Shown here: positions 1 to 64,000 of the stretch, piece after piece | Numbering within the stretch: position 1 is the stretch's first letter | Layout of the letters: each line of letters begins with the position of its first letter | Assembly (NCBI GenBank): GCA_963833485.1 | Contig: CAWHXT010000005.1 | Location: forward strand, 21,330-85,329 | Length of the DNA: 64,000 nt | Direction: 5' to 3' | From: an uncultured Candidatus Micrarchaeota archaeon | GTDB lineage: Archaea; Micrarchaeota; Micrarchaeia; Micrarchaeales; CABMGC01 | Translations under genes and position numbers: made by a program | Notes under the pieces: generated by a model | Told to the model about the DNA's origin: nothing | What the model saw: the letters and a program-made list of their open reading frames with translations, nothing else | The model's database searches: none

Positions 1-186
1 GTGAAGAGCAGCAAGAAGAGAGTTGAGGAAGTCAGGGAGCCGCGCGTAGAAGTAAAAAGGGCGAAGAAGGTTGAAGAGCCTGTAGAAGAGGATTTTGATG
101 ACACTGAACCAGAGGAAGAGGAAACCCACAAGAGCAGGAAGGGGCTCGTAGGGAAGCTGAAGGACTCTTTAGGTATAGTGGATTGA
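1..186 (+). CDS. 3' end of a CDS entering from upstream; Lys/Glu-rich tail, function unknown
   Basis: Open frame from base 1 to TGA at 184-186. Highly charged low-complexity C-terminus with no recognisable domain. Confidence 0.3.
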   Translation: MKSSKKRVEEVREPRVEVKRAKKVEEPVEEDFDDTEPEEEETHKSRKGLVGKLKDSLGIVD

Positions 187-193
187 TATTTGT

Positions 194-523
194 ATGGATG
201 AGCTGCTTTGCAGGAAGGTAACTAAATTGCTGCTGCCCGCAATAAGGGCTTCGGTAGCTGAGACATTGGAAAAGAATTATAACTTTACGCAGCAGGAGGT
301 AGCGAAGAGGCTTGGTATAGTCCAAGTTGCGGTGAGCAAGTATGCCAACAAAAGATATTCTAAGGAAGTAATGCAGCTAAAGAATTACATAGACTCGAAG
401 GGGCTAAACGCTGGGATAGTGAAGAGCATAGTGGAGGGGATTAACACAGATGAAGTAAACAGGAGAATTAACACTCTATGCAACGAGAACTCTCTGCTTA
501 AGTTGCTTGCGAGCATCAACTGA
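194..523 (+). CDS. Small helix-turn-helix transcriptional regulator
   Basis: 109 aa. The segment 'FTQQEVAKRLGIVQVAVSKYANKRYS' looks like a classic HTH (XRE-like/COG2522-like). Confidence 0.55.
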   Translation: MDELLCRKVTKLLLPAIRASVAETLEKNYNFTQQEVAKRLGIVQVAVSKYANKRYSKEVMQLKNYIDSKGLNAGIVKSIVEGINTDEVNRRINTLCNENSLLKLLASIN

Positions 524-588
524 TCGTCAAATGTTTTTGAGATGAGGGATAAGGATTTATTCACATCCTGCGATGAATAACTAAGTTT

Positions 589-1866
589 ATGATTGGTGAA
601 TTGATGACTGAAGAACTAGATCCTTTCAAGATATCACAAAAGCAATTAGACAAGGCGGCTGAAGTAATGAACTTGGACAGGCAGGCGCATGCGATACTGC
701 ATGAACCGATGCGAACGGTGATCCTTAATCTGCCGGTGAAGATGAGGAACGGTTCTACGAAGAGCTTCACTGCCTTTAGGGTGCTTTACAACAACGCAAG
801 AGGCCCAGGAAAAGGTGGGATAAGATTCCATCCTGAGGAAAACCTGAGCACGGTCAAGGCGCTTGCGGCATGGATGACGTGGAAGTGCTCGCTTGCTAAC
901 ATACCTTTTGGAGGTGCTAAGGGTGGGGTCATATGCGACCCGAAGACGATGAACCCTCAGGAACTGGAGAATTTATCAAGAGCATACGTTAGAGCATTAG
1001 GACAGTTGGTAGGCCCAGACGTAGATGTTCCAGCGCCAGACGTATACACAACCCCGCAGATAATGGCATGGATGGCGGACGAGTATGGGAAGATTGCTGG
1101 GCATGATGAGTTCGGTTTCATTACAGGAAAGCCTATCGAGATGTGGGGATCAGAAGGAAGATTTGATTCTACAGCTATGGGTGGATTGTATGTTTTGAGA
1201 GAGGCTGCGAAGCTCGCAAAAATCAAGATAAAGGGTGCGAAGATTGCGATACAGGGTTTCGGAAATGCAGGATCGTTCGCATTTGAGCTAGCTGCAGATC
1301 TTGGAGCGAAGGTGGTTGCGGTCAGCGACTCGCAAGGCGGTGTCTACTCGAGCAAAGGGCTTGATTTTGACAAACTAAATGAAGCTAAGAAGAGAAGCGG
1401 AAGCGTAACAGGCTACAGGGGTGCGGACAAGGTAAGCAACGAAGAGCTCCTTGAGCTAGGGGTCGATGTGCTGATACCCGCAGCTCTGGAGAACCAGATA
1501 ACGAAGAGCAATGCAGACAAGATAAAGGCGAAGATTGTGCTTGAGCTTGCGAACGGGCCAGTGACTCCTGACGCTGACGCAATACTCTCTGAGAAGAAGA
1601 TACTTGATTACCCAGACTTCCTAGTTAACTCTGGAGGGGTTATTGTATCGTACTTTGAATGGACGCAGAACAGGCAGGGCTTCTACTGGACACAGGATGA
1701 GGTATACAAGAGGTTGGACAGCATAATAACCAAGTCCTTCAACGACATGGTTGCCACGCAGAAGAAGTACGCAGACTCTGGGAAGAAGATAACCCCAAGG
1801 ACTGCGGCCTATGTAATTGCTGTAAGCAGGGTAGCTGCAACGATGAAAGCAAGAGGATGGTATTGA
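589..1866 (+). CDS. gdhA: Glutamate dehydrogenase
   Basis: 425 aa. Carries 'GPGKGGIRFHP', 'IPFGGAKGG' and the Rossmann motif 'GFGNAG', collinear with the Glu/Leu/Phe/Val dehydrogenase family. Confidence 0.95.
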   Translation: MIGELMTEELDPFKISQKQLDKAAEVMNLDRQAHAILHEPMRTVILNLPVKMRNGSTKSFTAFRVLYNNARGPGKGGIRFHPEENLSTVKALAAWMTWKCSLANIPFGGAKGGVICDPKTMNPQELENLSRAYVRALGQLVGPDVDVPAPDVYTTPQIMAWMADEYGKIAGHDEFGFITGKPIEMWGSEGRFDSTAMGGLYVLREAAKLAKIKIKGAKIAIQGFGNAGSFAFELAADLGAKVVAVSDSQGGVYSSKGLDFDKLNEAKKRSGSVTGYRGADKVSNEELLELGVDVLIPAALENQITKSNADKIKAKIVLELANGPVTPDADAILSEKKILDYPDFLVNSGGVIVSYFEWTQNRQGFYWTQDEVYKRLDSIITKSFNDMVATQKKYADSGKKITPRTAAYVIAVSRVAATMKARGWY

Positions 1867-1903
1867 GAATTAGTGTAACATTACAGTGAAATTCAAACAA
1901 TGT

Positions 1904-3634
1904 TCATTTCTTGAAGTTCTTGATCAGTTTATCGTATGGCAGGGTGTTTATCACATCATCCTTTGTGAGCCAACCCCTCTTTGCCGTTCCAACACCGTAT
2001 CTCATAAAGTAAAGCTGGTCAACCATATGTGCATCAGTGTCTATGCAGAATTTCAAGCCATACTCTTTTGCCCTGAGTATGTTTTCATCATTTAAATCCA
2101 GCCTATCTGGTTGTGCATCTATCTCCATGATTACGTTGTTCTCCTTTGCCGCCTCAAACACTTTATCTAGGTCCAATGATAACACCTCTCTTTTGTTAAT
2201 CAATCTTCCTGTAGGGTGGCCTAGAATGTTGACATAACCATCATCTAAGGCTTTTACAACTCTCTTCGTCATTTCTTCTTTAGTCATATTCATGTTTGCA
2301 TGCACTGCTGCGAACCTATAATCCATCTGCTCTAATATTTTTTTATTGAGATCAAGAGTGCCGTCTTTCAGTATGTCGGTTTCAGCGCTTTTTAGAATCT
2401 TTATATTGCTCAGCTTGTCGTTCGTCTTGTCTATTGTCACAAAAAACTTCGCTAGCTGCTTCTCATCCATGCCCTTTTCGACATACAGACTCTTCGAATG
2501 GTTTGTAATCCCAATATATTCGTGACCTATCTTTATTGCTCTAGATACCATTTCTTCCAGGCTGTCGGTTACGCCACTTGCTGGATTTGCATGAACCTGC
2601 AAATCGCCTTTTATGTCATTTATCTCTATCAATTTTGGAAGCTTATGATTTAGCGCAAGGTTTATCTCTCCCCTAGCCTCTCTCATTTCAGGTTCTATGT
2701 AGTCTAGGCCAAGAGCATTGTAAACCTCCTTCTCGGTTTTGCTTGCTATATTTTTACCTTTCTTGTCAGAAAGCTGGTATTCGTTTAGACTGTAGCCTTT
2801 CTTGACCGCAATCTGCCTTACCTGCACGCTATGATTCTTGCTTCCGGTAAAGTATTGAAGAGCAGCGCCAAAGTTCTCCTGCTCTACAACCCTGAAATCG
2901 CAGTTGAGACCTATTTTAAGCAGGACAGATGTTTTTGTTGGTCCCTTGACTAATACATTCTCCACTTCATTCATCTTAGATATGAACTCCATTACCTCTG
3001 GGGCCTTATCTGAGATTATGAGAATGTCTAGGTCACCGACAGTTTCGCGCATTCTTCTTGTAGAACCGGCGATTATGACATCCTTGACTAACTTCGATTC
3101 TCGCAGTTTTTTCACTACAGACTCAGCCTCCGGAAGCGCAACTCCAAGGAGCATCCTCTCTCCACTCATCTGCGCAAATTCGAGACCCTTCAATATTTCA
3201 CTCTCACTCTTTTCCCCGAAGCCCTCAAGGTTCCTTATCTTGTGCTGCGCTATAGCTTTCTTAAGATCCTCAATATTTTTTATTCTGAGCTCTTTGTATA
3301 GCTTCCATGCCCTCCTTGGTCCCATCCCCTGTATCTTAGTGATTCCTGTGAAGTCTACAGGATATTTCTTCTTGAGCTTCTCATACTTCTCCATCTTTCC
3401 TGTCTTGATGTACTCTTCTATTCGTTTTGCAGTGCCTGGGCCCACTCCTGGAAGATCATCTATTCCTTTCAGCCCTTTCTTCTTGTAGATTTCTTCTATA
3501 TCTTCCTGCATAGTTCCTATCAGAAGCGCAATCTTCCTGTAAGCTCGCACCTCGAAGTAAATGTTCTCACCACCTTGGATGTCGAGCATGTCTGCTATCT
3601 CCTCAAAAATCTCGGCAAGCTTCTTGTTTAGCAT
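1904..3634 (-). CDS. Family X DNA polymerase with C-terminal PHP domain (PolX)
   Basis: N-terminal HhH region 'LNKKLAEIFEEIADMLD', 'GVGPGTAKRI', 'GDLDILI' and a C-terminal PHP domain ('HANPASG', 'HPTGRL', 'IDTDAH'). Start set at the internal ATG (3632-3634), which avoids overlap with the next gene. Confidence 0.9.
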   Translation of the reverse strand: MLNKKLAEIFEEIADMLDIQGGENIYFEVRAYRKIALLIGTMQEDIEEIYKKKGLKGIDDLPGVGPGTAKRIEEYIKTGKMEKYEKLKKKYPVDFTGITKIQGMGPRRAWKLYKELRIKNIEDLKKAIAQHKIRNLEGFGEKSESEILKGLEFAQMSGERMLLGVALPEAESVVKKLRESKLVKDVIIAGSTRRMRETVGDLDILIISDKAPEVMEFISKMNEVENVLVKGPTKTSVLLKIGLNCDFRVVEQENFGAALQYFTGSKNHSVQVRQIAVKKGYSLNEYQLSDKKGKNIASKTEKEVYNALGLDYIEPEMREARGEINLALNHKLPKLIEINDIKGDLQVHANPASGVTDSLEEMVSRAIKIGHEYIGITNHSKSLYVEKGMDEKQLAKFFVTIDKTNDKLSNIKILKSAETDILKDGTLDLNKKILEQMDYRFAAVHANMNMTKEEMTKRVVKALDDGYVNILGHPTGRLINKREVLSLDLDKVFEAAKENNVIMEIDAQPDRLDLNDENILRAKEYGLKFCIDTDAHMVDQLYFMRYGVGTAKRGWLTKDDVINTLPYDKLIKNFKK

Positions 3635-3668
3635 GGTTAGAATAGGAACAAGATAAATAAATATGATA

Positions 3669-4472
3669 CTAACCTGCGCCGCTCGTATATGTCCTGATAA
3701 ACCTTTCAAATCCGAAGTATGATATGATGACTATGCAGACGCACACTACTATTGCGGCTGAAGAGAGTAAGTAGTTTGGCTGCTGACTGAAGAGCGCCTG
3801 TGCTGGGTAGAGATATGCAAACCCTATAGGTATCAGAAGTGAGAAAGTGAACTGGCCAACAAGACCGTATATCTTAAGTGGATATTTGCTCACAGTGCCA
3901 AGCATGCCCGTCAGCCTCCAGATGAAATTGCCGCTCTTGAATAGACGATAAGCCAAAATTATTAGCATTAGCAGGAACATGAGAAAAGCCGAAATTCCGA
4001 ACAGCAAAAGCAGGATATACAACGCAAAAGAAACCGGAGTTATGCTGGTATGGCTTAAAGCATATATGAAAAGAATTATTCCAGATATCACACCAGCAAG
4101 ACTATCAGAGTCACCGAAATTCGATAAGAATATCGCCAGCTTGCTATAAGGTTTTGTTAGCATATTGTCTATTTGGCCCTGACGCATCATCCATATTATG
4201 GAGGTTTGACCTATCATGTAGTATACCATTCCTAATGCTATGTTGCCTGTGGCTCCTAGTATCAGCAATTGATAATAGCTCCAGCCTGGAATCCCGCTAG
4301 ACACGTTGTATATGACGTTTATCGTTATGTATGTGAAGATCACGGAAAGTGTGCTGTAGATGCACCATAGCACTGCTTGGGACCTATACGCGAAAAATGT
4401 CTTCCACTTGTACTTTTGTACTGCGAAGAAGTATCTTAAATCTTGAATAATTTGAGATTCCATTTTAGCCAC
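3669..4472 (-). CDS. ABC-2 type transporter permease
   Basis: 267 aa multi-pass membrane protein. Last gene of a three-gene ATPase-permease-permease operon, with an 8-nt overlap with the upstream permease. Confidence 0.7.
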   Translation of the reverse strand: MAKMESQIIQDLRYFFAVQKYKWKTFFAYRSQAVLWCIYSTLSVIFTYITINVIYNVSSGIPGWSYYQLLILGATGNIALGMVYYMIGQTSIIWMMRQGQIDNMLTKPYSKLAIFLSNFGDSDSLAGVISGIILFIYALSHTSITPVSFALYILLLLFGISAFLMFLLMLIILAYRLFKSGNFIWRLTGMLGTVSKYPLKIYGLVGQFTFSLLIPIGFAYLYPAQALFSQQPNYLLSSAAIVVCVCIVIISYFGFERFIRTYTSGAG

Positions 4473-5268
4473 CCGCAGAAGTTAGATTCCTACTGGATTT
4501 CCTCCACCAAAGAAATGCAGCGATTAACATTATAGCTACCCAAAAAGTACCGACAATTAGGGAGCTTATGACTGTTTGTATCGTAGTCGTCCCAAGCAAC
4601 ATTGTAGTTGGGGTATACGCAATAATTGGAAATGGTGTGAGGAAGAGCACATTTTTTACCGCGTTTGGAAAGAGGTTTAGAGGTATGGTTGATCCGCTTA
4701 AGAACATCACAATACTCCAAGTAACCGTCAGAATCCCCCAGACGTCAATAAGATATATTGCAAAGCAGCCAAGTATGAATCCTATTATGTTTACCAGTAT
4801 GAACGCGAGCAAAACGTCAGCCACCAGCAACACTGCCATGACTGGCGTCAAGCTAAGATGAATTAAGAGCATGCTTATTAAAATCAGAGGCACGCCCACA
4901 ATAATAGAATTCATAAGAGAGTCCGCTATCGATGCAACAAATAGTTGTATTGGATAGCTTATTGGCTTTATGAATCCGGTTGTTATGCTGCCGTCTCTAA
5001 CGTCATTGATCATGTATTCGTCCATATTCGTGTTTATTATAGCCGTAAATGCAGTGACTATGAAGAAATATGCGTACATTGTGGGAAGAGTGAAACTGCC
5101 TATCTTTGTTGTGTTCGTGGTTAGGTATATCGCGGACCATATGAATATCATAATCAGTGCAGTAGCTACCCTGAAAAAAAGCGACAGCAAAAAATCCATC
5201 TTGTACACAATCGCATTTTTTATTCCCATTCGGAATATTGCAAGATAGCTGTCAACATTACTCTGCAT
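4465..5268 (-). CDS. ABC-2 type transporter permease
   Basis: Multi-pass membrane protein immediately downstream of the ABC ATPase. Start placed at the ATG at 5266-5268, giving an 11-nt overlap with the ATPase stop. Confidence 0.7.
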   Translation of the reverse strand: MQSNVDSYLAIFRMGIKNAIVYKMDFLLSLFFRVATALIMIFIWSAIYLTTNTTKIGSFTLPTMYAYFFIVTAFTAIINTNMDEYMINDVRDGSITTGFIKPISYPIQLFVASIADSLMNSIIVGVPLILISMLLIHLSLTPVMAVLLVADVLLAFILVNIIGFILGCFAIYLIDVWGILTVTWSIVMFLSGSTIPLNLFPNAVKNVLFLTPFPIIAYTPTTMLLGTTTIQTVISSLIVGTFWVAIMLIAAFLWWRKSSRNLTSAGG

Positions 5269-6280
5269 AATGTCTACCCCTGAGCTTCTTGCCTCTCTTG
5301 TCAAGCCCCGCGTATATCTTTGTAAGTATGTAGTTGAGCCCTGGCTCAGAAACCGTGTAGTCTAGGACGTTTTTGTTTGCAAGCAGCTTTATGAAGCTCT
5401 TTTTCTTCAGAGTGCTCTGGTCTATCTCTAGCTTTATGTAGTCCTTGTCCCTGTTCAGGGTCTTCCCGTATCTGTTTGTGCTTGGAAGCCCGCTGTTGGA
5501 CAGGCTAAGCTCTATCTGCCTCTTGTTTCCGAACATGCTCTCCAGCTTCCTTCTTGTGTCTTCGAAAACCACGTGCCCTTTGTCAAGCAGAATTATGTTC
5601 TCGGCTATGGTTATGTCCTCGACAATGTGTGTTGTGAGCAAGAAGGTTGTCTTGTGCCTCCTTCTTATGTCCAAGATGGTCTCTCTGAGCGCTATCTTTG
5701 ATGGCAAATCGACCCCTATCGTCGGCTCGTCAAGGAACACTATCTTCGGGTTGTGGAGCACAGAGGCAACAAAGTTGCACTTCATCTGCTCTCCTAGTGA
5801 TAGCTGCCTTACCTGTCTCCTGAAAACATTTCTCAGGTTCAAAGCGTCAACTAGATAGTTAAGCCTTTTATTGAAGTCGCTCTCTGGGATTCTGTACATA
5901 CTTCGCATGAACTTGAATGTCTCTATCGCGGGCAGGTTCCAATAGAGCTGGCTGTGCGCGCCAAGCACCACTCCCATGTTCATTGCGAGTTTCGCTCTCT
6001 CTTTCCATGGATCTAAGCCGAGCACGCTGACCTTCCCTTCGTCTGGGAAGATTATGCCTGTCAGAATCTTGACCAGAGTGGACTTTCCGCTTCCGTTCCT
6101 TCCAAGAAGCGCTACTATCTGGCCCTCATTTATAGAAAAGCTTACATTGTCAAGTGCGTGGTTGTAGTAGTATTTTCTAAAAAGTTTTGAGAAAAAGCTG
6201 CCGCTAGTCCTATTCACATAGGTTCTGAACTTCTTGCTAACTCCAGAGACTTGAATAATTGAGTTTTGCACTTCAATCAA
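5258..6280 (-). CDS. ABC transporter ATP-binding protein
   Basis: Walker A 'GRNGSGKST', signature 'LSLGEQ', Walker B 'VFLDEPT'. Long C-terminal extension. Confidence 0.9.
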   Translation of the reverse strand: MIEVQNSIIQVSGVSKKFRTYVNRTSGSFFSKLFRKYYYNHALDNVSFSINEGQIVALLGRNGSGKSTLVKILTGIIFPDEGKVSVLGLDPWKERAKLAMNMGVVLGAHSQLYWNLPAIETFKFMRSMYRIPESDFNKRLNYLVDALNLRNVFRRQVRQLSLGEQMKCNFVASVLHNPKIVFLDEPTIGVDLPSKIALRETILDIRRRHKTTFLLTTHIVEDITIAENIILLDKGHVVFEDTRRKLESMFGNKRQIELSLSNSGLPSTNRYGKTLNRDKDYIKLEIDQSTLKKKSFIKLLANKNVLDYTVSEPGLNYILTKIYAGLDKRGKKLRGRHYAE

Positions 6281-6447
6281 CCACTTTATTTTTTGCAGAG
6301 CTTATACTAACTGTGTATTTTTCCGCTTGTAAAATACTTAGTTGCAAAAACTTAATAAAGTTTGCATTTTTGGGGCTTTACTACCGTTACCAGAGAAATT
6401 ATAGGAAGGTATTTTATCTTATCCATCGATATAAGAGTGGTGGTAAG

Positions 6448-7491
6448 ATGGACGACCTATTGAATGCCGCAGTACAGAACCAGGATCTTTCCGAAAATTC
6501 AGAGCTATTCAAGCCGAAAATAGCAGTTGCTGGAGTTGGTGGAGGTGGAAATAACACCGTAAACAGACTCAGCACCATGGACATTAAAGGCGCAAGCTTA
6601 TTTGCACTCAACACAGACTCAAAGCAACTCAATACGCTGCACCCGAACATTAAAAGGATATCGTTAGGATACTCATTGACTCATGGATTAGGCGCAGGTG
6701 GTTTTGCCGACATGGGAGAGAAGGCAGCGGAGATATCAAGAAATGAGATAGACCTGCTGTTGCAGGACACAAACCTACTGTTTCTGACCGCAGGAATGGG
6801 AGGAGGAACTGGAACTGGCGCCGCACCGATCGTAGCTGATATAGCCAAGAAGAACGGCGCGATAGTCGTAGGGATAGTGACTATGCCTTTTGCACTTGAA
6901 AGAGTGAGAATGGATGTCGCTAGGCGTGGTATCGATAGGCTCAGACAGAGCGTTGACACCCTGATAGTGATAGACAACCAGAGGTTGGTTACACTTTATC
7001 CAAATCTCCAAATAGAACAGGCGTTCAAGCTTGCTGATGAGATAACATCCAGGGCAGTAAGGGGCATAACTGAGGCTATAACCCAGCCAAGCCTCGTGAA
7101 CATAGACTTCGCAGACATAAGGTCGATAATGAGCTCTGGAGGGCTTGCGATGATAAGCGTGGGCTCAGGGCAGGGAAGCAACAGGGTCGAAGAGGTTGTT
7201 AAGAACACACTGAAGAACAAGCTTCTTGATGTAGAATATGAAGGAGCGACCGGGGTCTTGCTGCACATAACCGGAGGACCAGACATGACTCTTGGAGAGG
7301 CTAATCAAGTAGGTTCCATGCTTACTGAGAGCGTATCTCCGAATGCTAGCGTCACATGGGGCGCGAGGCTGGAGAACGACAACCAGGGCAGGATAGACGT
7401 GATTGCAATCTTCACAGGCGTTTCTAGCCCTTCGATATTCACAAGCACGAGAAAGCCAAAGGAGGAGGGTTTCGGCCTGGAACAGATCTGA
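6448..7491 (+). CDS. ftsZ: Cell division GTPase FtsZ
   Basis: Tubulin signature 'GMGGGTGTGAAP', plus 'GVGGGGNN' and 'NTD'. Start moved to the ATG at 6448, preceded by 'ggtggt'. The longer ORF-track start adds a non-homologous leader. Confidence 0.95.
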   Translation: MDDLLNAAVQNQDLSENSELFKPKIAVAGVGGGGNNTVNRLSTMDIKGASLFALNTDSKQLNTLHPNIKRISLGYSLTHGLGAGGFADMGEKAAEISRNEIDLLLQDTNLLFLTAGMGGGTGTGAAPIVADIAKKNGAIVVGIVTMPFALERVRMDVARRGIDRLRQSVDTLIVIDNQRLVTLYPNLQIEQAFKLADEITSRAVRGITEAITQPSLVNIDFADIRSIMSSGGLAMISVGSGQGSNRVEEVVKNTLKNKLLDVEYEGATGVLLHITGGPDMTLGEANQVGSMLTESVSPNASVTWGARLENDNQGRIDVIAIFTGVSSPSIFTSTRKPKEEGFGLEQI

Positions 7492-7510
7492 TTTTATCTT
7501 TTTTTGTTTA
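7492..7510 (+). terminator. Oligo-T tract after ftsZ
   Basis: 'attttatctttttttgttt' includes a T7 run at 7499-7505 directly after the stop. Archaeal terminators are oligo-T tracts. Confidence 0.35.
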
Positions 7511-7511
7511 T

Positions 7512-8156
7512 TTGATAGTCATGCTCAGTGAAAAAGATGTAAATTACGTTAGGGAGCTGTTCAACGGCAGGCTGAAGGGGGAGGTTGGGCTAGAACTTTT
7601 TATTGAGCCAGGAAGCAATTATTCTGACGCTGCAGTTGAACTTCTTGGAGAGCTTTCTAGGATTGAAAAAAAGATTAAGCTGAGTGTAATCGATATAAGC
7701 AAAGAGAAGGAGAAAAAGCGCGAGAGGGGGGTAGACAGGGCTCCGGCACTCATGGTATCTCCAGAGAAGGGATACAAACTCTACTATTTTGGAGTGCCTT
7801 CAGGATATCAGTTTGCCGCATTACTTGAAGACATCATTGACGCTTCTGCAGGAACGAGTAGACTAAGCGGTATCACTAAAGATAACCTCAAGAAAATACA
7901 AAAGCCTGTGGACATAAAGGTGTTCGTTGACTCGATGGAGGAGCTCTGCGCCAGGGCGGTAAGAATAGCCCACCAGTTCTCGATGGAGAACAGCATGATA
8001 AGGAGCAGCATGATCGACCTGAACCAGTTCCCGGAGGTCACAACCCACACACCGATGAGCGTGCTTCCTCATGTGGTCATAAACAACGTGATCTCGTTCG
8101 AGGGGCCTCTGCCTGAAAACGAGTTTTTAGAGTACGTGCTGGCGAGCGTGAAGTGA
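7512..8156 (+). CDS. Protein disulfide oxidoreductase (PDO)-like double thioredoxin-fold protein lacking both CxxC motifs
   Basis: Collinear with archaeal PDO/glutaredoxin-like proteins ('DRAPAL', 'YFGVPSGYQFAALLEDIID', 'AVRIAHQF'). The two active sites read SNYS and EELC instead of CxxC. Confidence 0.55.
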   Translation: MIVMLSEKDVNYVRELFNGRLKGEVGLELFIEPGSNYSDAAVELLGELSRIEKKIKLSVIDISKEKEKKRERGVDRAPALMVSPEKGYKLYYFGVPSGYQFAALLEDIIDASAGTSRLSGITKDNLKKIQKPVDIKVFVDSMEELCARAVRIAHQFSMENSMIRSSMIDLNQFPEVTTHTPMSVLPHVVINNVISFEGPLPENEFLEYVLASVK

Positions 8157-10463
8157 CTACTGCTCTGATACAACAGTTGCGCCGTTAGCTGCTTTGTCCC
8201 TTGTCAGAAGATAGGTCTTAGAACTTGCAGCTTGCTTGAGATTTTCGTCGTGAGTTATTATGAATATCTGGTCTATGATCCTTGGTAAGGTCTCGTTGAA
8301 CACTTTTATGAACCTGTTCATTCCCTGCTCATCTATGTTGTGAGTAGGTTCGTCCAAGATTATCCACTTCAGGTTTGGCACCAGCACGAGTGAGAATGCT
8401 ACGCGCATTGCAAGGCAAGCTATACTTCTCTCTCCGCCACTTGCTATTGCTTCTACTTCTTCCCATCTTTCCTCTCTCCCGTTGCTCGTCTTAACCATAA
8501 GCGAATAGTCATTTGATTTGGCGTCGAGCATTATGCTTGAATAGTCTTCGTATGGATAAAGTTCAGGCCATACGTTCTGCATCACGTTGTTGATCGAGCC
8601 TATCAGCTTGCTCCTCATTGTTATCTGCGTCTCCTCCAGTGCGTTCTTGAACTTGGTGATATTCTCAACAGCTCCCCTTCTTCTCTTCAGACCCTCCAGC
8701 ATCTTCTCTATTTTTTGGATCTGCTCCTCCTTCTCCTTTATCTGCTTCTCCTTTTCCGAGATGTATTTTGAATGTGCGTCTATCTCTGAGTTGATCTTGA
8801 CAGTGTTAGAATTGATTTGGACAAACTGTTTCTGTTTTACTTCTATTTCCTCCTCTCCGATCTTGATTGCGTTGTGCTCTTTCTCCTTGTCCTTGTTCTC
8901 TTGCTCTAATACTGAGATCTTTTTCGTGAACTCCTCGAGCCTTTCACTCTTTTCTTCACTAGATTCAAGGGAGTTAATGGTTTTCACCAATTCTTCAAGG
9001 TTTTTCCTTGTGTTTTCCACCCTGTCGCGCTCCTTTTCATAGGACTCTTTTGCTGCTGCAACGCTCTTCACAGAATCTTTGAGCTTTTGCTCGAGGCCAA
9101 CATAATCCTTCAGTCTGTCGTGAGAGAGCCTGAGCTTATCAAGCTCCTTCATCTTTTTATCGATTTCTCCCCTTTTTTCGGATATGTCCTTGCTTGCGTC
9201 TTTTATTCGCGCTTCCGCATTTGAGACCAGCGAGTTCTTCCCTTCTATAAGTCTCTTACGCATGTCTTCATCGAGCTCCCTTTCGCATACTGGGCATTTG
9301 CTTAGGTGCTTGCGAAGTTCTTCTATCCATTTTGTGCTTTCTTGCTTCTCTGATTCAAATGCCGCAAGCTGCTTCTCTAGTTCATGGAGGTGTTCAGAAA
9401 GTTTTTTGAGTTCTTTTTCCTCCTTTTCAATATCTCTTCCTTTGTATTCCTGCTCGATCTTATCTCTTTCCCCAATTTTCTGATTAATCTGCTTGACCTG
9501 TGCCTCGATGTCAGAAAGCTCTTTTGAGAATTTTCTCTCTTTTTCCTTTGACGATTGTTCTTCGTCCCTAAGCTTCTCGAGCCTTCCCTTAGTCTTCAAG
9601 ATCTCTTTCTCTATTTCCGCCTTTTCTGGAAGCTTCTCCTTGTTAAGCCTGGTAATCTCTGCCTTGGTAAAATCGATCTTGCTTTTCAACTCTGCAAGCT
9701 CCTTAGAGAGTTTTATCTTTTCTGAATATTCGTTCTTCATCTCTTTTAGCTCTAAATCAATCTTCTTCATTTCAGCGTCTGCTTTTTTCTTTTCTCCTTC
9801 CAGATTTTCTCTCTTCTTCTCAAGCGTCCCAAGTTCATCCTTTAGAGCCTTGTTGCTCTTTTTGAGCTCGTTTACCTCTAGATTCTCGACTATCTTCTCC
9901 TGGTCGCTTATTGCGTCTTTTATCCTGTTAACTAAAGAAGTAGCATTTTCCTGTGCTAGAGCAAACTTGTCAAGCCCTAGGAGCTCGTCTATCTGCTCCT
10001 TCCTGCTCTTCGCGCTAAGTTCAAGGAAATAGTCAAGCCTGTTCTGTTCGGAATATATCGCTCTAGAGAAAAGATCGTAATCGACTTTCAGTATCTTCTC
10101 AATCTCCTCGTTCACCCTCTGCGGCTGTGATTGAAGATAGCTTCCGTTCTTTTCTAGCGTCGCCTTTGCCCCTCCTGTGGTTGATATGACTCTTTCAACA
10201 GTATACGCATTCCCGTCTAGCTCGAAGCTTAATTTTACTTTGGCTTCGTTCTCCTGCGTAGGTCTATTGGTTATCAAGTCGTTAACATTGACTCTTCTAT
10301 GTTGTATCGCCGGGAACACTCCAAATAGGCCGTAAGAGATGGCGTCCATCACGGAACTCTTTCCCGCACCCATGAGACCTATCAGGACATTCGTACCTTT
10401 TGTGAAGTTCAGTTTGGTGTTTCTATGCGTTTTCCAGTTCTTAAGTTCTATAGAAATAATCAT
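8157..10463 (-). CDS. rad50: DNA double-strand break repair ATPase Rad50
   Basis: 768 aa. Walker A 'GLMGAGKSS', long Lys/Glu coiled coil, central zinc hook 'CPVCER', signature 'SGGE', Walker B 'ILDEPT'. Confidence 0.9.
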   Translation of the reverse strand: MIISIELKNWKTHRNTKLNFTKGTNVLIGLMGAGKSSVMDAISYGLFGVFPAIQHRRVNVNDLITNRPTQENEAKVKLSFELDGNAYTVERVISTTGGAKATLEKNGSYLQSQPQRVNEEIEKILKVDYDLFSRAIYSEQNRLDYFLELSAKSRKEQIDELLGLDKFALAQENATSLVNRIKDAISDQEKIVENLEVNELKKSNKALKDELGTLEKKRENLEGEKKKADAEMKKIDLELKEMKNEYSEKIKLSKELAELKSKIDFTKAEITRLNKEKLPEKAEIEKEILKTKGRLEKLRDEEQSSKEKERKFSKELSDIEAQVKQINQKIGERDKIEQEYKGRDIEKEEKELKKLSEHLHELEKQLAAFESEKQESTKWIEELRKHLSKCPVCERELDEDMRKRLIEGKNSLVSNAEARIKDASKDISEKRGEIDKKMKELDKLRLSHDRLKDYVGLEQKLKDSVKSVAAAKESYEKERDRVENTRKNLEELVKTINSLESSEEKSERLEEFTKKISVLEQENKDKEKEHNAIKIGEEEIEVKQKQFVQINSNTVKINSEIDAHSKYISEKEKQIKEKEEQIQKIEKMLEGLKRRRGAVENITKFKNALEETQITMRSKLIGSINNVMQNVWPELYPYEDYSSIMLDAKSNDYSLMVKTSNGREERWEEVEAIASGGERSIACLAMRVAFSLVLVPNLKWIILDEPTHNIDEQGMNRFIKVFNETLPRIIDQIFIITHDENLKQAASSKTYLLTRDKAANGATVVSEQ

Positions 10464-10535
10464 AGAAATACGTCATAAACATTAAACTAGAATAAGTATA
10501 TAAAAGAGCCCCAGAAAAGAAAATAAGGAGAAGGT

Positions 10536-11165
10536 ATGAAAAGCGCAGAAAGGACAGAAAAAGGTATGGAAAGTACAAAGGTACTAGAAGCAGGCATGGG
10601 GGCAGAAGTACCGAGCACTAAGTACAGATCTTGGATAGAGGATCAGATTGCTGAAAAACTTGAGGAGGAAGGTATCGAATATGATTATATGCCGTTTACC
10701 TTCCTATTAACTGTAGGGGAGAAGCACATAACTTTCCGCCCAGACTTCAGGCTGAAGAAAGGTGGGCAGGATATTAAAATAGACGGCAGAACTGTAGTTA
10801 CAGAGCATCATGGGGAGATAGGACCGGGAGGAAACCAGTTCACAGATAATTTCTTTGAGAAGATGAATGCTTTTATGCACTCCTCTCACGCAGAAAAAAT
10901 CTATCTTCTATTTTCAACAGACATAGATAGAGATAAGCTAGCTAAGCTACTGCGCAACCGTGGATACACCGAGGCGGACCTTGCTGACGAAATATGGTTC
11001 TTTAGGAATGATGAGGGCTATCATGGGTTTATGATGATAAATTCTAGAGGTGGCACAAAAGAACCGCATCTGAAGAACTTCTTTGGGAAGAAGGTGATGA
11101 ATTATATGTTTAAGCACTTACTAAGGAGGAGTCAAACAACAAATAACGAGCGAGCTTCACAGTAA
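10536..11165 (+). CDS. Hypothetical protein; possible restriction-endonuclease-like (PD-(D/E)xK) fold
   Basis: The pattern 'E..GIEYDY...ITFRPDF...DGRTVVTEHHG' resembles Vsr/DUF559-type nuclease cores. This is motif-level only. Confidence 0.3.
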   Translation: MKSAERTEKGMESTKVLEAGMGAEVPSTKYRSWIEDQIAEKLEEEGIEYDYMPFTFLLTVGEKHITFRPDFRLKKGGQDIKIDGRTVVTEHHGEIGPGGNQFTDNFFEKMNAFMHSSHAEKIYLLFSTDIDRDKLAKLLRNRGYTEADLADEIWFFRNDEGYHGFMMINSRGGTKEPHLKNFFGKKVMNYMFKHLLRRSQTTNNERASQ

Positions 11166-11402
11166 GCTTTCTTCCGCTACTTCTACTTCATTCACTCCTT
11201 TAACCTTTTTCAGCTTTTGCTCGTATATGTCGCTTCCTTCAGTATCTTCATGTATGAACAGCACTTTGATAACTTTTATGCCGAACGCTATCTCTTCAAG
11301 CTGCATACTATTCGGCTTAAGATTTTGGGCAATATCTCTTCCAACTATTTCCTCTTGCCCTGCTTCTACATAAACTTTAAATAGTACTGCAACTTTTCCC
11401 AT
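11157..11402 (-). CDS. Translation elongation factor aEF-1 beta
   Basis: 81 aa. 'KV..E.....', 'EIAFGIKVIKV' and 'GVNEVEV' are collinear with archaeal EF-1beta. The stop of the upstream Zn-ribbon gene abuts its ATG. Confidence 0.85.
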   Translation of the reverse strand: MGKVAVLFKVYVEAGQEEIVGRDIAQNLKPNSMQLEEIAFGIKVIKVLFIHEDTEGSDIYEQKLKKVKGVNEVEVAEESLL

Positions 11403-11572
11403 CTAAGGCCCCTCAAAATCACATTTGCTGCATTTGTACTTGGTGTTCGTCTCCCTGCAGTGGTCGCACCTGATTATAACTGACTCCCCACACTTAGGGC
11501 ATTTGAATTCGACATACCTGTCGGTAAGCCTTCCGCATGAACTGCAGACCTTTCCTGGCGAAACTCCTACAT
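11403..11572 (-). CDS. Small Zn-ribbon protein (COG2888-like, typically paired with aEF-1beta)
   Basis: Reads '...GKVCSSCGRLTDRYVEFKCPKCGESVIIRCDHCRETNTKYKCSKCDFEGP*'. Below the ORF-track size cut-off. The only nearby ATG (11570-11572) is out of frame by one base, and the length becomes divisible by 3 only with 1 nt added. Confidence 0.6.
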
Positions 11573-11638
11573 AATCACCCTTATTAAAAACAAGTAATAA
11601 GTATAGGTTTAATATACGAAAACATATAAAAAAGTGTT

Positions 11639-11713
11639 GGGCACGTGGCGCAACTTGGATGGCGCGACGGCTTGCGGAGCCGCTGGTTGCGGGTTCAAAT
11701 CCCGCCGTGCCCG
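11639..11713 (+). tRNA. tRNA-Arg (anticodon GCG)
   Basis: Manual cloverleaf: acceptor GGGCACG/CGTGCCC, D arm GCGC/GCGC, anticodon loop TTGCGGA, T arm GCGGG-TTCAAAT-CCCGC. No encoded CCA. Confidence 0.9.
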
Positions 11714-11719
11714 AATAGG

Positions 11720-12100
11720 TTATACCCTCAGTCTATCAGGTAAATCAAGTTTCACTTGATCTTTGGGGATGATGTCCGCTACATAATATTGTTTTCCCTG
11801 CGTGCTAAATTGCTTGAATTCCCTAAATTTGTCACCGTCTCTAAAAACTAACATATCTCTATCATGACAGAGTGAAATTAGTTGCTCAATATTCCCTAGA
11901 AGTTCTTCTTTACTATAGTTTGATGGGAGACTGTGAGAGGCTCTGAGATGCCTTCCCAATACTGCTAACTTTGCTATTTTCTCGTTAAGCTCTTCTGCTT
12001 TTTCTGCGACGTCCTTTGGGATTTCTACTATTGTATAAATTACTGTATCAGCTTCCATTCTGGTTGACTCCACATAATAAAAAGAATCTTCGCTCATCAC
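11720..12100 (-). CDS. Hypothetical protein
   Basis: 126-aa ORF with no recognisable motif. Confidence 0.4.
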   Translation of the reverse strand: MMSEDSFYYVESTRMEADTVIYTIVEIPKDVAEKAEELNEKIAKLAVLGRHLRASHSLPSNYSKEELLGNIEQLISLCHDRDMLVFRDGDKFREFKQFSTQGKQYYVADIIPKDQVKLDLPDRLRV

Positions 12101-12236
12101 ACCCCCTTCATTTATTTATTGTCTTAGTGAAAAATTTAGAAGTTGTGGCAATGTTTATTATATCTTAATCCAACCACGCATTGTTCGCATTTTTGGATAT
12201 GGGCAACGCTTAAAAATAAGCATTCCTAATAGCATC

Positions 12237-13103
12237 ATGCTTTCTTTAGGACTGACGGTTGCTTTCGGTGCCATGCTCTCTTTCGCAGCGTCTGATTTTT
12301 TTGCGAAGAGTTCGTCGGCTAAGCTTGGTAGCAAAAGAACAACTTTAATAATGTTATCGACTAGTTTTATCGTCTTAATTTTGGTAGCATTTTTCTTTGG
12401 ACTAACAAAAATTAACTTACCAGTATTGTTTTTCTCCGTGCTATCTGGTCTGGTTTATGCATTCGGATATTTGTTTTTATACAAGTCTTTAGAAACCGAG
12501 CAGGTATCAAATACGATATCGCTTACAGGGATAGAGTACGGGCTTGTAACAGTGATCTCTGTATTAGTTATTGGGGAAATAGTAACAAAAATTGAAATAT
12601 TGAGTTTCTTTAGCATATTCATAGGCGCTTTCCTTGTTACAACAACTAAAGGATTTAAACTAAATAAGGGGTACATTCCAGCAATACTGGCGATGGTTGC
12701 TTTTTCGATAACTTATATTCTTCTGGTTTTTGCTCAGCAGCACAGTGGAGGGGTTTTTACTCCTTTGATCTTCAATAGAATTGTTTCAGTGTCATTGATT
12801 GCCGTATATACAAAAGTTTCACCTGAAAAGAGTGCACGTTTTAAGCGCATTAAAATTCGAGAAGCAGGGTATGTAACTCTGTTGAAAAGCATGTCTGTTG
12901 GAGTATTCAATGCTTTAGCCTCTATCCTTTATTTGTTCCTTGCTCCGTTGGGATTTATTGCGGTATGAGCTGCCATAAACGCTACGGAACCTGCACTAAT
13001 AATATTTCTTGGTTACCTTTTCTACAAAGATCGGTTTGGAAAGCATCAGATAGTAGGCTTTGTACTGTTAGTTCTTGGAACTATAGCACTGAGCATCGCT
13101 TGA
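12237..13103 (+). pseudogene. EamA/DMT-family transporter interrupted by an in-frame TGA
   Basis: Ten-TM-like hydrophobic protein. After the TGA at 12966-12968 the same frame continues 'AAINATEPALIIFLGYLFYKDRFGKHQIVGFVLLVLGTIALSIA*', a typical EamA C-terminus. Total length is 289 codons. Confidence 0.65.
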
Positions 13104-13104
13104 A

Positions 13105-13857
13105 TTATGGGAAGAAGATGAACTTAATAGCGCTCGCAAATACCACAATGAGAACCAGTGCTCGTATCCAACCTTCTCCTTGCTTTAATCCGAAACGCAC
13201 TCCAAATATGGACCCCAGCGCGAATCCTACGAAAAGCACCACAGACAATTCCCAGTTAACAATATTTCCTAGAATAAACACAAACGATGCGAGGTTTGCT
13301 CCAATATACAAAGTTACTTTGCCAACAACCGACGCATCGATGTATTTTTTCTTATAATTTAGGATGTAGAGTGAAGACAGAAGAGGCACAAGACCTCCAA
13401 CTATCACGTTGAAAAATCCAACAATTGCTGTGCAGATTAGCCCGACGGCATGTCTCATTTTCGTCGGATGAGAAGTGGCGTGCTTTTTATCTCTTAATCT
13501 ATTTTGTATAAGAAGCACGACTTCTACAAAGAGAAGTAACACGCCTATCAGCAATTGAAGAGTTTTTGGAGGAATTGACAAAATAAATATTCCAGAGATA
13601 AGGCTTCCTATAAACATCGGGGGGATCATTATCTTTACGAGCTTCCAGTCTATAATCTTCTTTTTGTGGAGCAAAAATATTGCGGGAAATTCGCCAGGTA
13701 TGTCTGCTATTCTCACAGTGCCTATGACTATTGGCGCGGGAAATCCGATTAGAATTAGCAAAGGTCGTAGGAGAAGGCCGACGCCGCCACTTATTGCACC
13801 GATAAACATTGTGCCGAACGCTATGACAAAGGCAAGAAAAAGAGTCAAGAGGTCCAC
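13105..13857 (-). CDS. TauE/SafE (DUF81, TSUP) family membrane exporter
   Basis: 250 aa polytopic protein. N-terminus 'FGTMFIGAISGGVGLLLRPLLILIGFP' is typical of the family. Confidence 0.75.
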   Translation of the reverse strand: MDLLTLFLAFVIAFGTMFIGAISGGVGLLLRPLLILIGFPAPIVIGTVRIADIPGEFPAIFLLHKKKIIDWKLVKIMIPPMFIGSLISGIFILSIPPKTLQLLIGVLLLFVEVVLLIQNRLRDKKHATSHPTKMRHAVGLICTAIVGFFNVIVGGLVPLLSSLYILNYKKKYIDASVVGKVTLYIGANLASFVFILGNIVNWELSVVLFVGFALGSIFGVRFGLKQGEGWIRALVLIVVFASAIKFIFFP

Positions 13858-13938
13858 ACAATCAGCTCCGTAGAAATCTTATCACCAAAGAGATATAATA
13901 ATTGATGTATCGATGCGTAAAAATTTCTATATTTTTAC

Positions 13939-14469
13939 TTACTTGATCTCCCTTATGCTACTCTTGCCGACTAAAAAGAAGTTTATTTTTCTTGATCCTA
14001 AATCGTCCATTATGTAAGAGATGTTATCTGATTTATCTTCGTAGAAATCTATTTTTTTGTATTTTTTAGTGAGCTCTTTAAGCTTCCTTCTTTTCCATTC
14101 CTCATCCTTTATCTTTCTGTATTTAAACTCACGAAATATTATCTTGTCAAAATTCACTTTCCCTTTCTTGAGGAGGATAAGTGTCTTGTTTTTAAGAGCC
14201 AAGAAGCGTGCAGTAAGGATTATCTTATCCATTCTATCTTCATTTGATAGCAAGCTAATGACTCTTTTGTTTGGTTTTGCGTATCTGTCGTATTTTGAAT
14301 AAGCCAGATAATAGAGCTTAATCTTGGCACTTCTCGGAAGAGCTCTTATCCATTTTTTGCTTCTCACCTTGTCGAATTCTTCTTTGGAAGCAAAACGCAC
14401 GCATTTATCGGTGAAAAATACAGTATTGTCAAAATCCACGACTATGGCTTTATCTTGCATAGATATCAC
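13939..14469 (-). CDS. HAD-superfamily phosphatase-like protein
   Basis: Motif I 'VVDFDNTV' (DxDxT), motif II-like 'ILTAR', C-terminal 'YEDKSDN'. ATGA overlap with the upstream gene. Confidence 0.5.
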   Translation of the reverse strand: MISMQDKAIVVDFDNTVFFTDKCVRFASKEEFDKVRSKKWIRALPRSAKIKLYYLAYSKYDRYAKPNKRVISLLSNEDRMDKIILTARFLALKNKTLILLKKGKVNFDKIIFREFKYRKIKDEEWKRRKLKELTKKYKKIDFYEDKSDNISYIMDDLGSRKINFFLVGKSSIREIK

Positions 14470-15359
14470 CCGTCAATTCCTACAAATTTCTCATCGACCC
14501 ATCCAGAATCAGAAAGACCCAGAAACCTGTCTTCTCTTTTCTCAGGCTTTGTGGCTGTCTGGAATATGAAATGGGTGTGGATCGGCGTGCTAGGAGCCAT
14601 AGCGTGCGAACCATTTATCATGATGCCATGCTGTGATGCTCCGATCCTATTTGCATTAGACACCCTGTGCATTCCGTCTCTCAATACAGGCATGGTGCTT
14701 ATGCTTGGATTCCTTAAAATATCCTCCCAAACTTTTATCACCTCTCTTAGGTCTATTTCTCTTTCAGCGCCGTCGAAAGATGGAAGTGTGAATATGGGGG
14801 CGCGGTCAGCCCTTCTCCTCAGATTTTCAAGAGGGGTTGCTATATCTTCCTTAGGTAGCTCTTCTACTATAGGGGGGATATAGAATCCAACTAACTTGGT
14901 ATTGCCTTGCCTGAAGTTTATTATGCATGCTTCTGCATTATTTACGCCAGTGAAATCATTATGTTGGAAAAGGAGCGTCAAGTTCTCAAGTGACATCATC
15001 TTACTAACCTGCGCGAAGGTTTGGTAGTTGAATATACCGTCATGCGTTATCGAATACCTTGTTATTACAGCATCAGAGTATACCTTTTCGCCCTTTTCAT
15101 TAGGTATGCTTACAAGCAATGCGTTGAGATCCGTCACTGGCATGCTTGTGATCTTTATAGATATGTCTGCGTTCTTATCCCTGAGGTCCTTATAGTCTAT
15201 CAAGCGGGATATGTCGATTGGAGAAACGACGAGATCCGCGTCTATCACGGTTTCTTTGATGCCGCCGTAACCATTCTTCTTCAGTTCAACCCTGCTTAAG
15301 AAATCCCTTGGTTCTATTGCCCATTTAAAATCGGACTTTTGAAGATTAGTTACTTGCAT
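14466..15359 (-). CDS. Hypothetical protein with a possible C-terminal ParB/Srx-like motif
   Basis: 297 aa. 'PVLRDGMHRVSNANRIG' resembles the DGxHR core of the ParB/sulfiredoxin/DGQHR superfamily. The N-terminal ~200 aa are unrecognised. Confidence 0.35.
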   Translation of the reverse strand: MQVTNLQKSDFKWAIEPRDFLSRVELKKNGYGGIKETVIDADLVVSPIDISRLIDYKDLRDKNADISIKITSMPVTDLNALLVSIPNEKGEKVYSDAVITRYSITHDGIFNYQTFAQVSKMMSLENLTLLFQHNDFTGVNNAEACIINFRQGNTKLVGFYIPPIVEELPKEDIATPLENLRRRADRAPIFTLPSFDGAEREIDLREVIKVWEDILRNPSISTMPVLRDGMHRVSNANRIGASQHGIMINGSHAMAPSTPIHTHFIFQTATKPEKREDRFLGLSDSGWVDEKFVGIDG

Positions 15360-15492
15360 AGAACCCCATTATATACACCTTGACTATATTTTAATACTTG
15401 CCAAATTTTTCATTTATGCGGATTTCCAATTCTTCATTTTTGTATAAACAAGTTTATTATATTTTAATTCGTAAGTAAATTCAGGTTTTACA

Positions 15493-15843
15493 ATGAAGCT
15501 TCCATTCTTTGGCAAAGAGGACGTAAATATAACACAGGCAAATATAACCTACAATACCTCTAAGCATACTTATTTTGGAATGAAGGCAAAAAGGGATTTT
15601 ACCTACAAGTTGCCATTCTCGAACTCTGAGGTAGTCTCATTGAGGATTCTTAACATCGAGGTGAGCGATCCATTCGAGCTGAAGAAGTTGAACTACAATC
15701 TTCCTATTAATGTGAGCTCAGGGCAGAAGCTGGTTTTTGAGCTGAAATGCAGGTTCAAGGGTGACTATGCATACAACGGTCCCATAGAGATAAAGATAAA
15801 CGCGCTTCCTATGATGGGCGCAGCTATGTTCGATAGTAAATAG
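15493..15843 (+). CDS. Hypothetical protein
   Basis: 116-aa ORF in an AT-rich accessory-looking stretch, with no motif. Confidence 0.35.
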   Translation: MKLPFFGKEDVNITQANITYNTSKHTYFGMKAKRDFTYKLPFSNSEVVSLRILNIEVSDPFELKKLNYNLPINVSSGQKLVFELKCRFKGDYAYNGPIEIKINALPMMGAAMFDSK

Positions 15844-15851
15844 TAAAAAAA

Positions 15852-16469
15852 TTAAGAAGGTACACGATTCTTAGAACCATTAGTTAATACTGAACTACGC
15901 AGTCCCTTAGGAATAAGAGACCTGTCTCTTACTAAGCTATTAACGAAATCAGAGGTATGGTTTGGAGAAAGAAGAGGTTCATGATCCCCAAACAGCAGTC
16001 TATCTGATATTCTTCCTAATACTACTGACTCTGCGGCACAAATCGTTCCCTTTTCTCTTTGGACCTCCTTTAACTTTCCTATATTCTCTTCAATGTCTCC
16101 AGTAAAAGTGAGGAGCTCGGGGTTTCCTTTAGGTCTAAATTGATAAGCCAAAAAATCTATACCACGAACATTGCGACCTTGTTCGGATACATGGCCTCCT
16201 AGAAATGCAACTCCAAATACATTCGGAAATCTAGCAAATGCATTATATCTGCATATTTCACTATATTTATATAACTCGGGGGCAGTGGTTATTTCCTCAA
16301 GTGCCATTTTTACAAATCCTAAACTTTCCTCTGCGTTATAGGTGTATGAACCTTTTCTTTCAGGATCCGAGAAGCTCTCTAAAGTGAAAACTGCTATAGG
16401 TAGAAGTCCGTGCATTGTGCTGTCTGCACCGATAAATTTTGATCCGTCATATGTATTCTTGTGATCCAT
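15852..16469 (-). CDS. Hypothetical protein
   Basis: 205-aa ORF with no recognisable motif. Confidence 0.4.
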   Translation of the reverse strand: MDHKNTYDGSKFIGADSTMHGLLPIAVFTLESFSDPERKGSYTYNAEESLGFVKMALEEITTAPELYKYSEICRYNAFARFPNVFGVAFLGGHVSEQGRNVRGIDFLAYQFRPKGNPELLTFTGDIEENIGKLKEVQREKGTICAAESVVLGRISDRLLFGDHEPLLSPNHTSDFVNSLVRDRSLIPKGLRSSVLTNGSKNRVPS

Positions 16470-16599
16470 AATTTTACCTATGTAGAGTATGAGTTTGGAT
16501 CTTTATAAATTAGATTAATTGTTTGTTTTAGCTATGAATAACAAGTAAGAAAGAGAGAAAAAAAGGAAAAAATAAAAAATAAAATTAAAGGTTAAGGAT

Positions 16600-16824
16600 T
16601 TATCTCCTTCCCCTTCGGTTCATCTTTGCTCTTGCGACGTATCCGCCCTTGTCTATGAAGTAAAGGAATCCCTCCGCTCTTGAGATCCTCTCCGTTCCAA
16701 CTTTGGCCTTTCTGCCTCTTGTGTTGGTCTTCATTGGCGTCCTCCACACGAATCCATCCTTCCCTAGGAAGTATAGATATCCGTCTTCTCTTGAGATTCT
16801 TTCGCGTCCAATTCTTTCTGCCAT
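16600..16824 (-). CDS. Small basic protein with an internal tandem repeat
   Basis: Two copies of '(R/T)ERISR(E/A)(D/E)G(Y/F)LYF...(K)(D/G)G(F/Y)V.R..M'. Start set at the ATG at 16822-16824. Confidence 0.45.
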   Translation of the reverse strand: MAERIGRERISREDGYLYFLGKDGFVWRTPMKTNTRGRKAKVGTERISRAEGFLYFIDKGGYVARAKMNRRGRR

Positions 16825-16982
16825 ATATTTCACCTTCGATAATACGTCGAAGCACATGTTTATATATTTATCGTCGAATTTACGTCAGAAAGATAAAAGG
16901 TTAAAATACTTTCCATGATTTTTTGGGCAAAACAGGCACTAAGAACTGATTTAAATGTTTACGGTACAAGTCTATTGATAGT

Positions 16983-17717
16983 ATGATAGAGATAAAGCTT
17001 AACAAGAGTTACGACCTCAAGGGGTACACTTTGATAGAGGGATTTCCCGGAGCAGGACTAGTTGGACCGATGGCCAGCAGCTACATAATCGAAAAACTCA
17101 ATATGGAGTACATAGGTTATATAGAGAGTGACTCTTTTCCACCAATTGCTGCGGTGCACGACAGCGTGCCGATGTTCCCTGTTAGAGTTTACAAAGACGA
17201 TAGATACAAGATAGTCGTAGTCATATCAGAGTTTACGATCCCCGTAGAAGTTATTTACCAACTGAGCAACGAGCTTATAAACTTCATAAGAAAGGAGAGC
17301 ATAGCGCAGGTTATCTCAATAGGAGGGATGCCGTCGCAGAAACCTTCAGAAACAGCATATGGAATAGCTTCAAACAAGGCTATGTCAAAGAAGCTGAAGG
17401 ACGCAGGAATAAGTACGATAGGAGAGGGGGTGGTTGCAGGAGTCAGCGCACTCTTGCTGGCTAACAGCATACAGTTTGATCTTCCTGTGATTGACATACT
17501 CGTGCAGGTCGACCCGATGATGATGAACCCGAAGTACGCGGTCCTTGCCATAACCAACCTGAAGAAGCTCATAAAGATAGATATAAACACAGAAGAGCTA
17601 GAGAAAGAATCGAAGCTCGTTGAGGCCAAGGTGAGGGAGATATTAAAGAAGACAAGGGACTCGCACGAGAGCTACAAGAACGCAGTGGACGCTACTGGGC
17701 CTTCGATGTACGCTTGA
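16983..17717 (+). CDS. PAC2-family (proteasome assembly chaperone-like) protein
   Basis: 'LIEGFPGAGLVGPMA' is the hallmark N-terminal motif. The 244-aa length fits the family. Confidence 0.75.
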   Translation: MIEIKLNKSYDLKGYTLIEGFPGAGLVGPMASSYIIEKLNMEYIGYIESDSFPPIAAVHDSVPMFPVRVYKDDRYKIVVVISEFTIPVEVIYQLSNELINFIRKESIAQVISIGGMPSQKPSETAYGIASNKAMSKKLKDAGISTIGEGVVAGVSALLLANSIQFDLPVIDILVQVDPMMMNPKYAVLAITNLKKLIKIDINTEELEKESKLVEAKVREILKKTRDSHESYKNAVDATGPSMYA

Positions 17718-17721
17718 TGAA

Positions 17722-18021
17722 ATGAAAAATGAGTTTGGAGAAGAAATTAGTGACGAGCAGGCGAAGCAGATAGGAAAAAGGGTGGCGAAGCTCCCGGAGA
17801 CTCTAATTGATGAGTTATTCTACAGATGTGGGCTAATTTATAGCAGGAGGGATTATAGCCTTAGAGCCTTGCATCATTTACAGCTTTTAGAAATAAGAAA
17901 GAAAAAGGAAGAAAGCGAACCTCTTACGACTCTTTTATCAGAGACCACAATAAAAGAGGTTTTAGAAAACTTAGATAGATTAGAAGAAGAATTCAAACGG
18001 GTTTGGAAAGACTATTTGTAA
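17722..18021 (+). CDS. Hypothetical protein
   Basis: 99-aa ORF 4 nt after the PAC2 gene. Confidence 0.4.
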   Translation: MKNEFGEEISDEQAKQIGKRVAKLPETLIDELFYRCGLIYSRRDYSLRALHHLQLLEIRKKKEESEPLTTLLSETTIKEVLENLDRLEEEFKRVWKDYL

Positions 18022-18068
18022 TCGCTCACTGCAAAGATTTTTATTAAACGTGAGCCAATTCTAGATAT

Positions 18069-18171
18069 GCAGGGGTCGCAGAGTCTGGTCAGGCAATAGC
18101 CACAGAAAAATGCGCAGGACTTAAGATCCTGTGGCCTAGCGCCTTCGAGAGTTCAAATCTCTCCCCCTGCA
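18069..18171 (+). tRNA. tRNA-Leu (anticodon TAA) with about 17 extra nt in the D-arm (putative non-canonical intron)
   Basis: Acceptor GCAGGGG/CCCCTGC, anticodon arm CAGGA-CTTAAGA-TCCTG, long variable arm, T arm GAGAG-TTCAAAT-CTCTC. It is 103 nt against about 86 expected. The surplus lies roughly at 18094-18110. Confidence 0.8.
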
Positions 18172-18178
18172 CATAAGT

Positions 18179-18250
18179 GCCTCAGTAGCTCAGTGGTAGA
18201 GCGTCTGCATGGTAAGCAGAAGGCCGCGAGTTCAATTCTCGCCTGAGGCT
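18179..18250 (+). tRNA. tRNA-Thr (anticodon GGT)
   Basis: Acceptor GCCTCAG/CTGAGGC, D arm GCTC/GAGC, anticodon arm TCTGC-ATGGTAA-GCAGA, T arm GCGAG-TTCAATT-CTCGC. Confidence 0.9.
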
Positions 18251-18252
18251 GC

Positions 18253-18669
18253 TCATACTTCTATTACATCTTTCAGGTATAGCTTGTCTCCGATCTTGAA
18301 TCTGTTTTCTTTTGCAACGCCGCTGAGCACCTCGAGGATATATTTTGCAGGTCTCTTTGGTCGATACATCTCTCCTAGGAGAAGACTTCGTGAAGGCTTT
18401 GCATCATTGAATATGTCCACAATCTTGCCCTCTTTGTCTATCCATATTATATCAATAGGGAACTTCATGTTTGCCATCGTTATATCGTATTTTGACTCAC
18501 TGCCCATGATGAAGAACATTCCCTCTTTCTTTCCAATCCTTTCCCTGTGCATCAGGCCCAGGGCCCTTTTAGTCGTCGTATCTGCGATGTCTACCTTGAA
18601 CACTCGCTTTTTATACCTAATCACTCCATTACTAAACTTGGTAAATTTGTATAGAATTTTGGTAAGCAT
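18253..18669 (-). CDS. DUF192 (COG1430) family protein
   Basis: 'RALGLMHRE.....EGMFF' and 'MANMKFPIDIIWID.EGKIVDI' are typical of DUF192. Confidence 0.7.
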   Translation of the reverse strand: MLTKILYKFTKFSNGVIRYKKRVFKVDIADTTTKRALGLMHRERIGKKEGMFFIMGSESKYDITMANMKFPIDIIWIDKEGKIVDIFNDAKPSRSLLLGEMYRPKRPAKYILEVLSGVAKENRFKIGDKLYLKDVIEV

Positions 18670-18793
18670 TTATGCACCGAACGAACATCAATTTTATCAG
18701 TATTTTTTTGCATATTTATATCATTAAAACATACTTTTATGCCTATATGTTTAAAACAACAGAAACAGTTATATAATTGGAAAACTGATAAAT

Positions 18794-19723
18794 ATGGATA
18801 CATCTATGGAAGAAACAAACAGCTCTTTATTCGGGGGAGATCGCATAGAGAAACAAAGGGCCAAAGCGCTAGAAGGGGAGAGCAGCAACTATCAGAACCT
18901 TGTAGCCCTGATGATAAAGAAGGCCAGAAACAACAGGGAATATAAGAAGTACAACGAAGCCTCCAGTCTACTCACGTTAGAATATTACAAGAGACTGGGA
19001 AACATCGACGACGCAATGAGAGTTGTCTACGCTCTGGTAGAGAACGCAGAAAACATCGAGGAACTGATGAGGCACTACAACGCGCTGCTTAACGAAGATA
19101 AGCAAGAAGGAGAGGCAAATGATGATGAACAGGCAAAGAACAAGATAATCAATACGATGCTTAATGACTACAAGAAGAGGTTTGGACAGGAGAAGGTGGA
19201 GGCGTACAAGGTGCTCGTGCTGCAGGGCTGGATAAACAAGGTGGAGAACATCAACGAGCTTGCCATAATCATGGACAACACACTTACGATTAGAGATAAG
19301 ATAGGCAATTCATGGGACTATGAGGTCCATGTGGTGCCGCTGCTCCTGGACAAGGCGTTCGATACGGAAACTTTCATAGACTTCACGAACTCCACTACAA
19401 ACTTTATAGTCGGCTTAACCAGAAGGATAAAGGACAGCTACCTCGCGGTCATGACTGCGGTGAAAATCCTGGAGATTTCTGACTCTCCAAAGGTCATGAA
19501 GAAGTACATAAGGGACATGATAAAGGAGAACAGCAAGAAGATAGACCAGCTCAACACAGAACTTGCAATAATAAGCTCAAGCGGAATCGCGAAGATAACG
19601 AAGATTGCCAGAGTGAGAGAGATAGTAGAAGATCTGGAAGACTACAACAAGCAGATAGAAGAGCTAATGAATGGGATAGATCCTAAGGAGCTTATGATAG
19701 AAGGCGGGCCGAAGAAGCAGTAA
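18794..19723 (+). CDS. Hypothetical protein (helical, charged)
   Basis: 309-aa ORF with no recognisable motif. Confidence 0.45.
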   Translation: MDTSMEETNSSLFGGDRIEKQRAKALEGESSNYQNLVALMIKKARNNREYKKYNEASSLLTLEYYKRLGNIDDAMRVVYALVENAENIEELMRHYNALLNEDKQEGEANDDEQAKNKIINTMLNDYKKRFGQEKVEAYKVLVLQGWINKVENINELAIIMDNTLTIRDKIGNSWDYEVHVVPLLLDKAFDTETFIDFTNSTTNFIVGLTRRIKDSYLAVMTAVKILEISDSPKVMKKYIRDMIKENSKKIDQLNTELAIISSSGIAKITKIARVREIVEDLEDYNKQIEELMNGIDPKELMIEGGPKKQ

Positions 19724-19741
19724 ATCTCTGTTTTATAGGAA

Positions 19742-21364
19742 TTACTGTACTATTGCCTCACTTTGCTCTCTCACGAACTGCTGCAGATAGAACCTGCTTC
19801 CAGTCCCTTTTCCTGTCAGGCCGCTGCCCTTCCAGCCTACGAATGTGTGAAATCCTACTATGGCTCCGGTGGTCGCGCTTGTCTCTCTGTTTATGTATAA
19901 CACTCCGGCTTGTATCTTGTTGGTGAAATCCCTGATCTCGCTCTTCTTCTTGCTGTAGAATCCTGCTGTAAGGCCGTACTCCACGTCGTTCGCCTTAGCA
20001 AGCGCATCCTGCAAGTTCTTGTAGGTTGTTATCACCAGCAGCGGAACGAACAGCTCCTCATGGAAGAGTTTGTTTGTGTGGTCGATCTCTACTAGCGTCG
20101 GTTCTACATATATTCCCTTCAGGCCAGTCTGCACCACCTTCCCACCATATATCACCTTGCCGTTCCTGTTCGCCTCTTCTACAGCGTACTTGTACTTGTC
20201 AAGGGCACTGGCGCTTATCAACGGACCCATGTAATTCTCCTTCTTGAGTGGATCTCCGATCTTGAAAGACCTCACCTTCTCAGCAAGCTTGCTTATGAAT
20301 TCCTCCTTTACGGAGTCGTGCACGTAAACCCTCGAGCAGGCACTGCATTTCTGCCCAGCGAAACCGAAAGCGGCGCTTGCTATGCCACTAGCAGCCTTAT
20401 CAAGGTCCGCGTATTTAGAGACGATCACCGGATTCTTGCCTCCCATCTCCATCACGAACGCCTTCTGCTGGCCAGTTTCGTAGCTTTTCAGTACCATGCT
20501 TACTCCTGTGGCTCTGGAGCCAGTGAAAGCTATGCCGCTCACCTTCCTGTTTACAACTAGCTCGTCGCCAACTTCTGAGCCGCTTCCAGATACATAGTTG
20601 AACACACCATCGGGCAATCCTGCCTCCTTGAATACCTCATATATCTTTAAGCCAGTTAGCATCGTCATGTTGTCTGTGGACGATGGCTTGAACACCACAG
20701 TGTTTCCGGTTATGAGCGCTCCGCAGCTCATGCCAGCGGATATCGATATTGGAAAGTTGAATGGAGCTATGACCCCAAATACTCCGTACGGTTTCATCAC
20801 TATCTTGGCTTTCTCTTCCTGCCCTGGAGCTCCTTGGAAGCCAGCCTGAACCTTAGCCGTGCTTCCAGATAACTTGCTCTTCCTGACATATCCTTTGTTC
20901 TTCTCCATGTCAAGCGCATAGTAGTTCAGGAAATCTATCGCTTCGTCGACTTCTCCTATGGACTCGTATCTTGTTTTACCGTTTTCGATGCTGAGTATTG
21001 CCCCTATGGTGAACTTTTCTCTAGAGAAGATGCTGGCTGCCTTCCTCATTATCTTAACTCTTTCTCTGTAGTCGCTCATTCCCCACTGCTCAAAAGCAGC
21101 ATAAGCCGCGTCTATCGCCTGCTTTGCATTATCCCTCGTCCCCTTCTGGAACCTGCCTATTATCATGCCTCCATCTATCGGAGAGTACTCCACTGACTCT
21201 GATTCTGAGTAAACCTCCTTGCCGTTTATGTAAATCGGAAACTTTTTCCCTAATATTTCTTTCTTGACTTCGTCTACGGCATTGTCGAAGAGCTCATCAA
21301 ACTTTGACTCCTCGTCGTTCTCAAGGAACTTTCTATAGGTAAACTCGTTGCTAAACTCCATCAA
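19742..21364 (-). CDS. Aldehyde dehydrogenase family; likely 1-pyrroline-5-carboxylate (glutamate semialdehyde) dehydrogenase
   Basis: 540 aa. 'VMEMGGKNP' and catalytic Cys in 'FGFAGQKCSACSR'. Length and N-terminal extension match RocA/PruA-type P5CDH. Confidence 0.8.
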   Translation of the reverse strand: MMEFSNEFTYRKFLENDEESKFDELFDNAVDEVKKEILGKKFPIYINGKEVYSESESVEYSPIDGGMIIGRFQKGTRDNAKQAIDAAYAAFEQWGMSDYRERVKIMRKAASIFSREKFTIGAILSIENGKTRYESIGEVDEAIDFLNYYALDMEKNKGYVRKSKLSGSTAKVQAGFQGAPGQEEKAKIVMKPYGVFGVIAPFNFPISISAGMSCGALITGNTVVFKPSSTDNMTMLTGLKIYEVFKEAGLPDGVFNYVSGSGSEVGDELVVNRKVSGIAFTGSRATGVSMVLKSYETGQQKAFVMEMGGKNPVIVSKYADLDKAASGIASAAFGFAGQKCSACSRVYVHDSVKEEFISKLAEKVRSFKIGDPLKKENYMGPLISASALDKYKYAVEEANRNGKVIYGGKVVQTGLKGIYVEPTLVEIDHTNKLFHEELFVPLLVITTYKNLQDALAKANDVEYGLTAGFYSKKKSEIRDFTNKIQAGVLYINRETSATTGAIVGFHTFVGWKGSGLTGKGTGSRFYLQQFVREQSEAIVQ

Positions 21365-21487
21365 ACAATCAACCTTTCAATAAATTAGGCTTGAAATATT
21401 AAAGGATGACCAAAACAACATTTACTTCAATTCCAATTTCTGATAGATAAAAACACGCAAAGTATTTATTGTTTCTTCAATAAGTGT

Positions 21488-22195
21488 ATGAATATGGCGA
21501 CTGGCGAAAGCCTTGAAAAGCAGAGCGTAGACTATGCTAACCTTAATCTAGAGAATCTCGTGAGTGAACCAACCTGGAAAGATATACTGATAGACCTGGT
21601 GAAGAAGGAGAACCTTGACCCATGGAACATAGACATAGCGAACATAGTCGAGAAATACATTGACACTGTGAAGAAGATGAAGGTGCTCGATCTCAGGGTG
21701 CCTGCAAATATCATACTCGCAGCTGCGATACTTCTAAGGATGAAAAGTGAGATGCTTAGCTTCGCAGAAGAGACGATTGAAGAGCCAGAAATAATCCAGG
21801 AGAGGCCTGGAGTGACAGTAGGGCAGCTGAGCCTAAGGGTGAGGGTGCCACCTAAAAGAAAAATAAGCCTGCAGGAGCTGATCGAGGCTCTTGAGGAGGC
21901 GATGAAGCTTAAGGAGATGAGAGAGTTAGCAGAGGTCAACAGTAACAAGCTTGATGTTCCTATCCAGATAAACCTCATTGACATAGAGGAGGAGATAAAC
22001 CAGGTGTATATGGAGATAAGGAAGATTGCAGACAAATCTAAGATGACTACCTTCTCTATCCTTGCTAACAGGCACAAGGGGGAAGATATTTTGCTTGGGG
22101 TCTTCATACCGCTGCTCTTCCTTGCGCACAAACAGAGAATAACGCTCGTGCAGGAGAAGTTCTTCGATGAGATAATAATAGCGATGAACAAGTGA
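21488..22195 (+). CDS. scpA: Segregation and condensation protein A
   Basis: The N-terminal 'LDPWNIDIANIVEKYIDTVKKM' motif is typical of ScpA/kleisin. Immediately followed by scpB. Confidence 0.8.
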   Translation: MNMATGESLEKQSVDYANLNLENLVSEPTWKDILIDLVKKENLDPWNIDIANIVEKYIDTVKKMKVLDLRVPANIILAAAILLRMKSEMLSFAEETIEEPEIIQERPGVTVGQLSLRVRVPPKRKISLQELIEALEEAMKLKEMRELAEVNSNKLDVPIQINLIDIEEEINQVYMEIRKIADKSKMTTFSILANRHKGEDILLGVFIPLLFLAHKQRITLVQEKFFDEIIIAMNK

Positions 22196-22199
22196 TTAG

Positions 22200-22661
22200 A
22201 TGGACGAACAGCCTGACAGCAAAAGATTGATAGAAGCGGCACTCTTCATGTCCCAGAATGCTATGGGGTTAGAAGATCTGGTCAGCGCAACAGGAATCAT
22301 GTCACCAGGGCACATACAGAAGCTTATCAGCGAGCTCCAGGAGGAGTACAAGAACAAAGACACATCGCTGCAGATACTTGAGATAGGGGGGAAGTACATG
22401 TTCGCGCTTAAGGAGCCGTACGCTTCAAAAGTTAGCAACCTGGCGACTGGACCTGACATTAGCAGGGGCGCCCTAAGGCTCCTTGCCTACGCAAGCAAGA
22501 ACGAGGGAGTACTGCAGAGTGAGTTGGTGAAGATATTTGGAGAGACAACGTATGAGCACGTGAAGGAGCTCACAGAAAAGGAGTTTATAATTGGGAAGAA
22601 GGTCGGAAGAAGCAAGAAGATAAATACTACGCTTAAGTTTAAAGAGTACTTCAACGTCTGA
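22200..22661 (+). CDS. scpB: Segregation and condensation protein B
   Basis: 'IEAALFMSQNAMGLEDL' and a winged-helix pattern. 153 aa. Confidence 0.75.
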   Translation: MDEQPDSKRLIEAALFMSQNAMGLEDLVSATGIMSPGHIQKLISELQEEYKNKDTSLQILEIGGKYMFALKEPYASKVSNLATGPDISRGALRLLAYASKNEGVLQSELVKIFGETTYEHVKELTEKEFIIGKKVGRSKKINTTLKFKEYFNV

Positions 22662-22666
22662 CAAAA

Positions 22667-23209
22667 TCAGTATACTGGGTGGCTTTCTTCAACACCGTTG
22701 CTGAAGTTTAGGTAAAGTGCTACTGCAAAGAAGAAAGATGAAAGTCTGTTCATGTAAGAAAGCACATTCTGATCTATGTTGTATTTCTTAGAAGCGGCGA
22801 CAACTTTTCTTTCAGCTCTCCTTGCTACAGCCCTTGCAAGATGTGTGTGTATCGCACCTTCAGAACCCCCAGGTATCACAAATTTCTTCAATTCAGGCAC
22901 CTTGTCGCCCATCGTCTTTATCGCACTTTCCAGTCTATCGAGCTTGCTCTTGTCTATTGAAAGCTTCTTTGGAGACTTTTGCATTGCATCTGCGAGAATG
23001 GCGCCTATTGTAAACAGATCGTTCTGAACTGCCTTCAGTTCATATCTTACCTGCTCGTCTCTTACGTAGAAGAGAGCTATGCCAGTGCAGCTGTTCAGCT
23101 CGTCAACGTCCCCTATGGCCTCTATCAGAACGTCTTCCTTTGAAAGCTTTTCTCCTCCCATTATTGAGGTGTCCCCTTTGTCTCCCTTACCAGTATAGAA
23201 GGTAGTCAT
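22667..23209 (-). CDS. PduO-type ATP:cob(I)alamin adenosyltransferase
   Basis: 'YTGKGDKGDTS', 'GDVDELNSCTG' and 'FVIPGGSEG' are all hallmark motifs. Confidence 0.85.
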   Translation of the reverse strand: MTTFYTGKGDKGDTSIMGGEKLSKEDVLIEAIGDVDELNSCTGIALFYVRDEQVRYELKAVQNDLFTIGAILADAMQKSPKKLSIDKSKLDRLESAIKTMGDKVPELKKFVIPGGSEGAIHTHLARAVARRAERKVVAASKKYNIDQNVLSYMNRLSSFFFAVALYLNFSNGVEESHPVY

Positions 23210-23272
23210 TCAGTCTCGATAATATATGCCCTTCGTAATTTTTATATTTAACCTTCACCTATTCTAAATTAC

Positions 23273-23343
23273 GGGCTCGTGGTCCAGCGGTAAGACGCCA
23301 CTTTCACAGAGTGGAGAGCGGAGTTCGACTCTCCGCGGGCCCA
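23273..23343 (+). tRNA. tRNA-Val (anticodon CAC)
   Basis: Acceptor GGGCTCG/CGGGCCC (one G-U pair), anticodon arm CCACT-TTCACAG-AGTGG, T arm CGGAG-TTCGACT-CTCCG. Confidence 0.9.
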
Positions 23344-23395
23344 TCACCAGATTTGTCGTCGAAGAAAATTTGTTAAAAACACAGTTTGTCGTCTT

Positions 23396-23410
23396 GGAGT
23401 TCAACTCTCC
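23396..23410 (+). repeat. tRNA-Val T-arm-like fragment
   Basis: 'ggagttcaactctcc' matches the T arm of the adjacent tRNA-Val ('ggagttcgactctcc') at 14 of 15 positions. It lies 53 nt after the tRNA. Confidence 0.5.
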
Positions 23411-23434
23411 TCCTTTTCAGTTTAATGGAAAATT

Positions 23435-23776
23435 TCAAATTATCTTTAAATGTATGCCAACTACGCCATTTAGTTTTTCCTCTTCTTTACTATAAATTGA
23501 GTATTGTTTTTCCAGTTGCTCATCTAACGTAATATTTTTAGGATGGCCTAATTTTGTTTTATCAAAAGTCGAAAGAAGATCTTTGAAAGACTTGAATACT
23601 GAGAGACCAATCACTTCACATTTTACTTTTTCTCCATCAGGCAGTCTTTCAAATATAATAGTATCTCCTAAATTGATTTTCCTTCTCTTTTCATCCAAGA
23701 GCCTTATTTCGATTGTCTTTTTTCTAGTCCTAACTAGCTCAAAAGGTTCTTGATTAAGATGCATGTTATGTATCAT
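23435..23776 (-). CDS. ASCH (PUA-like) domain protein
   Basis: 'EPFELVRTRKKTIEIRLLDEKRRKINLGDTIIF' is a typical ASCH N-terminal core. 113 aa. Confidence 0.7.
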   Translation of the reverse strand: MIHNMHLNQEPFELVRTRKKTIEIRLLDEKRRKINLGDTIIFERLPDGEKVKCEVIGLSVFKSFKDLLSTFDKTKLGHPKNITLDEQLEKQYSIYSKEEEKLNGVVGIHLKII

Positions 23777-23801
23777 TTACACCATCTTAGTATTTTTACG
23801 G

Positions 23802-24986
23802 TCATTCTCTTAAAACATATGTAAGATACTCTGCACTATAATTCCTAAATAATTTCTTTGGATCTGAAGTCCAATTTTTTACTTCAGCCCAAAGTTTTTC
23901 TAATCCTTGCTCTCCGTACTGCTTTTTGAATTCAACTAGATTCAAGAATCCTTCAGGCATATCATAAGTTCCTTTTTGCACATACACTGATTTTGAAAAC
24001 TTCGCACCAGACCAGTCTTCTATTATCGGAGTAAAGAGCCTCATTGGCCTATCAGAATAATTATATTTAAGTAAAGACAGACCTTCAGATACAATATATT
24101 CTGTCATATGTACCCAATCTCCTCCATCTACCATGAGATCTAGCGCCTTTCCTTCTTTTGCTTCTTCTATGAATAATGCTTCTTTAATTACATTTCTAAC
24201 AGGGGTGTTCATATCAATAAAGTCTTTATTATCACCACTCAAAGTAATTTCATAAGGCCCGTGATCAGGACATTCACTTAATAAAATAAGACTATTGCGA
24301 CTTATGCTCGCTTTTATTTTAGTTTTTACACCGGATTTTTCAGCAAACTTGCAAATTGGGCAAGGAAATCTGACTCTAAGATGACCTTCGGATGGAGCTA
24401 CTACTGGAGCAAATTCACTTTCTCTATCAATCATTTCAAGCAGCGTTTTCCTAACAAATGGAATCTCTTGGAATTGCTTGTAGTATAGAATTTCATAATC
24501 TACTCCTGTTTTCTTCTTTAATAGTTCTAAGATTTCCTTAAAAGAGTTTAGGTATACTTCTGATAATGGACCCTCACCGACGTATGTGTCGCAATGCATC
24601 TTTGCATAGGTCAAACCGTTGACAACTTTTTGCTCTTTGGGTGCATTTTCTAAAGCTTCAAATTTAATTTTTGCCGGAATTGCGAAACGATTTGATAACT
24701 TTTCGGCTATAGCAAATGCGGTCATTATGCTTAATACAGAGCCTAAATGTGGGTGGCTATTCATTTGTGCAGAAAAATGTATCTGTATGCTTTGCTTGTC
24801 TTTAATTCTTGGTGCAAAAAGATCTGTTACATCATTTGTTATATGTGCTATCACGACAGGTGGATATACTAAGGGTTTGTCTGTTTTCAAATCTTTTCTG
24901 ACTAAAGTATCTATGTGGTCTTTCTCTGAATATACAGTTTCGCCTGAGCTATTTTTGCTATTTTCTTTTTTCACAATCCCCACCAA
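23802..24986 (-). CDS. Class-I aminoacyl-tRNA-synthetase-like (HIGH/KMSKS nucleotidyltransferase) protein with no evident anticodon-binding domain
   Basis: HIGH-like 'HPHLG' (nt 24741-24755) and KMSKS-like 'KFSKS' (nt 23988-24002) lie about 250 aa apart. A 'CPIC...CPDHG' knuckle sits between them. TTG/GTG start directly abuts the upstream stop. Confidence 0.45.
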   Translation of the reverse strand: MVGIVKKENSKNSSGETVYSEKDHIDTLVRKDLKTDKPLVYPPVVIAHITNDVTDLFAPRIKDKQSIQIHFSAQMNSHPHLGSVLSIMTAFAIAEKLSNRFAIPAKIKFEALENAPKEQKVVNGLTYAKMHCDTYVGEGPLSEVYLNSFKEILELLKKKTGVDYEILYYKQFQEIPFVRKTLLEMIDRESEFAPVVAPSEGHLRVRFPCPICKFAEKSGVKTKIKASISRNSLILLSECPDHGPYEITLSGDNKDFIDMNTPVRNVIKEALFIEEAKEGKALDLMVDGGDWVHMTEYIVSEGLSLLKYNYSDRPMRLFTPIIEDWSGAKFSKSVYVQKGTYDMPEGFLNLVEFKKQYGEQGLEKLWAEVKNWTSDPKKLFRNYSAEYLTYVLRE

Positions 24987-25478
24987 TTAAAAACTATTTA
25001 TTCTGCTTTGTCTTCTAAAAGTATCTGGTAATTTGCTTTCTAATAGCGTAAGTAATCGCCTATGCTGCTCTTCTTCTTTTTTCAGATAATAGAAGTTTTG
25101 AGGCGCTATGAAACTAGGCATTAATTCCTTTATTTGCGCGAATCCTATTTCAATTCGAACAGGACTTTCTACACGAAGTGCTGAGCATAAGTCTATGCCT
25201 TTGAAATATTCTGTAAGTCCTTCTCTAGTGGACGTTGTTTCGTTTAATGTTAGTTCTATTAGAGAATCTAACGGCTTTCGTAAAAGTTTGGTGACTTGAC
25301 ATACTCCTACTATAGCCTTGGTTTCTTCAGTAGCATACAAAGCCATGGGTGTAGATTCTTCTATATTCGGAGGTGTTCTTCTGTATTCCCATTTCTTTAC
25401 GCCGCTAAGTATGGCTTCGGCAAATTTAGGCTTAATGCTCAGGACTATTATCCTATTAAAATCCCCCATTTTATTCAA
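24987..25478 (-). CDS. ASCH-domain protein (longer form, with C-terminal extension)
   Basis: 'LSIKPKFAEAILSGVKKWEYRR' is a typical ASCH/COG4933 N-terminus. 163 aa. Confidence 0.6.
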   Translation of the reverse strand: MNKMGDFNRIIVLSIKPKFAEAILSGVKKWEYRRTPPNIEESTPMALYATEETKAIVGVCQVTKLLRKPLDSLIELTLNETTSTREGLTEYFKGIDLCSALRVESPVRIEIGFAQIKELMPSFIAPQNFYYLKKEEEQHRRLLTLLESKLPDTFRRQSRINSF

Positions 25479-25589
25479 ATATAATAGTACATTTCTCCTA
25501 TTTAAATAATACTTATAAATTTGTTTTTAACTAAATGATGAATAAATATATATGGCAAATGCCATACAAAGAGAGTGCTACCTTAGACA

Positions 25590-25607
25590 TCGTGGTCCGC
25601 GGGCCCA
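25590..25607 (+). repeat. tRNA-Val-derived fragment (putative att-like direct repeat)
   Basis: 'tcgtggtccgcgggccca'. Its last 12 nt are identical to the tRNA-Val 3' end (23332-23343) and its first 9 nt to tRNA positions 5-13. Confidence 0.6.
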
Positions 25608-25634
25608 GATTAACAACCCCAAATACTCATAGAG

Positions 25635-26759
25635 TTGATAACTATTCAACGTTCAAGAGATAAGTTTCGTTCAGAGATTAAAATCATAATAATCATATTC
25701 GTAATCACTTTCTTAGCGCGCGCAGTTTTAGCTTATCTTACAGTTTCGAGAGGATATGTGCCTTATTATTATTGGTTCGAAACTTTCAACGATTTTTTTG
25801 AAACTTCGAAAGTGCTAAGCTCATTAAGTAGTGGAATATTACCATATCTCAATTTTCTTTATCAATATCCTCCATTATCTCTTTACGTTGCTTATCCTTT
25901 CTTTCTAATAGGAGGTAAATTTGGCTTTGCATTTTTGGTAATTATAGCAGACTCTTGCTCAGCTGTCTTAATTTATAAAATAGTAAGAGAATTTGCAAGT
26001 AAAGGAGTTTCCACCGTCGCTTGGATTGCGTATGCACTTTCGCCATTTGTACTGCTCTACGAAGGCCTCACGCTGATGAACATCGAACCTATGCTATTTT
26101 TCATACTTCTTGCAGTTTACTTCTTGCATAACAAGAAGCTGATCTACTCCTCTCTTGCGCTTTCAGTAGCGATAATGTTTAGGCAGGAGGCGCTTTTCGC
26201 ATTACTTATGTACCTTCCAGTAATCCACAGTTACGATCGCAAGACCATTCTAAAAGCGGTTATTGCGTTCTTGGGAGTAATCATTGTTGTCTCTGGACCT
26301 TTCTTGATTCTTGCCCCTTATCAGTACATTAGCATGATAAGCTACAATACAAGGGATTTCTTCGCAGCGATAACTCCTAATATAACAGAACTGTTATTGT
26401 TTGCAATAGCCGCATTTACATTCTTGATTCTTTACAAAGAGCGGAAAAGCAAGAATATTATTGAATTATGGGGAGCATTCGGTTTCGCTCTGCTAATCAT
26501 GTTTTTCGTATATTTTGACATTAATCCTCCATTTAGGTATTACTATTTGCCTGTCTACGCTCTCTTATTGGCGGGATGCACCAAATGGAAAATGTCATTG
26601 GCTTGGTTCTGCTTTACAACAGTTAGCCTAATAATCCCACCAGGTTACGTACAAGAGGCGCTCCCATATCTAACGTTGTTGACGCTTATTGCAATACAAA
26701 GAGAAATTCATTTTAGAAATTTTGTGCTGCGTGTCAAGTCTAAAGTGTTAAATTTATAA
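25635..26759 (+). CDS. Polytopic membrane protein, possibly a GT-C type glycosyltransferase
   Basis: 374 aa with about 10 hydrophobic segments. Assigned by architecture only. TTG start. Confidence 0.35.
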   Translation: MITIQRSRDKFRSEIKIIIIIFVITFLARAVLAYLTVSRGYVPYYYWFETFNDFFETSKVLSSLSSGILPYLNFLYQYPPLSLYVAYPFFLIGGKFGFAFLVIIADSCSAVLIYKIVREFASKGVSTVAWIAYALSPFVLLYEGLTLMNIEPMLFFILLAVYFLHNKKLIYSSLALSVAIMFRQEALFALLMYLPVIHSYDRKTILKAVIAFLGVIIVVSGPFLILAPYQYISMISYNTRDFFAAITPNITELLLFAIAAFTFLILYKERKSKNIIELWGAFGFALLIMFFVYFDINPPFRYYYLPVYALLLAGCTKWKMSLAWFCFTTVSLIIPPGYVQEALPYLTLLTLIAIQREIHFRNFVLRVKSKVLNL

Positions 26760-26901
26760 GTTTAAGTTTCTGATAATGTTAACTGGCGGCAATGGGATAT
26801 AGCTTATTTTTATTTGAAAAGTCGTTTAGAACTATTTACATCTTTTCTAAAAATTAAACAATATATTCTAATAAAGAAACGTAATAAAATTAGCGATAAA
26901 A

Positions 26902-28203
26902 ATGCCATCAAACGGAGAAGAAAAGAAAAAATATAAGTTTTTATTCGTCACGCAAGAAGCATTATCACTTGATCTAGCTTGGCAGTTAGAAAAAGAAGGG
27001 CATGAAGTTAAGTTCTATTGTCATGACCAGCCTGAGAAAGACGTTGGAGAGGGATTTGTAGATAAAGTAGATAGTTGGGAAGAGCAGAAGGACTGGGCAG
27101 ACATCGTGGTTTTTGACGATGTGGGGTGGGGGTCGAAAGCTGACCAACTTAGGAAGGAGGGAAAGTTTGTAGTTGGAGGCTCCTCTTACACAGACAAGCT
27201 CGAGTTAGATAGGGATTTTGGGCAGAACGAATTAAAGGAGGCTGAAGTGCCGATTCTATTGAGCCATAACTATACCTCTTTTGATGAGGCAATTGATTTT
27301 GTAAAAAACAACCCAGATAAGTATGTAATAAAACCCAGTGGAGCTATCCAGGATGAAAAAGAGCTCCTGTTTGTGGGCCAGGAGGACAATGGCGCAGATG
27401 TGCTGCAGGTTCTTGAGCACTACAAAAGCACATGGTCCAAGAAGATAAAGACATTTTTACTGCAAAAGGTTGCAGAGGGAGTCGAGGTCGCGGTTGGGGC
27501 CTTCTTTAACGGAAAGGACTTTGTGCTGCCAGTCAACATAAACTTTGAGCATAAGAGACTTTTCCCTAATGAGATAGGTCCAAGCACTGGAGAGATGGGA
27601 ACCAGCATGATGTGGGTGAAAAGCAGCCCGGTATTTGATACCACTCTGAAGAAAATGAAGGATAAGATTGCGGCGAGCGGATATGTTGGATACATAGACA
27701 TCAACTGCATAGCAAATGGGAGGGGGATATGGCCATTGGAATTCACCTCACGCTTCGGGTATCCTACAATAAGCATCCAGATGGAGGGGATAACGAGCGA
27801 GTGGGGGCAGTTCCTTTACGATTTGGCGCACGGGAACGATGTTCAATTGAAGACTAAGAAAGGATACCAGGTGGGAGTCATCATTGCAATTCCTCCATTT
27901 CCGTTTGAGGATGAAAAGGCCTTCAACAAATACTCAGAAGGAGCCGCAATTCTTTTCAGAAGGCAGAATCTTGACGGAGTGCATATAGGCGAGGTGAAGC
28001 GCAATGGAGATGACTGGTATATCGCTGGAAAGTCTGGATACGCGCTGATAATCACTGGATCTGGAGTTACTATGGCAAACGCGATAAACGGAGCTTACCA
28101 GAACGTCAAGAACGTGATGATACCAAACATGTTCTATAGATCTGACATAGGACATAGGTGGTATAGGGACAGCGACATGCTGCTCAGCTGGGGCTACTTC
28201 TGA
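26902..28203 (+). CDS. PurD-like ATP-grasp enzyme (phosphoribosylamine-glycine ligase family)
   Basis: Collinear with PurD motifs: 'YVIKPSG', 'EHKRL', 'GPSTGEMGT' (cf. GPNTGGMG), 'EFTSRFGYPT' (cf. EFNCRFGDPE), 'SDIGHRW'. The N-terminus lacks the canonical GGREHA. Confidence 0.55.
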   Translation: MPSNGEEKKKYKFLFVTQEALSLDLAWQLEKEGHEVKFYCHDQPEKDVGEGFVDKVDSWEEQKDWADIVVFDDVGWGSKADQLRKEGKFVVGGSSYTDKLELDRDFGQNELKEAEVPILLSHNYTSFDEAIDFVKNNPDKYVIKPSGAIQDEKELLFVGQEDNGADVLQVLEHYKSTWSKKIKTFLLQKVAEGVEVAVGAFFNGKDFVLPVNINFEHKRLFPNEIGPSTGEMGTSMMWVKSSPVFDTTLKKMKDKIAASGYVGYIDINCIANGRGIWPLEFTSRFGYPTISIQMEGITSEWGQFLYDLAHGNDVQLKTKKGYQVGVIIAIPPFPFEDEKAFNKYSEGAAILFRRQNLDGVHIGEVKRNGDDWYIAGKSGYALIITGSGVTMANAINGAYQNVKNVMIPNMFYRSDIGHRWYRDSDMLLSWGYF

Positions 28204-28251
28204 AGGTTCGAGCAAAGCGTATATATAATTTTTTAAGCATAAAAATTACTG

Positions 28252-28851
28252 ATGGTAATAGTAAACCTCGAATCTCTTGAAACTATATCTGAGAAATTGA
28301 GAAAGGCTAGGATATCCTTAGGAATAAGTCAGAAGGCACTTGCGAAGCTTGCTGGAGTGAGCCAGGGGGAGATAGCTAGGATGGAACGCAGGCCTGCGGA
28401 ATTAAATCCTAGCTATGTCACACTGTTCAGCGTCATAACCGCAATAAACAACTACAACAGCATGAATTCTAAAGAAGCCACCTCCAAGCTCGCATACGAG
28501 CTCATGCACAAGAAAATTGTTTATGTGAGACCGGAGGAAAAGGTGAAGAAGGCATTGGAACTTATGCACAACAACGATTTCTCCATGCTTCCGGTTTTGG
28601 ACAGCAAGCACAGATGTATAGGGTCCCTAAATCAGAAGAAGCTATTAGAGCTGGCGCTTGAGATGGGCAAGAAGGTAGATGAGACAGCAGTTAAAGAGGT
28701 CATGGAGGGACCGCTTCCGTTAATAGACAAAAACACTCCGTTAAGCAAGATAAAGCCGATACTTGAAAATTGGGATGCTATCTTGATAACCAACAAAACT
28801 CAAGCAGTCGGGATAATAACCATCTATGATCTCTTCAAGATAATAATTTAG
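28252..28851 (+). CDS. HTH (XRE-type) plus CBS-pair transcriptional regulator
   Basis: 'LRKARISLGISQKALAKLAGVSQGEIARMER' followed by two CBS-like units ('MLPVLD', 'VGIITIYDL'). Confidence 0.75.
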   Translation: MVIVNLESLETISEKLRKARISLGISQKALAKLAGVSQGEIARMERRPAELNPSYVTLFSVITAINNYNSMNSKEATSKLAYELMHKKIVYVRPEEKVKKALELMHNNDFSMLPVLDSKHRCIGSLNQKKLLELALEMGKKVDETAVKEVMEGPLPLIDKNTPLSKIKPILENWDAILITNKTQAVGIITIYDLFKIII

Positions 28852-28910
28852 CTTATGATCTGTTACAGTTTAATATTTATTCAGCATACAATTATGCTGA
28901 GATAGATGGA

Positions 28911-29655
28911 ATGAAAATAAATGGAAATACTATTCTAATCACAGGTGGGGCGACTGGAATAGGGTTTGCACTCGCAGAGTCTCTGGTTAAGCTAGGTAAC
29001 GAAGTCATAATCTGTGGAAGAAGAGAGGAAAAATTGAGAGAGGCTAGGGAAAGAGTTCCAACCCTGAATATAAGGAAATGTGATGTCTCTAAGGAAAACG
29101 AACGGATGGCGCTATACGATTGGATCAGCACGAAATTTGGAGACTTCAACGTGCTTATAAACAATGCTGGGATACAGAGGCGTGTGGACTTCAAGAAAGG
29201 GATGGAGGATCTGCTAAAGAACGAGGATGAAATAGACATAAACCTTAAGGCACAGATCTATCTGTCAGCACAGTTCATACCGCTGCTTTCAAAGCGAAGC
29301 GAGGCTGCAGTCGTCAACGTTTCCTCTGGCCTTGGATTCGTACCAATGGCAGTCTTCCCAGTTTATTCAGCAACAAAAGCCGCGATACACTCCTTCACAG
29401 GTCTCTTTGAGACACCAGCTTAAGGGCACCTCCATAAGGGTGTTTGAGGTAATACCACCAACAGTCTACGATACAGAACTGAAGGGAAAGCCGATTGAGA
29501 AGGCGGACTGGACCGTCTCTGCTGCACAGGTCGCGGAGGAAGTGGTAAAGGGGATGCAGAACAATGAGTATGAGATAGCAATAGGCCCTTCGAAGGGATG
29601 GATAACCAGCTCCAAAAATGATCTTGACGAAGCATTCAAGAGCATCAATCACTGA
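28911..29655 (+). pseudogene. Short-chain dehydrogenase/reductase (SDR), frame disrupted as read
   Basis: 'ITGGATGIG', 'NNAG' and 'YSATKAA' are present. The frame changes by +1 at the GG at 29400-29401 ('...HSFT|VSLRHQLKGTSIRV...'). 745 nt, i.e. 744+1. Confidence 0.75.
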
Positions 29656-29733
29656 GGGAAGACTCTTAAATCTGAGCTAAACCCCCGTTTTAGAACAGTT
29701 TATAAAGCTTCTATTTTTATATTAATTGATTAT

Positions 29734-30129
29734 ATGGCTAAGAAAAGAAGCGTGCGGAGCACGAATATGAGGAAAAATGAGCCGGTAACAGCTTTCTTGT
29801 TCATCCTCATAGGCGGAATGTTCATCCTGATACTGGGCGTTATATCAGCTTATTTTGGCCCAAGCAGGCTTCCGGCGGGCTTTGTTAATACATCTGGAGT
29901 AATAGGCTTTCTGGGCAGCTTCAACCTCTTCTACGGGTTCATTGGAATACTTTCTGGCTTGCTGTTGCTGGTGTGTTCACACGAACTGCGCACAAAAGAC
30001 AAGATGAAGATAAAAGTATGGTCTACGATCGCTCTCGGTGCAAGCGTATTGAGCATCTTCGACTTTGGAGGGTTCATAGTTGGCTTCATAATAGCAATAA
30101 TAGGGAGCATAATAGGGCTCATGGGCTGA
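29734..30129 (+). CDS. Small integral membrane protein
   Basis: 131 aa with about four hydrophobic helices and no known motif. Confidence 0.5.
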   Translation: MAKKRSVRSTNMRKNEPVTAFLFILIGGMFILILGVISAYFGPSRLPAGFVNTSGVIGFLGSFNLFYGFIGILSGLLLLVCSHELRTKDKMKIKVWSTIALGASVLSIFDFGGFIVGFIIAIIGSIIGLMG

Positions 30130-30439
30130 CTTTTCTAGGTGCAGTATCAAATATCTCCCCGAAACTTCTGCAGAAATAGGCCACAGAGAGCTTTACAGAC
30201 TTTCTGCCCGTTTGAGTAAGAGAGTACATTATTATCTTGCCTTTTCTTTTTCCTTTTATAAGCCCCTTCAGCCTCAGCTCCTTAAGTGCGGGATATATTG
30301 TGCCAGCCTTGGGTTTTTCTCCCCTGCGCTTCGCTATCTCAGATGCAAGCTCTTCGCCGTGCATATCCCTCTTTGAGAGCAGCCACAATATCTGGAACGA
30401 CAGCATGCCTCGCATGTCACATCCGTAATCCTTTCTCAT
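30119..30439 (-). CDS. PadR-family transcriptional regulator
   Basis: 'ILWLLSKRDMHGEELASEI....GTIYPALKELRLKGLI' is the PadR winged-helix signature. Start is uncertain (30415, 30439 or 30466). Confidence 0.8.
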   Translation of the reverse strand: MRKDYGCDMRGMLSFQILWLLSKRDMHGEELASEIAKRRGEKPKAGTIYPALKELRLKGLIKGKRKGKIIMYSLTQTGRKSVKLSVAYFCRSFGEIFDTAPRKVSP

Positions 30440-30533
30440 GTTTAACCAGCAATACATATAGGACATGCTATATATTTAAATATTTATGTCCGTATGATAT
30501 ATGATGTCCTATATATGGACGTGGTGAAATAAG

Positions 30534-30677
30534 ATGTGTGAAGATTGGAGCAATGGAATGCGAAACTTCCTGACTAAGGAGGAGAAACTTCAGATCTTGA
30601 AGGAATACAAGAAGAACCTTGAACAGGAGGCAAAGGGTGTGGAAGAGAGAATAAAGCAGATAGAGAAGAACAACTGA
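30534..30677 (+). CDS. Small charged coiled-coil ORF (47 aa), divergent from the PadR gene
   Basis: 'MCEDWSNGMRNFLTKEEKLQILKEYKKNLEQEAKGVEERIKQIEKNN'. Below the ORF-track cut-off. Followed by an oligo-T region. Confidence 0.4.
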   Translation: MCEDWSNGMRNFLTKEEKLQILKEYKKNLEQEAKGVEERIKQIEKNN

Positions 30678-30714
30678 ATTTTTCCTCGTTTGTTTTTTTG
30701 TTTTACTTTTTTAT
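30678..30714. terminator. Bidirectional oligo-T/oligo-A region between convergent genes
   Basis: 'atttttcctcgtttgtttttttgttttacttttttattc' contains several T runs between two convergent stops. Confidence 0.35.
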
Positions 30715-32661
30715 TCAGCTTATTTTATTCATTATAGCTCTTGCGAGTACGAATAGGTTAAGTGGGAGGGTAGAAAGGCTTTGAATTTGTGCGTTTACGT
30801 TAGGGGCGTTCTGCGAATTTATGCTAGGAACTTGTGGTGGGACGGTCGTAGTAGGAGAGCCGGTTATTGAATAAGTAGCGTTAGTCATATTGAAAAGTGC
30901 TCCAACTGATTTTCCTGTTGACGAATCTGTGATATTAAGGTACCATGGTCCTGGGGAGATGTTGGACTCGGTTTGGAATGTACCAGAGACGTATCCATAT
31001 GCGTCGGAGAAGGAATCTGGAGTGAAAGTTATTGTGTTGTTGTTCTTAACATTGATCAAAGACAGCACTGCACTAGAATATGGAGAAACACAGGCCTCCC
31101 ACGAGAGATAGCTCCCAATTTCGTAGCCACCATCGACTCCAGGTCCAACTGAAGTGATGTTCAGCCATGGAGGATTGCTGCACGCAAAACTGCTAGTGCT
31201 GCTTTGTGGAAGTACTATCTTTGAAGGCACGCGGCCAGTGTTGTGATTCCTTCCTAGAGGAGCCTCTGTTAATACATAGCCATCAAAGTTTGCCATTTCT
31301 TCAGAATGGTTCGCCCCGTTAGAGTAGTAGATCACCCAAAGGTCATAATTCTTATAAGATCCTATTTTGGTACTACTATTCACAGGACAGTTGAAGAATA
31401 GTTGCAAGTTATTAGTGCCTCTATGTAAAGATATGTTGACAGCTGTGAAGTTGTTTGCTGAAGGGTAGCCAGTGTAAGAGTAGGTGTAATATGCAAATGG
31501 AGAGATGCACGCCAGGCCGTATATGCTGTCTCCGTTTTTCAGGTTGCCAAAGCTGAAGTTTGCCCTGAGAGTTCCTGTAAGGTTTAACATAGGACGTGAG
31601 CAGTAGCTATAGTTCGTTTCCAAGTTTGGTATTCCTGAGATGTAATATGAACCGCAATAGCTTGGAAGAAGAGCGCTCAAATTAAGAAGGGGTCCTGGAA
31701 GAGCAGTAATTTCACTATCCGGCAATGGCTGCGAGCTTAGGGAAGTTTCATTGATTATAGTATTAAAGGATGTTTTGTTTTGACCAACTGAGATTGTGAT
31801 ATTAGAAGTTGAGGTAAGAAGTACGTTGTTATAAAGGTTTGAGAAACAGCCAGAAAACTTTCCTCCTATATTGAATCCCTTTGGACCATAATAGTAATAA
31901 TCTGAAGTAATGTTTACTATGGAGTTTATCGGTATGTACCCGCTTAGATTGCCTTTCACCAGGACGCATGGAGAACCCTTGTATGCGCTTTCAGAGACAG
32001 AACTGATTGTAAGGTTGATATCCTTCAATATTGTACTGTTCGAGAAATTTGAAGTATACTTGTATGGATTCAGCCCACTGCTGTACGAAGATGTTGCATT
32101 TCCATATACTCCAAGTGTTTTGTTATCAATGCAGCCAACGCTGCTCATGTTTTGCTGCGTTGTAGAAGAAGCAGCATTAGAGAACATCCCTAACAGGCCT
32201 TCAGACGCACCACCATTTTGAAACAGGTCGCTGCAAACATAACTAATTGAGTTGTTCCTTATATCTGTGAAATTGATGTTCAATGAATAGCTGAAGCTAG
32301 AAAGCTGCAGGTTTATTGTCGTCCCAAAGAATGTCCTAGAAACATTACCATTCTTATCTAGACTTACATTGAAAGGTATGCTTAGCTTAAAGGAGGTTAT
32401 GCCGCTTTTTATGTCTAAGTTTGAGTTGCCGCTGTAATTAACAAAGATCTGTTTTGTTGGATTTTGTTTGCTCTGCTGTGCGATTAGATTAATTAAAGTT
32501 GCAAGATTCAGCTGCTTGTGCGTTAGTAGATATTTAAAGAGCACATTTTGAGAAGCGGGTTGATATAGAAAGAAGTAAAGTGCAGCAATGATTATCAAAG
32601 CAATAGCGATTGTTGCAATTTTTATCTTTGTAGGGATCATGCAACAGCCAAATAAAAACAA
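30715..32661 (-). CDS. Large secreted or surface protein, Asn/Ser/Thr-rich with many N-x-S/T sequons and an N-terminal TM anchor
   Basis: N-terminal hydrophobic segment 'IATIAIALIIIAALYFFL'. Dozens of N-x-S/T sequons. Paralogous to the product of 44999-46423. Confidence 0.6.
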   Translation of the reverse strand: MFLFGCCMIPTKIKIATIAIALIIIAALYFFLYQPASQNVLFKYLLTHKQLNLATLINLIAQQSKQNPTKQIFVNYSGNSNLDIKSGITSFKLSIPFNVSLDKNGNVSRTFFGTTINLQLSSFSYSLNINFTDIRNNSISYVCSDLFQNGGASEGLLGMFSNAASSTTQQNMSSVGCIDNKTLGVYGNATSSYSSGLNPYKYTSNFSNSTILKDINLTISSVSESAYKGSPCVLVKGNLSGYIPINSIVNITSDYYYYGPKGFNIGGKFSGCFSNLYNNVLLTSTSNITISVGQNKTSFNTIINETSLSSQPLPDSEITALPGPLLNLSALLPSYCGSYYISGIPNLETNYSYCSRPMLNLTGTLRANFSFGNLKNGDSIYGLACISPFAYYTYSYTGYPSANNFTAVNISLHRGTNNLQLFFNCPVNSSTKIGSYKNYDLWVIYYSNGANHSEEMANFDGYVLTEAPLGRNHNTGRVPSKIVLPQSSTSSFACSNPPWLNITSVGPGVDGGYEIGSYLSWEACVSPYSSAVLSLINVKNNNTITFTPDSFSDAYGYVSGTFQTESNISPGPWYLNITDSSTGKSVGALFNMTNATYSITGSPTTTVPPQVPSINSQNAPNVNAQIQSLSTLPLNLFVLARAIMNKIS

Positions 32662-32714
32662 TAGTTATGATGATGGCAGATATAAAAGCTTTCCGAAGAT
32701 ATTTTTATTGCTTT

Positions 32715-33323
32715 ATGAAGATTTTGAAAACGGGTGGCAGTTCTATACAAAAGTGTGCAGATTGTTTGTCAGGAGGGGGTCTGATAATTTACCCTACAGA
32801 CACAGTCTATGGCTTGGGAGCTGACGCTATGAACAGCAAGGCGGTTGAACGTGCATTCGAAGCGAAGGGGAAGGATATCAGCAGGCCGTTCTCAATAGCC
32901 GTAGGTGACTTGGAGCAGGCCTTCGCGATTGCAGAGTTCAATGAGACCGCCCATCTTCTCGTAAGGAGATTTCTTCCGGGACCTTTGACTCTTGTGCTAA
33001 AGGCTAAGGCAGACATACAGCACGTGACTTACAATGGAACGATAGCGATAAGAGTGCCTTATGAGGGCTTCACCTTAAACTTATTGGAGCGCTTCGGAAA
33101 GCCGATAATCGCAACTTCGGCTAACATCTCTGGAGAAAAGGAGTCATACTCTTTCGCAGGACTTAGCAAGGAGATACTGGATAAAGTGGACATTGCTGTA
33201 GATGCTGGAGAGACCAAGTACAAGAAGGCGTCCACGATGGTGCAGGTGCAGGAGGACGGGATAAAAATTCTTAGAGAGGGAGCAGTAAGTTCTGATGAAA
33301 TTTACGATGCAATAAAGAAATAA
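32715..33323 (+). CDS. tsaC: L-threonylcarbamoyladenylate synthase (TsaC/YrdC/Sua5 family)
   Basis: 'GGLIIYPTDTVYGLGADA', 'LPGPLTLVL', 'IAIRVP' and 'TSANISG' are all hallmark motifs. Start chosen at the internal ATG. Confidence 0.8.
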   Translation: MKILKTGGSSIQKCADCLSGGGLIIYPTDTVYGLGADAMNSKAVERAFEAKGKDISRPFSIAVGDLEQAFAIAEFNETAHLLVRRFLPGPLTLVLKAKADIQHVTYNGTIAIRVPYEGFTLNLLERFGKPIIATSANISGEKESYSFAGLSKEILDKVDIAVDAGETKYKKASTMVQVQEDGIKILREGAVSSDEIYDAIKK

Positions 33324-33357
33324 TATTAAAGAGTAATACACATATGGTTGTGATACT

Positions 33358-33633
33358 ATGGCGGACAAGATAAGATGTGCACATATACTAGTGGAAAAAC
33401 AGTCGATAGCGTTAGAAGTGCTTGAGAAACTCAAGAAAGGAGAGAACTTCGCGAAACTAGCTGAACAATATTCAATAGATGGATCAAGAAAGCGTGGAGG
33501 GGATCTTGGATTCTTTGGAAGGGGGATGATGGTAAAGCCATTTGAGGATGCGGCATTCGCACTTGATAAGGGGCAAACATCTGGACTTGTGAAGACCCAG
33601 TTTGGCTATCACATCATCAAGAGACTAGAATAA
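33358..33633 (+). CDS. Parvulin-type peptidyl-prolyl cis-trans isomerase
   Basis: 91 aa. 'IRCAHILV', 'GGDLGFFGRGMMVKPFEDAAF' and 'TQFGYHIIK' are present. Confidence 0.85.
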   Translation: MADKIRCAHILVEKQSIALEVLEKLKKGENFAKLAEQYSIDGSRKRGGDLGFFGRGMMVKPFEDAAFALDKGQTSGLVKTQFGYHIIKRLE

Positions 33634-33648
33634 AAGTGAGGAGATCTT

Positions 33649-34422
33649 ATGGGAGCTGAAGAGCAAAATACGCAGATCGTAATGATGGTGGGAGGCGAAG
33701 GAAAGAGGATGGGCATAAACTCAGCGAAAGCGCTAGTAAAACTAGGAGATGACACGCTGCTCAACAGATGCGTCAAAGTTTTTATAAAAAACGGTTTTAG
33801 CAATTTTGTTTTCATCCTCGGTTACCAAGACAAAGAGGTGACAGCTTACATAGACCAATGTGACTGGAAGGATGCGCATGTCGAAAAGGTCTACGACTAT
33901 GCAAAAGGAATAGGGAAGGGCAAGGCCTTCAAACACGCGCTTATGGAGGGTAAGATAAAGAAGACAATGAGGACTATTTTTGTCTGGCCTGATGATATTT
34001 TTGTTGATCCTGGTTTACCTGCAAAGGTATTTCAAGAGCATCTACGCGCTGTCAAAAAGTTTGGAATCTTTGTAAGCGATATAGTTGAGACTGCGCACCG
34101 CTATCCAATGGGAGTTGTAAAGGCAGATGACAACGGCTTAGTAAAAGAGTTTGAGGAGAAACCACTTATTCCGCTGCTCGTTTCCACCGGCATGCGTATC
34201 TTTGAGCCGCAGACTTACAAATATTTCATTGATTTAATAGACCTGAATAAAGAAGGCTCTATTGAGTTTGAGTACGCAATTTTACCACAACTTGCAAAAG
34301 AAGGGAAGGTATACGCCGTGAAGATACCACCCGACTCGTGGGTCCAGATAAATACTCAGAAAGAACTAGAACAGGCAGAGAAACTTGTGGCAAAAGGCGT
34401 CCTTCCTAAGAAAATCGTTTGA
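33649..34422 (+). CDS. Sugar-phosphate nucleotidyltransferase
   Basis: N-terminal 'MVGGEGKRMG' (GxGxR) and a GlmU/RmlA-like fold pattern. Sugar specificity is unknown. Confidence 0.7.
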   Translation: MGAEEQNTQIVMMVGGEGKRMGINSAKALVKLGDDTLLNRCVKVFIKNGFSNFVFILGYQDKEVTAYIDQCDWKDAHVEKVYDYAKGIGKGKAFKHALMEGKIKKTMRTIFVWPDDIFVDPGLPAKVFQEHLRAVKKFGIFVSDIVETAHRYPMGVVKADDNGLVKEFEEKPLIPLLVSTGMRIFEPQTYKYFIDLIDLNKEGSIEFEYAILPQLAKEGKVYAVKIPPDSWVQINTQKELEQAEKLVAKGVLPKKIV

Positions 34423-34550
34423 TTATGGGAAGAGTCAGAAGCACAGAGCAGATACTTAAAGTACTACAGTGAAAAAATTCTCTTCTCAAGTTTGGCATGT
34501 GCCAATAACAAATATATATTGTTAGTTTGAATCCTAATTAAAGTGAGAAA

Positions 34551-35624
34551 TTGCTGAGCGAAGTCTTTAGGGGCACGGTCAACTACCTTCAAGTGATGAA
34601 TGAAAGAGGAGAGATTGACTCTTCCGTTTTTCCGAACGACCTGAAAGACGATAAGATAGTTGACATGTACAAGATGATGTGTTTCGCCAGGGCCTTTGAT
34701 GCAAAGGCGTTAAGCCTCCAGAGGCAGGGAAGGACTGCGACTTACGGGCCGCTGGTAGGAGAGGAGGCGACGCAGATAGGAGTGGCAAAAGCGATGAGAG
34801 ATAATGATTTCTTCGTTCCGAACTTCAGACAGCACGGAGTATTCCTAGCAAGGGGTATGCCAATAGATAGGATAGTACTCTATTGGAAAGGCTACGAAGA
34901 GGGAAACATGATCCCGAAGGAAGTGCATGGTTTTCCAGTCATCGTTCCTGTCGCTTCACAGGTACCTCATGCAGCAGGAATAGCTTTCGCTGAAAAACAT
35001 AAGAATACGGGAAATGCGGTTGTGGCCTTCGTTGGTGATGGAGGAACATCTGAAGGAGACTTCTACGAGGCGATGAACTTCGCAGGTGTTTTCAGGCTGC
35101 CTCTTGTGATAATAGTAGAGAACAACCAATGGGCGATATCAGTACCTAGAAAGAATCAGAGCGCAGCACAGACTCTTGCCCAGAAGGGCATCGCCGCTGG
35201 GATAAATGTAATTCAGGTTGATGGAAACGATGTGATTGCTGTTTACAAGGCAACAAGCGACGCCATTGCTAATTCTGCGAACGGACCAATGTTGATAGAA
35301 TGTGTGACATACAGGATGGGCATGCACACGACCGCAGACGATCCGACAAAGTACAGGAGCGATGCGGAGGTTGACGCTTGGAAGATAAAGGATCCGATAG
35401 CCAGGACAAGAGCATACCTGATGAAAAAGGGGTTATGGAACGATCAGTTGGAGAGCCAGATGCAAGCTGAGCAGCTCAAGCTTATAGACGAAGGCGTGGA
35501 GAAGGCAGAGCAGTTCAAGCCAGATCCTACCAGCATGTTCAAGAACATGTACAGCTTCATGCCGCAGGTGCTGCAGGACGAGCTTGACGACAATGTGAAA
35601 AACAACTGGTACATGGAGGAATGA
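34551..35624 (+). CDS. 2-oxoacid dehydrogenase E1 component, alpha subunit
   Basis: TPP-binding 'GDGGTSEGDFYEAMNFA...ENNQWAIS' and 'YRMGMHTTADDPTKYR'. Confidence 0.9.
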   Translation: MLSEVFRGTVNYLQVMNERGEIDSSVFPNDLKDDKIVDMYKMMCFARAFDAKALSLQRQGRTATYGPLVGEEATQIGVAKAMRDNDFFVPNFRQHGVFLARGMPIDRIVLYWKGYEEGNMIPKEVHGFPVIVPVASQVPHAAGIAFAEKHKNTGNAVVAFVGDGGTSEGDFYEAMNFAGVFRLPLVIIVENNQWAISVPRKNQSAAQTLAQKGIAAGINVIQVDGNDVIAVYKATSDAIANSANGPMLIECVTYRMGMHTTADDPTKYRSDAEVDAWKIKDPIARTRAYLMKKGLWNDQLESQMQAEQLKLIDEGVEKAEQFKPDPTSMFKNMYSFMPQVLQDELDDNVKNNWYMEE

Positions 35625-35628
35625 TTAT

Positions 35629-36594
35629 ATGATGGCAAACATGGTTACCGCGCTTAACAACGCAATGGACTTGCTGCTAAAAGAGAATGAGGATGTCATC
35701 ATTTTCGGCGAGGATGTTGGAAAGGACGGCGGTGTTTTCAGAGTTACAGATGGTTTACAAGCTAAGTATGGTGAGGAAAGGGTTTTTGACACGCCGCTTG
35801 CGGAGTCGGTCATAGCTGGCGCTACCATAGGAATGGCGCTAAGGGGATTGAGACCGATCGCTGAGATGCAGTTCGCCGGCTTCATGCTCATGGCTTTTGA
35901 CCAGATAGTTAACCATGCTGCAAGGTACAGGAGCAGAACCAGATCTACTTACACGCTGCCGATGATTATCAGAACGCCAGTGAGTGGGGGAGTTAGGACC
36001 TTGGAGCACCACTCAGAAAGCCCAGAGGCGCTTTATTCGCACGTCGGAGGGTTACTAGTTGTAGAACCTTCGAACCCTTATGATGCGAAGGGCTTGCTGA
36101 TAAAAGCATCGCATATGGACGACCCTGTGATTTTCCTTGAGCCAACAAAGCTTTACAGGCTGTTCAAGCAAGAGGTTCCTGAAGATATGTACGAAGTTGA
36201 GATAGGGAAGGCGAACCTTGTTAGCGAAGGAGACAAGCTCACGGTGGTGACATACGGGACAATGGTTCCAATAGTGAAAGATGTAATAAGCAAGAAGAAC
36301 ATATCCGCGGACATTATTGACCTGCGCACGATAAACCCTCTTGATGAGAAGACAGTAATTGACAGCGTAAAGAAAACTGGAAGGGTAGTGATAGTGCACG
36401 AAGCTGAGTTAAGCTTCGGCGCGGGAGCGGAGATCGCGGCAAGGATAGCGGAGAAGGCGATATTTGACCTTGACGCTCCTGTTGTGAGGGTTGCAAGTGA
36501 CAGCTTCCCGTATCCGATGCCAGGATACGAACAGTGGTACATACCAAATGCTGTTAAAGTTTCAAAAGCGATAGATAAAGTTATGTCAGAGTGA
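35629..36594 (+). CDS. 2-oxoacid dehydrogenase E1 component, beta subunit
   Basis: 'FGEDVGKDGGVFRVT', 'RVFDTPLAE' and 'EMQFAGF' are typical E1-beta motifs. Confidence 0.9.
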   Translation: MMANMVTALNNAMDLLLKENEDVIIFGEDVGKDGGVFRVTDGLQAKYGEERVFDTPLAESVIAGATIGMALRGLRPIAEMQFAGFMLMAFDQIVNHAARYRSRTRSTYTLPMIIRTPVSGGVRTLEHHSESPEALYSHVGGLLVVEPSNPYDAKGLLIKASHMDDPVIFLEPTKLYRLFKQEVPEDMYEVEIGKANLVSEGDKLTVVTYGTMVPIVKDVISKKNISADIIDLRTINPLDEKTVIDSVKKTGRVVIVHEAELSFGAGAEIAARIAEKAIFDLDAPVVRVASDSFPYPMPGYEQWYIPNAVKVSKAIDKVMSE

Positions 36595-36598
36595 AAAG

Positions 36599-37819
36599 AT
36601 GAAGGAGATCAAGTTTGTTGATGTGGGAGAAGGGATCACCGAAGGTCACATACAAAAGTACCTGGTGAATGATGGAGACATGGTTAACGAGGACCAGCCG
36701 GTAGTGCAAGTTGAAACTGATAAGGCAGTGGTTAACGCACCTGCGCCAATCAGCGGAAAGATAAAGTTCGTAGCTAAGGAGAACAGCGACGTCAAAGTTG
36801 GAGATACCATAGCAATCATAGGAACCGATGCTGAGCTTAGCGGGACTCCCGCACCAGTGTCAACCGAACCGAAAGTTACAGTAAGAAAGGAGGAGCCGAA
36901 GCCGCAGCCTGCCCCGCAGACACAACCAAAAGAGGTGCTGGCAACACCCGCAGTAAGAAAGCTTGCGAGAGACCTTGGGGTTGACATAAAAAAGATTGTT
37001 GGAACAGGTCCTGACGGCAAGGTACTAGAGAATGATATCAGATCGATGGCTCAGCAAAGCGCTAACCAGTCAAAGCCTGTCCCGAAGTTCTCAGAAGTTT
37101 TAGAGCAACAGCATGGTGAGGAGGTCGAGCGAATTCCAATGTCTATGACAAGGAAAGCTATAGCAAGGAACATGGAGGCTTCCTGGACTATACCTAGAGC
37201 TACAAGCATGGAGCTTGTTGATGCTGATGCGCTTTATGCGATTGTAGAGAAGGAGAAGCCAAACGTTCTGAAACAGTTCAACGTGAAGCTAACTCTGCTT
37301 CCTTACATAATAAAGGCAGTTGTCCAGACGCTTAAAGAGAATCCTTACTTCAACGCAAGCTACGACCACGAGACACTCGAGATAATAGTCAAGAAGTATT
37401 ACAACATAGGCATTGGAGCAGAGGCACCAGACGGCCTGAAGGTTGCGGTCGTCAAGGGAGCGGACAAGATGAGCATCGTAGACATCGCAAAGGCGATACA
37501 CGACCTTGGTGAGAAGGTAAGAAACCAGACGATAAGCCTTGATGAGATGAGGGACAGCACATTTACGATAACGAACATAGGCAGCCTGGGCGGAGGTTTT
37601 GAGGCTGTGCCGATGATAAATTATCCAGAGGTTGCAATACTCGGGGTTCTGATGCTCAGGGACATGCCAGTAGTGAAAGATGGAAAGATAGTTGTTGGTA
37701 AGGTGCTTCCAATATCGCTCGTGTTTGACCATAGAGTTGTCGACGGTGCGGAAGCTGTTAAGTTCACAAATGCGCTGAAGAAGTACCTTGAGGACCCAGA
37801 CTTTCTTGAGATGCTTTAA
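36599..37819 (+). CDS. Dihydrolipoamide acyltransferase (E2)
   Basis: Lipoyl domain 'VETDKAVV', subunit-binding domain 'ATPAVRKLARDLGVD', catalytic 'SLVFDHRVVDGAEA'. Confidence 0.9.
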   Translation: MKEIKFVDVGEGITEGHIQKYLVNDGDMVNEDQPVVQVETDKAVVNAPAPISGKIKFVAKENSDVKVGDTIAIIGTDAELSGTPAPVSTEPKVTVRKEEPKPQPAPQTQPKEVLATPAVRKLARDLGVDIKKIVGTGPDGKVLENDIRSMAQQSANQSKPVPKFSEVLEQQHGEEVERIPMSMTRKAIARNMEASWTIPRATSMELVDADALYAIVEKEKPNVLKQFNVKLTLLPYIIKAVVQTLKENPYFNASYDHETLEIIVKKYYNIGIGAEAPDGLKVAVVKGADKMSIVDIAKAIHDLGEKVRNQTISLDEMRDSTFTITNIGSLGGGFEAVPMINYPEVAILGVLMLRDMPVVKDGKIVVGKVLPISLVFDHRVVDGAEAVKFTNALKKYLEDPDFLEML

Positions 37820-38289
37820 TGGATGATGATTGGAAGAAAGAAGCACGCGAAAACGTATTGAAAATAATAAAAACCAGCCATTATCTGGTTTTGGCTACAG
37901 CGGACAAGAATGGAACCCCTTGGTCTGCACCGTTGCATTACGCATTTGATCAAGATTTCAACTTCTACTTTGATTCAGATGAGAAGTCCCTTCACGTACA
38001 GCAGATGAAAAGTAACCCGAAGGTCGCCATCTCTATCGTGGAGGAGACCACACCAGCAGGGGAGGGAGCGGGAGCGCAAATAAGCGGCGTAGCCGAGGAG
38101 ATGCCAGAATCTTCTGTGACCAAGGCAGAAACCATATTGTACAGCCGCATTCATCCAGGCTCGAGTAAAACAACGGGGGAGATTCACTCTCACTACTCAA
38201 AAAAGGGCGCTAAGGTTTATAAAATTCACACATTACATGTTTACACTAAACCTTATGGTCACGAAAGGATTGAGGTTTATTTAAAGTGA
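37819..38289 (+). CDS. Pyridoxamine-5'-phosphate-oxidase-like FMN-binding (split-barrel) protein
   Basis: 'YLVLATADKNGTPWSAPLHYAFD' and 'SNPKVAISI' are typical of the PNPOx/GSP26-like family. ATGA-type overlap with E2. Confidence 0.6.
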   Translation: MDDDWKKEARENVLKIIKTSHYLVLATADKNGTPWSAPLHYAFDQDFNFYFDSDEKSLHVQQMKSNPKVAISIVEETTPAGEGAGAQISGVAEEMPESSVTKAETILYSRIHPGSSKTTGEIHSHYSKKGAKVYKIHTLHVYTKPYGHERIEVYLK

Positions 38290-38293
38290 TACA

Positions 38294-38437
38294 ATGGCAA
38301 ATCAAGGAGCTGGAGGAGGTTGTGAATGTGGTGGAAGGTGCAAATGCGGGGATAAGGGAGACTGCATGTGCACAAGGAAGAACTGCGATTGCGGATGCAC
38401 TTGTGGAGAGAGAAGAAAGACGAGAGGAAAAATGTAG
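38294..38437 (+). CDS. Cys-rich metallothionein-like peptide (47 aa)
   Basis: 'MANQGAGGGCECGGRCKCGDKGDCMCTRKNCDCGCTCGERRKTRGKM' has 10 Cys, all within five CxC units. Starts 5 nt after the preceding stop. Not in the ORF track (<60 aa). Confidence 0.5.
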   Translation: MANQGAGGGCECGGRCKCGDKGDCMCTRKNCDCGCTCGERRKTRGKM

Positions 38438-38521
38438 ATAGAGATTGTCAAATTTTTGATAAAAACAAAACTTTAACAATCCTTTTAAATAGAGAAAGCA
38501 CTAATATATTGGAGGAAAGAT

Positions 38522-38886
38522 ATGCCAGCCATAGGAACAATAGGAGAAATAGGAAATACAGGCTCGATCTCTCAGGAAGTTAAAGACAAACTGAGGGGCA
38601 CCTTTCTAAGGCACATGCCTGACGCCGGAGAAGCGATCCAGAAGGTGTACGACCCAGAAGTATGGGCAGCTGTTTGGGTCCGCTTGAACAGCAGATCAGA
38701 GACGGCAAAATGGAAATCGGAGAGGGGAGCTCGAAGGTAATCTACTCAGTGCCTAAACTGGTAGAGCTTGCGCACACGCACAGAGGCAAAGACTTTGCAG
38801 AGTTCTGGGACATACTCAGGAACGGCAAAGTAGAGAGACAAAGCCTTGGAAGCATAATAAAATCAGTCTTAGGGAAGCTTAGGTAA
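38522..38886 (+). CDS. Hypothetical protein, possibly one gene split by a 1-nt deletion
   Basis: Two overlapping ORFs (38522-38740 and 38662-38886) lie in frames differing by -1. 'ggagg' precedes the first ATG. 365 nt, i.e. 366-1. No motif. Confidence 0.3.
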
Positions 38887-38987
38887 TCCTACCTTAAGCC
38901 GATCCGCCTAGGCAGATCTGTTTCTAATTTTTGAACATATTTATTACTATTTATACACTATTTATCATAACTTAAAAAGTTGATCTT

Positions 38988-40365
38988 ATGGTAATGGGCT
39001 CTCTTCCAGAACAAGTCGATCTTGCAGTCATAGGAGGAGGGGTCGGAGGTTACGTTGCTGCCATAAGGGCGGCGCAGCTGGGTCTCAGCGTCACGCTCGT
39101 TGAGAAAGAAAAGCTAGGAGGGCACTGCCTGAACTACGCTTGCATACCTTCAAAGACACTCATCAAGGTCTCTGACATATTCTATGAGGCACAGCATTCG
39201 CAGAAGTTTGGCATAAACGTGCAGGGAGCCAGCCTGGATGCCAAGAAGATGCTTGAATGGAGGATGTCTGTTTCGAAGAGGCTTGAGGATGGGGTGGCTT
39301 TCCTCTGCAAGTCTAATGAGATAGAGGTGCTTAAAGGAGCAGCAACCTTCCTTTCACAGAGTACATTGCAGCTGACGGATGGGGTGTCGCTAGAATTTAA
39401 GAATGCCATAATAGCAACCGGCTCAGAGCCTACCGGTACTAAAGGGATTTGAGTTCGGAGGCAATATAATTGATTACAAGCAGGCGCTGATGCTCGATCA
39501 CATACCAAAATCTATCGCCATAATCGGCGCCGGATACGTTGCTGTTGAGATAGGGACGCTGTATGCAAAGCTCGGAACTAAGGTTTCCATAATCGCAAGG
39601 TCAGACGTGCTCTCGCGCTTCGATAGGGACGCAGTTACGCTGATAAAAAGGAAGATGCAGGAACTTGGAGTAAAGATATACACAGATACTTCACCAGTTG
39701 GGCATGATGCAAGCAGTGTCACGCTCAATTCTGGAGAGAAGGTTGATGCTGAATTGATAGTTGTCGCTGTCGGCCTCACTCCTTACATCGATGGTCTGGG
39801 GCTAGAAAATACAAAGATTGAGAGCGACGATAAAGGTTTCATAAAGGTAGACAGTTCGATGCGAACTAAAGAACCGAACATATTTGCAGTTGGTGATGTA
39901 GTTGGAGAACCGCTGCTTGCGCACAAGGCAATGAGGCAGGGGGTTGTATCCGCAGAGGCTGCTGCGGGAAAGAACTCTTCGTACGACAATCTCGTAGTGC
40001 CTGCAGTCATATTCTCTGACCCTGAAATAGCAATTGCTGGGGTTGTAGAAGAGGGAAATGGCATAAGAGTTACGAAGTTCCCGTTGAGCGCCTTGGGCAG
40101 GGCGGTAGCTTTAGATACCACCAACGGCTTCGTGAAGATAGCATACGACGAACAGCAAGTGGTAAAGGGAGTCGAGATAGTATCTGACGAAGCGAGTTCC
40201 ATGATATCTGAAGCCGCGCTTGCAATAGAAATGGGGGCGACATTGGAAGACATAGCATCTACAATACATCCACATCCAACTTACAGTGAGGCAATACAGG
40301 AAGCGGCGGAGGCCGCGCTTGGCAGGCCGATTCATTTCTTCTACGGCAAACAGAGCAAACAGTGA
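38988..40365 (+). pseudogene. lpdA: Dihydrolipoamide dehydrogenase (E3), frame disrupted as read
   Basis: 'GGGVGGYVAAIRAAQLG' and the redox centre 'GGHCLNYACIPSK'. A +1 shift at about 39435 gives '...IATGSEPT|VLKGFEFGGNIIDY...PKSIAIIGAGYVAVE'. 1378 nt, i.e. 1377+1. Confidence 0.85.
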
Positions 40366-40369
40366 GCAA

Positions 40370-41098
40370 ATGGATTACGAGACGGACTTTGACGACGGGT
40401 ATGCTGGCACTTCAGTTGGAAAGATATACTATAGACACCATAAAGGAGAGGGAGAAAAGCTGATTTTATTACATGGCCTTGGGGCTAACGCAAGATCATG
40501 GAAGAACCTGATGTTCTTCATGCCAGACACTCTAGATATCTACTTGATAGACTTATTGGGGCACGGGAACTCTGACAAACCGAAGATTGACTACACGATA
40601 AGCATGCAGGTGCAGATGCTGAGAGAGTTCATAGCTCTTAACAACAACGGCGACAGTTATCTCATGGGACATTCGTACGGTGCGTGGATATGCGCCTATT
40701 ACGCTTCGCAACCGTATTCGGCGAAGGGCTTAATACTGGAAGATGCTGCTGGCCTGAAATTATTCTTCGATGATCTGCAGATATCTGGAACGCTTCAACA
40801 GGAGAAAGAAGAGGTGCTGAAACAAACGCTCCAAATGAATGGCAACGAGAAATACGTGATACAGAGCGCTCTTGACAACAGGAACGAATTTCTTGATGAG
40901 ACTAATTTATCAAAAATAACGCAGAAGACTCTGGTACTGTGGGGCAGCGACGACAGTACGCTGAACGTGAAGTATGCTGAGGAGTTCAAGAAACAGATAC
41001 CAAACTCAGATCTGCAGTACATAGAAGGTGGGGGGCATACGCCACACTTCACTCGCCCAAAGCAGGTATCTGAGAAGATAATTAATTTTATAGGTTGA
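40370..41098 (+). CDS. Alpha/beta-fold hydrolase
   Basis: 'LILLHGLGAN' and nucleophile elbow 'GHSYGAW', with C-terminal 'GGGHTPH'. Start at the ATG at 40370, just after the lpdA stop. Confidence 0.75.
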   Translation: MDYETDFDDGYAGTSVGKIYYRHHKGEGEKLILLHGLGANARSWKNLMFFMPDTLDIYLIDLLGHGNSDKPKIDYTISMQVQMLREFIALNNNGDSYLMGHSYGAWICAYYASQPYSAKGLILEDAAGLKLFFDDLQISGTLQQEKEEVLKQTLQMNGNEKYVIQSALDNRNEFLDETNLSKITQKTLVLWGSDDSTLNVKYAEEFKKQIPNSDLQYIEGGGHTPHFTRPKQVSEKIINFIG

Positions 41099-41516
41099 TA
41101 GAACGGGGGCTGAACAAAATATAGTCAGGGCTGGGGCATCCGCGCTGATTGAAGATGGAGATGGTAAATTTTTAGTAGGTAAGAGGGCTGTATGGCCTGT
41201 TGGTATGTGGACCTTCCCTGGCGGGGGGATTGAATTTGGAGAGAGCTCTGACCATGCGGTTGTGAGGGAGACAAAGGAGGAGACAGGACTTGAGATAACG
41301 CCTACGAAACTGATCAAGGTGCACGAGATGATAGTTCCGGAGAACAAGGTGCACAGGATAATCTTCTTTTATCTTGCAAAGGTTGTGGGAGGAGAGCTTA
41401 AGACCACCGAAGAGATCAGCGAGTGGCGTTGGATGACCCCGGACGACATCGCCAAGCTTGACAACCTTGGCCATTCAGTGATTGAGATAATGAGAGAGGC
41501 GAAGCTGATTAAGTAG
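41095..41516 (+). CDS. Nudix hydrolase (5' end uncertain)
   Basis: Nudix box 'GGGIEFGESSDHAVVRETKEETGL'. Homologous N-terminal sequence ('IVRAGASALIEDGDGKFLVGKR') lies upstream of the first in-frame ATG (41205). TTG at 41095 is reachable only with a 1-nt correction near the A-run at 41116-41119. Confidence 0.65.
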
Positions 41517-41519
41517 GGT

Positions 41520-41810
41520 TTGAAAATGGAGGGATCTGCGAGCCAGAAAGTTCCTGGGGGCAAGATGCTTATTGTAAAGGTAAATTTTGAACAAAAGATA
41601 AACGCGGTTCAGATCACTGGGGACTTTTTCCTTTATCCTGAAGATTCGCTGGATAAGATCGAGGGGGCTCTTATTGGATTGGACATAAACGATAGTCTAG
41701 AAAAAATAAGGGGAAGAGTCGATGACGTTGTAAAGAAGAACAGAATAGAGATGATAGGAATTAATCCAGAAGCTATAGCCCAGACTATCAAGATGGCGGT
41801 GAAGAGATGA
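41520..41810 (+). CDS. Lipoate-protein ligase accessory (C-terminal) domain protein, LplB-like
   Basis: 'KVPGGKMLIVKV.......VQITGDFFLYPED' matches the LplA C-terminal domain. It is encoded separately, as in Thermoplasma. Confidence 0.7.
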   Translation: MKMEGSASQKVPGGKMLIVKVNFEQKINAVQITGDFFLYPEDSLDKIEGALIGLDINDSLEKIRGRVDDVVKKNRIEMIGINPEAIAQTIKMAVKR

Positions 41811-42553
41811 GGTGGAGGATAATACCATTAGAGACGCATGACGCGTACCTCAACATGGCGATAGACGAGGCAATAGGGGATTATGTATCAAATGGTGAGT
41901 CCCCTCCAACAATCAGATTTTACACCTGGAAGCCGAGCGCGATCTCGATAGGGCATTTCCAATCGATGAGAGATGAGGTAAACATTGAAAAGTGCAAGGA
42001 GCTAGGTGTGGATTTTGTGCGTAGAAAGACAGGTGGGGGAGCGGTATATCACGACGAGCACGGAGAGATAACTTACAGTCTCATCGCACCGGAGAATCTC
42101 ATGCCAAAGGGGATAATCGACAGCTACAAGTTGATATGTGGGTGGGTGATAGATGGCTTGAATAACTTGGGAATCAAAGCGAGCTTCGCGCCGATAAATG
42201 ACATACTTGTAAATGGGAAGAAGATATCTGGGAATGCGCAGACCAGAAGAAACAAGATACTTCTTCAGCATGGCACCGTCCTTTATGACCTTGATGTTAA
42301 GAAGATGTTCTCCCTGCTGAAGATAAGCAACGAAAAAATCTCTGACAAGATGATAAAGAGCGTTGGTGATAGGGTGACAAGGGTGCTTGATTACACCAAA
42401 GTTTCTCAGGAAGAGCTGTACAACGCACTGCTAGAAGGATTTACAAAAGGGAAGGAGTATGATTTTGGAAAGATTAGCGAAGAAGAATCAAAGAAAGCGA
42501 GAGATTTGGTCGATAGCGTCTACAAAGCGGACGAATGGAACTTCATGAGATAG
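41807..42553 (+). CDS. lplA: Lipoate-protein ligase A, catalytic domain
   Basis: 'RRKTGGGAVYHD' and 'GKKISGNAQ', with an overall BPL/LplA fold pattern. Confidence 0.9.
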   Translation: MRWRIIPLETHDAYLNMAIDEAIGDYVSNGESPPTIRFYTWKPSAISIGHFQSMRDEVNIEKCKELGVDFVRRKTGGGAVYHDEHGEITYSLIAPENLMPKGIIDSYKLICGWVIDGLNNLGIKASFAPINDILVNGKKISGNAQTRRNKILLQHGTVLYDLDVKKMFSLLKISNEKISDKMIKSVGDRVTRVLDYTKVSQEELYNALLEGFTKGKEYDFGKISEEESKKARDLVDSVYKADEWNFMR

Positions 42554-43424
42554 TTATCTCTCTTTTTTAATTATGGCCTTGATGAAATGCTCTCCGGCTC
42601 TGTATGAACTCCTGACAAACGGGCCGGCTGCAACATAAAGGAATCCCATCTCAAGCGCTTTCTGTTTGTAATGCTCGAACTTTTGAGGGCTTACATACTC
42701 TTTTACTTCCGCGTGATGCTCGCTTGGCTTAAGATACTGGCCTATTGCAAGAAAATCAACGTTCACGCTTCTCAGGTCTCGCATCGCTTGAAGCACCTCC
42801 TCTTCGCTTTCTCCTAGTCCAAGCATCATTGCAGATTTCGTATATCTGGACGGGTCGATTTTCTTGACGTTAGCAAGCACATCAAGCGACTGTCTGTACT
42901 TCGCCCTCTTATCCCTTATCTTGTCGCTAAGTATCTCGACAGTTTCAATGTTGTGACCAACTACATCAGGTTTTGCATCGACTACTGTTTTTTAAGCAAC
43001 CGAAGTCTCCGCGGAAATCAGGTATAAGAACTTCAACAAGAGTCTGTGGGTTTTCTTTCTTTATTTCTCTTATGCAGTTAGCAAAATGTGTTGAGCCCTG
43101 GTCTTGCATGTCGTCCCTGCATACTGATGTAATCACTACATAAGGAAGCTTCCACTGCTTCAGGACTTGTGCAAGTTTGTAAGGCTCAAATATATCGATA
43201 CTTTCCCCTTTCGCGCTCTTCGTAACTGCACAGAACCTGCAGCCTCTAGTACATTTCTCCCCGAGAACCATGAAGGTCGCAGTTCCGGAGCTCCAGCATT
43301 CCGCCATGTTAGGGCAGTGCGCCTCTGCGCACACCGTATGAAGCTTTAGGGATGCTATTGTCTGTTTTATTTCAGAGTATTTTTCAGTTGAAGCTGGCTG
43401 TATTGTAAGCCATTCTGGTTTCAT
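42554..43424 (-). pseudogene. lipA: Lipoyl synthase, frame disrupted as read
   Basis: Radical-SAM 'CTRGCRFC' plus 'CEAHCPN'-type cluster 'CAEAHCPNMAEC'. A +1 shift falls in the A6 run (T6 at 42988-42993 on +): '...IPDFRGDFGCLK|TVVDAKPDVVGHNIETV...'. 871 nt, i.e. 870+1. Confidence 0.85.
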
Positions 43425-43470
43425 ATCGCCACGAAAAGAATTAGCGTGCTAGATTTTTATTCATATGTGG

Positions 43471-44025
43471 TCAGAAACCGTTTGGCGTTGAGAATAGCAG
43501 ATCATAATGCCTTATTTCTGTAGCTACTCTATCTGTACACTCTCCTTTAATCTTCACCCCAATCTGGTCTGCAAAGATTCTGTGGGGGTGAAGATGTAGT
43601 TTTCCGATCTCTGTCATGTCCTGCTCAGAAAGTAGCCTGGGGCTTGCTGGCGGGAACTGGGAGTGCGAAGAGTTGGAATATGCAAGAACTGCAGAATACT
43701 TTACGGTCTTGGTGCAAGTTATACCGACATATGCGTCTCCCGGGTTGCTTATTGAAGTAGTCGGATGGTTATGCGCTAGAAGAAAGGCTAAAAGGTGTGC
43801 CATCTCTCCTTTCCTAGTAAAGGAATCCTGATTATTTACATTGTGGCAGGGTGTATGGCCAGCTAAGATCTGAAACTTTACTGATTGCAGATCTGATGGC
43901 CTTCTCTGAAGCGCTATTATTGCCGTCACTTTTGTAGCTAAAGCGATACCTCTTTCATCTTCGATATCATGTCCTTCCTCATCAAAGAATCTGTGGCTTA
44001 CAACCTGGATAGCAAATTTGTTCAT
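43471..44025 (-). CDS. Hypothetical protein with a possible JAB/RadC-like metalloprotease motif
   Basis: 185 aa starting at 'MNKFAIQ'. 'DERGIAL' and 'AHNHPTTSISNPGD' loosely resemble the E...HxHx(n)Sx(n)D JAMM pattern, but the spacing is off by one. Confidence 0.3.
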   Translation of the reverse strand: MNKFAIQVVSHRFFDEEGHDIEDERGIALATKVTAIIALQRRPSDLQSVKFQILAGHTPCHNVNNQDSFTRKGEMAHLLAFLLAHNHPTTSISNPGDAYVGITCTKTVKYSAVLAYSNSSHSQFPPASPRLLSEQDMTEIGKLHLHPHRIFADQIGVKIKGECTDRVATEIRHYDLLFSTPNGF

Positions 44026-44044
44026 ATTTATTACCGCATAAAGA

Positions 44045-44557
44045 TTATCTTGTGGCTTGTTTGAAAGGCTCGGGATTTGTTGGCGTCGCTTCCTCGCTCT
44101 CCGGAGGCATGAATACGAAGTGATAATACTCCATTTTATCGGTATCAAAAGCGGTTACTTTGATCGCTCCTGCTTTTGGGTATTCGGTTATCCGCATTAT
44201 TCTTAGTTTGGTTAACTTGGCGATTTGCTCTTTGTCTACTATGTGCCTCTTTTCTTCTAGAACCTCATGTTGTGCTCTAAGGTTTCCAGCATAATATACC
44301 TCCAAATGTGTGTAGCTTCTTTTCCCTTTCTCGCGTTCGGTTAAAAATTCATCTATTCTTCTTGCAATTAACGTCATATCTGGCCTAGAAGGGTTAAAGC
44401 TTACGTAAAGAGTCACTTCGTGAACCCACCCAATGTTGACTGGTAAGATTACAGATTTTACCTCTTTATTTTCCCCAGTCCATCCATCGCTCAATAGGTT
44501 TGCTGAAATGTAGTGTTGATATATGTTCTGCCCTTGAATCCTCTTTACAGCTTCCAT
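44045..44557 (-). CDS. Hypothetical protein
   Basis: 170-aa ORF 19 nt upstream of the next gene, so likely co-transcribed. No motif. Confidence 0.4.
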   Translation of the reverse strand: MEAVKRIQGQNIYQHYISANLLSDGWTGENKEVKSVILPVNIGWVHEVTLYVSFNPSRPDMTLIARRIDEFLTEREKGKRSYTHLEVYYAGNLRAQHEVLEEKRHIVDKEQIAKLTKLRIMRITEYPKAGAIKVTAFDTDKMEYYHFVFMPPESEEATPTNPEPFKQATR

Positions 44558-44666
44558 AATAGTAAAGTGCGCCCAGTACTTTAAATACTTTATTTTATCT
44601 TTGTTTTTATCATTTATTTTTGGATAAAATGAAAGGGAAGGCTTAAGATATCTTCTAGGCTAAGAT

Positions 44667-45002
44667 TTGGCTATGGCGATGCGACCGGAAAATTTCTACA
44701 GAGTAGCGAAGATGAGAAAGATTTTAGATTATGTAGTCTACGCTTCTGCTGTATTCGACTTTGCGATCGCGGCTGTGACGCTGATATCGATAAACTTGAA
44801 AGGGGTTGATCTAAGCAACATACAGACCCTGCTGAACTATGGGCTTAGCATAATAGTGGTTCTGACTATAGTTATATTCGCTTCGATGATGGTGCTAAGG
44901 CACTACGACAGAATCATGGATAAGTTTACTAAGGTCGGATTTGACATTAAGTATGGTAAGAGAAGGAGAAGGCTGCAGATGGAAAGGCGCAGAAGTTTTT
45001 AG
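44667..45002 (+). CDS. Small membrane protein
   Basis: 111 aa with two hydrophobic helices and a basic C-terminus. Confidence 0.4.
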   Translation: MAMAMRPENFYRVAKMRKILDYVVYASAVFDFAIAAVTLISINLKGVDLSNIQTLLNYGLSIIVVLTIVIFASMMVLRHYDRIMDKFTKVGFDIKYGKRRRRLQMERRRSF

Positions 45003-46423
45003 ACGGCTTTTAATGTGAGGGTTGCAACCTTTACCGATAGCCAGGGGTTCGTGCTGCTTGGGGCACTGCTGTTTGTAGTATAGTTAAGAAACAGCGAACC
45101 GGTGAATGTAGATCCTTGCGTGATGCTGCTGATTGGACTGCCGCTTGCACCAAAGCATTTCAGATTACTAATAAAGTCCTCGCTGCCACTATTCATATAG
45201 AAAGAAGTGGTATTCAAAGAGCTTGCGACCTCTGAAGTTGCTTCACCATACGTATTCAGTAATACTACTGCATTACCAGGATTTGGATGCCCATAATTGT
45301 TAGAAGTTGCAACGCATCCAAGACCTATGTTGTACATCGATGAACCAGTGCTCTCCCCAAATGAGAACGATAGATTGCCATTAGTCGCTAGTGTAGGAGC
45401 TTGACATAAGAATCCAGGGGCAGCAATGCACGTAGTTCCGCTTCCGTAGCCGGTGTTGCTTATGAGCTGCGTGTAGTTGATAACCTTTCCTGGAAGCGAG
45501 GTCACCTCTTGGTCTGTTAGCGGCTTTCCTATGGAAGTTTCATTAGCTGATAGCTCTGCTCCTATTGAAGCCTTTTCACCAGTCTGCCCACTAGATATGG
45601 CCACGCTACCTTTGCCTGATACTATAAGAGGTACGTAGTACGAATCTGATACGCAGGTTGTAAAGGTGCCTGATATTGGAGCAACATTAACTGAAGTGCT
45701 ACCTCCTGTAAGTGCGCTAAGCATCTTAGGGGTCCCGCTCACCGTACCGTTTAATAGAAGACAGCTGTTTCCGTTCTTTGTTGTCGGAGTCTCTGAAGTA
45801 ATAGTTATATTGATACCATCTAAAATCGAAGTGGTGTTAAATAGGGATGACACACCGGAAGACTGCCCAGAAGCACTTTCGTATTTGGTCAGATCACTTT
45901 GAACTAGGCATGTGACTGTATTGTTGTAAGACCCTTCGTTAAATGGAGCGCATACGTATGTCTTCCCACTAGCGTTTATGGCGGTTACGTTAAAGGCGAG
46001 AGAGCTTCCAACACTTAATAGGGATGGTATTGTAAAGGATGTATAAGATCTGGAGTCGTTGCCAATTCTTTGGTAAATAAAACTGAAAGGTAGAGGCAGG
46101 CTGAAACTTGAACTGCCTTGAGTTATCGTGACGTTTAAGGAACCTGTGTAGCTTACATTCTCCTGTGAAACTTGCCCTTCGACCTGCGAGATGTCGCTTG
46201 TGAATTGTGATATAGACAAAGACTTATTTATAGGAAGAACCGCCTCAAGCTTGCTTTTCTGCGGCGCTAAAACGAACATGTACAGCACCAAAGCTATGAT
46301 CACGATGACAACTATTCCCCCTACTATTTTCATGATACCACCGCCTGAACGCTTTGGCTGCGGTGCGCCTCCCTGCTGCATTTTAGGCTGTTGAGGAGGA
46401 ACTTGTGGCCTTTGTGTGCTCAT
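44999..46423 (-). CDS. Secreted or surface protein, paralogue of the product of 30715-32661
   Basis: Gln/Pro-rich N-terminus, then TM 'IVGGIVVIVIIALVLYMFVL'. Collinear blocks shared with the 648-aa protein, e.g. 'NETSIGKPLTDQEVTSLPG' vs 'NETSLSSQPLPDSEITALPG'. Confidence 0.6.
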   Translation of the reverse strand: MSTQRPQVPPQQPKMQQGGAPQPKRSGGGIMKIVGGIVVIVIIALVLYMFVLAPQKSKLEAVLPINKSLSISQFTSDISQVEGQVSQENVSYTGSLNVTITQGSSSFSLPLPFSFIYQRIGNDSRSYTSFTIPSLLSVGSSLAFNVTAINASGKTYVCAPFNEGSYNNTVTCLVQSDLTKYESASGQSSGVSSLFNTTSILDGINITITSETPTTKNGNSCLLLNGTVSGTPKMLSALTGGSTSVNVAPISGTFTTCVSDSYYVPLIVSGKGSVAISSGQTGEKASIGAELSANETSIGKPLTDQEVTSLPGKVINYTQLISNTGYGSGTTCIAAPGFLCQAPTLATNGNLSFSFGESTGSSMYNIGLGCVATSNNYGHPNPGNAVVLLNTYGEATSEVASSLNTTSFYMNSGSEDFISNLKCFGASGSPISSITQGSTFTGSLFLNYTTNSSAPSSTNPWLSVKVATLTLKAV

Positions 46424-46626
46424 CGGCTGTTGTGTAGTGCTCTGTTGGGGATCGTACGGGCTTTGAAAATCGGCGTCTATAAAATCACTTGTTTTAAAAT
46501 TCTGTTTTACACTGAATAGCTTAGAAGTAACAATTTATAATTGTATACCATGTGAAAAGGGTCGCGGAAAAACGTAAGGTGCGAATAGTTTTAAATACTA
46601 CCATTTAGATAGTCATACTGATAAAG

Positions 46627-47878
46627 ATGCCTCAGGTTAAGTACAGCGTGAAAGACAAGAGTGAGAGGTTACTAGTGCTAGCCGTAGACATCGACAACGA
46701 CCTCTACAAGAAGACGAAGATATCTGGGCCCGTCATGGGAAGGGTTCAGAACCTCAACGCTGCGAACGAGCTCATGCTCGCAGATCCGGAGGACACAGAT
46801 GGCAACACGATGTTCCAGGCGGTAAAGCTCTACGACCAACTGAAGAAGGATGGATACTCTGTCAACCTCGCAACGATCACTGGCTCGGAGAACGAGGGGT
46901 ACGACGCGGACAGGGAGATAGCAAGGCAACTTGAGCTGGTGCTTGCCACCTACAAGACCGACGCATGCGTATTCGTCACTGATGGTGCGAGCGACGAGCG
47001 AGTCCTGCCGCTCATACCAGTCAAGAGTGAAGATAAACAGCATGAACATGATAACGATAAAGCAGGCCCAGCAGCTCGAAAACACTTATTTCGTCATACT
47101 AGAGAAGCTCAAGGAGCCGCACTACGCAAGGATCGTCTTCGGCATACCTGCGTTGATAATACTTCTGTTCGCCGTGAGCTATGCGCTAGGTGGCGGATGG
47201 CTGCCGCCTGTGCTGTTGGTAGGCCTTTACCTTGCGCTCAAGGGATTCGGGTTAGAGGAAAGCTTCCTTGGATCGTTCAGGGGCTTCGGTTTCAGTATGG
47301 ACAAGCTCAGCTTCGTGTTCTACATGAGTGGGATAATATTCTTCCTAGCCAGCATACTCATCGCATACGGAGATTATTCCGCGCAGATCGGGCTAGGATC
47401 AATATCAATCATAACATGGGCGTACACTGTCGAGGGCTTCATGCTGCTGCTTCCGGTAGTGCTCATACTGTTCATTCTTGGAAGAATGCTTGAGGTCAGG
47501 GGAAGCAAGTACCTGTTCAGGAGCTTCAAGTATGGATCATACATCGGTTCATCGATAATCATGTGGGTTCTGATGTATTCGCTGGTCTCTTGGATAATAG
47601 GGCAGATATACTTCTACCAGCTTCTGGAGTTTGCCATAGTCGCGATAGCCATAGGGATAACAGTGACAACCGCCACGAACTTGTTGAGAAGGAGAGTGCT
47701 TCGCACCAAGAGGATGAAGGACAAGCTTGTAGTCAACGAGCTTGGCGCGCTTCTAGGAAAAGTGAGCGGCGTTGACATAAGGAGAGGCATGATCATAATA
47801 AACACAAGCTTTGGAAACGCAATCAGATACAATGTTGATAGGATAGTTGACGTGAGCGACAAGGTTGTCATAAGATAG
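46627..47878 (+). pseudogene. DUF373-family archaeal membrane protein, frame disrupted as read
   Basis: N-terminal 'LVLAVDIDNDL', 'LADPEDTDGN' and 'VFVTDGASDERVLPLI'. A +1 shift at the CC at 47017-47018 continues as 'QSRVKINSMNMITIKQAQQLENTY' plus a TM domain. 1252 nt, i.e. 1251+1. Confidence 0.7.
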
Positions 47879-47983
47879 GTGCTCAACTCTTGAAATAAGG
47901 CCGGTTTTTGCTTAAAAACGCTGAGGTAGTGAATCCTTAAATAGAAGAAAAAAGAAAGATTAATAGGTCACAGGGGGTTTTCA

Positions 47984-50325
47984 ATGAGAGAGAGCTCAAC
48001 AGTCACTATTTTTGTTTCTTCCATATTAGTGATAACTCTACTTTCCTTATTTTTACATAGTTTTTACGCTGAAGGCAACCAGGCCTCGAACAGCACGGCG
48101 AACTTTACTGCTTACTCGGCGCCTGAGCTCTCTTTAACGTCAACAACCACAACATCGACAGTGATTTCGACAACTACAACGTTGCACGAATGCGACGAGG
48201 GCGATGCAGGCGAACACAACCCGCATTGCATTTCAACAACCTCAACTTCGATTCCTACTTCAATATCATCCATTTCTACATCGACAGCTACAACTTCAAC
48301 CGTGGCCTCGACAACCACTACATTAAATGAGTGTGACGAAGGTAACGCGGGCGAAAATAACCATCATTGTACCTCAACAAGCAGCATTTCTACAACAACT
48401 TCGACTATTCCGAGCACTTCAACCACCACAATACTTCCTTCGACAACCACTACGATAACTCCAACAACTTCAACAACCGTTCTTACAACCTCCACAACGA
48501 CTTCAACAGTAAGTTCGTCCACTACTACTTTGAATGAATGTGACCAAGGCGATGCAGGCGAATATAATTCTCATTGCACTTCAACAACTAGCATTCCTTC
48601 AACAACTTCAACCATCCCGAGTACCACAACCACTTCAATAATTCCTACAACTACAACTACCATTCCAACAACTACGACAATCTCTACTACAACCACAACA
48701 ATTCCTTCAACGACTACAACGACGATATCTGCAACAACTACGACAATAATTCCTACAACTAGTACCTCAACTTCAACAAGCACAATTTCTTCAACATCTA
48801 CTACAACCTTGCCGCCCACTACGACAATAGGCCAATCGTCTTTCGGGGGAGGAAATCCTGACTCTGGAGGTGGATTGCCTGAAGTCATAACAACAGAAAC
48901 TACGGCAGTTTCTACAGTCCCTACAACGACCATTTTCTCCGTCAATCCACTAACAAACCTTAACTCTGCACTTGGATCCTCCTGCGGCAACTACTCTATA
49001 AACGAGACAGACCCAGCGCTTGTCAACTTTGCCAATGCTAACGCGTTCTTCGGAGTCGTAGCCAACACAGCCAAGCTCACTCCAGTTAGGATATGCGTAA
49101 CAAATGTGACACTTTCAACTCCAGGAGGTGGCACAGGTCAGAACAAATTAGTAGCTCTCAACATCAGCGTCACTCCAGACGTAGGAATAACCACGAATGG
49201 CAGCATAGGATACAGCTGCAGCATAAACGCTAACGACATATCGGCCTACAAACTTAGCTCTGGGGCGTGGAGGGCATTGCGCAAAACTCGCTCCTTCAGA
49301 ATGATCAGATCATTGTAGGAGGAAGCGTTCCTACCATAGGCGCTGGGGTAGTATTATGGCCAAGCATAGGCGCCACCTCAACAAGCAGCTCTACAACCTC
49401 AACTACTTCTACAGCATCCACAACATCTACAACCACAATCAGTTCTACAACCTCATCTACTTCAGCTACAACATCTTCCTCTTCGACAGCTTCAACCACT
49501 TCCACAACAACATCCACATCTACTTCAACTATAACATCGACATCCACTTCTACCTCACTTTCTTCTACTACTTCTTCTATTTCATCAACCACGTTCACAT
49601 CAACATCAACTTCAACCAGCACCTCAAGCAGCAGCTCAACTAGCATAGTGTCTTCAACTACATCTACTCCGACGACATCGCCAACAACAATACAGCCTAG
49701 TGGTGGAGGTGGAGGAGGAGGCGGAAGTCAAGGTGGAGGAGGTGTCCATAGACCTACAATCCAACAACTCGCAAACGGTTGCTATGCTGTCAACAATGTA
49801 ACCCAATTGGACACTTTCAACGTTACATTTTCTGGAGTGAAACAGGACGTTACAGAGAATTTCATCTCACCAACACAGGCAGGGATATCAGTAAATAGTA
49901 ATCCTTACACGCTGCAACTGAATGGCACTGCAAATGTTTCGAGCAACGCTACCTCTAATTTCGTTGTAAAGCTCCTGAATATCAGTTACCTGCCGCTTGA
50001 GAATACGATACAACTGAGCATGTGCCCGGTATTAAAACCAGGGATAACGACAACTATCACCACTACTACCTCAGTAGCAACTACCAAACCGACCACTACG
50101 TCTGTTAAGACTACCACGACAGTCAATGTTGTTAATAATACACGCCTTGTGGTGCAGGCGCAGGCTCCGCCATTACAAGAGACCAGCTTAATAGAGCTCT
50201 TCATGCCATTTGAGCTTTACATTATGATAGGAGTATTCATCATAATCGTCGCGATTGGCACAATAGTTTACACTCTATTAAATAGTAAAGGGAATGCTCC
50301 GCCTCCTGTCGAGTCTTCCTCTTAA
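47984..50325 (+). CDS. Thr/Ser-rich (mucin-like) cell-surface protein with signal peptide and C-terminal 'PFELY'+TM anchor; two ORFs as read
   Basis: Signal-like N-terminus, 3x 'ECD(E/Q)G(D/N)AGE.N.HC' repeats, long poly-Thr/Ser linkers, a Gly run, and a C-terminal TM. The ORFs 47984-49318 and 49267-50325 differ by -1 near the G-run at 49262-49275. 2342 nt, i.e. 2343-1. Confidence 0.65.
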
Positions 50326-50351
50326 AAATATAGAAAAAGTCAAAAAAGAAC

Positions 50352-51794
50352 TCACTTTTCACGTGAAGGGCTCTTTGTCTTAATAACATATGTATAGACC
50401 AATGAGAGCGTTCCAGCCACTACGATGAAAGTCCCCATCATTCCATAGAGTTCGAATGGAAGGAACAAAACTACAACAGCTGACGTCGATAGTGGTGGCA
50501 ACGTAGGCACCTGTGGCGCTACTGTGCGTATTGGAACTGTGGTTGTTGGCTGAGTTGGCAGTGTCGTTACGACTGTTGATGGCGTAGGTGTCGTGCTGCT
50601 TGAAGTAGTGTTGGTTGAAGTGGTCACAGTTGTTGAAGGAGCGGTGCTGCCAGATGTGGAAACTGTAGAGCTTGTGCTGCTTCCGCCTCCAGCAGAAGTT
50701 TGACCGCCAACTCCACCGGCGCTGCTTGCGACTACGACAGGTGAAGATGAAGGTGCTGGTGTTGGATTCACTGTGACTAAAGTGCTTGCTGACGGAGTCA
50801 CGGAGACTCCTGAACTATCCATTACCGCTACGGTGAATGTATCTGATGTTGATGTTGAAACTGACGGTGCGGATATCGTGCAAGTGTAAGTTCCATTTGA
50901 AGCTCCTGTTGTAAGGCAGTCAGATGCGGTCGAAGTCAATGAACCCTCAATTGAGCCTGTCCACGTCAACGTGTATGGTGGTGTTCTCTGCTCTATATCT
51001 GCAGTCAGCGTTTCCGTCTGACCTGAAGTTATTGTTGAAGCAGAGGCTCCGAGCGTTGCTGTAGGAGCTGGATTGACATGTAATACTATTAGTAGCCCAC
51101 TTCCTAAGTTGATTGCGTCACCAGGATAAGTTACACGCATTCTCGCTTTTCCTGAACCCGGATCTGTATAAGTCACTGAGCATGATCCCGAAGAAAGCGT
51201 GCATGTGTTGCCAGAAGGGAAGGAACCTACGTTGTCCTTTGTAGTGAAGGTCACTGACCCTGTAGGTGCAGATCCTGTTACGGTTGCAGTGAAGGTTACG
51301 GTGGCTCCTGCAGAAAATGTAGATAATCCGTCTAATGAAGTTGCAGATGTTACTAATGGGTCGACTGTCACGGTGAATGGGCTAGTTATCGCTTCTGTTG
51401 TTGTGTTTCCGTCAGAGACTACAAGAAAATAGGAATAAGTGCCCCAAGCAGCCGGAGTATCACTCAAAATCAATCCGCTGCCGCCGCTAACAGGCAAGCT
51501 ACTTGCTATGTCGTTAGTGCCTACAGTGTTATAATACCATTGCTCAACGCATGTGCTGCATGTGTAGTCACCTGAACCTCCAGACGCAGTTGCAAACAGT
51601 GAAATTGAGTTAGTAACAGTGATTTCTGAAGGAGTTACGGCTGCTGAGATGGTTATTGGTGTCACCTGAGCATACACGACACCTTGTGAGCGGATGAAGA
51701 AAAGCAATATCAGGACGCCTATTGTCATCTTTGATAAAAAGATCAACTTATCTTTAACCAATCTATTTTCCTTCATATCCTCACCCATCCCCAA
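50352..51794 (-). CDS. Cell-surface protein with Ig-like repeats, Thr/Ser-rich stalk and C-terminal 'PFELY'+TM anchor
   Basis: N-terminal signal/TM 'MTIGVLILLFFI', repeated 'VT(V/F)T..' beta-rich modules, a T/S-rich stalk, and the ending 'LFLPFELYGMMGTFIVVAGTLSLVYTYVIKTKSPSREK'. Confidence 0.65.
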   Translation of the reverse strand: MGMGEDMKENRLVKDKLIFLSKMTIGVLILLFFIRSQGVVYAQVTPITISAAVTPSEITVTNSISLFATASGGSGDYTCSTCVEQWYYNTVGTNDIASSLPVSGGSGLILSDTPAAWGTYSYFLVVSDGNTTTEAITSPFTVTVDPLVTSATSLDGLSTFSAGATVTFTATVTGSAPTGSVTFTTKDNVGSFPSGNTCTLSSGSCSVTYTDPGSGKARMRVTYPGDAINLGSGLLIVLHVNPAPTATLGASASTITSGQTETLTADIEQRTPPYTLTWTGSIEGSLTSTASDCLTTGASNGTYTCTISAPSVSTSTSDTFTVAVMDSSGVSVTPSASTLVTVNPTPAPSSSPVVVASSAGGVGGQTSAGGGSSTSSTVSTSGSTAPSTTVTTSTNTTSSSTTPTPSTVVTTLPTQPTTTVPIRTVAPQVPTLPPLSTSAVVVLFLPFELYGMMGTFIVVAGTLSLVYTYVIKTKSPSREK

Positions 51795-52032
51795 TTATAG
51801 TTTCCGTCTTTTCTGGTATATAAACTTAATTGTGGAACAGTGACGCTTGTCTATGTCTCGTCGAAACATGATCGCCTAACATTAACTCATTTCATAATAT
51901 TATTAAACATATCGCTTCTCTCTGTAATAACGGAAGACATGCTTCCTCCCTCTCTGTGCTCAATACATCGCTGAGAAACGGAGGATAAGAAACCTTATTA
52001 AAAGCTAAAATTGTATTTAAATAAGTGAGAAA

Positions 52033-52461
52033 ATGCAAGTTTTAATGGAACAACGACTCTCGAAAATGTACCAACAGTCGGTAGAAGTAGTAATGAAGTA
52101 TGCACCTCTCCAAGTCTCCTCTGGTCCTGCAGAGTTTTCTGGGGATATAGGAACTAAGATTGATAAGGGAGAAGTGACAAAAATTATTGACAAGGAACTG
52201 AAGGAGAGGCAGGAGTTGGAGCCACGGGACGTTTATAATGCTGCAATTACCGCGATGGAGCAGTTTGTTGAAGAGAAGGATTGGGAGAAAACGGGTAAAG
52301 AGCTCTATGAAATTTGCTTCCCGACAGAGCTGGAGCTTGAGCTGACTACCGCCGCGACGACCGCAGTGCTACGAACTGCAAAAGGGGAGGAAGAGGAAAA
52401 GAAACTAAGACGAAGCCAGGAGCAGGAGCAACCCAGAGGAGGTGGGTTAGAGATAGATTAG
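52033..52461 (+). CDS. Hypothetical acidic protein
   Basis: 142-aa ORF, Glu-rich, with no motif. Confidence 0.4.
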   Translation: MQVLMEQRLSKMYQQSVEVVMKYAPLQVSSGPAEFSGDIGTKIDKGEVTKIIDKELKERQELEPRDVYNAAITAMEQFVEEKDWEKTGKELYEICFPTELELELTTAATTAVLRTAKGEEEEKKLRRSQEQEQPRGGGLEID

Positions 52462-52546
52462 AATTCTTCCTATTTTGACAGAGAGATATTGAGATAAGGT
52501 TTAAATACTTGCTCAGATATAAAAATCTCTATACAGAAATGGACTT

Positions 52547-52843
52547 ATGCAGTACAATAACAGGAGCATTGTCCTCGCCGAACTGATCGGCCTGCGTGCC
52601 AGGGTCATCGACTGCTTAGACAGGAAACAAAGGGGTTTAGAGGGCCTAGTAATTGATGAGACCAAGAACAGCATTGTGCTTGAAGTGAGCGACGGCAAAA
52701 AGCGGGTGATAAAGGCAATCTCCACTTTCAGGTTTTATTCTGGAAGGAGGAGTTTTGTGGTAAGAGGAGAGGAGATTAACTTCAGGCCTTATGAAAGGCT
52801 CGAGAAGGGCATGAAGTTTTACAAAAAGAGAGCATCAGAGTGA
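52547..52843 (+). CDS. rnp1: RNase P protein component 1 (Rpp29/Pop4)
   Basis: 'LIGLRARVIDC....GLEGLVIDETKNSIVLE' matches the Rpp29 Sm-like core. It sits before S17, as in archaeal operons. Confidence 0.8.
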   Translation: MQYNNRSIVLAELIGLRARVIDCLDRKQRGLEGLVIDETKNSIVLEVSDGKKRVIKAISTFRFYSGRRSFVVRGEEINFRPYERLEKGMKFYKKRASE

Positions 52844-52848
52844 ATTCG

Positions 52849-53149
52849 ATGGCTGAAGAATGTAAAGATCCGAAGTGCGCCATACACGGCGATGTGAAGG
52901 TTAGAGGAGCTGAATTCTCGGCAAGGTAGTCAGCGACAGGGCAAAGAAGACCGCGACAGTTGATTAGGGACTATACACTCTACATATACAAGTACGAGAG
53001 ATATCTGAGGAAGAGGTCCAGGATACTTGCGCATAACCCAGACTGCATTGCAGCGAAGGTTGGCGACACTGTGTAAGATTTCTGAGTCAAGGAAGCTGAG
53101 CAAGAGGAAGGCTTTTGTGATAACAAGCGTGGTGAAGAGGGCAAGCTAG
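52849..53149 (+). CDS. rps17: 30S ribosomal protein S17 (uS17), three frame disruptions as read
   Basis: The pieces 'MAEECKDPKCAIHGDVKVRGAEFS', 'GKVVSDRAKKTATVD', 'RDYTLYIYKYERYLRKRSRILAHNPDCIAAKVGDTV' and 'KISESRKLSKRKAFVITSVVKRAS' lie in alternating frames. Shifts fall near 52918-52921 (-1), 52964-52965 (+1) and 53074 (+1). Confidence 0.8.
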
Positions 53150-53158
53150 GTGCTATTT

Positions 53159-53558
53159 ATGAAAGGATTATCGTCAAGGATATCTAAAGACACTCGTGCC
53201 TGGAGCCGTGCTTGCGTGCGCGGACAACAGCGGAGCGATAGAGTTCAGAATGATACACATCATAGGTAAGGGCGGTAGGCATGGTGGCCTGGCGAGTGCG
53301 GGTGTCGGCGACATAATAAGCGCGAGCGTGAGAAAGGGGACCCCGACGTATCTCAAGAAGCCTGTGCGCGTCGTGATAATCAGGCAAAGGGACGAGATAA
53401 GGAGGGCAAACAACACCAGAGTCAGGTTCGAGGACAATGCCGCGGTGATGGTCAACGACGAGAACCTTCCGATAGGCACCGAGGTCAAGGGCGCTATGGC
53501 AAGGGAGGTCGTAGAGAGGTTCGCGAAGGTGGCTGGAATAGCCTCGAGAATTGTGTGA
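53159..53558 (+). CDS. rpl14: 50S ribosomal protein L14 (uL14), one frame disruption as read
   Basis: 'MKGLSSRISK' (ATG 53159) is followed by a +1 shift at about 53186-53189 into 'TLVPGAVLACADNSGA...'. 400 nt, i.e. 399+1, giving 132 aa. Confidence 0.9.
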
Positions 53559-53563
53559 TATTT

Positions 53564-53942
53564 ATGATAGAGAGCGCGCAACCGAGAAACCAGAGAAAAT
53601 TCAGGTACAACGCTCCTATGCACGTTAGGCAGAAGTTCGCGCATGCTCACATCTCCAAAGAGCTGGCGTCGAAACTCGGGATAAAGAGAAGAAACATAGC
53701 GGTTAGAAAGGGAGACACTGTGAAGATAGTGGCTGGCTCTTTCAAGAGCAAGACTGGAAAGGTGAACAGCGTGGATCTCAGGAGCGGCAAGATTCTCGTA
53801 GAGGGGATAGGCAGGAAGACCGCGAAGGGCAAGGAGGTCATGATCTCAATAAACGCCTCAAAGGTGTACCTCATCGACCTTGACCTGAACGACAAGCTCA
53901 GGAAAGAGATGATAGAGGGGAGGAAGGCAGGTAAAGAAGTGA
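53564..53942 (+). CDS. rpl24: 50S ribosomal protein L24 (uL24); reads through into S4e as sequenced
   Basis: KOW motif 'VRKGDTVKIVAGSFKSKTGKV'. As read there is no stop before the S4e ATG. A TGA at 53940-53942 in the +1 frame reproduces the 'gtgatatttatg' junction seen at L14/L24. The likely extra base lies in the G4 run at 53917-53920. Confidence 0.75.
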
Positions 53943-53947
53943 TATTT

Positions 53948-54632
53948 ATGGCAGGAAAAGGAACTAGTAGGCACATGAAAAGGCTCGCATCTCCAAAGTA
54001 CATGAAACTTAAGAAGAAGATCGCTAAGTTCGTCACAAAGCCTAACCCAGGCAGGCACACGCTGGAGAGCAGCATTGCACTATCGACCTTCGTAAAGGAG
54101 AAGCTTGAGCTTGCAAGGAGCACCAGCGAGGCGAAAAAGGCGATAAAGGGGAGAAGAATAGAGGTAAACGGCAAGCTTGTGACTGATTCTAAGTATTCAA
54201 TAGGCTTCGGAGACGTTGTTAGGATAGTACCAAGCAACGAGATCTATGAAATCAGAGTGGGCAGGCAGGGCGCATTTGAGGCTAGGAAGGCATCGGAGAA
54301 GGGATTGAAGAGGACCCTCAAAGTCATTGGCAAATATATCGGGAAGGGAGGAAAGGTGATGATAAGGCTTAACAACGGAGACACAGTGCGCGACAAAGAA
54401 CAGCGTAAGGTCAACGACTCTGTTGTCATCGACAAAGCGAAGATACTTAGTGTCATTAAGTTTGAGAAGGGTGCGAGATGTCTTGTGATGAGCGGGATAC
54501 ACGCGCCTGAAGTTGGGAAGATAATTAACATAGAAGCGGGTACTGCGCAGAGAGACGCAACTGTTGAAGTCGAAGGTAAGAAAGGAAACATTCCAAACTC
54601 TTGTTAAGAATGTGATGGCAGTTGGTGCTTGA
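53948..54632 (+). CDS. rps4e: 30S ribosomal protein S4e (eS4), C-terminal frame disruption as read
   Basis: 'GKGTSRHMKRLASPK' N-terminus with S4 and KOW-like parts. A +1 shift near 54581-54588 restores '...TFQTLVKNVMAVGA*', ending at the TGA at 54630-54632. Confidence 0.85.
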
Positions 54633-54633
54633 T

Positions 54634-55159
54634 ATGGCTGAAGTCAAAAACCCTATGCAGGATATAGTTCTTGAGAAGCTAGTGATAAACATAGGGATAG
54701 GAGGAAACGAGCAGATGCTCCAGAATGCAAAGGGGCTGATAAAGAAGCTTACAGGAAAGGATGCTGTTGCCACGGTGGCGAAGAAGAGGGATCCGACGCT
54801 TGGTTTGAGAGAGGGACAGGTGATAGGCGCCATGGTAACGCTGAAGGAAAGGCTCGGCTGCTGACATGCTTAAGCGCGCACTTGATGCGAACAACAATCT
54901 TATAAGCGACACCGCTGTCGGGGACAACTCGCTCAGCTTCGGAATAAGGGAGTATATAGATTTCTCAGGAGTTAAGTACGACCCGAAGATAGGGATGCTC
55001 GGAATGAACATAAACGCGAGCTTCACCAGAAGGGGAAAGAGGGTCGAGACAAGGAAGAGAATGCGAAGCAAGGCTGACAAGGAGCACAGGACCGTTAAGA
55101 AAGAGGAGATTATCAAATATCTGGAGAAGACTTATGGTGCGAAGCTGAGAGGGGAATGA
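54634..55159 (+). CDS. rpl5: 50S ribosomal protein L5 (uL5), one frame disruption as read
   Basis: 'MAEVKNPMQDIVLEKLVINIG...' is followed by a +1 shift near 54846-54850 into '...SAADMLKRAL...SFGIREYIDFSGVKYDPKIGMLGM'. 526 nt, i.e. 525+1. Confidence 0.85.
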
Positions 55160-55329
55160 TTGGTGCTTATATGAAGATGAGATACGAACTGAAACAGAAA
55201 GGAAAGGGAATGAGGAAGTGCAGGATATGTGGAAACTCTAGGGCTGTCATAAGGTCCTACAGGCTCTACATATGCAGGAGGTGCTTCAGGGACGTAGCAA
55301 CAGACCTTGGCTTCCAGAAGACATCTTAG
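55156..55329 (+). CDS. rps14: 30S ribosomal protein S14 (uS14, Zn-ribbon type)
   Basis: '...KGKGMRKCRICGNSRAVIRSYRLYICRRCFRDVA..GF.K' (CxxC...CxxC). ATGA overlap with the L5 stop. Below the ORF-track cut-off. Confidence 0.85.
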   Translation: MIGAYMKMRYELKQKGKGMRKCRICGNSRAVIRSYRLYICRRCFRDVATDLGFQKTS

Positions 55330-55719
55330 ATGGTTATCATGGACATACTCGCAGACGCAATAAACATCATAAAGGTTCACGAGAACGCGGGGCTGGACTC
55401 CTGCGTCATCAGTAACACCAAGCTTGTCAAGGCAGTAATAGGCATCATGGCAAGGAGCGGTTACATAGCGAAGTTCGAGGAGTTCAAGGAGGAAAGGAGG
55501 CAGAAGCTCAGGATAACGCTCGCTAAGAGGATAAACGACGTCGGAATCATAAAGCCGAGGTTCGCGGTGAAGCTTGACGAGTTTCAGAAATATGAGATCA
55601 GATACATACCGAGCAGGGACTTCGGGATACTCATACTCTCCACGCCGGAGGGGATAATGACGAATGTTGAGGCTAAGCAGAGGCACCTCGGAGGGAGGTT
55701 GCTCGCTTACGTTTACTAG
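55330..55719 (+). CDS. rps8: 30S ribosomal protein S8 (uS8)
   Basis: 'DILADAINIIKVHENAG' at the start and a 'GGRLLAYVY' C-terminus. Confidence 0.9.
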   Translation: MVIMDILADAINIIKVHENAGLDSCVISNTKLVKAVIGIMARSGYIAKFEEFKEERRQKLRITLAKRINDVGIIKPRFAVKLDEFQKYEIRYIPSRDFGILILSTPEGIMTNVEAKQRHLGGRLLAYVY

Positions 55720-56252
55720 TGGATCAAATGGTCGATATAGAGATACCAAACGGAGTGCAGGTCAAGATCGAGGGAGACATCGCTACTGTAAAGGGAAAGA
55801 TCGGATCCACCTCAAAGCGCTTCAGCGACAAGTTCATAAGCGTCAGCGTGAACGGCAACAAGCTCAACATCTCTGCAAGCAAGGAGAAGAAGATAAACAG
55901 GAAGGCTAAGCTCGCTGAGCAGGCTTTCGCCAGTGAGTTAAGGGGAGCAATCGATGGGGTCGAGAAGGGCTTCCAGAGAAGGCTGCAGGTGATATTCGCA
56001 CACTTTCCCATAACGCTTGAGACAAAGGGCAACAGGCTTTTGATAAAGAACATCTTCGGAGAGAGAACGCCAAGGGAAGTCAGGATATATGGAGAAACTA
56101 AGGTGGAGGTGAAGGGGCAGGAGGTGACCGTGAAGGGCGTGGACAAGTACGATGTCAACCAGACGGTCGCAAACATAAGGAAGGGGTGCTACGCCTGCGG
56201 GCATGACACTAGGGTCTTCCAAGACGGAATGTACCCGATAAAAGAGGAATGA
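55719..56252 (+). CDS. rpl6: 50S ribosomal protein L6 (uL6)
   Basis: 'IEIPNGVQVKIEGDIATVKG' and two L6 repeats. GTG at 55719 or ATG at 55728. Confidence 0.9.
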   Translation: MDQMVDIEIPNGVQVKIEGDIATVKGKIGSTSKRFSDKFISVSVNGNKLNISASKEKKINRKAKLAEQAFASELRGAIDGVEKGFQRRLQVIFAHFPITLETKGNRLLIKNIFGERTPREVRIYGETKVEVKGQEVTVKGVDKYDVNQTVANIRKGCYACGHDTRVFQDGMYPIKEE

Positions 56253-56617
56253 TTATAATGAATAAGAAGCCTCATCCAAAGTTCGTTGTGCCTGGGTACA
56301 GGTCAAAGGGCAGCAAGGGAGTCCCGCACAGGTGGAGGAAGCAGAGGGGCACGGACAACAAGAAGAGGATTGCAAGAAGTGGATACGGCGCGACGCCACA
56401 CATAGGATACAAGGCTAGCGCGGATATGAGATACAAGAGGCCTGACGGAAAGCTGGAGGTGCTGGTCCACAACGAGAGTGAGATGATGAGTCTTGCCGCA
56501 GATCCTGAAAACGTGGTCGCGATGATAGCGCACGACGTGTCTGTCAGGAAGAGGATTGCAATGCAGGGAATAGCAGACAAATATAAGTTGAAGGTTGCAA
56601 ACAGGGTGAAGAAATGA
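56249..56617 (+). CDS. rpl32e: 50S ribosomal protein L32e (eL32)
   Basis: 'HRWRKQRGTDNKKR....GYG..P.IGY' is typical of eL32, and the operon position fits. Confidence 0.85.
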   Translation: MIIMNKKPHPKFVVPGYRSKGSKGVPHRWRKQRGTDNKKRIARSGYGATPHIGYKASADMRYKRPDGKLEVLVHNESEMMSLAADPENVVAMIAHDVSVRKRIAMQGIADKYKLKVANRVKK

Positions 56618-57108
56618 CGCTTAAATTCGCAAAGAGGGTGGCTGCTCAGTTGCTGAACAGAGGAGAGAGCTCGATAAGATTCAGGGAGGACGCGATTCCC
56701 GAGATCGCGAAGGCAATCACTAGGGAAGACATAAAGAAGCTCATAGGCAACGGCAGCATACTTGCGCTCAAGGCTAAGCACAACATCAGCATGAACGCTA
56801 AGATAATGAGGAAGAAGAGAGCAGAAGGCAGGCGTAGAGGGGTCGGAAGGAGAAAGGGCACGAAGGGAGCAAGGAGGGGCGTAATAAGCTGGGAGAAGAA
56901 GGTGAGGTCGCAGAGGATGCTTCTATCTGAGCTTAAGAGGATAAAGAAGCTTGACTCGAAGCAGTTCATGAAGTTCTACATGCTGGTGAAAGGCAACTCT
57001 TTCGCCAACAAGGCATCGCTGCTTCTGCACATGAAGGACGAGGGGATAAGCATCAGCGACGAGGAAATCAGGGGCATAAACGAGAAGATAAAGGGTTATT
57101 ACAAGTGA
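56614..57108 (+). CDS. rpl19e: 50S ribosomal protein L19e (eL19)
   Basis: 'KRVAAQLLNRGESSIRF' and a basic 'RRRGVGRRKGTKGAR' stretch. Confidence 0.85.
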   Translation: MTLKFAKRVAAQLLNRGESSIRFREDAIPEIAKAITREDIKKLIGNGSILALKAKHNISMNAKIMRKKRAEGRRRGVGRRKGTKGARRGVISWEKKVRSQRMLLSELKRIKKLDSKQFMKFYMLVKGNSFANKASLLLHMKDEGISISDEEIRGINEKIKGYYK

Positions 57109-57701
57109 TGTTCATGGCAAGGAAAAGCATTATAGAGCTGAAGTTCAGGAGAAGGAGAGAGGCCAAGACAAACTACCACAAGAGGCTTGCCCTTGTCAAG
57201 GGGGGGATACCTAGGGTGGTGGTGAGGAAGAGCAACAGGAAAGTACTTGGGCAGATAATAAGCTACAACGAGAAGGGAGACGTGGTCTCGTGCAGTGCCA
57301 ACTCCGACGAGCTGGAGGCTTTTGGATGGCACAGCAGAGGCAACCGCGCGACCGCATACCTCACAGGAATGCTGCTGGCGAGCAAGGTTGACGTTAAAGA
57401 GAGGGGAAATGAGCATGTATTAGACACCGGGTTGGGGTCACCAGTCAAGGATTCGGTGCCTTTTGTATTCGCAAAGGGCTGTGTGGACAACGGGCTGAAG
57501 ATCAGGGGTAAGTTCGAGATTGACGAGAATGTTTACAACTTCACAAACGTAGCAAAGCACGCTGAACAGCTCAAAAAGGAGAATGAGGGAGCCTACAACA
57601 GACAGTTTGGAGGTTATGTGAAGGAGAATGCTGCTCCGGAGGCCATGCCGAAGCTGTTTGCTGATGTAAAGCAGAAGATAATGGCGAAGAAGGGCAAGTG
57701 A
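57105..57701 (+). CDS. rpl18: 50S ribosomal protein L18 (uL18)
   Basis: 'FRRRREAKTNYHKRLALV', 'RVVVRKSNRKVLGQII' and 'ATAYLTGMLLA'. Confidence 0.85.
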   Translation: MMFMARKSIIELKFRRRREAKTNYHKRLALVKGGIPRVVVRKSNRKVLGQIISYNEKGDVVSCSANSDELEAFGWHSRGNRATAYLTGMLLASKVDVKERGNEHVLDTGLGSPVKDSVPFVFAKGCVDNGLKIRGKFEIDENVYNFTNVAKHAEQLKKENEGAYNRQFGGYVKENAAPEAMPKLFADVKQKIMAKKGK

Positions 57702-57705
57702 TGAT

Positions 57706-58371
57706 TTGGAGATAAAATATAGGTATAGGAAGGAGGACGAGGTCAAGTTTGATCCGGCTGGCTGGACGCCAAGGACCAAGATAGGAGAGATGGTCAAGAG
57801 CAAGCAGATAGTCACGTTGGAGCAGATATTCGAGGGTGGCAAGCCCATAAAGGAGGTTGAGATAGTAGACGCGCTGCTTCCAAACCTTGAGAACAAGATA
57901 ATTGAAGTGGCTTCTGTACAGAGGATGACAAAGAATAACAGGAAGCCAAAGTACAGAGCGACGGTCGTTGTAGGGGATCGCAACGGGCATATAGGTATAG
58001 GCTACGCCAAGGATGTGGAGGTAAAGCCTTCAATAGACTCGGCCATAAAGAACGCAAAGAAGAATATAATATCAGTGAGCTTCGGATGTGGCTCGTGGGA
58101 GTGCAGCTGCGGAACACCCCATTCGCTGCCTTTGACTGTCAGGGGCAAGTGCGGAACTGCGGAGATCGTGCTCAAGCCAGCTCCAAGAGGGGTTGGTATA
58201 GTCGCTGGTGAGGTGGCAAAGCAGGTGCTTGAAGTCACGGGAATAAAGGATGTATGGAGCTTCTCTAGAGGAAGAACTAGGGACAAGTACAACATTGCGA
58301 TAGCCACATTTATTGCGCTAAAGCAGATAAACAGGCTGAAGAACATCGACAAGCTGAAGATCGTAAAGTGA
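57706..58371 (+). CDS. rps5: 30S ribosomal protein S5 (uS5)
   Basis: 'VVVGDRNGHIGIGYAKD' and 'APRGVGIVAG'. TTG start. Confidence 0.9.
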   Translation: MEIKYRYRKEDEVKFDPAGWTPRTKIGEMVKSKQIVTLEQIFEGGKPIKEVEIVDALLPNLENKIIEVASVQRMTKNNRKPKYRATVVVGDRNGHIGIGYAKDVEVKPSIDSAIKNAKKNIISVSFGCGSWECSCGTPHSLPLTVRGKCGTAEIVLKPAPRGVGIVAGEVAKQVLEVTGIKDVWSFSRGRTRDKYNIAIATFIALKQINRLKNIDKLKIVK

Positions 58372-58570
58372 GTTTTTTATTGGGATAAAGGAGAAATAGA
58401 AGGGAAACATGACATTGGGGTATATGTTTCCACTAAATAATATTGGTTTTTTCTCGTTTATAAATGCTGCCATATTTAGCAAAATTGGCATAGTTTTTTG
58501 CGATTTTGTAAGCACATCGTCAGTTGTGGAAGAAAAAATAGAGTTTTAATATCTTTTTTAGCTATTATCT

Positions 58571-59116
58571 ATGGTTATTATGGTCAACGACGTCACAGAA
58601 GTAATATTAGTGGACGAGTTAGACAGACCTTTAGGTAAGATGGAAAAACTAGAGGCACATAAGAATGGAGCTAGGCTACACAGGGCCTTTTCGGTATTCA
58701 TCTTCAATAAGAGGGGAGAGACCCTGCTGCAGAAAAGAGTCATGGCAAAATACCATTCCCAAGGAAAATGGAGCAATACATGCTGCTCGCATCCTTACCT
58801 GCACGAAAGCATAGAAGAATCAGCCCACAGAAGGCTTAAGGAGGAGATGGGATTTGATTGTGATATGAGAGAGGTATTCAATTTTATCTACAGGGCAGAG
58901 GTGGGAAACGACCTTACGGAATGGGAGTTTGACCATGTTTTCTTTGGAAACTATGATGAGAAACCAAGCCTAAATCCAGAGGAGGCTGAAGATTTTAAGT
59001 GGATCTCTCTAGAAAAGTTGAGAGAGGACATCGAAAAGAACCCTAATTCGTACACACCTTGGCTCAAAATAGTGCTCGAAAAGGTAATAAAACAGAGAGA
59101 AAACGAGAAAAAGTAG
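58571..59116 (+). CDS. idi: Isopentenyl-diphosphate delta-isomerase, type 1 (Nudix family)
   Basis: Collinear with E. coli Idi: 'LHRAFSVFIFN', 'LLQKR', 'WSNTCCSHP' (catalytic Cys region), 'EWEFDHVF' and 'TPW'. Confidence 0.85.
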   Translation: MVIMVNDVTEVILVDELDRPLGKMEKLEAHKNGARLHRAFSVFIFNKRGETLLQKRVMAKYHSQGKWSNTCCSHPYLHESIEESAHRRLKEEMGFDCDMREVFNFIYRAEVGNDLTEWEFDHVFFGNYDEKPSLNPEEAEDFKWISLEKLREDIEKNPNSYTPWLKIVLEKVIKQRENEKK

Positions 59117-59128
59117 ATTTTTGTAAGG

Positions 59129-59136
59129 TATAAAAA
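59129..59136 (+). promoter_or_regulatory. Putative archaeal TATA box for the 5S rRNA gene
   Basis: 'tataaaaa' is centred about 27 nt upstream of the inferred 5S 5' end. Confidence 0.4.
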
Positions 59137-59159
59137 CCTTGAGAGACTAATATATAATC

Positions 59160-59275
59160 GTCAAACGGCCATAGGGACGGGGAAACGCCCGAACACATTC
59201 CGAACTCGGAAGCTAAGCCTGTCCACGATGCGAAATACTACTCAACAGAGTGGGAAAGCGCATTGTCGTTTGGCA
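59160..59275 (+). rRNA. rrf: 5S ribosomal RNA
   Basis: Terminal helix gtcaaac/gtttggc and the conserved core 'ccgaacacattccgaactcggaagctaagcc'. No 16S or 23S gene is adjacent. Confidence 0.85.
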
Positions 59276-59357
59276 TCATACTTGTCCTTATATCGTCGCT
59301 AAACGAAGCGTTACATAGTATTTTAAGGGGGTATTTTTCACATCTTACTAGATTATT

Positions 59358-59708
59358 ATGCCACAAGAAGTAGTGTCGGATCTGCCGGATATAGCGACGC
59401 AGAAGCTCAAAGTAGCGAGTCTAGTAGAGGTCCTTGAAGCTACCGGCATGAATTTCACCCCTATGTATCATAGTGGAAGTCTTGAGGGTGCATCGGTCGG
59501 TGACCTACTAAACCTTGCGAGGGAGGCAGACATAGGAGCGACTATAGAAGTGCTTGAGAAATCAGCCGGCTTGAGTTGCGATGAAGTGAAAGATGGTTTG
59601 ATCAAGGTATATAGAAAAGTCAATCCAGAACCAGTAGCTTCGCCTAAAATCCATAATCAGGATGATGTTAAAATAGAAAGCAGGTGCTGCGACCCAGGGA
59701 TGTTTTGA
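59358..59708 (+). CDS. Hypothetical protein
   Basis: 116-aa ORF with no motif. Confidence 0.4.
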   Translation: MPQEVVSDLPDIATQKLKVASLVEVLEATGMNFTPMYHSGSLEGASVGDLLNLAREADIGATIEVLEKSAGLSCDEVKDGLIKVYRKVNPEPVASPKIHNQDDVKIESRCCDPGMF

Positions 59709-59710
59709 AA

Positions 59711-60355
59711 TTAAAAACTTATTTTTCTTTTTCCCATATAGTCCGCCACTAAAACATTGTATCTACGTCCCAGAGTTTTTTTGCAAAAGTTTAGCGAGTA
59801 AGGCAGCTTCTTCTTTACAATTTTCCTTCCATACTTAGTGTATGGAGGTTCGTTTTTTATGACGTCCAATATTCTGAATAGATACCATTCTGCTGTTTCC
59901 TGATTTGAGTAACCTCGATTTTTACACAGCTGCTTTGCGCGCAGCACTCCAACCTTACCAAATCCGTCTTGCTTGTCGGCGTCATATAAAATTTTAGCCT
60001 CAAGGGTTTTCGAAAGGTGGGCTTTGTCAGATCTTGAATGGGATAGGATTGCGTCTGATATTCGCGCTATTTCTTGCTGGGTATAACCAAATTTAGTGAG
60101 TAGATTTGCGGCAAAAAGCGCTGAAGCGTGAGCGTGGTCTTTCTCTCCTTTTAGCGCGTTTGGCCTTATTGAATCATGCAGAAGAAGAGCTGGTTTTAAT
60201 ATCTCAAGGTTTGCCAGCTCTCGGCGTCCAATTGCTACTCCAACTTTGTAGACTCTTAGAAAATGGTCTATCTGGTGTGCGCTATCATTCGAATTTCTCT
60301 TAGAAAATCTCGCTATAACGTAGCTTTTGAGCGCAGCACTTCTTTCCATATTCAT
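59711..60355 (-). CDS. HD-domain phosphohydrolase
   Basis: 'HQIDHFLRV' with 'LLHDS' (H...HD) and a later 'HS' and 'D'. 214 aa. Confidence 0.7.
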   Translation of the reverse strand: MNMERSAALKSYVIARFSKRNSNDSAHQIDHFLRVYKVGVAIGRRELANLEILKPALLLHDSIRPNALKGEKDHAHASALFAANLLTKFGYTQQEIARISDAILSHSRSDKAHLSKTLEAKILYDADKQDGFGKVGVLRAKQLCKNRGYSNQETAEWYLFRILDVIKNEPPYTKYGRKIVKKKLPYSLNFCKKTLGRRYNVLVADYMGKRKISF

Positions 60356-60403
60356 AAATTGAAAAATCGATTTCTTATTACTTTCTTATCTCCGTTAAAA
60401 AGC

Positions 60404-61423
60404 TTATTTTTCCCTTACATATAACTCTTCTATTGCCGAAAGCATGATCTGTTTGTATTCATTGTTCGGAAACTTGTCTGAGTATTTTTCTATCGCTACA
60501 GAAGCCTTGTCTCCGTATTCCTTTGCCTTCTGCGTTGCATACTCGATACCTTTATACTTGGCTATCATCTCCCTAAGGAAATCTATCTCTTCCCTGGTTT
60601 TCGAGCTCCTTGTCTTATGGTAAATTGCGTTTATCTTCTTCTTCTCTTCTGGTGTTGCAAGTTCGTAAGTGTGAAGTATCATGAGGGTAAGCTTGCCTTC
60701 ATAGAGGTCTCCGAAGTTCTTCTTTCCGAATTTCGCTTCGTCTGCGGTCATGTCCAATATATCGTCGACAATTTGGAAAGCTATGCCCGCATTGGTTCCT
60801 ACCTCCTTAAGTATTTCGAGCATCTCGTCTGACTGTCCTGCAACTATTGCTCCTAGTTGCATAGGTCCGAAAACAGTGTAGTAGCATGTCTTGCTGTCCA
60901 AAATCCTGAAGTATAAATCAGTGGATGCCTTGTCAAGGTCTTTCGTGTTGTGTATGAATTTGTTCTCTATGTACTGCCCTTCCACTGTGTAGTTGAGCAT
61001 GTGATTGAACTTCTCGTACAGCCTGTTTCCAGCCTTGTTGTTCTTTAGCATGTAGTCTTTGAGCATCTTCCACATGGCGATCTGACCTGTGTTCGTAGCG
61101 TTAATCGCATGTACCCAGCCATGTATTCTCTGCGCTGCTGGCTTCCCCCTCCTTAGTTCTGAATCATCCTCTGCGTCGTCCTGCATCAGTATCCAGTCTT
61201 CCGAGAGCTGCTCTGCAGCTGCGGGCAAAACAAGATCTTCCTTCTTAGCGCCGAACATCTGGCCTACAAGCATGACCAACCCAGGCCTTCTGTAGCTGCC
61301 CTGCCTGTCTATGTAGTCCCTCATTATTGCGTAGTGCTCGCTAGGCTCCTTCATCGGCACGTACTCACAGATCTTCGAGTAAACCAAAGGCCTGTTTAAC
61401 TCTATGTACTCTTTAAAATTCAT
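60404..61423 (-). CDS. Polyprenyl diphosphate synthase (GGPP/FPP synthase family)
   Basis: First Asp-rich motif 'MQDDAEDDSELRRGKP' and second 'FQIVDDILD'. Confidence 0.85.
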   Translation of the reverse strand: MNFKEYIELNRPLVYSKICEYVPMKEPSEHYAIMRDYIDRQGSYRRPGLVMLVGQMFGAKKEDLVLPAAAEQLSEDWILMQDDAEDDSELRRGKPAAQRIHGWVHAINATNTGQIAMWKMLKDYMLKNNKAGNRLYEKFNHMLNYTVEGQYIENKFIHNTKDLDKASTDLYFRILDSKTCYYTVFGPMQLGAIVAGQSDEMLEILKEVGTNAGIAFQIVDDILDMTADEAKFGKKNFGDLYEGKLTLMILHTYELATPEEKKKINAIYHKTRSSKTREEIDFLREMIAKYKGIEYATQKAKEYGDKASVAIEKYSDKFPNNEYKQIMLSAIEELYVREK

Positions 61424-61581
61424 AGAAATCAGGGGCTAACTGTTACTTACTTAAGGCTATTTTTCATCTTTAAAGGAGACCCCTACTTCGTCAATTGTGG
61501 AACATTTTGAGGCATTCGTCTTTTGCGGAAGCGATGATTCCTATAAAAATCCTTATTCTACATAATCATTATAGAGATTAT

Positions 61582-62409
61582 ATGCTGGAAGACAACCTCA
61601 TAATAAGCTTCGAAGGTATAGGAAGCAGCGGGAAGACAACGCAGGCTGACATGCTTGCAAGCGACCTGTGGAAGAGCCATTACATAGCCTTGCATAAGAT
61701 GATAAACAGGAAGCTGCTGGAGAGAGCGCTGACAGCGCTGTCGAACGGCCCTAGCGAGAAGCTCTGGGTGGCAGACCTGCCGCGTGTAGACTTCGGCACT
61801 GACCTGCTTGTTTTCATGGCGCTTATGAAGGAGCGCTATGCACAGATAAAAGACCAGTTAGTAGAGCCTCACATCATCCTGATGGAGAGGTACATAGACT
61901 CAGTATTTGTGCATGCGGCTTCCAGGATCGTTCTGGAGGAGATAAAAGAGAAGCATAGCTATAGGAGCGCTGCGCCTGAGGAGCTTGCTGCTAACCTTAG
62001 GGCTCTAGCTTACAACAAGAAGATGATGTACGAAGACATAGTAGACGCTTATGTCACCGAAGGGGTTAGGAACTCAAGTGAGCAGATAGAGAAACTCTAC
62101 CGCACATTTGTTGGGATAAAGGAGATAATGAGATGGCCTGACCTCACTTTTGTCATCGATTTGCCGATAAAAGAGGTAAGGTTTAGGGAAGTGGGAAGGG
62201 AGAACAGGGTGTACAGCGACGGTGATGTTGTATACGCAATCATAGTGAATCGCCTCTACAAAGTTCTTGCAAAGAAGGAACCCAGAAGAATTTACATAAT
62301 AAACGGAGCTAGGGACACTGGAGAAGTGAGCAAGGACATTGAGAGGATAGTGAAGAAGAAGTTTAGACTCAATAGGTACATCAAGAGAGTAAAGAAGGGG
62401 AAGAGATAA
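61582..62409 (+). CDS. Thymidylate-kinase-like P-loop kinase (divergent)
   Basis: P-loop 'SFEGIGSSGKTTQ' (cf. Tmk EGxDGxGKsT), 'MERYIDSVFVHAA' (cf. DRY..S..AYQ) and 'PDLTFVIDLPIKEV'. Start at the ATG at 61582. Confidence 0.5.
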   Translation: MLEDNLIISFEGIGSSGKTTQADMLASDLWKSHYIALHKMINRKLLERALTALSNGPSEKLWVADLPRVDFGTDLLVFMALMKERYAQIKDQLVEPHIILMERYIDSVFVHAASRIVLEEIKEKHSYRSAAPEELAANLRALAYNKKMMYEDIVDAYVTEGVRNSSEQIEKLYRTFVGIKEIMRWPDLTFVIDLPIKEVRFREVGRENRVYSDGDVVYAIIVNRLYKVLAKKEPRRIYIINGARDTGEVSKDIERIVKKKFRLNRYIKRVKKGKR

Positions 62410-62471
62410 TCCATTACGTCAGTCGCGGAAGAGCTCTTGAAATTTAAGAAGCGCAGCAGAGCAATAGCTTT

Positions 62472-63554
62472 ATGACAGAAGCCCAGCAGGACATTCTGGA
62501 ATATCTGGAGCACAGGTCGAAAAACATAAACTCTAAGATAACCGAGTCTCTGGAAAAAACAAACTCTCCAGAATACATAAGCGCCCTTCTTGGAAGGAGC
62601 GATTACATTCATCATGGAGAGACACTTAATAGAGGAATAGCGGAGCCCGCATTATACCTGTTGAATTCCGGGGGCAAGCGCTGGAGGCCAGCTCTGATGC
62701 TTCTTATAATAGAAGCTTTAGGGAAGGATCCTGAAAAGTTCATGGAGTTTAGCATAATACCAGAGGTAGTACATAACGCGACCCTGATACATGACGACAT
62801 AGAAGACGGATCTATGACAAGGAGAAACGTGCAGTGCGTGCATGTGAAATATGGCACTGATGTAGCTGTGAACCTTGCTGATTTCATGTATTACTATCCC
62901 ATCTCTACCTTGTCCAACAGCAAGAAATTGTCTGCAAACATGAAAAACGCCCTCTTTTCAACATACATCACCGAGATGCTAAGGGTAGGCGTAGGTCAAG
63001 CAACTGACATTGCGTGGCATAGGTTTCTAGTAGATCCTTACAGTATAACCGAAGAAAATTACATGCAGATGGTTTTTGACAAGACTGGGGCTTTGTCTGG
63101 AATGGCAGCAAAGTTAGGAGCGGTATTGGGAGGTGGCGATGAAAAGGTGATTAGCGCTTGCGGCAAGTTTGGTGCAACGATTGGGGTGGCATTTCAACTG
63201 CAGGACGATCTTTTGAATATTACAAACAGTGGCGTTTCAAAAAGCAAGGGAGGTTTAGGAGAGGATATTACTGAAGGTAAGATGACACTGCTTGCCATAT
63301 ACGCATTACATCATTCAAAAAGAGAAGAAGGTAAGAGACTCTTAGAAATATTAAAGAGCCATACTAGAGATCCGATCCTTATAGCCGAAGCTATAAAGAT
63401 AATTTTGAAGTCTGGCGCTGAAGAACACCTTAAAAACTTGGAGAATAAGCTGCTTAAGGAAGCGTGGTCAAGTATAAATAAAAATCTGGAGGAATCCGAA
63501 GCCAAAAAGAAAATCAAAAGACTTGCAGAGTTTATGATAAACAGGGAGATATGA
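62472..63554 (+). CDS. Polyprenyl diphosphate synthase (second paralogue)
   Basis: 'LIHDDIEDGSMTRRN' and 'FQLQDDLLN' Asp-rich motifs, plus 'GKRWRP'. Confidence 0.85.
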   Translation: MTEAQQDILEYLEHRSKNINSKITESLEKTNSPEYISALLGRSDYIHHGETLNRGIAEPALYLLNSGGKRWRPALMLLIIEALGKDPEKFMEFSIIPEVVHNATLIHDDIEDGSMTRRNVQCVHVKYGTDVAVNLADFMYYYPISTLSNSKKLSANMKNALFSTYITEMLRVGVGQATDIAWHRFLVDPYSITEENYMQMVFDKTGALSGMAAKLGAVLGGGDEKVISACGKFGATIGVAFQLQDDLLNITNSGVSKSKGGLGEDITEGKMTLLAIYALHHSKREEGKRLLEILKSHTRDPILIAEAIKIILKSGAEEHLKNLENKLLKEAWSSINKNLEESEAKKKIKRLAEFMINREI

Positions 63555-64000
63555 TCAGGCTTTTACAACAGTGCTAATAATCTTTTTTCCTAGTATCGCG
63601 TCGTAAATTCTTCCAGGCACAGTCGCATTTACAACTTGACACATCGCCTTAGAGTCTTTCGATATTTGGTACACGCCTGTTATCTTGCCTTTCATCCCAC
63701 CAGTTACGTCATATTTCCTAGAGCTGCCGCTCATTGCAAGTATGCTAGACAAATTTTCTTTTGTTACCATTTTGATTAGCTTTGCCTTCTTGTCAAGCTT
63801 CGGATCAGCAGTAAAAACGCCATCTACATCTGTGCCTATTATTATTTTATCTGGTTTCATTTTTTGAGCAATTGCTCTGAAGACCTCTTCTGTCGAGGCT
63901 ATTGAGAATCCCATCTGTGAGTCAATCATCACGTCTCCATATACTATAGGAACAAAACCTCTGTTTAGCGCCTCCCTTATGTTGCCGAAGAAGCCTTTCT
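63555..64000 (-). CDS. Isopentenyl phosphate kinase (amino-acid-kinase fold), 5' end outside the window
   Basis: 'VPIVYGDVMIDSQMGFSIASTE' and 'IIGTDVDGVFTADP' are typical of IPK. The frame stays open to the window edge. Confidence 0.8.
   Translation of the reverse strand, partial: KGFFGNIREALNRGFVPIVYGDVMIDSQMGFSIASTEEVFRAIAQKMKPDKIIIGTDVDGVFTADPKLDKKAKLIKMVTKENLSSILAMSGSSRKYDVTGGMKGKITGVYQISKDSKAMCQVVNATVPGRIYDAILGKKIISTVVKA

Follow-up and report, generated by a model that had tools for sequence, protein, structure and literature searches.

A repeat-bounded islet beside a tRNA-Val gene of a Micrarchaeota archaeon: a candidate integrase-less cassette with a ligase-ASCH module

Results

A three-gene islet next to tRNA-Val

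We analyzed 64,000 nt of DNA, which we call the window, from an uncultured Candidatus Micrarchaeota archaeon (GCA_963833485.1, contig CAWHXT010000005.1, positions 21,330-85,329, forward strand). Here, the gene for tRNA-Val(CAC) is followed by an islet that ends at a second copy of the tRNA's 3' end (Table 1). Three co-oriented genes on the minus strand fill the islet, and the first of them ends 92 nt past the tRNA. They encode two ASCH-domain proteins and, between them, a protein similar to class I lysyl-tRNA synthetases (LysRS), which we will refer to as the ligase. These are the single three-gene operon, with no integrase, that the first-pass annotation had described. The genes form an operon, as the stop codon of the longer ASCH gene abuts the start of the ligase gene. 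Judging from its sequence, the TATA-like box upstream may act as the operon's promoter. A TTTAAATA-type box is also found upstream of the module in another locus (L017).

We compared the locus to its closest relative (L010), to two further relatives (L011 and L012), and to another archaeal contig (L027), as well as to the loci that carry the three-gene module in other contexts (L001-L006, L017, L025, and L027 itself). Even in the closest relative, core proteins are only about 80% identical to those of the window (79-80% for PduO and 87% for Aldh), and the gene order is the same as far as the tRNA. The order Aldh-ScpA-ScpB-PduO-tRNA-Val is kept in L010, L011, and L012. On the other side, the L011 orthologue of the PurD-like gene sits near PduO and tRNA-Val. 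Other PurD-like orthologues, at 82-85% identity, have different left neighbors.

Table 1. Features of the tRNA-Val locus, in window coordinates.
Feature	Position	Strand	Basis or content
PduO-type cobalamin adenosyltransferase, left flank (host core)	22667..23209	-	Pfam PF01923, E 2e-51
tRNA-Val(CAC), intact, putative integration target (attL side)	23273..23343	+	ARAGORN; Rfam RF00005, 53.4 bits
Core repeat, copy 1	23332..23343	+	TCCGCGGGCCCA, last 12 nt of tRNA-Val
tRNA-proximal arm of islet	23344..23434	+	two direct TTTGTCGTC motifs and the T-arm-like remnant GGAGTTCAACTCTCC
ASCH-domain protein, 113 aa (PH0355/PF0455-like)	23435..23776	-	Pfam PF04266, E 6e-9
Truncated class I lysyl-tRNA-synthetase-like ligase, 390-394 aa	23802..24986	-	AlphaFold2 and Foldseek
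ASCH-domain protein, 160-163 aa (Zymomonas ASCH-like)	24987..25469	-	Pfam PF04266, E 3e-7
TATA-like box, upstream of operon	25501..25508	-	TTTAAATA, read from sequence
Distal arm beside repeat	25549..25595	+	hairpin TATGGCAAATGCCATA, GAGAGT, then 19 nt to core
18-mer TCGTGGTCCGCGGGCCCA	25590-25607		contains core copy 2
Core repeat, copy 2 (attR-like)	25596..25607	+	TCCGCGGGCCCA
Membrane glycosyltransferase-like gene	25635..26759	+	weak EpsG/PMT_2 Pfam matches; GC 0.37, GC3 0.37
PurD-like ATP-grasp gene, conserved right flank (host core)	26902..28203	+	76-80% identical to L011 gene

The cargo genes

The ligase has an HPHLG motif (HIGH-like), a KFSKS motif (KMSKS-like), and a Cys3-His cluster. 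An AlphaFold2 model (mean pLDDT 89.5) has class I LysRS as its best Foldseek match (1IRX, E 1e-9), and the model predicts a class I Rossmann catalytic fold with the HIGH- and KMSKS-type motifs. Both motifs are conserved, and K329, S331, K332, C209, C212, and C239 are invariant. At 394 aa, versus 523 aa for 1IRX, the ligase is not a full-length enzyme with an anticodon-binding domain. It has no Pfam or NCBIfam match, and just 8 of the 51 members of its family match PF01921, weakly. Because it falls below the threshold of PF01921 and is short, we consider it a divergent paralogue rather than a LysRS. Exact-match look-ups with this protein returned no record.

All three proteins match PHROG families, including PHROG 35625 ("tRNA synthetase", E 7e-41) for the ligase and PHROG 19935 (E 2e-26) for the 113-aa ASCH protein. 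Structures similar to the ASCH proteins are 2z0t for the shorter (E 7e-14) and 5guq for the longer (E 4e-14). The longer one also matches PDC-M11B of PADLOC (E 1.6e-23), with no match to the A component; PDC-M11 is a candidate system only. In the literature, we found nothing useful on PDC-M11 or on ASCH proteins together with class I LysRS.

The pairing of ligase and ASCH genes recurs in Streptomyces phages and viral contigs; on plasmids, it occurs as a fusion. In Streptomyces phage Picard the pair adjoins the integrase, and in IMG/VR an ASCH gene follows the ligase in 10 of 11 viral loci. Plasmid-borne ligases were twice annotated as ASCH-domain proteins.

Composition

The islet (23344-25607, about 2.25-2.3 kb) is the 2.26-kb stretch of the window with the lowest GC content: 0.345, versus a mean of 0.438 (standard deviation 0.032). 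Among 1235 stretches of the same size, five are as low, and every one of them overlaps the islet. By tetranucleotides, the islet is a top outlier, among the most deviant stretches of the window. The first-pass annotation had called for such sliding-window analyses; its hand counts of G+C, 17 in the line at 23821 and 31 in the line at 53221, are both correct. GC3 in the three islet genes is 0.254 (shorter ASCH), 0.271 (ligase), and 0.287 (longer ASCH), or 0.25-0.29, versus 0.46-0.62 in the flanking genes, a drop of about 0.3. The three genes are compositionally foreign.

The annotation was thus right that the enclosed interval is AT-rich, but the low GC is not confined by the repeats: it reaches about 26.9 kb, across the glycosyltransferase-like gene. 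This gene had no tblastn match in any relative's locus that we fetched. It probably belongs to the variable region as well, even though no repeat bounds it; we found no further degenerate copy of the tRNA end beyond it in the window. Another lower-GC region, at 11.7-17 kb, was considered as a tRNA-Arg island and rejected. It encodes EamA and TauE transporters and unknown proteins, with no integrase and no copy of the tRNA-Arg end.

Repeats of the tRNA end

As the annotation had noted, the last 12 nt of tRNA-Val recur exactly at 25596-25607. TCCGCGGGCCCA has exactly two sites in the window, both on the plus strand, even if one mismatch is allowed. For tRNA-Arg and tRNA-Thr, not even 9 nt of the 3' end recur anywhere in the window. 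The second copy and the next 5 nt (GATTA), at 25596-25612, are identical over 17 nt to copy 2 in L010. The tRNA's T arm (23320-23334) also has its reported near-copy, GGAGTTCAACTCTCC at 23396-23410, with 14 of 15 positions identical; compared to the T arm of the tRNA-Val in L010, all 15 are identical.

The 18-mer that contains the second core had been viewed as a collapsed tRNA remnant. Its first 9 nt do match tRNA positions 5-13 (23277-23285), but an origin as a remnant is not established. The three downstream copies are preceded by a homologous arm, and the 6 nt just before the repeat are part of it (TCGTGG, TCGCGT, and CTGTGT). AGAGT is common to all copies, at the spacing seen in the tRNA's 3' half. 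The homologous arm and the tRNA-like spacing indicate different origins. A permissive Rfam scan of 23200-25750 gave nothing besides the tRNA.

Both ends of the islet share sequences with other loci. Near the tRNA, the TTTGTCGTC motifs lie at 23352-23360 and 23385-23393; the motif ATTTGTCG is also found after the tRNA in L010, and TTCGACGACAAA is present at the corresponding end of the module in L017. At the distal end (hairpin 25551-25566, GAGAGT 25571-25576), a 43-nt stretch (25563-25605) shares 88% identity with the block that precedes copy 1 in L010. AGAGT and TCCGCGGGCC are invariant, with fixed spacing, in five aligned sites. There is a small hairpin at each of three copies. Folding of arm plus core as an RNA-like or attC-like structure was not significant, and single-strand folds of the inter-cassette repeats (window, L010, L027, L025, L017, and L001) were as stable as shuffled sequences, with z-scores around 0.

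The same site in relatives and the same module elsewhere

In L010, tRNA-Val is followed by a RibD_C gene, repeat copy 1, a Fic gene, and copy 2, so each unit ends with a copy of the tRNA's 3' end. The GC of these RibD_C and Fic cassettes is 0.33-0.36, and that of the interval 0.35, versus 0.45 for the rest of the contig. L011 and L012 have other genes at the tRNA-Val site. Every relative that we examined differs from the window between tRNA-Val and the PurD-like gene.

In L027, the same three-gene module starts 100 nt past the 3' end of a tRNA-His, and its ligase is 66% identical to the window's. Further copies of the 18-nt tRNA-His end lie at +2414, +3520, and +4314, and a degenerate one lies at +6099. 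The result is four islets of 0.8-2.4 kb, each with 1-3 intact genes. An arm of about 35 nt is common to the copies, arms are found at both cassette ends, and one copy has the flank that lies downstream of tRNA-His.

In L001, two copies of a 39-nt repeat (90% identical), with a spacing of 2341 nt, flank the module alone. In L025, repeats of about 65 nt likewise enclose just the module; they form an array that starts at the 3' end of a 23S rRNA gene. Overall, the module's contexts differ among L001-L006, L017, L025, and L027, and the attachment sequences vary by lineage (tRNA-Val, tRNA-His, the 39-nt repeat, or the repeat beside 23S rRNA). In three independent contexts, direct repeats surround just this module, at 2.26 kb (window), 2.34 kb (L001), and 2.41 kb (L027).

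Searches for an integrase, an empty site, or a free element

Neither the islet nor the 28 ORFs of the window that we scanned with Pfam, a subset of the total, yielded an integrase or part of one, and there is no integrase domain among the genes called in L010 and L027. The Pfam scan gave no Cas1 or transposase either, and there are no terminal inverted repeats, so the islet does not look like a casposon or a TIR transposon. (An inverted pair at 23369-23386/25517-25534, 83% complementary, is not terminal, and the scan of this 3.8-kb region reported 19 pairs like it.)

An empty site would have tRNA-Val directly followed by GATTAACAACCCC. The annotation had proposed a search for such a site, and the collections we searched contain no strict empty site and no close enough relative. 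When compared to genome and metagenome contigs, the PduO protein of the flank hit only bacterial genes at 36-39% identity and no close relative. The PurD-like orthologues at 82-85% identity yield no empty site because their contigs end about 1.8 kb upstream, with no tRNA-Val. We also scanned IMG/VR for a free element with an attP-like junction, using as patterns the 18-mer, the T arm plus 3' end, the core plus GATTA, GAGAGT-N17-21-core, and the tRNA-His core. These scans gave nothing, or only chance matches in coding regions of high-GC phage contigs, and no free element with attP.

Discussion

How did the islet arise?

According to the first-pass annotation, a tRNA gene here served as the site of integration or recombination, and the recombinase was lost or acts in trans. 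The arrays in L010 and L027, the foreign composition, and the presence of the three genes in other genomic settings, phages, and plasmids support this. With modest confidence, we favor a more specific reading: that 23344-25607 is a small non-autonomous integrative cassette and that a site-specific recombination event placed it at the tRNA-Val 3' end. The cassette, of about 2.3 kb, would comprise one operon with its own promoter. Its attachment site, with the core TCCGCGGGCCCA between two arms, would have recombined with the 3' end of tRNA-Val(CAC) in a reaction of the tyrosine-recombinase type. This would have restored the tRNA's 3' end (23332-23343) and left the second core at 25596-25607. 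The recombinase would lie outside the cassette, either encoded elsewhere or lost, and the region downstream of tRNA-Val would be a lineage-specific hot spot where compact cassettes pile up in tandem and get exchanged. The repeat, the foreign composition, the differing cargo at this site in L010 with its conserved arms, and the module's place in the tRNA-His array are observations; from them, we infer the type of recombinase, its action in trans, and the movement of the cassette as one unit.

Could the repeat be a coincidence and the AT-rich genes native? Repeated 12-mers as such are commonplace: the window has 252 maximal exact direct repeats of at least 12 nt, and a second 12-mer of tRNA-Val, CTTTCACAGAGT, recurs at 39351, evidently by chance. 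But for the GC-rich TCCGCGGGCCCA, a first-order Markov model gives an expectation of 7e-4 per 64 kb (6e-5 per 5 kb), and the repeat ends exactly at the tRNA's 3' end and lies at the edge of the compositional islet. The same pattern appears in L010, with two copies, and with tRNA-His in L027, with four. Together with the low GC3 of the islet genes, this effectively refutes coincidence. Another explanation is that the second copy and its arm are an immobile ancestral scar, and that DNA taken up from outside replaced the cargo next to it through homologous or illegitimate recombination. In the window and L010, a conserved arm and core occupy matching positions around different cargo, GATTA follows the core in both, and the region differs in every relative, as this account would have it. 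A single scar does not explain the two copies in L010 and the four in L027, each precisely between compact cassettes, or the arms at both cassette ends in L027, where moreover the module is bounded by the end of another tRNA. We consider the scar rather improbable.

The islet might instead be what is left of a full-size virus or plasmid that entered tRNA-Val with its own integrase, if deletions spared just the operon and the distal att site. Tandem integrations that re-use one att site and integrase loss after integration are documented in archaea (PMC8371274, PMC6563490), and so is "gene capture" (She et al. 2001 and 2004, cited in PMC8371274; PMC6563490); the precedents of site re-use and integrase loss speak for the cassette reading as well. 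The module travels with temperate phages, beside an integrase, and with plasmids, and the extra truncated T-arm remnant suggests a past rearrangement at the tRNA-proximal end. However, the same module is bracketed by repeats in the window, L001, and L027, and independent deletions would need to trim to the identical unit each time. The islets in L010 and L027 are just as compact; their genes are intact, and no pseudogenes or viral hallmark genes were seen. SSV-type integrases would leave Int(N) or Int(C) fragments over the att copies, yet no ORF spans either copy and there is no integrase match. This makes a decayed element unlikely, though less so than the scar. The cassette reading has weaknesses of its own. 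Rather than repeated integration, the conserved arm could record a single old scar inherited from a common ancestor; the low GC runs through the next gene, unbounded by a repeat; and a strict empty site, an integrase, and an attP form were all missing from the searches we made. Nor does it explain how one module came to join several site-specific systems. Finally, the identity block is 12 nt only, which is short compared to the typical att sites of archaeal tRNA-targeting integrases.

Comparison to known systems

An islet bounded by repeats at a tRNA gene is textbook, and the kind of event proposed here is ordinary; the integron-like, integrase-less arrays are unusual, and they and the cargo module go further. 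As in elements that target tRNA genes with tyrosine recombinases, the islet lies directly 3' of an intact tRNA, with a distal direct repeat of the tRNA's 3' end, foreign composition, variable occupancy among relatives, tandem arrays, and integrase loss. An element-encoded integrase, as expected of tRNA-integrated genomic islands, is not among the three islet genes. In contrast to known elements, the units here are just 0.7-2.4 kb, with 1-3 intact genes and no integrase or fragment; the identity block in the window is only 12 nt; conserved arms surround different cargo; and the host is a member of the Micrarchaeota (DPANN). A full-text literature search on integrases and integration at tRNA genes in Micrarchaeota gave no paper that describes such arrays, judging by titles and abstracts.

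Ghaly and colleagues reportedly described, in 2022, integron gene-cassette arrays (IntI, attI, attC) in Archaea. Our arrays resemble integrons in that compact, mostly single-gene units without their own recombinase are separated by a recurring repeat that resembles a recombination site, and in their conflict or accessory cargo (Fic, RibD_C, DUF218, and the ASCH-ligase module). Unlike in integrons, the repeats are 3' ends of stable-RNA genes rather than attC, without attC-like imperfect hairpins; no IntI was found in the ORFs scanned; the anchor is a tRNA 3' end rather than attI; and the cassettes are in both orientations, with a putative promoter of its own in the window's cassette. In bacteria, CIME-type cis-mobilisable elements and Xer-dependent IMEX lack an integrase and are mobilised in trans. 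By analogy, the islet would be an att-bounded element without its own recombinase that relies on an enzyme encoded elsewhere, although the sites used by these bacterial elements are different ones (ICE att sites or dif).

DPANN archaea have tiny genomes and few recognised mobile elements. We tentatively raise the possibility that the islet is one unit of an undescribed, integron-like cassette platform in these archaea. Such a platform would consist of compact, recombinase-less cassettes with short arm-core-arm sites in which the core duplicates the 3' end of a gene for a stable RNA (tRNA-Val, tRNA-His, and possibly the flank of 23S rRNA). A recombinase supplied from outside the cassettes would excise and insert them singly, which would build exchangeable arrays of accessory or conflict genes downstream of the RNA gene. 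If this is true, then DPANN archaea could trade accessory genes in a simple way, through integrase-less cassette arrays with conserved arms at tRNA and rRNA 3' ends.

What might the module do?

The ligase-ASCH module is kept together from the temperate phages of Streptomyces, through plasmids, to archaeal islets, which points to an unstudied enzyme system of mobile elements that probably targets RNA or nucleotides. Most likely, the ligase and the two ASCH proteins (which are PUA-like, of RNA-binding or RNase type) act on an RNA or nucleotide substrate, and perhaps the module plays a part in conflict between phage and host; both ideas are conjecture. A precedent for the ligase is GluQ-RS (YadB), a truncated paralogue of a class I aminoacyl-tRNA synthetase that aminoacylates the tRNA on a modified base and not at its 3' end. 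Both are class I catalytic domains that keep the HIGH- and KMSKS-type motifs and are shorter than the canonical synthetase. In contrast to GluQ-RS, the islet ligase is closest to class I LysRS (1IRX) instead of GluRS, is paired with ASCH proteins, and is borne by mobile elements. In L006, the module lies beside tRNA-Val(UAC), which might suggest a functional tie between the ligase and tRNA-Val. We set this aside, as the module is also found by tRNA-His, by 23S rRNA, or by no tRNA, so its adjacency to tRNAs is better explained by their being integration targets.

A repeat of the tRNA-Val end bounds a low-GC cassette

In this contig of a DPANN archaeon (Micrarchaeota), the 3' end of tRNA-Val(CAC) is repeated exactly on the far side of a three-gene cassette (see table). 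A pattern search that allowed one mismatch found no third site for this 12-nt core in the window, which confirms the repeat reported in the first-pass annotation as a unique pair. We rechecked the other details reported there, and they were correct: the 18-mer that contains the second copy, with its 9-nt match to tRNA positions 5-13; the 14/15 copy of the T arm at 23396-23410, which is truncated; and both G+C values counted by hand. The argument that such a repeat is rare needs a qualification. It holds for a pre-specified event (the GC-rich core 12-mer is expected 7e-4 times per 64 kb) but not for any 12-mer repeat, as the window contains 252 maximal direct repeats of at least 12 nt. The core stops precisely at the tRNA's 3' end and is located at a compositional boundary. 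Another 12-mer from tRNA-Val is also found at 39351, evidently by chance. The 3' ends of the window's other two tRNAs do not have even a 9-nt copy in the window.

The interval from 23344 to 25607, which we call the islet, is AT-rich when this is computed: its GC content is 0.345, versus a window mean of 0.438 (standard deviation 0.032), which is the lowest among stretches of the same size. It is also among the window's strongest tetranucleotide outliers. GC at third codon positions (GC3) is 0.25-0.29 in the three islet genes, versus 0.46-0.62 in the flanking genes (PduO, ScpA, ScpB, Aldh, PurD-like, and HTH-CBS). Low GC extends beyond the repeat through a glycosyltransferase-like gene, for which we found no bounding repeat and which may be an older islet. 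The islet does hold a single three-gene operon (two ASCH genes and a ligase-like gene), and there is no integrase in it or among 25 further window ORFs that we scanned. An Rfam scan of the islet region found the tRNA alone.

Features of the islet and of related loci (positions with a plus sign are counted from the end of the tRNA; L010 features are in order after tRNA-Val)
Sequence	Feature	Position	Strand	Remark
Window	tRNA-Val(CAC)	23273-23343	+	
Window	Second exact copy of TCCGCGGGCCCA (last 12 nt of tRNA-Val)	25596-25607		
Window	ASCH protein, 160-163 aa	islet operon	-	
Window	390-394-aa protein (the ligase)	islet operon	-	no Pfam/NCBIfam match
Window	ASCH protein, 113 aa	islet operon	-	
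Window	Direct repeat TTTGTCGTC	23352-23360, 23385-23393		between tRNA-Val and T-arm-like remnant
Window	Exact 16-nt direct repeat TTCAAATATAATAGTA	23648-23663, 25474-25489		inside islet
Window	Membrane glycosyltransferase-like gene	25635-26759		GC3 0.37
L010	RibD_C gene			
L010	Copy 1, degenerate tRNA-end copy TTCCGCGGGCC	+687		
L010	Fic gene			
L010	Perfect tRNA-end copy TCCGCGGGCCCAGATTA	+1778		
L027	Islets: module; 314-aa protein; DUF218 protein; 372-aa and 88-aa proteins	~2560-8680 (original coordinates)	reverse	~100 nt to 6.1 kb past tRNA-His
L027	Copies of 18-nt tRNA-His end GACTCCCGGCCGAGGCCT	+2414, +3520, +4314, +6099		third is 16 nt, fourth degenerate
L016	SAM methyltransferase, ligase, LOG-family (TIGR00730) protein, DMT transporter, Ham1-type NTP pyrophosphatase	74546-78326		Pantoea plasmid pJZ29-01

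One copy of the 16-nt repeat falls in the gene for the 113-aa ASCH protein, and the other falls in the 5' leader of the operon.

Relatives carry other cargo at the same site

An empty site would read ...CTCTCCGCGGGCCCA+GATTAACAACCCC. The genome and metagenome collections that we searched contain no strain-level relative. In the closest relative (contig L010), PduO is 79-80% identical and Aldh is 87% identical. The order tRNA-Thr ... Aldh-ScpA-ScpB-PduO-tRNA-Val is common to both, and homology ends directly after tRNA-Val. There, L010 has two different cassettes, each followed by a copy of the tRNA end. The perfect copy is identical to window 25596-25612 over 17 nt, and the 43 nt up to and including the degenerate copy are 88% identical to window 25563-25605. 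These cassettes also have low GC (RibD_C, 0.33; Fic, 0.36; the interval, 0.35; versus 0.45 elsewhere on the contig).

Aligning the two tRNA 3' halves with the three downstream copies showed that AGAGT and TCCGCGGGCC are invariant, with fixed spacing. The arm, or the sequence adjoining the core, holds tRNA-like motifs (the AGAGT spacing and TCGTGGTCC), and a small hairpin lies upstream of each of the downstream copies. At the tRNA-proximal end of the cassette, ATTTGTCG follows tRNA-Val in both the window and L010. Motifs of this kind (ATTTGTCG or TTCGACGACAAA), which are related to the window's TTTGTCGTC repeat, are at the matching cassette end in L010 and in L017, another contig with the islet's three-gene module. 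(L010 and L017 are from the same sample, SRR31558123.) The TTTGTCGTC-type motifs may be arm-type binding sites.

Two remoter relatives (L011 and L012; PduO 62-64% identical) retain PduO-tRNA-Val but have other genes beyond it, with no tRNA-end copies after tRNA-Val. Just beyond those genes, L011 has the PurD-like gene (76-80% identical). Its proximity to tRNA-Val in L011 identifies this gene as the conserved right flank. The left neighbours of the PurD-like gene are different in each relative examined. Together with the break in homology after tRNA-Val, this shows that what lies between tRNA-Val and the PurD-like gene varies. Within the genus-level lineage of the window, repeated tRNA 3' ends give this variable region its organisation. 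(In L011, the PurD-like protein, at 1375-3717 on the minus strand, has 780 amino acids: it matches the window's 433-aa protein with an insertion of ~350 aa after residue 233. The insertion looks like an intein.)

The module recurs beside other stable-RNA genes

The most telling of the module's other settings is L027 (ligase 66% identical). The module begins there 100 nt past the end of tRNA-His(GUG) (its 3' end), and its genes point the same way relative to the tRNA as they do in the window. The tRNA is followed by four islets (2.4, 1.1, 0.8, and 1.8 kb), each with one to three intact genes and a copy of the tRNA-His end at its end. The first, third, and fourth copies share an arm of ~35 nt upstream of the core, and the flank after the third copy (TTTCCTATAGGAAAAT) matches the flank after tRNA-His itself (TTTCCTATTAGGAAAAT). 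(Rfam, but not ARAGORN, also detects an 88-nt tRNA match in L027, at 9477-9564 on the minus strand, which is probably an archaeal tRNA with an intron.)

In L017, whose ligase is 84% identical to the window's, a 56-nt direct repeat (84% identical; 2361-2416 and 2908-2963) lies just downstream of the module and encloses a small Fic/Doc-like gene and a 42-aa ORF. A weaker, partial copy of 19 nt lies upstream of the module, at 118-136. In L001-L005 (77%), a direct repeat of 39 nt, with copies 90% identical and 2341 nt apart, encloses the module alone. A Ham1-like gene is also beside the module in these five contigs. In L025 (about 61-65%), the module is directly 3' of an archaeal 23S rRNA gene (3380-6239), and a ~65-nt repeat separates successive islets within 3380-11790, with four copies from ~6240, 8420, 10351, and 11690. 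Finally, L006 (74%) has the module in a variant form, with genes for an HTH protein, the ligase, and an ASCH protein. This variant directly adjoins tRNA-Val(UAC) on the 5' side of the tRNA gene (9105-9177), and we detected no repeat flanking it.

Probable integration at a tRNA gene

Overall, integration or recombination at the tRNA gene, as proposed in the first-pass annotation, is supported by the different cargo between tRNA-end copies in L010 and by the same module after tRNA-His in L027. Direct repeats that are 2.26-2.41 kb apart enclose exactly the module three times, in contexts that are independent of each other, and in two of these the repeats come from a tRNA. This argues for a cassette that moved as a unit and against repeated trimming of larger elements, which would have been cut back to the same three genes each time. 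Transposon or casposon insertion does not fit the islet, which has no terminal inverted repeats abutting the duplication, no Cas1, and no transposase. SSV-type integration would split an integrase gene across the two core copies, but no ORF crosses either copy, so there are no such fragments here. We found no free attP form, and no virus with these sites, in IMG/VR.

The evidence supports a known kind of event, in which DNA integrates site-specifically at the 3' end of a tRNA gene, the site is re-used in tandem, and no integrase is resident. Both tandem re-use and the absence of a resident integrase are documented in archaea (PMC8371274, PMC6563490). What is unusual is that the units are small and compact, that the arms are conserved around changing cargo, and that arrays of this kind, next to different stable-RNA genes of DPANN-type contigs, contain one recurring module. 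In these respects, the arrays resemble the cassette dynamics of integrons. However, integrons have attC sites and IntI, and we found neither in the arrays. The inter-cassette repeats fold no better than shuffled controls, so they do not resemble attC.

The ligase and its ASCH partners

The central islet protein is a divergent paralogue of class I aminoacyl-tRNA synthetases. An AlphaFold2 model (mean pLDDT 89.5) has class I LysRS (1IRX) as its best Foldseek match (E = 1e-9), with GluRS structures next, and 1IRX is also first when the family's profile is compared to PDB (E = 0.022). The ligase conserves HPHLG (HIGH-like), KFSKS (KMSKS-like), and a Cys3-His cluster. It is ~130 aa shorter than LysRS and falls under all curated family thresholds; PF01921 is touched by 8 of 51 relatives.

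Structures have been solved for relatives of both ASCH proteins. The 113-aa ASCH protein is similar to Pyrococcus PH0355/PF0455. The larger ASCH protein matches the PADLOC candidate component PDC-M11B (E = 1.6e-23) and is similar to a Zymomonas ASCH protein (5GUQ), which is reported to be a single-strand-specific ribonuclease.

The pairing of ligase and ASCH is widely conserved. In IMG/VR viral loci, the ASCH gene directly follows the ligase gene in 10 of 11 cases, and in Streptomyces phage Picard, a "tRNA synthetase" (gp28) and an ASCH protein (gp29) adjoin the integrase. PHROG families exist for all three islet proteins, and the ligase is on plasmids of Streptomyces, Macrococcus, and Pantoea. 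Some actinomycete versions of the ligase are annotated as ASCH-domain proteins, and one homologue from Actinomadura has a Pfam ASCH domain within the same protein.

Truncated paralogues of class I synthetases include GluQ-RS. By analogy with these, we infer that the ligase would carry out an ATP-dependent ligation onto an RNA or nucleotide substrate, which the ASCH partners would bind or process. This activity may serve conflicts between phages and hosts. On the Pantoea plasmid (L016), the ligase homologue is in a different operon, and its partners there hint that the substrate could be a nucleotide or nucleoside.

Other features of the window

A second stretch with lower GC (11715-17000; 0.385) lies shortly after tRNA-Arg, with genes for EamA and TauE transporters and for unknown proteins. 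It has neither an integrase nor a repeat of the 3' end of tRNA-Arg. The strongest tetranucleotide deviation is at 47500-50300, where the coding sequence is highly repetitive (many internal repeats of 12-18 nt) and GC skew is strongly negative; Pfam has no match for the 352-aa ORF at 49267-50325. Two ORFs that overlap within 46627-47878 match DUF373, one half each. An intact DUF373 orthologue (L031) aligns to this region in two reading frames, with the switch near 47017. The region holds either a pseudogene with a frameshift or a mistake in the assembly.

What the first reader, a model, noticed from the sequence alone, without database searches (positions are those of the whole stretch)
23435..25478. 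Operon of a truncated class-I aaRS-like enzyme flanked by two ASCH (PUA-like) proteins: candidate undescribed RNA/protein modification module
Three tightly packed genes lie on the minus strand. The stop at 24987-24989 directly abuts the TTG start at 24984-24986, and the next gap is 25 nt. The middle 394-aa protein carries a HIGH-like 'HPHLG' and a KMSKS-like 'KFSKS' about 250 residues apart. A 'CPIC...CPDHG' knuckle sits between them. This layout recalls the catalytic core of class-I lysyl/methionyl-tRNA synthetases, but with no room for an anticodon-binding domain. Truncated aaRS paralogues are known to aminoacylate non-canonical targets: Glu-Q-RS/YadB acts on a tRNA base and PoxA/GenX on EF-P. 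ASCH domains are PUA-like RNA-binding or RNA-processing modules. I do not recognise the ASCH - aaRS-like - ASCH combination as a described system, and it sits in a tRNA-linked islet.
Basis: partly seen in the sequence, partly recalled or inferred. Interest (0 to 1): 0.75.

Follow-up and report, generated by a model that had tools for sequence, protein, structure and literature searches.

The report
Truncated LysRS-like ligase with ASCH partners
A small horizontally acquired gene cassette inserted at a tRNA gene encodes an uncharacterised enzyme derived from a tRNA synthetase that has lost its tRNA-anticodon reader and is almost always paired or fused with small nucleotide-binding ASCH proteins, which points to an undescribed way of attaching amino acids to nucleotides or nucleic acids.

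Summary
Three co-oriented minus-strand genes encode an ASCH protein, a 394-aa protein and a second, unrelated ASCH protein. The middle protein has no Pfam or NCBIfam hit. Its confident AlphaFold model is a class-I aaRS catalytic domain closest to class-I LysRS (1IRX), and it ends about 60 residues after KFSKS. HPHLG, GGDW, KFSKS and the CxxC...CxxH knuckle are invariant across the family. The family has about 524 representatives at 50% clustering, in DPANN archaea, CPR, Firmicutes, Proteobacteria, Actinobacteria, plasmids and phages. An ASCH gene lies within 6 kb in 43 of 49 loci, and both ASCH types also occur fused to the enzyme's C-terminus. Both keep the K-x-x-E-x-R pocket of ASCH acyl-cytidine amidohydrolases. 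Larger bacterial versions add nucleotide kinases, NUDIX, N-glycosidases, methyltransferases, SAM decarboxylase and an AlkZ-like glycosylase. In the window the cassette is bounded by a 12-nt repeat of the tRNA-Val 3' end and has the lowest GC in the window. All three genes show dN/dS of 0.05-0.08. My best reading is an ATP-dependent aminoacyl ligase that acts on a nucleotide-type acceptor held by ASCH, carried on mobile elements. The chemistry is inferred, not shown. I found no published description.

The parts
24987..25478 (-). Long ASCH protein ('ASCH-L', 163 aa as listed; the likely start is the ATG at 25469, giving 160 aa)
   Evidence: Pfam ASCH E = 3.3e-7, above cutoff. PADLOC PDC-M11B E = 1.6e-23. 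phrog_3136 E = 2e-22. AF2 model pLDDT 77, closest to the ZmASCH ssRNA-binding nuclease at TM 0.75 and E = 1e-11. Keeps the Ser...G-x-K-x-x-E-x-R pocket. dN/dS 0.078.
23802..24986 (-). Truncated class-I aaRS-like ligase ('aaRSl', 394 aa from the TTG; the likely start is the GTG at 24974, giving 390 aa)
   Evidence: No Pfam, NCBIfam or PDB sequence hit on its own. AF2 pLDDT 89. Foldseek 1IRX class-I LysRS E = 1.8e-9. Family profile against 1IRX E = 0.011 with the HIGH motif aligned. PF01921 hit in 9 of 42 members. phrog_35625 'tRNA synthetase' E = 7e-41. dN/dS 0.06.
24741..24755 (-). HIGH-like motif HPHLG (aa 78-82)
   Evidence: Translation. P79, H80 and G82 are invariant in 42 sequences. It sits in the loop between strand 66-74 and helix 81-101 of the model, the canonical HIGH position.
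24258..24362 (-). CxxC...CxxHG zinc knuckle (aa 209-243) in the insertion between the two Rossmann halves
   Evidence: Translation. C209, C212 and C239 are invariant; H242 and G243 are conserved at 90% or more.
24114..24134 (-). MVDGGDW motif (aa 285-291), the predicted ribose-binding G-x-D of the second Rossmann half
   Evidence: Translation. G288 and D290 are invariant. The assignment to ribose binding is inferred from class-I aaRS knowledge.
23988..24002 (-). KMSKS-like motif KFSKS (aa 329-333)
   Evidence: Translation. G327, K329, S331 and K332 are invariant.
23435..23776 (-). Short ASCH protein ('ASCH-S', 113 aa)
   Evidence: Pfam ASCH E = 6.3e-9. phrog_19935 'RNA-binding protein' E = 2.4e-26. 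Same type as the C-terminal domain of the actinobacterial fusions (E = 2.5e-15) and as phage Picard gp29 (E = 2e-14). K-x-x-E-x-R is conserved. dN/dS 0.053.
23273..23343 (+). tRNA-Val(CAC), the apparent insertion target
   Evidence: ARAGORN. Rfam tRNA 53.4 bits.
23332..23343 (+). Direct repeat copy 1, TCCGCGGGCCCA (3' terminal 12 nt of tRNA-Val)
   Evidence: Only two matches in the 64-kb window, even when one mismatch is allowed; chance mean is 0.13.
25596..25607 (+). Direct repeat copy 2, TCCGCGGGCCCA, in the intergenic region just beyond the ASCH-L start
   Evidence: The 2,252 bp between the two copies (23344-25595) hold exactly the three genes. GC is 0.343, the lowest of all same-length windows (mean 0.438, sd 0.032). 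GC3 is 0.25-0.29 against 0.46-0.62 in neighbouring genes. DNA homology to the independent cassette L052 (window 23434-25548) is nested inside this segment.
25470..25548 (-). Upstream region conserved with L052; A/T-rich with TATA-like boxes (TTTATAA, ATTTAAATA). Presumed operon promoter.
   Evidence: The blastn block extends to 25548. Sequence read. The promoter role is inferred, not tested.
23396..23410 (+). T-arm-like tRNA fragment GGAGTTCAACTCTCC inside the islet's tRNA-proximal end
   Evidence: One mismatch to the tRNA-Val T-arm at 23320-23334; chance mean is 0.04.

Best explanation
The cassette is the minimal, archaeal form of a widespread, horizontally mobile enzyme system.

**Core enzyme.** It descends from the catalytic domain of a subclass-Ib class-I aminoacyl-tRNA synthetase, closest to class-I LysRS. 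It has kept the complete ATP and adenylate site (HIGH, G-x-D, KMSKS) and the zinc knuckle of the acceptor-binding insertion. It has lost the anticodon-binding domain.

**Proposed mechanism.**
1. The enzyme activates an amino acid, or an amino-acid-like carboxylate, with ATP as an acyl-adenylate.
2. It transfers the acyl group to a nucleotide-type acceptor. This could be the ribose of a 3'-terminal or free nucleotide, or an exocyclic amine of a base.
3. The acceptor is bound and presented by an ASCH (PUA-like) partner, which occupies, in trans or as a fusion, the place of the lost anticodon-binding domain.
4. The second ASCH protein has the same K-x-x-E-x-R acyl-base pocket as the ac4C amidohydrolases YqfB and EOLA1. 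It acts as reader or eraser of the product.
5. In bacteria, extra genes phosphorylate, dephosphorylate, deglycosylate, methylate and extend the product.

**Biological role.** The system travels on mobile elements, so it is most likely an accessory conflict or niche function, not part of translation.

**Shown:** the fold, motif invariance, purifying selection, the ASCH linkage and fusions, the accessory gene repertoire, and the islet structure.

**Inferred:** catalytic activity, the identity of the amino acid, the nature of the acceptor, the division of labour between the two ASCH proteins, and the biological role.
For: **Enzyme.**
- Class-I aaRS fold, closest to LysRS-I.
- HIGH aligned to that of 1IRX; PF01921 hit in 9 of 42 members.
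- The invariant residues are exactly HIGH, G-x-D, KMSKS and the Cys knuckle.
- dN/dS 0.06.
- The protein ends about 60 residues after KMSKS.

**Coupling to ASCH.**
- An ASCH gene within 6 kb in 43 of 49 loci spanning archaea, CPR, Firmicutes, Proteobacteria, Actinobacteria, a phage and plasmids. The further loci L049-L053 and L056 all carry an adjacent or fused ASCH.
- C-terminal fusions with ASCH-S (P0113, P0175, P0198, L049, L050) and with ASCH-L (P0110).
- A two-gene aaRSl plus ASCH-S unit beside the integrase of the temperate Streptomyces phage Picard.

**ASCH pocket.**
- K-x-x-E-x-R is conserved in both types. ASCH-L also has the Ser 14 residues upstream, as in EOLA1 (triad defined in preprint 10.64898/2026.08.01.741249).
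- ASCH-L is structurally closest to ZmASCH, which binds ssRNA and ssDNA and cleaves ssRNA (PMC5615036).

**Nucleotide theme in larger cassettes.**
- NUDIX, thymidylate-kinase-like and AAA_28 kinases, nucleoside 2-deoxyribosyltransferase, LOG-family TIGR00730, non-canonical purine NTP pyrophosphatase and AlkZ-like DNA glycosylase.
- The kinase resembles the viperin-associated kinase VakA.

**Mobility.**
- Tn7-like cargo; Tn3 transposase and resolvase flanks; plasmids and phages.
- A tRNA-Val islet with a 12-nt direct repeat and a GC trough.
Against: - No biochemical data exist, and the acceptor is not identified.
- The accessory nucleotide enzymes are absent from the archaeal triad itself, so extrapolating from the bacterial cassettes may mislead.
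- Two plasmid versions carry transporters (DMT, MFS) and ATP-grasp ligases. These fit a secreted small-molecule product better than nucleic-acid modification.
- L038 and Pantoea L047, both with full flanks, have no ASCH gene.
- The enzyme matches no PADLOC model, so a defence role is only contextual.
- The ASCH triad is also found in ASCH domains that merely bind nucleic acids, such as TRIP4.
- The similarity to LysRS-I is remote (13% identity), so the amino-acid specificity is unknown.
Confidence: 0.5

Rival explanations
1. A stand-alone, anticodon-independent tRNA (or tRNA-like RNA 3'-end) aminoacylation system. The enzyme still esterifies A76 of a tRNA, and the ASCH protein acts as a PUA-like acceptor-stem or CCA-end binding module in place of the anticodon-binding domain. 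It could supply aminoacyl-tRNA for a non-ribosomal use, or let a mobile element charge or mischarge tRNAs during conflict.
For: Ancestry from subclass-Ib aaRSs, with the acceptor-side zinc knuckle retained. ASCH is fused exactly where the anticodon-binding domain would be. ASCH-L is closest to an ssRNA-binding ASCH that cuts between a pyrimidine and an adenine. PUA domains of other RNA enzymes bind 3' CCA ends (my own knowledge). GluQRS is a precedent for a truncated Ib paralogue acting on tRNA.
Against: No tRNA-dependent transferase (Fem, MprF, CDPS or PacB type) accompanies the gene in any locus. The recurrent partners act on mononucleotides or DNA: kinases, NUDIX, N-glycosidases and AlkZ-like. 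No tRNA-like RNA is encoded inside the cassette.
Confidence: 0.2
2. A biosynthetic ligase for a small secreted metabolite, such as an aminoacyl- or peptidyl-nucleoside antibiotic or an amino-acid-derived opine or polyamine. The enzyme would form an amide or ester on a small molecule in the manner of MshC, and ASCH, NUDIX, ITPase and AlkZ-like proteins would serve as self-protection.
For: Pantoea plasmid: methyltransferase, aaRSl, LOG-like, DMT transporter, NTP pyrophosphatase. Macrococcoides plasmid: MFS and HTH genes, then two ATP-grasp ligases, aaRSl and ASCH-L. Croceifilum: GNAT and an APH-like kinase next to aaRSl and ASCH-L. AlaDH/saccharopine-DH-like, up to three methyltransferases, SAM decarboxylase (also fused, P0147), PhyH dioxygenase and a pyruvate-kinase barrel. 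The MshC-type relative BshC appears among the fold matches.
Against: Most cassettes, including all the archaeal ones and the phage and actinobacterial two-gene units, have no transporter, no regulator and no tailoring genes. The near-obligate pairing and fusion with ASCH is hard to explain if ASCH is only a resistance factor.
Confidence: 0.17
3. A protein-modifying aaRS paralogue in the manner of PoxA/GenX on EF-P. The enzyme would aminoacylate a lysine of a protein, possibly the ASCH partner itself.
For: PoxA is a precedent. The only universally linked proteins are the ASCH proteins, which carry an invariant Lys in K-x-x-E-x-R.
Against: PoxA is class II and mimics tRNA recognition through EF-P's shape, and nothing comparable is seen here. 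The accessory genes are nucleotide enzymes. The invariant ASCH Lys is part of a known ligand pocket.
Confidence: 0.05
4. A spare or degenerate copy of the host's own LysRS with no separate function, whose neighbourhood with ASCH genes is coincidental.
For: Archaea use class-I LysRS, and the closest fold is LysRS-I.
Against: 13% identity to 1IRX and no Pfam hit. No anticodon-binding domain. Strong purifying selection. About 524 family representatives across both domains of life and viruses. ASCH linkage in 43 of 49 loci plus fusions. Foreign composition and an insertion signature.
Confidence: 0.02

Closest known systems
Class-I lysyl-tRNA synthetase (Pyrococcus horikoshii LysRS, PDB 1IRX; Pfam PF01921)
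   Same: Best structural match (E = 1.8e-9, TM 0.49) and best sequence-profile match, with the HIGH motifs aligned. Shares the Rossmann core, KMSKS and a Cys-rich insertion.
   Different: Identity is about 13%. The window protein has no Pfam hit, and only 9 of 42 members hit weakly. It lacks the whole C-terminal anticodon-binding region. It is always linked to ASCH genes and carried on mobile elements.
Glu-Q-RS (YadB), the truncated GluRS paralogue that glutamylates queuosine in tRNA-Asp
   Same: Same design principle: a subclass-Ib catalytic domain without an anticodon-binding domain, with a zinc site, acting on a nucleotide base rather than in translation (my own knowledge). GluRS structures are the next-best fold matches.
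   Different: Not a member: PF00749 is hit weakly by only 2 of 42 members. Glu-Q-RS works alone and has no ASCH partner. The acceptor here is unknown.
MshC and BshC, CysRS-type class-I paralogues that ligate cysteine to a small-molecule amine
   Same: Class-I aaRS catalytic domains redeployed for acyl-adenylate chemistry outside translation. BshC appears among the fold matches (rank 33).
   Different: Different subclass. No thiol-biosynthesis context and no ASCH partner.
Acyl writer plus ASCH pairs: TmcA/NAT10-type cytidine acetyltransferases linked or fused to YqfB/EOLA1-type ASCH ac4C amidohydrolases
   Same: An acyl-transferring enzyme genetically coupled or fused to an ASCH domain with the K-x-x-[T/E]-x-R pocket, which binds or hydrolyses an N-acylated base (preprint 10.64898/2026.08.01.741249; triad conservation).
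   Different: The writer here is an ATP-dependent aaRS-like ligase, not an acetyl-CoA GNAT enzyme. The acyl group would be an aminoacyl group. Neither the base nor the linkage is known.
ZmASCH of Zymomonas mobilis (PDB 5GUQ/5GUS)
   Same: Closest solved structure to the long ASCH protein (TM 0.75, 26-28% identity). It binds ssRNA and ssDNA in a basic cleft.
   Different: ZmASCH is a stand-alone protein with a reported Mg-dependent ssRNA nuclease activity and no known aaRS-like partner. I did not check whether its Tyr47, Lys53 and Ser128 are conserved here.
PADLOC phage-defence candidate PDC-M11 (gene B)
   Same: The long ASCH protein matches PDC-M11B models (E = 1.6e-23; also the gut-Bacilli orthologue).
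   Different: The aaRS-like enzyme and the short ASCH match no PADLOC model. I could not establish the identity of PDC-M11A. PDC systems are untested candidates.
PoxA/GenX-EF-P
   Same: An aaRS paralogue without an anticodon-binding domain that aminoacylates a non-tRNA acceptor.
   Different: Class II fold, a protein acceptor, and a housekeeping role. No similarity in sequence or context.

Membership tests
Class-I aaRS catalytic-domain superfamily (HUP Rossmannoid fold with HIGH and KMSKS) | Rossmann-fold catalytic domain structurally matching class-I aaRSs | tested here: met
   AF2 pLDDT 89. 169 PDB matches at E <= 0.001; of the 50 listed, 49 are class-I aaRSs (the other is the MshC-type relative BshC), with 1IRX first. 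The viral library also returns only class-I aaRSs.
Class-I aaRS catalytic-domain superfamily (HUP Rossmannoid fold with HIGH and KMSKS) | HIGH and KMSKS signature motifs, conserved and at their canonical positions | tested here: met
   HPHLG lies after strand 1 and KFSKS after the last core strand. Both are invariant in 42 sequences. HIGH is aligned to that of 1IRX.
Class-I aaRS catalytic-domain superfamily (HUP Rossmannoid fold with HIGH and KMSKS) | Amino-acid-dependent ATP-PPi exchange or adenylate formation | not testable with these tools
   Requires biochemistry.
Canonical class-I LysRS (PF01921) | Pfam PF01921 match above the gathering score | tested here: not met
   No hit for the window protein. 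Only weak hits in 9 of 42 members, best E = 3.1e-6.
Canonical class-I LysRS (PF01921) | C-terminal anticodon-binding domain | tested here: not met
   The protein ends 61 residues after KFSKS, while 1IRX is 523 aa. The Foldseek alignment covers only part of the target (TM normalised to target, 0.40).
Glu-Q-RS / YadB | GluRS-type catalytic domain (PF00749) | tested here: not met
   PF00749 is hit weakly by 2 of 42 members, best E = 0.009. GluRS structures rank below LysRS-I.
ASCH domain (PF04266) | Pfam match above the gathering score | tested here: met
   36.9 bits for the 113-aa protein and 31.4 bits for the 163-aa protein, against a cutoff of 21.2. The ASCH-L model matches ASCH structures.
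ASCH acyl-cytidine amidohydrolases (YqfB/EOLA1 type) | Pocket triad K-x-x-[T/E]-x-R, plus a Ser/Thr 14 residues upstream | tested here: met
   ASCH-S consensus is kk.iEvR. ASCH-L consensus is S...G.K.yEyR with the Ser at -14. ASCH-S lacks the conserved Ser (triad definition).
ASCH acyl-cytidine amidohydrolases (YqfB/EOLA1 type) | Hydrolysis of N4-acylcytidine; linkage to a TmcA/NAT10-type writer | tested here: not met
   No NAT10/TmcA-type gene in any locus; the linked writer candidate is the aaRS-like enzyme. The activity itself cannot be tested here.
PADLOC candidate system PDC-M11 | Presence of both the A and B genes | tested here: inconclusive
   B is matched by ASCH-L. The other two window proteins and nine accessory proteins match no PDC-M11A model. 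What the A gene encodes could not be looked up.
tRNA-integrated genomic islet | Lies at the 3' end of a tRNA gene, with a direct repeat of the tRNA 3' end at the distal boundary | tested here: met
   TCCGCGGGCCCA at 23332-23343 and 25596-25607, the only two matches in the window.
tRNA-integrated genomic islet | Composition deviating from the host | tested here: met
   GC 0.343 is the minimum of all 2,252-bp windows. GC3 is 0.25-0.29 against 0.46-0.62 in neighbours.
tRNA-integrated genomic islet | Integrase or recombinase in or next to the islet | tested here: not met
   Only the three genes lie between the repeats. No integrase or transposase domain was found in the ORFs scanned within about 8 kb on either side.
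tRNA-integrated genomic islet | Existence of an empty-site allele | tested here: inconclusive
   Two exact-match scans of metagenome contigs found neither the empty nor the occupied allele.

The most novel reading that the evidence does not exclude
A previously unknown class of enzyme system in which an ASCH/PUA-like domain has replaced the anticodon-binding domain of a LysRS-I-derived synthetase. It would direct ATP-dependent aminoacylation to a nucleotide acceptor (an RNA 3' end, a base amine in RNA or DNA, or a free nucleotide). The product would be an aminoacyl-nucleotide or aminoacylated nucleic-acid mark, with a paired ASCH reader or eraser. Phages, plasmids, transposons and tRNA islets would use it across archaea and bacteria as a conflict (defence or counter-defence) system.
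Probability: 0.35. Interest if true: 0.85.

Novelty: new variant of a known kind. Interest (0 to 1): 0.72.

Why it matters
Truncated aaRS paralogues have repeatedly revealed unexpected chemistry: Glu-Q-RS on a tRNA base, PoxA on EF-P and MshC in mycothiol synthesis. This family is a class-I LysRS-type example with about 500 sequence clusters and no experimental characterisation.

Its near-obligate pairing and fusion with ASCH domains gives a directly testable hypothesis for two open questions. One is what the many prokaryotic ASCH proteins recognise. The other is whether nucleotides or nucleic acids are aminoacylated outside translation.

The family occurs in a temperate phage next to the integrase, as Tn7 cargo, on plasmids and in a tRNA islet of a DPANN-type archaeon. 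That suggests a role in inter-genome conflict, with accessory genes (a viperin-type kinase, NUDIX, N-glycosidases) reminiscent of nucleotide-based antiviral systems.

An anticodon-independent aminoacylating enzyme with a modular acceptor-binding subunit could also be of practical interest for enzymatic acylation of RNA or nucleotides.

Tried and rejected
- **Direct sequence searches.** Searches of the 394-aa protein against Pfam, NCBIfam, PDB sequences and PADLOC gave nothing. Only the family profile and the structure revealed the relationship.
- **Literature.** Searches for ASCH plus LysRS, ASCH plus aaRS plus defence, truncated class-I LysRS paralogues, aaRS-like anti-phage systems, ASCH plus conflict systems, and AlkZ/SAM-decarboxylase/thymidylate-kinase/ASCH found no description. 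The Iyer/Aravind 2013 DNA-modification survey is not held, so I cannot exclude that it mentions this neighbourhood.
- **PDC-M11.** It is mentioned only once in the held library, without its composition.
- **Repeat finder.** With a 14-nt minimum it missed the 12-nt tRNA repeat. I found it by reading the sequence and confirmed it with a pattern search.
- **AlaDH-profile hit near the window cassette.** It is only a generic Rossmann match in an SDR gene, so I rejected it as part of the system.
- **c6.** I first suspected c6 to be a divergent short ASCH. It is a SAM decarboxylase.
- **Hidden RNA.** No structured or tRNA-like RNA lies in the cassette.
- **Mobility genes.** No integrase was found near the islet.
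- **Empty-site allele.** Two metagenome scans found nothing.
- **Word-seeded homologue searches for the two ASCH proteins.** They returned only 3-4 hits each, so the ASCH-L structure rests on a shallow alignment (pLDDT 77).
- **Spare host LysRS.** I rejected this idea; see the rival explanations.

Full report
**1. Observation**

The window carries three co-oriented minus-strand ORFs:
- 24987-25478, 163 aa
- 23802-24986, 394 aa
- 23435-23776, 113 aa

The upstream stop codon abuts the TTG of the middle ORF, and a 25-nt spacer precedes the third ORF.

Direct translation confirms the motifs:
- HPHLG at aa 78-82
- CPIC...CPDHG at aa 209-243
- MVDGGDW at aa 285-291
- KFSKS at aa 329-333

Both flanking proteins pass Pfam ASCH above the gathering score. 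They are not detectably similar to each other by BLASTP. I call them ASCH-L (163 aa) and ASCH-S (113 aa).

The likely true starts are slightly downstream of the ORF-list starts:
- The enzyme probably starts at the GTG at 24974. It is preceded by GGTGGGG, the identical public protein is 390 aa, and residues 1-32 are disordered in the model and absent from most homologues.
- ASCH-L probably starts at the ATG at 25469.

Against an independent cassette that is 78% identical in DNA (L052), dN/dS is 0.078 for ASCH-L, 0.060 for the enzyme and 0.053 for ASCH-S. dS is near saturation there, so the ratios are approximate. All three are real genes under purifying selection.

**2. What the middle protein is**

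On its own it matches nothing in Pfam, NCBIfam, PDB sequences or PADLOC. It does have clear homologues: 113 in the word-seeded search, and 524 cluster representatives at E <= 1e-3 in the exhaustive search, of which 199 are at E <= 1e-30.

In an alignment of 42 members reaching down to 28% identity, the invariant columns are the HIGH-like motif (Q74, N76, P79, H80, G82), three cysteines of the knuckle, G288 and D290 of GGDW, and G327, K329, S331 and K332 of SGAKFSKS.

The AlphaFold2 model is confident (pLDDT 89, pTM 0.86). Foldseek returns class-I aaRS catalytic domains:
- Class-I LysRS 1IRX is first (E = 1.8e-9).
- GluRS, MetRS, GlnRS and ArgRS follow, along with the MshC-type relative BshC.
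- The viral structure library also returns only class-I aaRSs.

Sequence evidence agrees. A family profile finds 1IRX as the top PDB sequence hit, with HPHLG aligned to its HVGN. Nine of 42 members hit PF01921 weakly.

The polypeptide ends 61 residues after KFSKS, so there is no anticodon-binding domain. This is therefore a truncated paralogue of the subclass-Ib class-I aaRSs, closest to LysRS-I. It has an apparently complete ATP and adenylate site and retains the zinc knuckle of the acceptor-side insertion. The amino-acid specificity cannot be read from 13% identity.

**3. The ASCH link is systematic**

I fetched 41 loci from species-representative genomes, then further loci from assemblies, plasmids, phages and a viral contig.

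Unbiased clustering of flanking ORFs put ASCH-L next to the enzyme in 33 of 45 loci. An HMM scan of all stop-to-stop ORFs found an ASCH gene (S, L, or the divergent L-like 'c14') within 6 kb in 43 of 49 loci. Four of the six exceptions are contigs cut short on the relevant side, so only L038 and Pantoea L047 truly lack one. All later loci also have one.

Both ASCH types also occur fused to the enzyme's C-terminus, exactly where a canonical aaRS carries its anticodon-binding domain:
- ASCH-S: P0113 (Actinomadura), P0175, P0198, and the Streptomyces and Amycolatopsis plasmid genes.
- ASCH-L: P0110.

The simplest unit, enzyme plus ASCH-S, sits beside the serine integrase of the temperate Streptomyces phage Picard. 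There the genes are annotated 'tRNA synthetase' and 'RNA-binding protein'. PHROGs has families for all three proteins.

**4. What the ASCH proteins look like**

Both families keep the K-x-x-E-x-R motif. ASCH-L and c14 also keep a Ser 14 residues upstream of the Lys.

A 2026 preprint defines K21, [T/E]24 and R26 plus Ser/Thr7 as the catalytic pocket of the ASCH enzymes YqfB and EOLA1. These hydrolyse the N4-acyl amide of free ac4C. The preprint also notes operons and fusions of ASCH domains with NAT10/TmcA-type acyl writers (10.64898/2026.08.01.741249). It does not mention synthetase-like partners.

The ASCH-L model (pLDDT 77, built from a shallow alignment) is closest to ZmASCH (TM 0.75, 26-28% identity). 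ZmASCH binds ssRNA and ssDNA and cleaves ssRNA between a pyrimidine and an adenine (PMC5615036).

So the partners are competent nucleotide or nucleic-acid pockets of a type known to accommodate N-acylated bases.

**5. Larger versions of the system**

Archaeal loci carry ASCH-L, the enzyme and ASCH-S in varying order. A NUDIX gene is sometimes alongside (L037 E = 3e-53).

| Source | Gene order or content |
|---|---|
| Thermoactinomycetaceae; Pseudoalteromonas (as Tn7-like cargo) | AlaDH/saccharopine-DH-like, methyltransferase, methyltransferase-like, enzyme, ASCH-L, AlkZ-like DNA glycosylase |
| Many gut Bacilli | NUDIX, thymidylate-kinase-like, ASCH-L, methyltransferase, AlaDH-like, two methyltransferases, AlkZ-like, enzyme, SAM decarboxylase |
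| A Patescibacterium | Adds a second enzyme copy, a nucleoside 2-deoxyribosyltransferase and two kinases |
| Photorhabdus | Adds a PhyH dioxygenase and a pyruvate-kinase barrel |
| Actinobacterial plasmids | Add an AAA_28 kinase-like protein |
| Pantoea plasmid | Methyltransferase, enzyme, LOG-family N-glycosidase, DMT transporter, non-canonical purine NTP pyrophosphatase |
| Macrococcoides plasmid | Two ATP-grasp ligases, enzyme, ASCH-L |

Further points:
- One family member is fused to SAM decarboxylase (P0147).
- The kinase resembles the viperin-associated kinase VakA, NUDIX resembles PDC-S07, and ASCH-L resembles PDC-M11B in PADLOC. The enzyme itself is in no PADLOC model.
- ASCH-S (17 loci) and AlkZ-like (24 loci) never co-occur.

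The recurrent theme is handling of nucleotides and bases, through kinases, pyrophosphatases and three different kinds of N-glycosidase, together with amine or amino-acid tailoring.

**6. The islet**

The 12-nt 3' end of tRNA-Val (TCCGCGGGCCCA, 23332-23343) recurs exactly once in the 64-kb window. The second copy is at 25596-25607, in the same orientation, in the intergenic region just beyond ASCH-L.

The 2,252 bp between the copies contain exactly the three genes. That segment has the lowest GC of any equal-length stretch in the window: 0.343, against a mean of 0.438 and sd of 0.032. GC3 is 0.25-0.29, against 0.46-0.62 in the neighbouring housekeeping genes.

DNA homology to L052 (window 23434-25548) is nested within this segment, and the flanks are unrelated. 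L052 has its own, different, exact 12-nt direct repeat around the triad.

There is no recombinase in or near the unit, and empty-site searches found nothing. Three other archaeal loci have a tRNA gene within about 0.3-1.5 kb.

The 'tRNA-linked islet' reading is therefore well supported, although how the unit moves is unknown.

**7. Interpretation**

The best-supported explanation (confidence 0.5) has these elements:
1. The enzyme is an ATP-dependent aminoacyl or acyl-adenylate ligase.
2. It transfers its substrate to a nucleotide-type acceptor held by an ASCH partner.
3. The second ASCH acts as reader or eraser.
4. The bacterial accessory genes process the product.
5. The whole system is carried by mobile elements as an accessory, probably conflict-related, function.

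Shown here: the fold, motif invariance, purifying selection, linkage and fusion, the accessory repertoire, and the insertion signature. Inferred: the activity, the substrate, the acceptor, the roles of the two ASCH proteins, and the biological role.

Rivals:
- True anticodon-independent tRNA or RNA 3'-end charging (0.2).
- A small-metabolite biosynthetic ligase with ASCH and other genes as self-protection (0.17). The transporter and ATP-grasp versions favour this.
- Protein modification (0.05).
- A spare LysRS (0.02, effectively refuted).

**8. Comparison and novelty**

The system works most like Glu-Q-RS, a truncated subclass-Ib enzyme acting on a nucleotide, and like the acyl-writer plus ASCH pairs. 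It is a member of neither: the PF00749 and PF01921 membership criteria are not met, and no NAT10-type writer is present.

It does belong to the class-I aaRS catalytic superfamily, and its partners belong to the ASCH family.

I found no published description in the held library. Public names are 'hypothetical protein', 'ASCH domain-containing protein' or a similarity-based 'tRNA synthetase'.

I rate it a new variant of a known kind (non-canonical aaRS paralogues), with a substantial chance that the chemistry is new.

Noticed in passing
L052:1-3078 (Logan SRR31558123 contig): The same triad is flanked by an exact 12-nt direct repeat (ATGGAGGCAAGG at 7-18 and 2358-2369). The second copy extends into a 56-nt repeat (84% identity) that recurs at 2908-2963, after an adjacent 42-aa ORF plus a Fic-domain gene. 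This looks like two cassettes separated by repeated sites, either a cassette array or serial site-specific insertions. A subterminal motif, TTCGACGACAAA, is shared with the window (23352-23363, minus strand) and with no other fetched locus.
   Followed up: partly
window 23396-23410 (+): A T-arm-like fragment, GGAGTTCAACTCTCC, differs by one mismatch from the tRNA-Val T-arm. It lies inside the islet between the tRNA and ASCH-S. The distal repeat context (ATCGTGGTCCGCGGGCCCA, 25589-25607) also resembles the tRNA's 5' D-arm segment joined to its 3' end. Both may be relics of earlier recombination at this tRNA.
   Followed up: partly
window 23648-23663 and 25474-25489 (+): An exact 16-nt direct repeat, TTCAAATATAATAGTA. 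One copy is inside the ASCH-S coding region and the other overlaps the ASCH-L start region. Its significance is unknown.
   Followed up: no
Loci L001-L048: The short ASCH type (17 loci: archaea, actinobacteria, phage) and the AlkZ-like glycosylase (24 loci: Firmicutes, CPR, Pseudoalteromonas) are mutually exclusive partners of the enzyme. AlkZ-like always comes with the AlaDH-like and methyltransferase genes.
   Followed up: partly
P0164, P0166, P0179, P0212, P0218; L014:1827-2924 and 7974-9068: Some family members are tandem double aaRS-like proteins of 630-980 aa, and a Patescibacteria locus carries two separate copies. This hints at two successive ligations or an obligate dimer.
   Followed up: no
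P0147; L017-L031, L036 and L014: A pyruvoyl-type SAM decarboxylase (PF02675) is fused to the enzyme's C-terminus in one protein and lies immediately downstream in 18 loci. This suggests decarboxylated SAM, or decarboxylation of the attached amino acid, as part of the chemistry.
   Followed up: partly
window 26902-28203 (+): A divergent GARS/PurD-like ATP-grasp protein (GARS_A E = 4e-12; GARS_C just below cutoff; no N-domain hit). It lies two genes beyond the islet and outside the repeat-bounded segment, so it is probably unrelated to the cassette.
   Followed up: no
L053-L055 (JGI/ENA contigs, P0003, 77% identical enzyme): Here the enzyme is followed by a 149-aa ASCH-L-type gene. It has a Ham1p-like non-canonical NTP pyrophosphatase divergently upstream and an Elp3-like radical-SAM-GNAT gene downstream. 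The upstream ASCH position is empty or degraded.
   Followed up: partly
window 30715-32661 (-), 18794-19723 (+), 15852-16469 (-): A large ORF of 648 aa and two others of 309 and 205 aa near the islet have no Pfam match at E <= 0.001.
   Followed up: no

Follow-up and report, generated by a model that had tools for sequence, protein, structure and literature searches.

Metallothioneins form a polyphyletic class, found in eukaryotes and in a few bacterial groups. The fungal and invertebrate Cu/Cd-thioneins (the Neurospora-type metallothionein, Drosophila Mtn, which is Metallothio_5, and the beta-domains of snails and crustaceans) have 25-60 residues with more than 20% Cys, and their fold depends entirely on the metal-thiolate cluster. 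In bacteria, the fold of SmtA is zinc-finger-like, its cluster is Zn4Cys9His2, and the protein has His ligands and aromatic residues. SmtA and BmtA (PF02069) act in the cytosol, where each sequesters several Zn or Cd ions (PMC7558416, PMC12193353), and MymT of Mycobacterium tuberculosis, the ∼4.9-kDa product of a small and originally unannotated ORF, has a predicted capacity of up to six Cu(I) (PMC7558416). In vertebrates, the metallothionein alpha-domain binds 4 metal ions (PMC3600143). Cys-based metal sites also occur in the C(P)XCG zinc-finger micro-proteins of Haloferax volcanii, which are shorter than 70 aa and often missed by gene callers (PMC11241148). As for metallothioneins of archaea, 'MTs are absent in archaea' according to a review on metal resistance in this domain (PMC3600143), Cd chelation in Thermococcus gammatolerans 'seems not to be performed by metallothioneins' (PMC3407056), and an engineering review mentions metallothioneins in archaea in passing, without examples (PMC6215804). 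Our search of ∼8.3 million full texts found no occurrence of the phrase 'archaeal metallothionein' or of GCECGG, the core motif of the family described here.

We analyzed a 64,000-nt stretch of DNA from an uncultured Candidatus Micrarchaeota archaeon, hereafter the window, which encodes a Cys-rich mini-protein. The complete ORF occupies positions 38294..38437 on the plus strand (47 codons plus TAG), as delimited by translation and by homologues. The translation of window:38294-38437(+) is MANQGAGGGCECGGRCKCGDKGDCMCTRKNCDCGCTCGERRKTRGKM*, identical to the peptide given in the initial annotation, and it confirms what had been said of that peptide: 47 aa, 10 Cys, five CxC pairs and zero aromatic residues. 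The Cys are at positions 10, 12, 16, 18, 24, 26, 31, 33, 35 and 37 (21.3% Cys), which adds a sixth, overlapping CxC pair at 33/35. The peptide has a mass of 4.9 kDa and contains 11 Gly (23%) and no F/W/Y, His or I/L/V; it has no signal peptide. Its Cys fraction ranks first among the 377 six-frame window ORFs of at least 40 aa, and its CxC count (overlapping matches) is 6, compared with 2 for the next-best of these ORFs; the mean Cys content of the window's long ORFs is 1.0%. This richness in Cys and CxC is far beyond chance. Three other small Cys-rich ORFs in the window (32031-32165, 56253-56399 and 57211-57357) were dismissed, as they overlap longer opposite-strand ORFs and two of them lack the CxC pattern.

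The composition had been called metallothionein-like, and the peptide does show every sequence-level feature of the class, namely size, Cys content, CxC pairs, and few aromatics or His. It falls below the ∼10 kDa expected of the class, its CxC-paired Cys content stands against a proteome background of 1.0%, and aromatic residues and His are absent altogether. Database searches returned no family for it. None of the Pfam families (Metallothio_*, including PF02069 SmtA) matched any of 21 members at the curated threshold; the sole family to surface was Metallothio_5, which scored 10 bits (cutoff 25; E of at least 0.76) in 4 of the 21 members, and we read this resemblance as compositional or convergent, not as homology. 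NCBIfam matched 0 of 13 members, and a PDB profile search at E≤10 returned no metallothionein chain, only a conotoxin (E=1.8). Judged by sequence, the mini-protein is outside all described metallothionein families. An AlphaFold2 model from a 9-sequence alignment had almost no regular structure (mean pLDDT 57, pTM 0.35), and such a low-confidence, near-unstructured model is as expected for a metal-dependent fold. Our best reading is a predicted new, sequence-unrelated family in the metallothionein class, in a domain of life without a characterized member.

How does this family compare with the described systems? Like the Cu/Cd-thioneins, the mini-protein has mostly CxC motifs with Gly/Lys/Ser spacers and no hydrophobic core, and we propose that its fold, like theirs, would depend entirely on a metal-thiolate cluster. 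In contrast to them, the Micrarchaeota family is archaeal and has its own MANQG...CECGG...CGCTC(A/G)ER signature, followed by a variable charged tail. It resembles MymT in being a lineage-restricted prokaryotic Cys-rich protein of equal size, encoded by a likewise overlooked ORF. However, MymT is copper-induced and needed for copper resistance, whereas no metal genes lie near the Micrarchaeota gene, and an exhaustive profile search matched only four cluster representatives, all with the Micrarchaeota family signature. Unlike SmtA and BmtA, the window peptide has no His, no aromatics and no PF02069 match. The vertebrate alpha-domain has 11 Cys in ∼30 residues, as do most Micrarchaeota family members, but it uses CC and CxxC besides CxC, belongs to a two-domain protein and has no sequence relation to the family. 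The C(P)XCG micro-proteins have two to four CPxCG knuckles, a single Zn and a zinc-ribbon fold; the Micrarchaeota proteins lack the two or more CxxC knuckles that mark such micro-proteins and instead have 10-11 Cys with no CxxC, a pattern that implies a polynuclear cluster. By analogy, the nearest functional analogues would be the single-domain, CxC-rich Cu/Cd-thioneins and the mycobacterial MymT.

Is so short an ORF a gene at all? The ORF is very short, has no obvious Shine-Dalgarno sequence and has no called-gene record, all of which would suit a chance ORF or a non-coding element, as would a mild RNA folding z-score of -1.9. Against this, the codon-level conservation pattern is that of coding DNA, and 21 distinct variants keep the Cys skeleton invariant across genomes of 31-57% GC. 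In the DNA alignment, the ATG itself is the first point of similarity to relatives; past ER(R/K) the similarity declines, it ends close to the stop, and the flanks are unrelated. In close pairs, the synonymous:non-synonymous changes are 4:0, 3:0, 5:0, 1:0 and 2:0, and L001 and L007 differ by 14:2; distant pairs have a saturated pS of 0.45-1.2 against a pN of 0.10-0.24. Where dS could be estimated, dN/dS is 0.02-0.34. The variable codon positions in the core (41 codons, 19 loci) number 39 at the third position, 17 at the first and 15 at the second. The initial annotation had made its claim depend on conservation of the frame in relatives, and frame +1 is indeed the sole stop-free frame in 19/19 loci examined (locus GC 31-57%). 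By these measures, the gene is under strong purifying selection, and the ORF is almost certainly a functional coding gene. A chance or non-coding origin is extremely improbable and, to the extent that sequence can decide, it is refuted. We also rejected three overlapping ORFs (antisense 38246-38479 and 38302-38451, and 38286-38441 in the +2 frame), which are closed in homologues, and a structured RNA, for which an Rfam search of the region gave no match and the folding z-score is unremarkable.

We assembled the family by protein word-index search, by HMMER and profile searching, and by scanning genomes and metagenomes at the DNA level. Outside the window, 27 loci together yielded ∼20 distinct homologues, with identities of 54-74%. 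The word-indexed protein search returned P0001, a 51-aa relative with 70% identity. HMMER, run exhaustively against 1.84 billion cluster representatives, added four clusters beyond P0001, all bearing the family signature, and 8 clusters were recovered from a 5.8-billion-cluster protein collection, each one that is named by a source being hypothetical. The annotation of one database member reads 'hypothetical protein [Candidatus Micrarchaeota archaeon]'. Searching the word-indexed protein database with a profile built from 21 sequences added no proteins, so the family seems small and mostly uncalled. An exact-sequence lookup of the window peptide likewise found no called gene on record, in keeping with the suggestion that size-filtered ORF calling had missed it. 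All homologue matches that carry an organism title are Candidatus Micrarchaeota MAGs. So far, the family thus appears confined to Micrarchaeota, within the reach of pattern-seeded scans that can miss divergent members. The contrast between the ∼20 variants found here and the 8 clusters in the 5.8-billion-cluster collection illustrates how size-filtered gene calling hides functional micro-proteins.

We aligned the distinct members (n=21, window peptide included). The relatives are 38-60 aa long when counted from the conserved start, with some database entries reaching 76-90 aa via upstream starts, and the gene is present in a single copy per locus. Cys content in the family is 21-26%, and the 0-3 aromatics of the relatives fall mainly within the variable tail or at position 21, in a spacer. 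The consensus reads M-A-N-Q-G-A-G-x-G-C-E-C-G-G-x-C-x-C-G-C-x3-C-x-C-x3-C-x-C-G-C-T-C-(A/G)-E-R-(R/K). The charged tail behind it is variable, being acidic in certain members and basic in others. The N-terminal motif M-A-N-Q-G-A-G-G-G (38294..38320, plus strand) is nearly invariant in the main clade and is swapped for a Lys/Ala-rich stretch in divergent members. The third codon positions of this motif vary, which indicates that conservation acts on the protein. Behind it lies the Cys-rich core (codons 10-37; 38321..38404, plus strand), with the pattern C-E-C-G-G-x-C-x-C-G-(C/D/H)-x3-C-x-C-x3-4-C-x-C-G-C-T-C, which would be the metal-thiolate cluster region. Ten Cys and three Gly are invariant in 21/21 distinct members. 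The Cys spacings in the family are 1, 3, 1, 1, 3, 1, 3, 1, 1 and 1, and CxxC occurs in no member.

Most relatives have 11 Cys, compared with 10 in the window peptide. The difference lies at codon 20 (GAT, Asp; 38351..38353, plus strand), which in the alignment is Cys in 19/21 members, Asp in the window and His in L028. The window peptide and L028 also have 4 residues, instead of 3, in the spacer before Cys31. Since these two members share both the change at position 20 and the 4-residue spacer, the 10-Cys form looks like a sub-type and not like damage. The most divergent members, L027 and L028, keep the Cys register and have lost the MANQG and ER motifs. Metallothionein families typically evolve in this way, with the Cys skeleton kept while other motifs are lost.

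Taking these features together, we consider it probable, with moderate confidence, that the mini-protein works as a metallothionein-like metal-cluster protein, and we predict that it binds metal. It would be a cytoplasmic protein of a new family, 4.9 kDa in mass, and would act as single-domain metallothioneins do. Lacking aliphatic and aromatic residues altogether, the window peptide cannot form a hydrophobic core or fold by itself, so its chain would be organized only by the cysteines. The 10-11 Cys thiolates, joined by Asp20 in the window variant, would wrap one polynuclear metal-thiolate cluster, whose load may be about 3-4 Zn(II)/Cd(II) ions or, alternatively, 6-8 Cu(I). For the load of ∼6-8 Cu(I), the fungal Cu-thioneins serve as the analogy. 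The predicted M(II)4 load follows the 11-Cys vertebrate alpha-domain, which binds 4 ions (PMC3600143). We infer both the stoichiometry and the metal preference from these analogues.

Could the cysteines instead serve redox chemistry? The same Cys pattern would fit an Fe-S cluster or a purely redox role. One such role is that of a thiol redox buffer or oxidant scavenger, an encoded stand-in for low-molecular-weight thiols that would undergo metal-free thiol-disulfide cycling. A Cys content of 21% would suit this role, and some contexts do as well: AhpC/redoxin-domain and thioredoxin-DsbH-like proteins are encoded upstream in L013, and E3 and FAD/NAD oxidoreductases adjoin the gene in some loci. 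However, redox genes are absent from most contexts, and position 20 alternates between Cys, Asp and His, the classical trio of metal-ligand side chains. This alternation and the strictly kept CxC register fit coordination geometry better than disulfide chemistry, and we regard the redox buffer as quite unlikely.

A second question is raised by the non-Cys residues. N3, Q4, E11, G13, G14, G19, G34, T36, E39 and R40 are unusually conserved, which might reflect a particular partner, or a defined role in structure, and not generic buffering. The protein might then be a structural metal-cluster or Fe-S mini-protein, that is, a fixed subunit, chaperone or regulator of a conserved Micrarchaeota machine. 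The strong conservation of MANQG, E11, GG, T36 and ER speaks for such a role, as do the single copy per locus, the co-directional arrangement with housekeeping genes and the in-frame fusion of the ORF to an upstream HD-domain hydrolase in L007. However, the contexts share no recurrent partner gene, and the CxC motifs differ from zinc-ribbon knuckles (CxxC) and from the ferredoxin pattern (CxxCxxC). Pfam, NCBIfam and PDB gave no match; moreover, divergent members retain the Cys skeleton alone, as is typical of metallothioneins. We therefore think a structural role unlikely, if worth keeping in view. The conserved N-terminal stretch could also be read as the leader of a RiPP precursor, which would be short and rich in Cys and Gly like this peptide. 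At 9 residues it is too short for known leaders, and no RiPP maturation genes (radical SAM, YcaO, lanthionine synthetase, protease/transporter) were found within several kb of the gene in ∼14 contexts, which makes a RiPP precursor very unlikely.

Under the metal-cluster reading, the protein would buffer or sequester thiophilic metals (Zn/Cu/Cd) in the cytosol of these acid-water archaea. It would be expressed mostly constitutively, as its gene lies within housekeeping operons or at their 3' end. In bacteria, smtA and mymT are induced by metal. No metal-efflux pump, metal sensor or other metal-resistance gene was found in any of the ∼14 neighborhoods, and this absence counts against the metal-buffer reading. 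If confirmed, the mini-protein would represent a metallothionein-like family of one ultrasmall, genome-reduced archaeal phylum, filling the archaeal gap in the class. It would show how thiophilic metals are handled in organisms with ∼1-Mb genomes and few efflux systems, and it would offer a minimal scaffold of 38-50 residues for metal-cluster chemistry and bioremediation.

In the window, the gene follows a co-directional unit (34551..38289, plus strand, gaps of at most 4 nt) that Pfam matches and coordinates resolve into E1alpha (34551-35624), E1beta (35629-36594) and E2 (36599-37819) of a 2-oxoacid dehydrogenase and a PNPOx-like FMN-binding protein (37819-38289), all on the plus strand. The initial annotation put the start of the ORF 5 nt past the stop of the PNPOx-like gene, which agrees with a 4-nt spacer and an ATG that begins at the fifth base. 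It also set the ORF inside an E1/E2/E3 operon. This holds for the shared plus strand and for the position directly behind E1alpha/E1beta/E2/PNPOx, but E3 is frameshifted and an extra ORF comes before it. No obvious Shine-Dalgarno sequence could be read before the ATG of the mini-protein. Past its stop, we read from the sequence a T5 tract that resembles an archaeal oligo-T terminator (38453..38457, plus strand, 16 nt past the stop), a possible TATA-box-like element, TTTTAAATA (38483..38491, plus strand), and a GGAGG (38511-38515, plus strand) ahead of the next ORF's ATG at 38522. The TATA-like TTTTAAATA, the GGAGG and this ATG suggest that a new transcription unit starts downstream of the peptide gene. 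From these three elements and the T5 tract, the peptide gene would be the last cistron of the E1alpha-E1beta-E2-PNPOx unit, and we infer co-transcription of a polycistronic unit E1alpha-E1beta-E2-PNPOx-peptide.

The next ORF, of ∼120 aa and without a family match, is split over two frames (38522-38740 and 38662-38886, plus strand) and stands between the peptide gene and E3. Dihydrolipoamide dehydrogenase (E3) is itself in two frames (38988..40365, comprising 38988-39452 and 39490-40365, plus strand), as seen by Pfam, tblastn and the sequence. The frameshift lies near 39430-39445, where the intact E3 of L008/L013 aligns by tblastn first in frame +1 and then in frame +2. Past E3 are genes for an alpha/beta hydrolase, a NUDIX protein and a two-part lipoate-protein ligase (LplA parts), and a short LipA-like fragment. 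The Micrarchaeota MAG REEA63 (L008) has E1alpha, E1beta, E2 and E3 in the same order, with 64-76% identity to the window's, so the window itself comes from a Micrarchaeota genome. A locus search of genome contigs found no relatives of the PNPOx-like neighbor, so we approached synteny via the peptide itself.

The peptide gene occurs in ∼14 different interpretable neighborhoods, and ∼10 of the 14 have no OADH or aconitase-type enzymes. We count this independence of context in favor of the metallothionein-like reading. The arrangement E2-peptide-E3 is found in 3 lineages (the window, L008 and L013-15), between which synonymous sites are saturated; in L008 and L013-15, the peptide start overlaps or abuts the E2 stop. 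In L009 and L010, the order is aconitase-IDH-peptide with a 4-nt spacer. In L019, E3 lies ∼2.5 kb off on the other strand, and an amidohydrolase adjoins the peptide gene. The synteny check proposed in the initial annotation therefore gives a divided answer, as the placement between E2 and E3 recurs in L008 and L013-15 but ∼10 other contexts are unrelated to it. A component of the 2-oxoacid dehydrogenase would be expected to co-locate consistently with E1/E2/E3, and the co-location is seen in 3 lineages, with the gene elsewhere in ∼10 contexts. The proposed role as a redox partner for the lipoamide/FAD enzymes is not borne out: ∼10/14 contexts are unrelated to these enzymes and the window peptide is intact beside a frameshifted E3, so a role tied to them is unsupported.

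It is nevertheless suggestive that the gene is enriched near targets of thiophilic metals, i.e., lipoyl dithiols and the Fe-S enzyme aconitase. Copper and arsenite poison lipoylated proteins and Fe-S dehydratases in particular. The mini-protein might thus be a dedicated guard or accessory of metal-sensitive central-carbon enzymes, which would shield dithiols and Fe-S clusters from Cu(I)/As(III)/Cd/Zn or shuttle reducing equivalents. The three E2-peptide-E3 lineages, in which starts and stops overlap or nearly abut and synonymous sites are saturated, are in line with this idea, as are the aconitase-IDH-peptide order of L009/L010, the E3 ∼2.5 kb away in L019, and the lipoate island around the window gene (LplA parts, LipA-like fragment). 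However, such enzymes are missing from ∼10/14 contexts, and a short gene between E2 and E3 travels with the operon whether it serves the enzymes or not. An intact peptide gene beside a frameshifted E3 and a seemingly truncated LipA, as seen in the window, suggests that the peptide is kept for other reasons, and the insertion of the PNPOx-like gene and another ORF beside it means that tight coupling has been lost. A dedicated guard function is accordingly doubtful. The more specific proposal of a first archaeal metallothionein family that was ancestral within E2/E3 or aconitase-IDH operons, as a local guard against Cu(I)/As(III)/Cd, is slightly less probable still. If the guard idea were true, the mini-protein would be a prokaryotic counter to the copper poisoning of lipoyl proteins, the cuproptosis of eukaryotes.

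The remaining contexts are varied. In L001-L006, the gene lies in the order HD hydrolase-peptide-MscL-ribosomal proteins L1/L10/P1, and L007 has the HD gene upstream, to which the ORF is fused, and an M16 peptidase downstream. The order is methyltransferase-peptide in L020 and peptide-deoxyhypusine synthase in L023 and L024; LonB adjoins the gene in L026 and an amidohydrolase in L025, and an ABC transporter is also among the unrelated neighbors. In L016-18, a stand-alone copy lies between tRNA synthetase and DUF87 genes, with a TATA-like box ∼25 nt before the ATG. Several of the MAGs that carry the gene have names that suggest an acid mine drainage origin, and isolate prefixes such as FK and YF presumably refer to Chinese acid-mine-drainage sites.

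In the window, a gene for a PNPOx-like FMN-binding protein (window:37819-38289) is inserted between E2 of the 2-oxoacid dehydrogenase (OADH) operon and the gene for the Cys-rich, metallothionein-like peptide. The insertion is confined to the window lineage; in the loci that share the E2-peptide-E3 order (L008, from the Micrarchaeota MAG REEA63, and L013 to L015), the peptide gene lies directly 3' of E2. No close relative of the window PNPOx-like protein turned up when species-representative genomes were scanned with this single protein. On the other side of the peptide gene, between it and E3, is an additional ORF of ∼120 amino acids (window:38522-38886), which has a TATA-like box of its own and a GGAGG motif ahead of it, had no match in a Pfam search, and is missing in the syntenic loci L008 and L013. 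This ORF is also split, with 38522-38740 in one frame and 38662-38886 in another.

The dihydrolipoamide dehydrogenase (E3) gene of the window (38988-40365) is likewise read in two frames, 38988-39452 and 39490-40365, with the frameshift placed near 39430-39445, where there is no homopolymer. In contrast, E3 is intact in L008 (456 amino acids) and L013 (452 amino acids). The window copy could be a pseudogene or be genuinely split, or the break could stem from an assembly error. Downstream of E3 lies an island of lipoate-related genes (window:40286-43424), including an alpha/beta hydrolase and a NUDIX protein, whose ORF is shorter in the window (103 amino acids) than in L008 (142 amino acids). 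The lipoate-protein ligase of the window is encoded in two parts, the C-terminal domain (41520-41810) and the catalytic domain (41807-42553), and a LipA-like fragment of 152 amino acids on the minus strand (42966-43424) looks truncated. Upstream of the OADH operon in L013, two large thiol-redox proteins are encoded (L013:108-3658), i.e., an AhpC/redoxin and NHL domain protein (500 amino acids) and a thioredoxin-DsbH-like protein (679 amino acids); both are missing from the corresponding place in the window.

Homologs of the peptide also occur outside the OADH context. In two further loci, L009 (2186-6144) and L010, genes for aconitase (931 amino acids) and isocitrate dehydrogenase (341 amino acids) are followed by the peptide gene after a spacer of 4 nt. 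This unit is a second central-carbon operon with the mini-gene at its 3' end. In L007, from a Micrarchaeota MAG, an HD-domain (YfbR-like) hydrolase gene is continuous in frame with the downstream Cys-rich ORF (L007:4798-5520). With no stop codon between them, they form a single ORF of 240 amino acids, in which the hydrolase and the metallothionein-like peptide may be naturally fused. In another homolog-bearing locus, L001, the HD hydrolase and Cys-rich genes are in different frames and overlap by 4 nt.

The window also contains three tRNA genes (Arg-GCG, Thr-GGT, and Val-CAC) and one 5S rRNA gene (11638-11714, 18179-18250, 23273-23343, and 59161-59274), in which we noticed no unusual feature.
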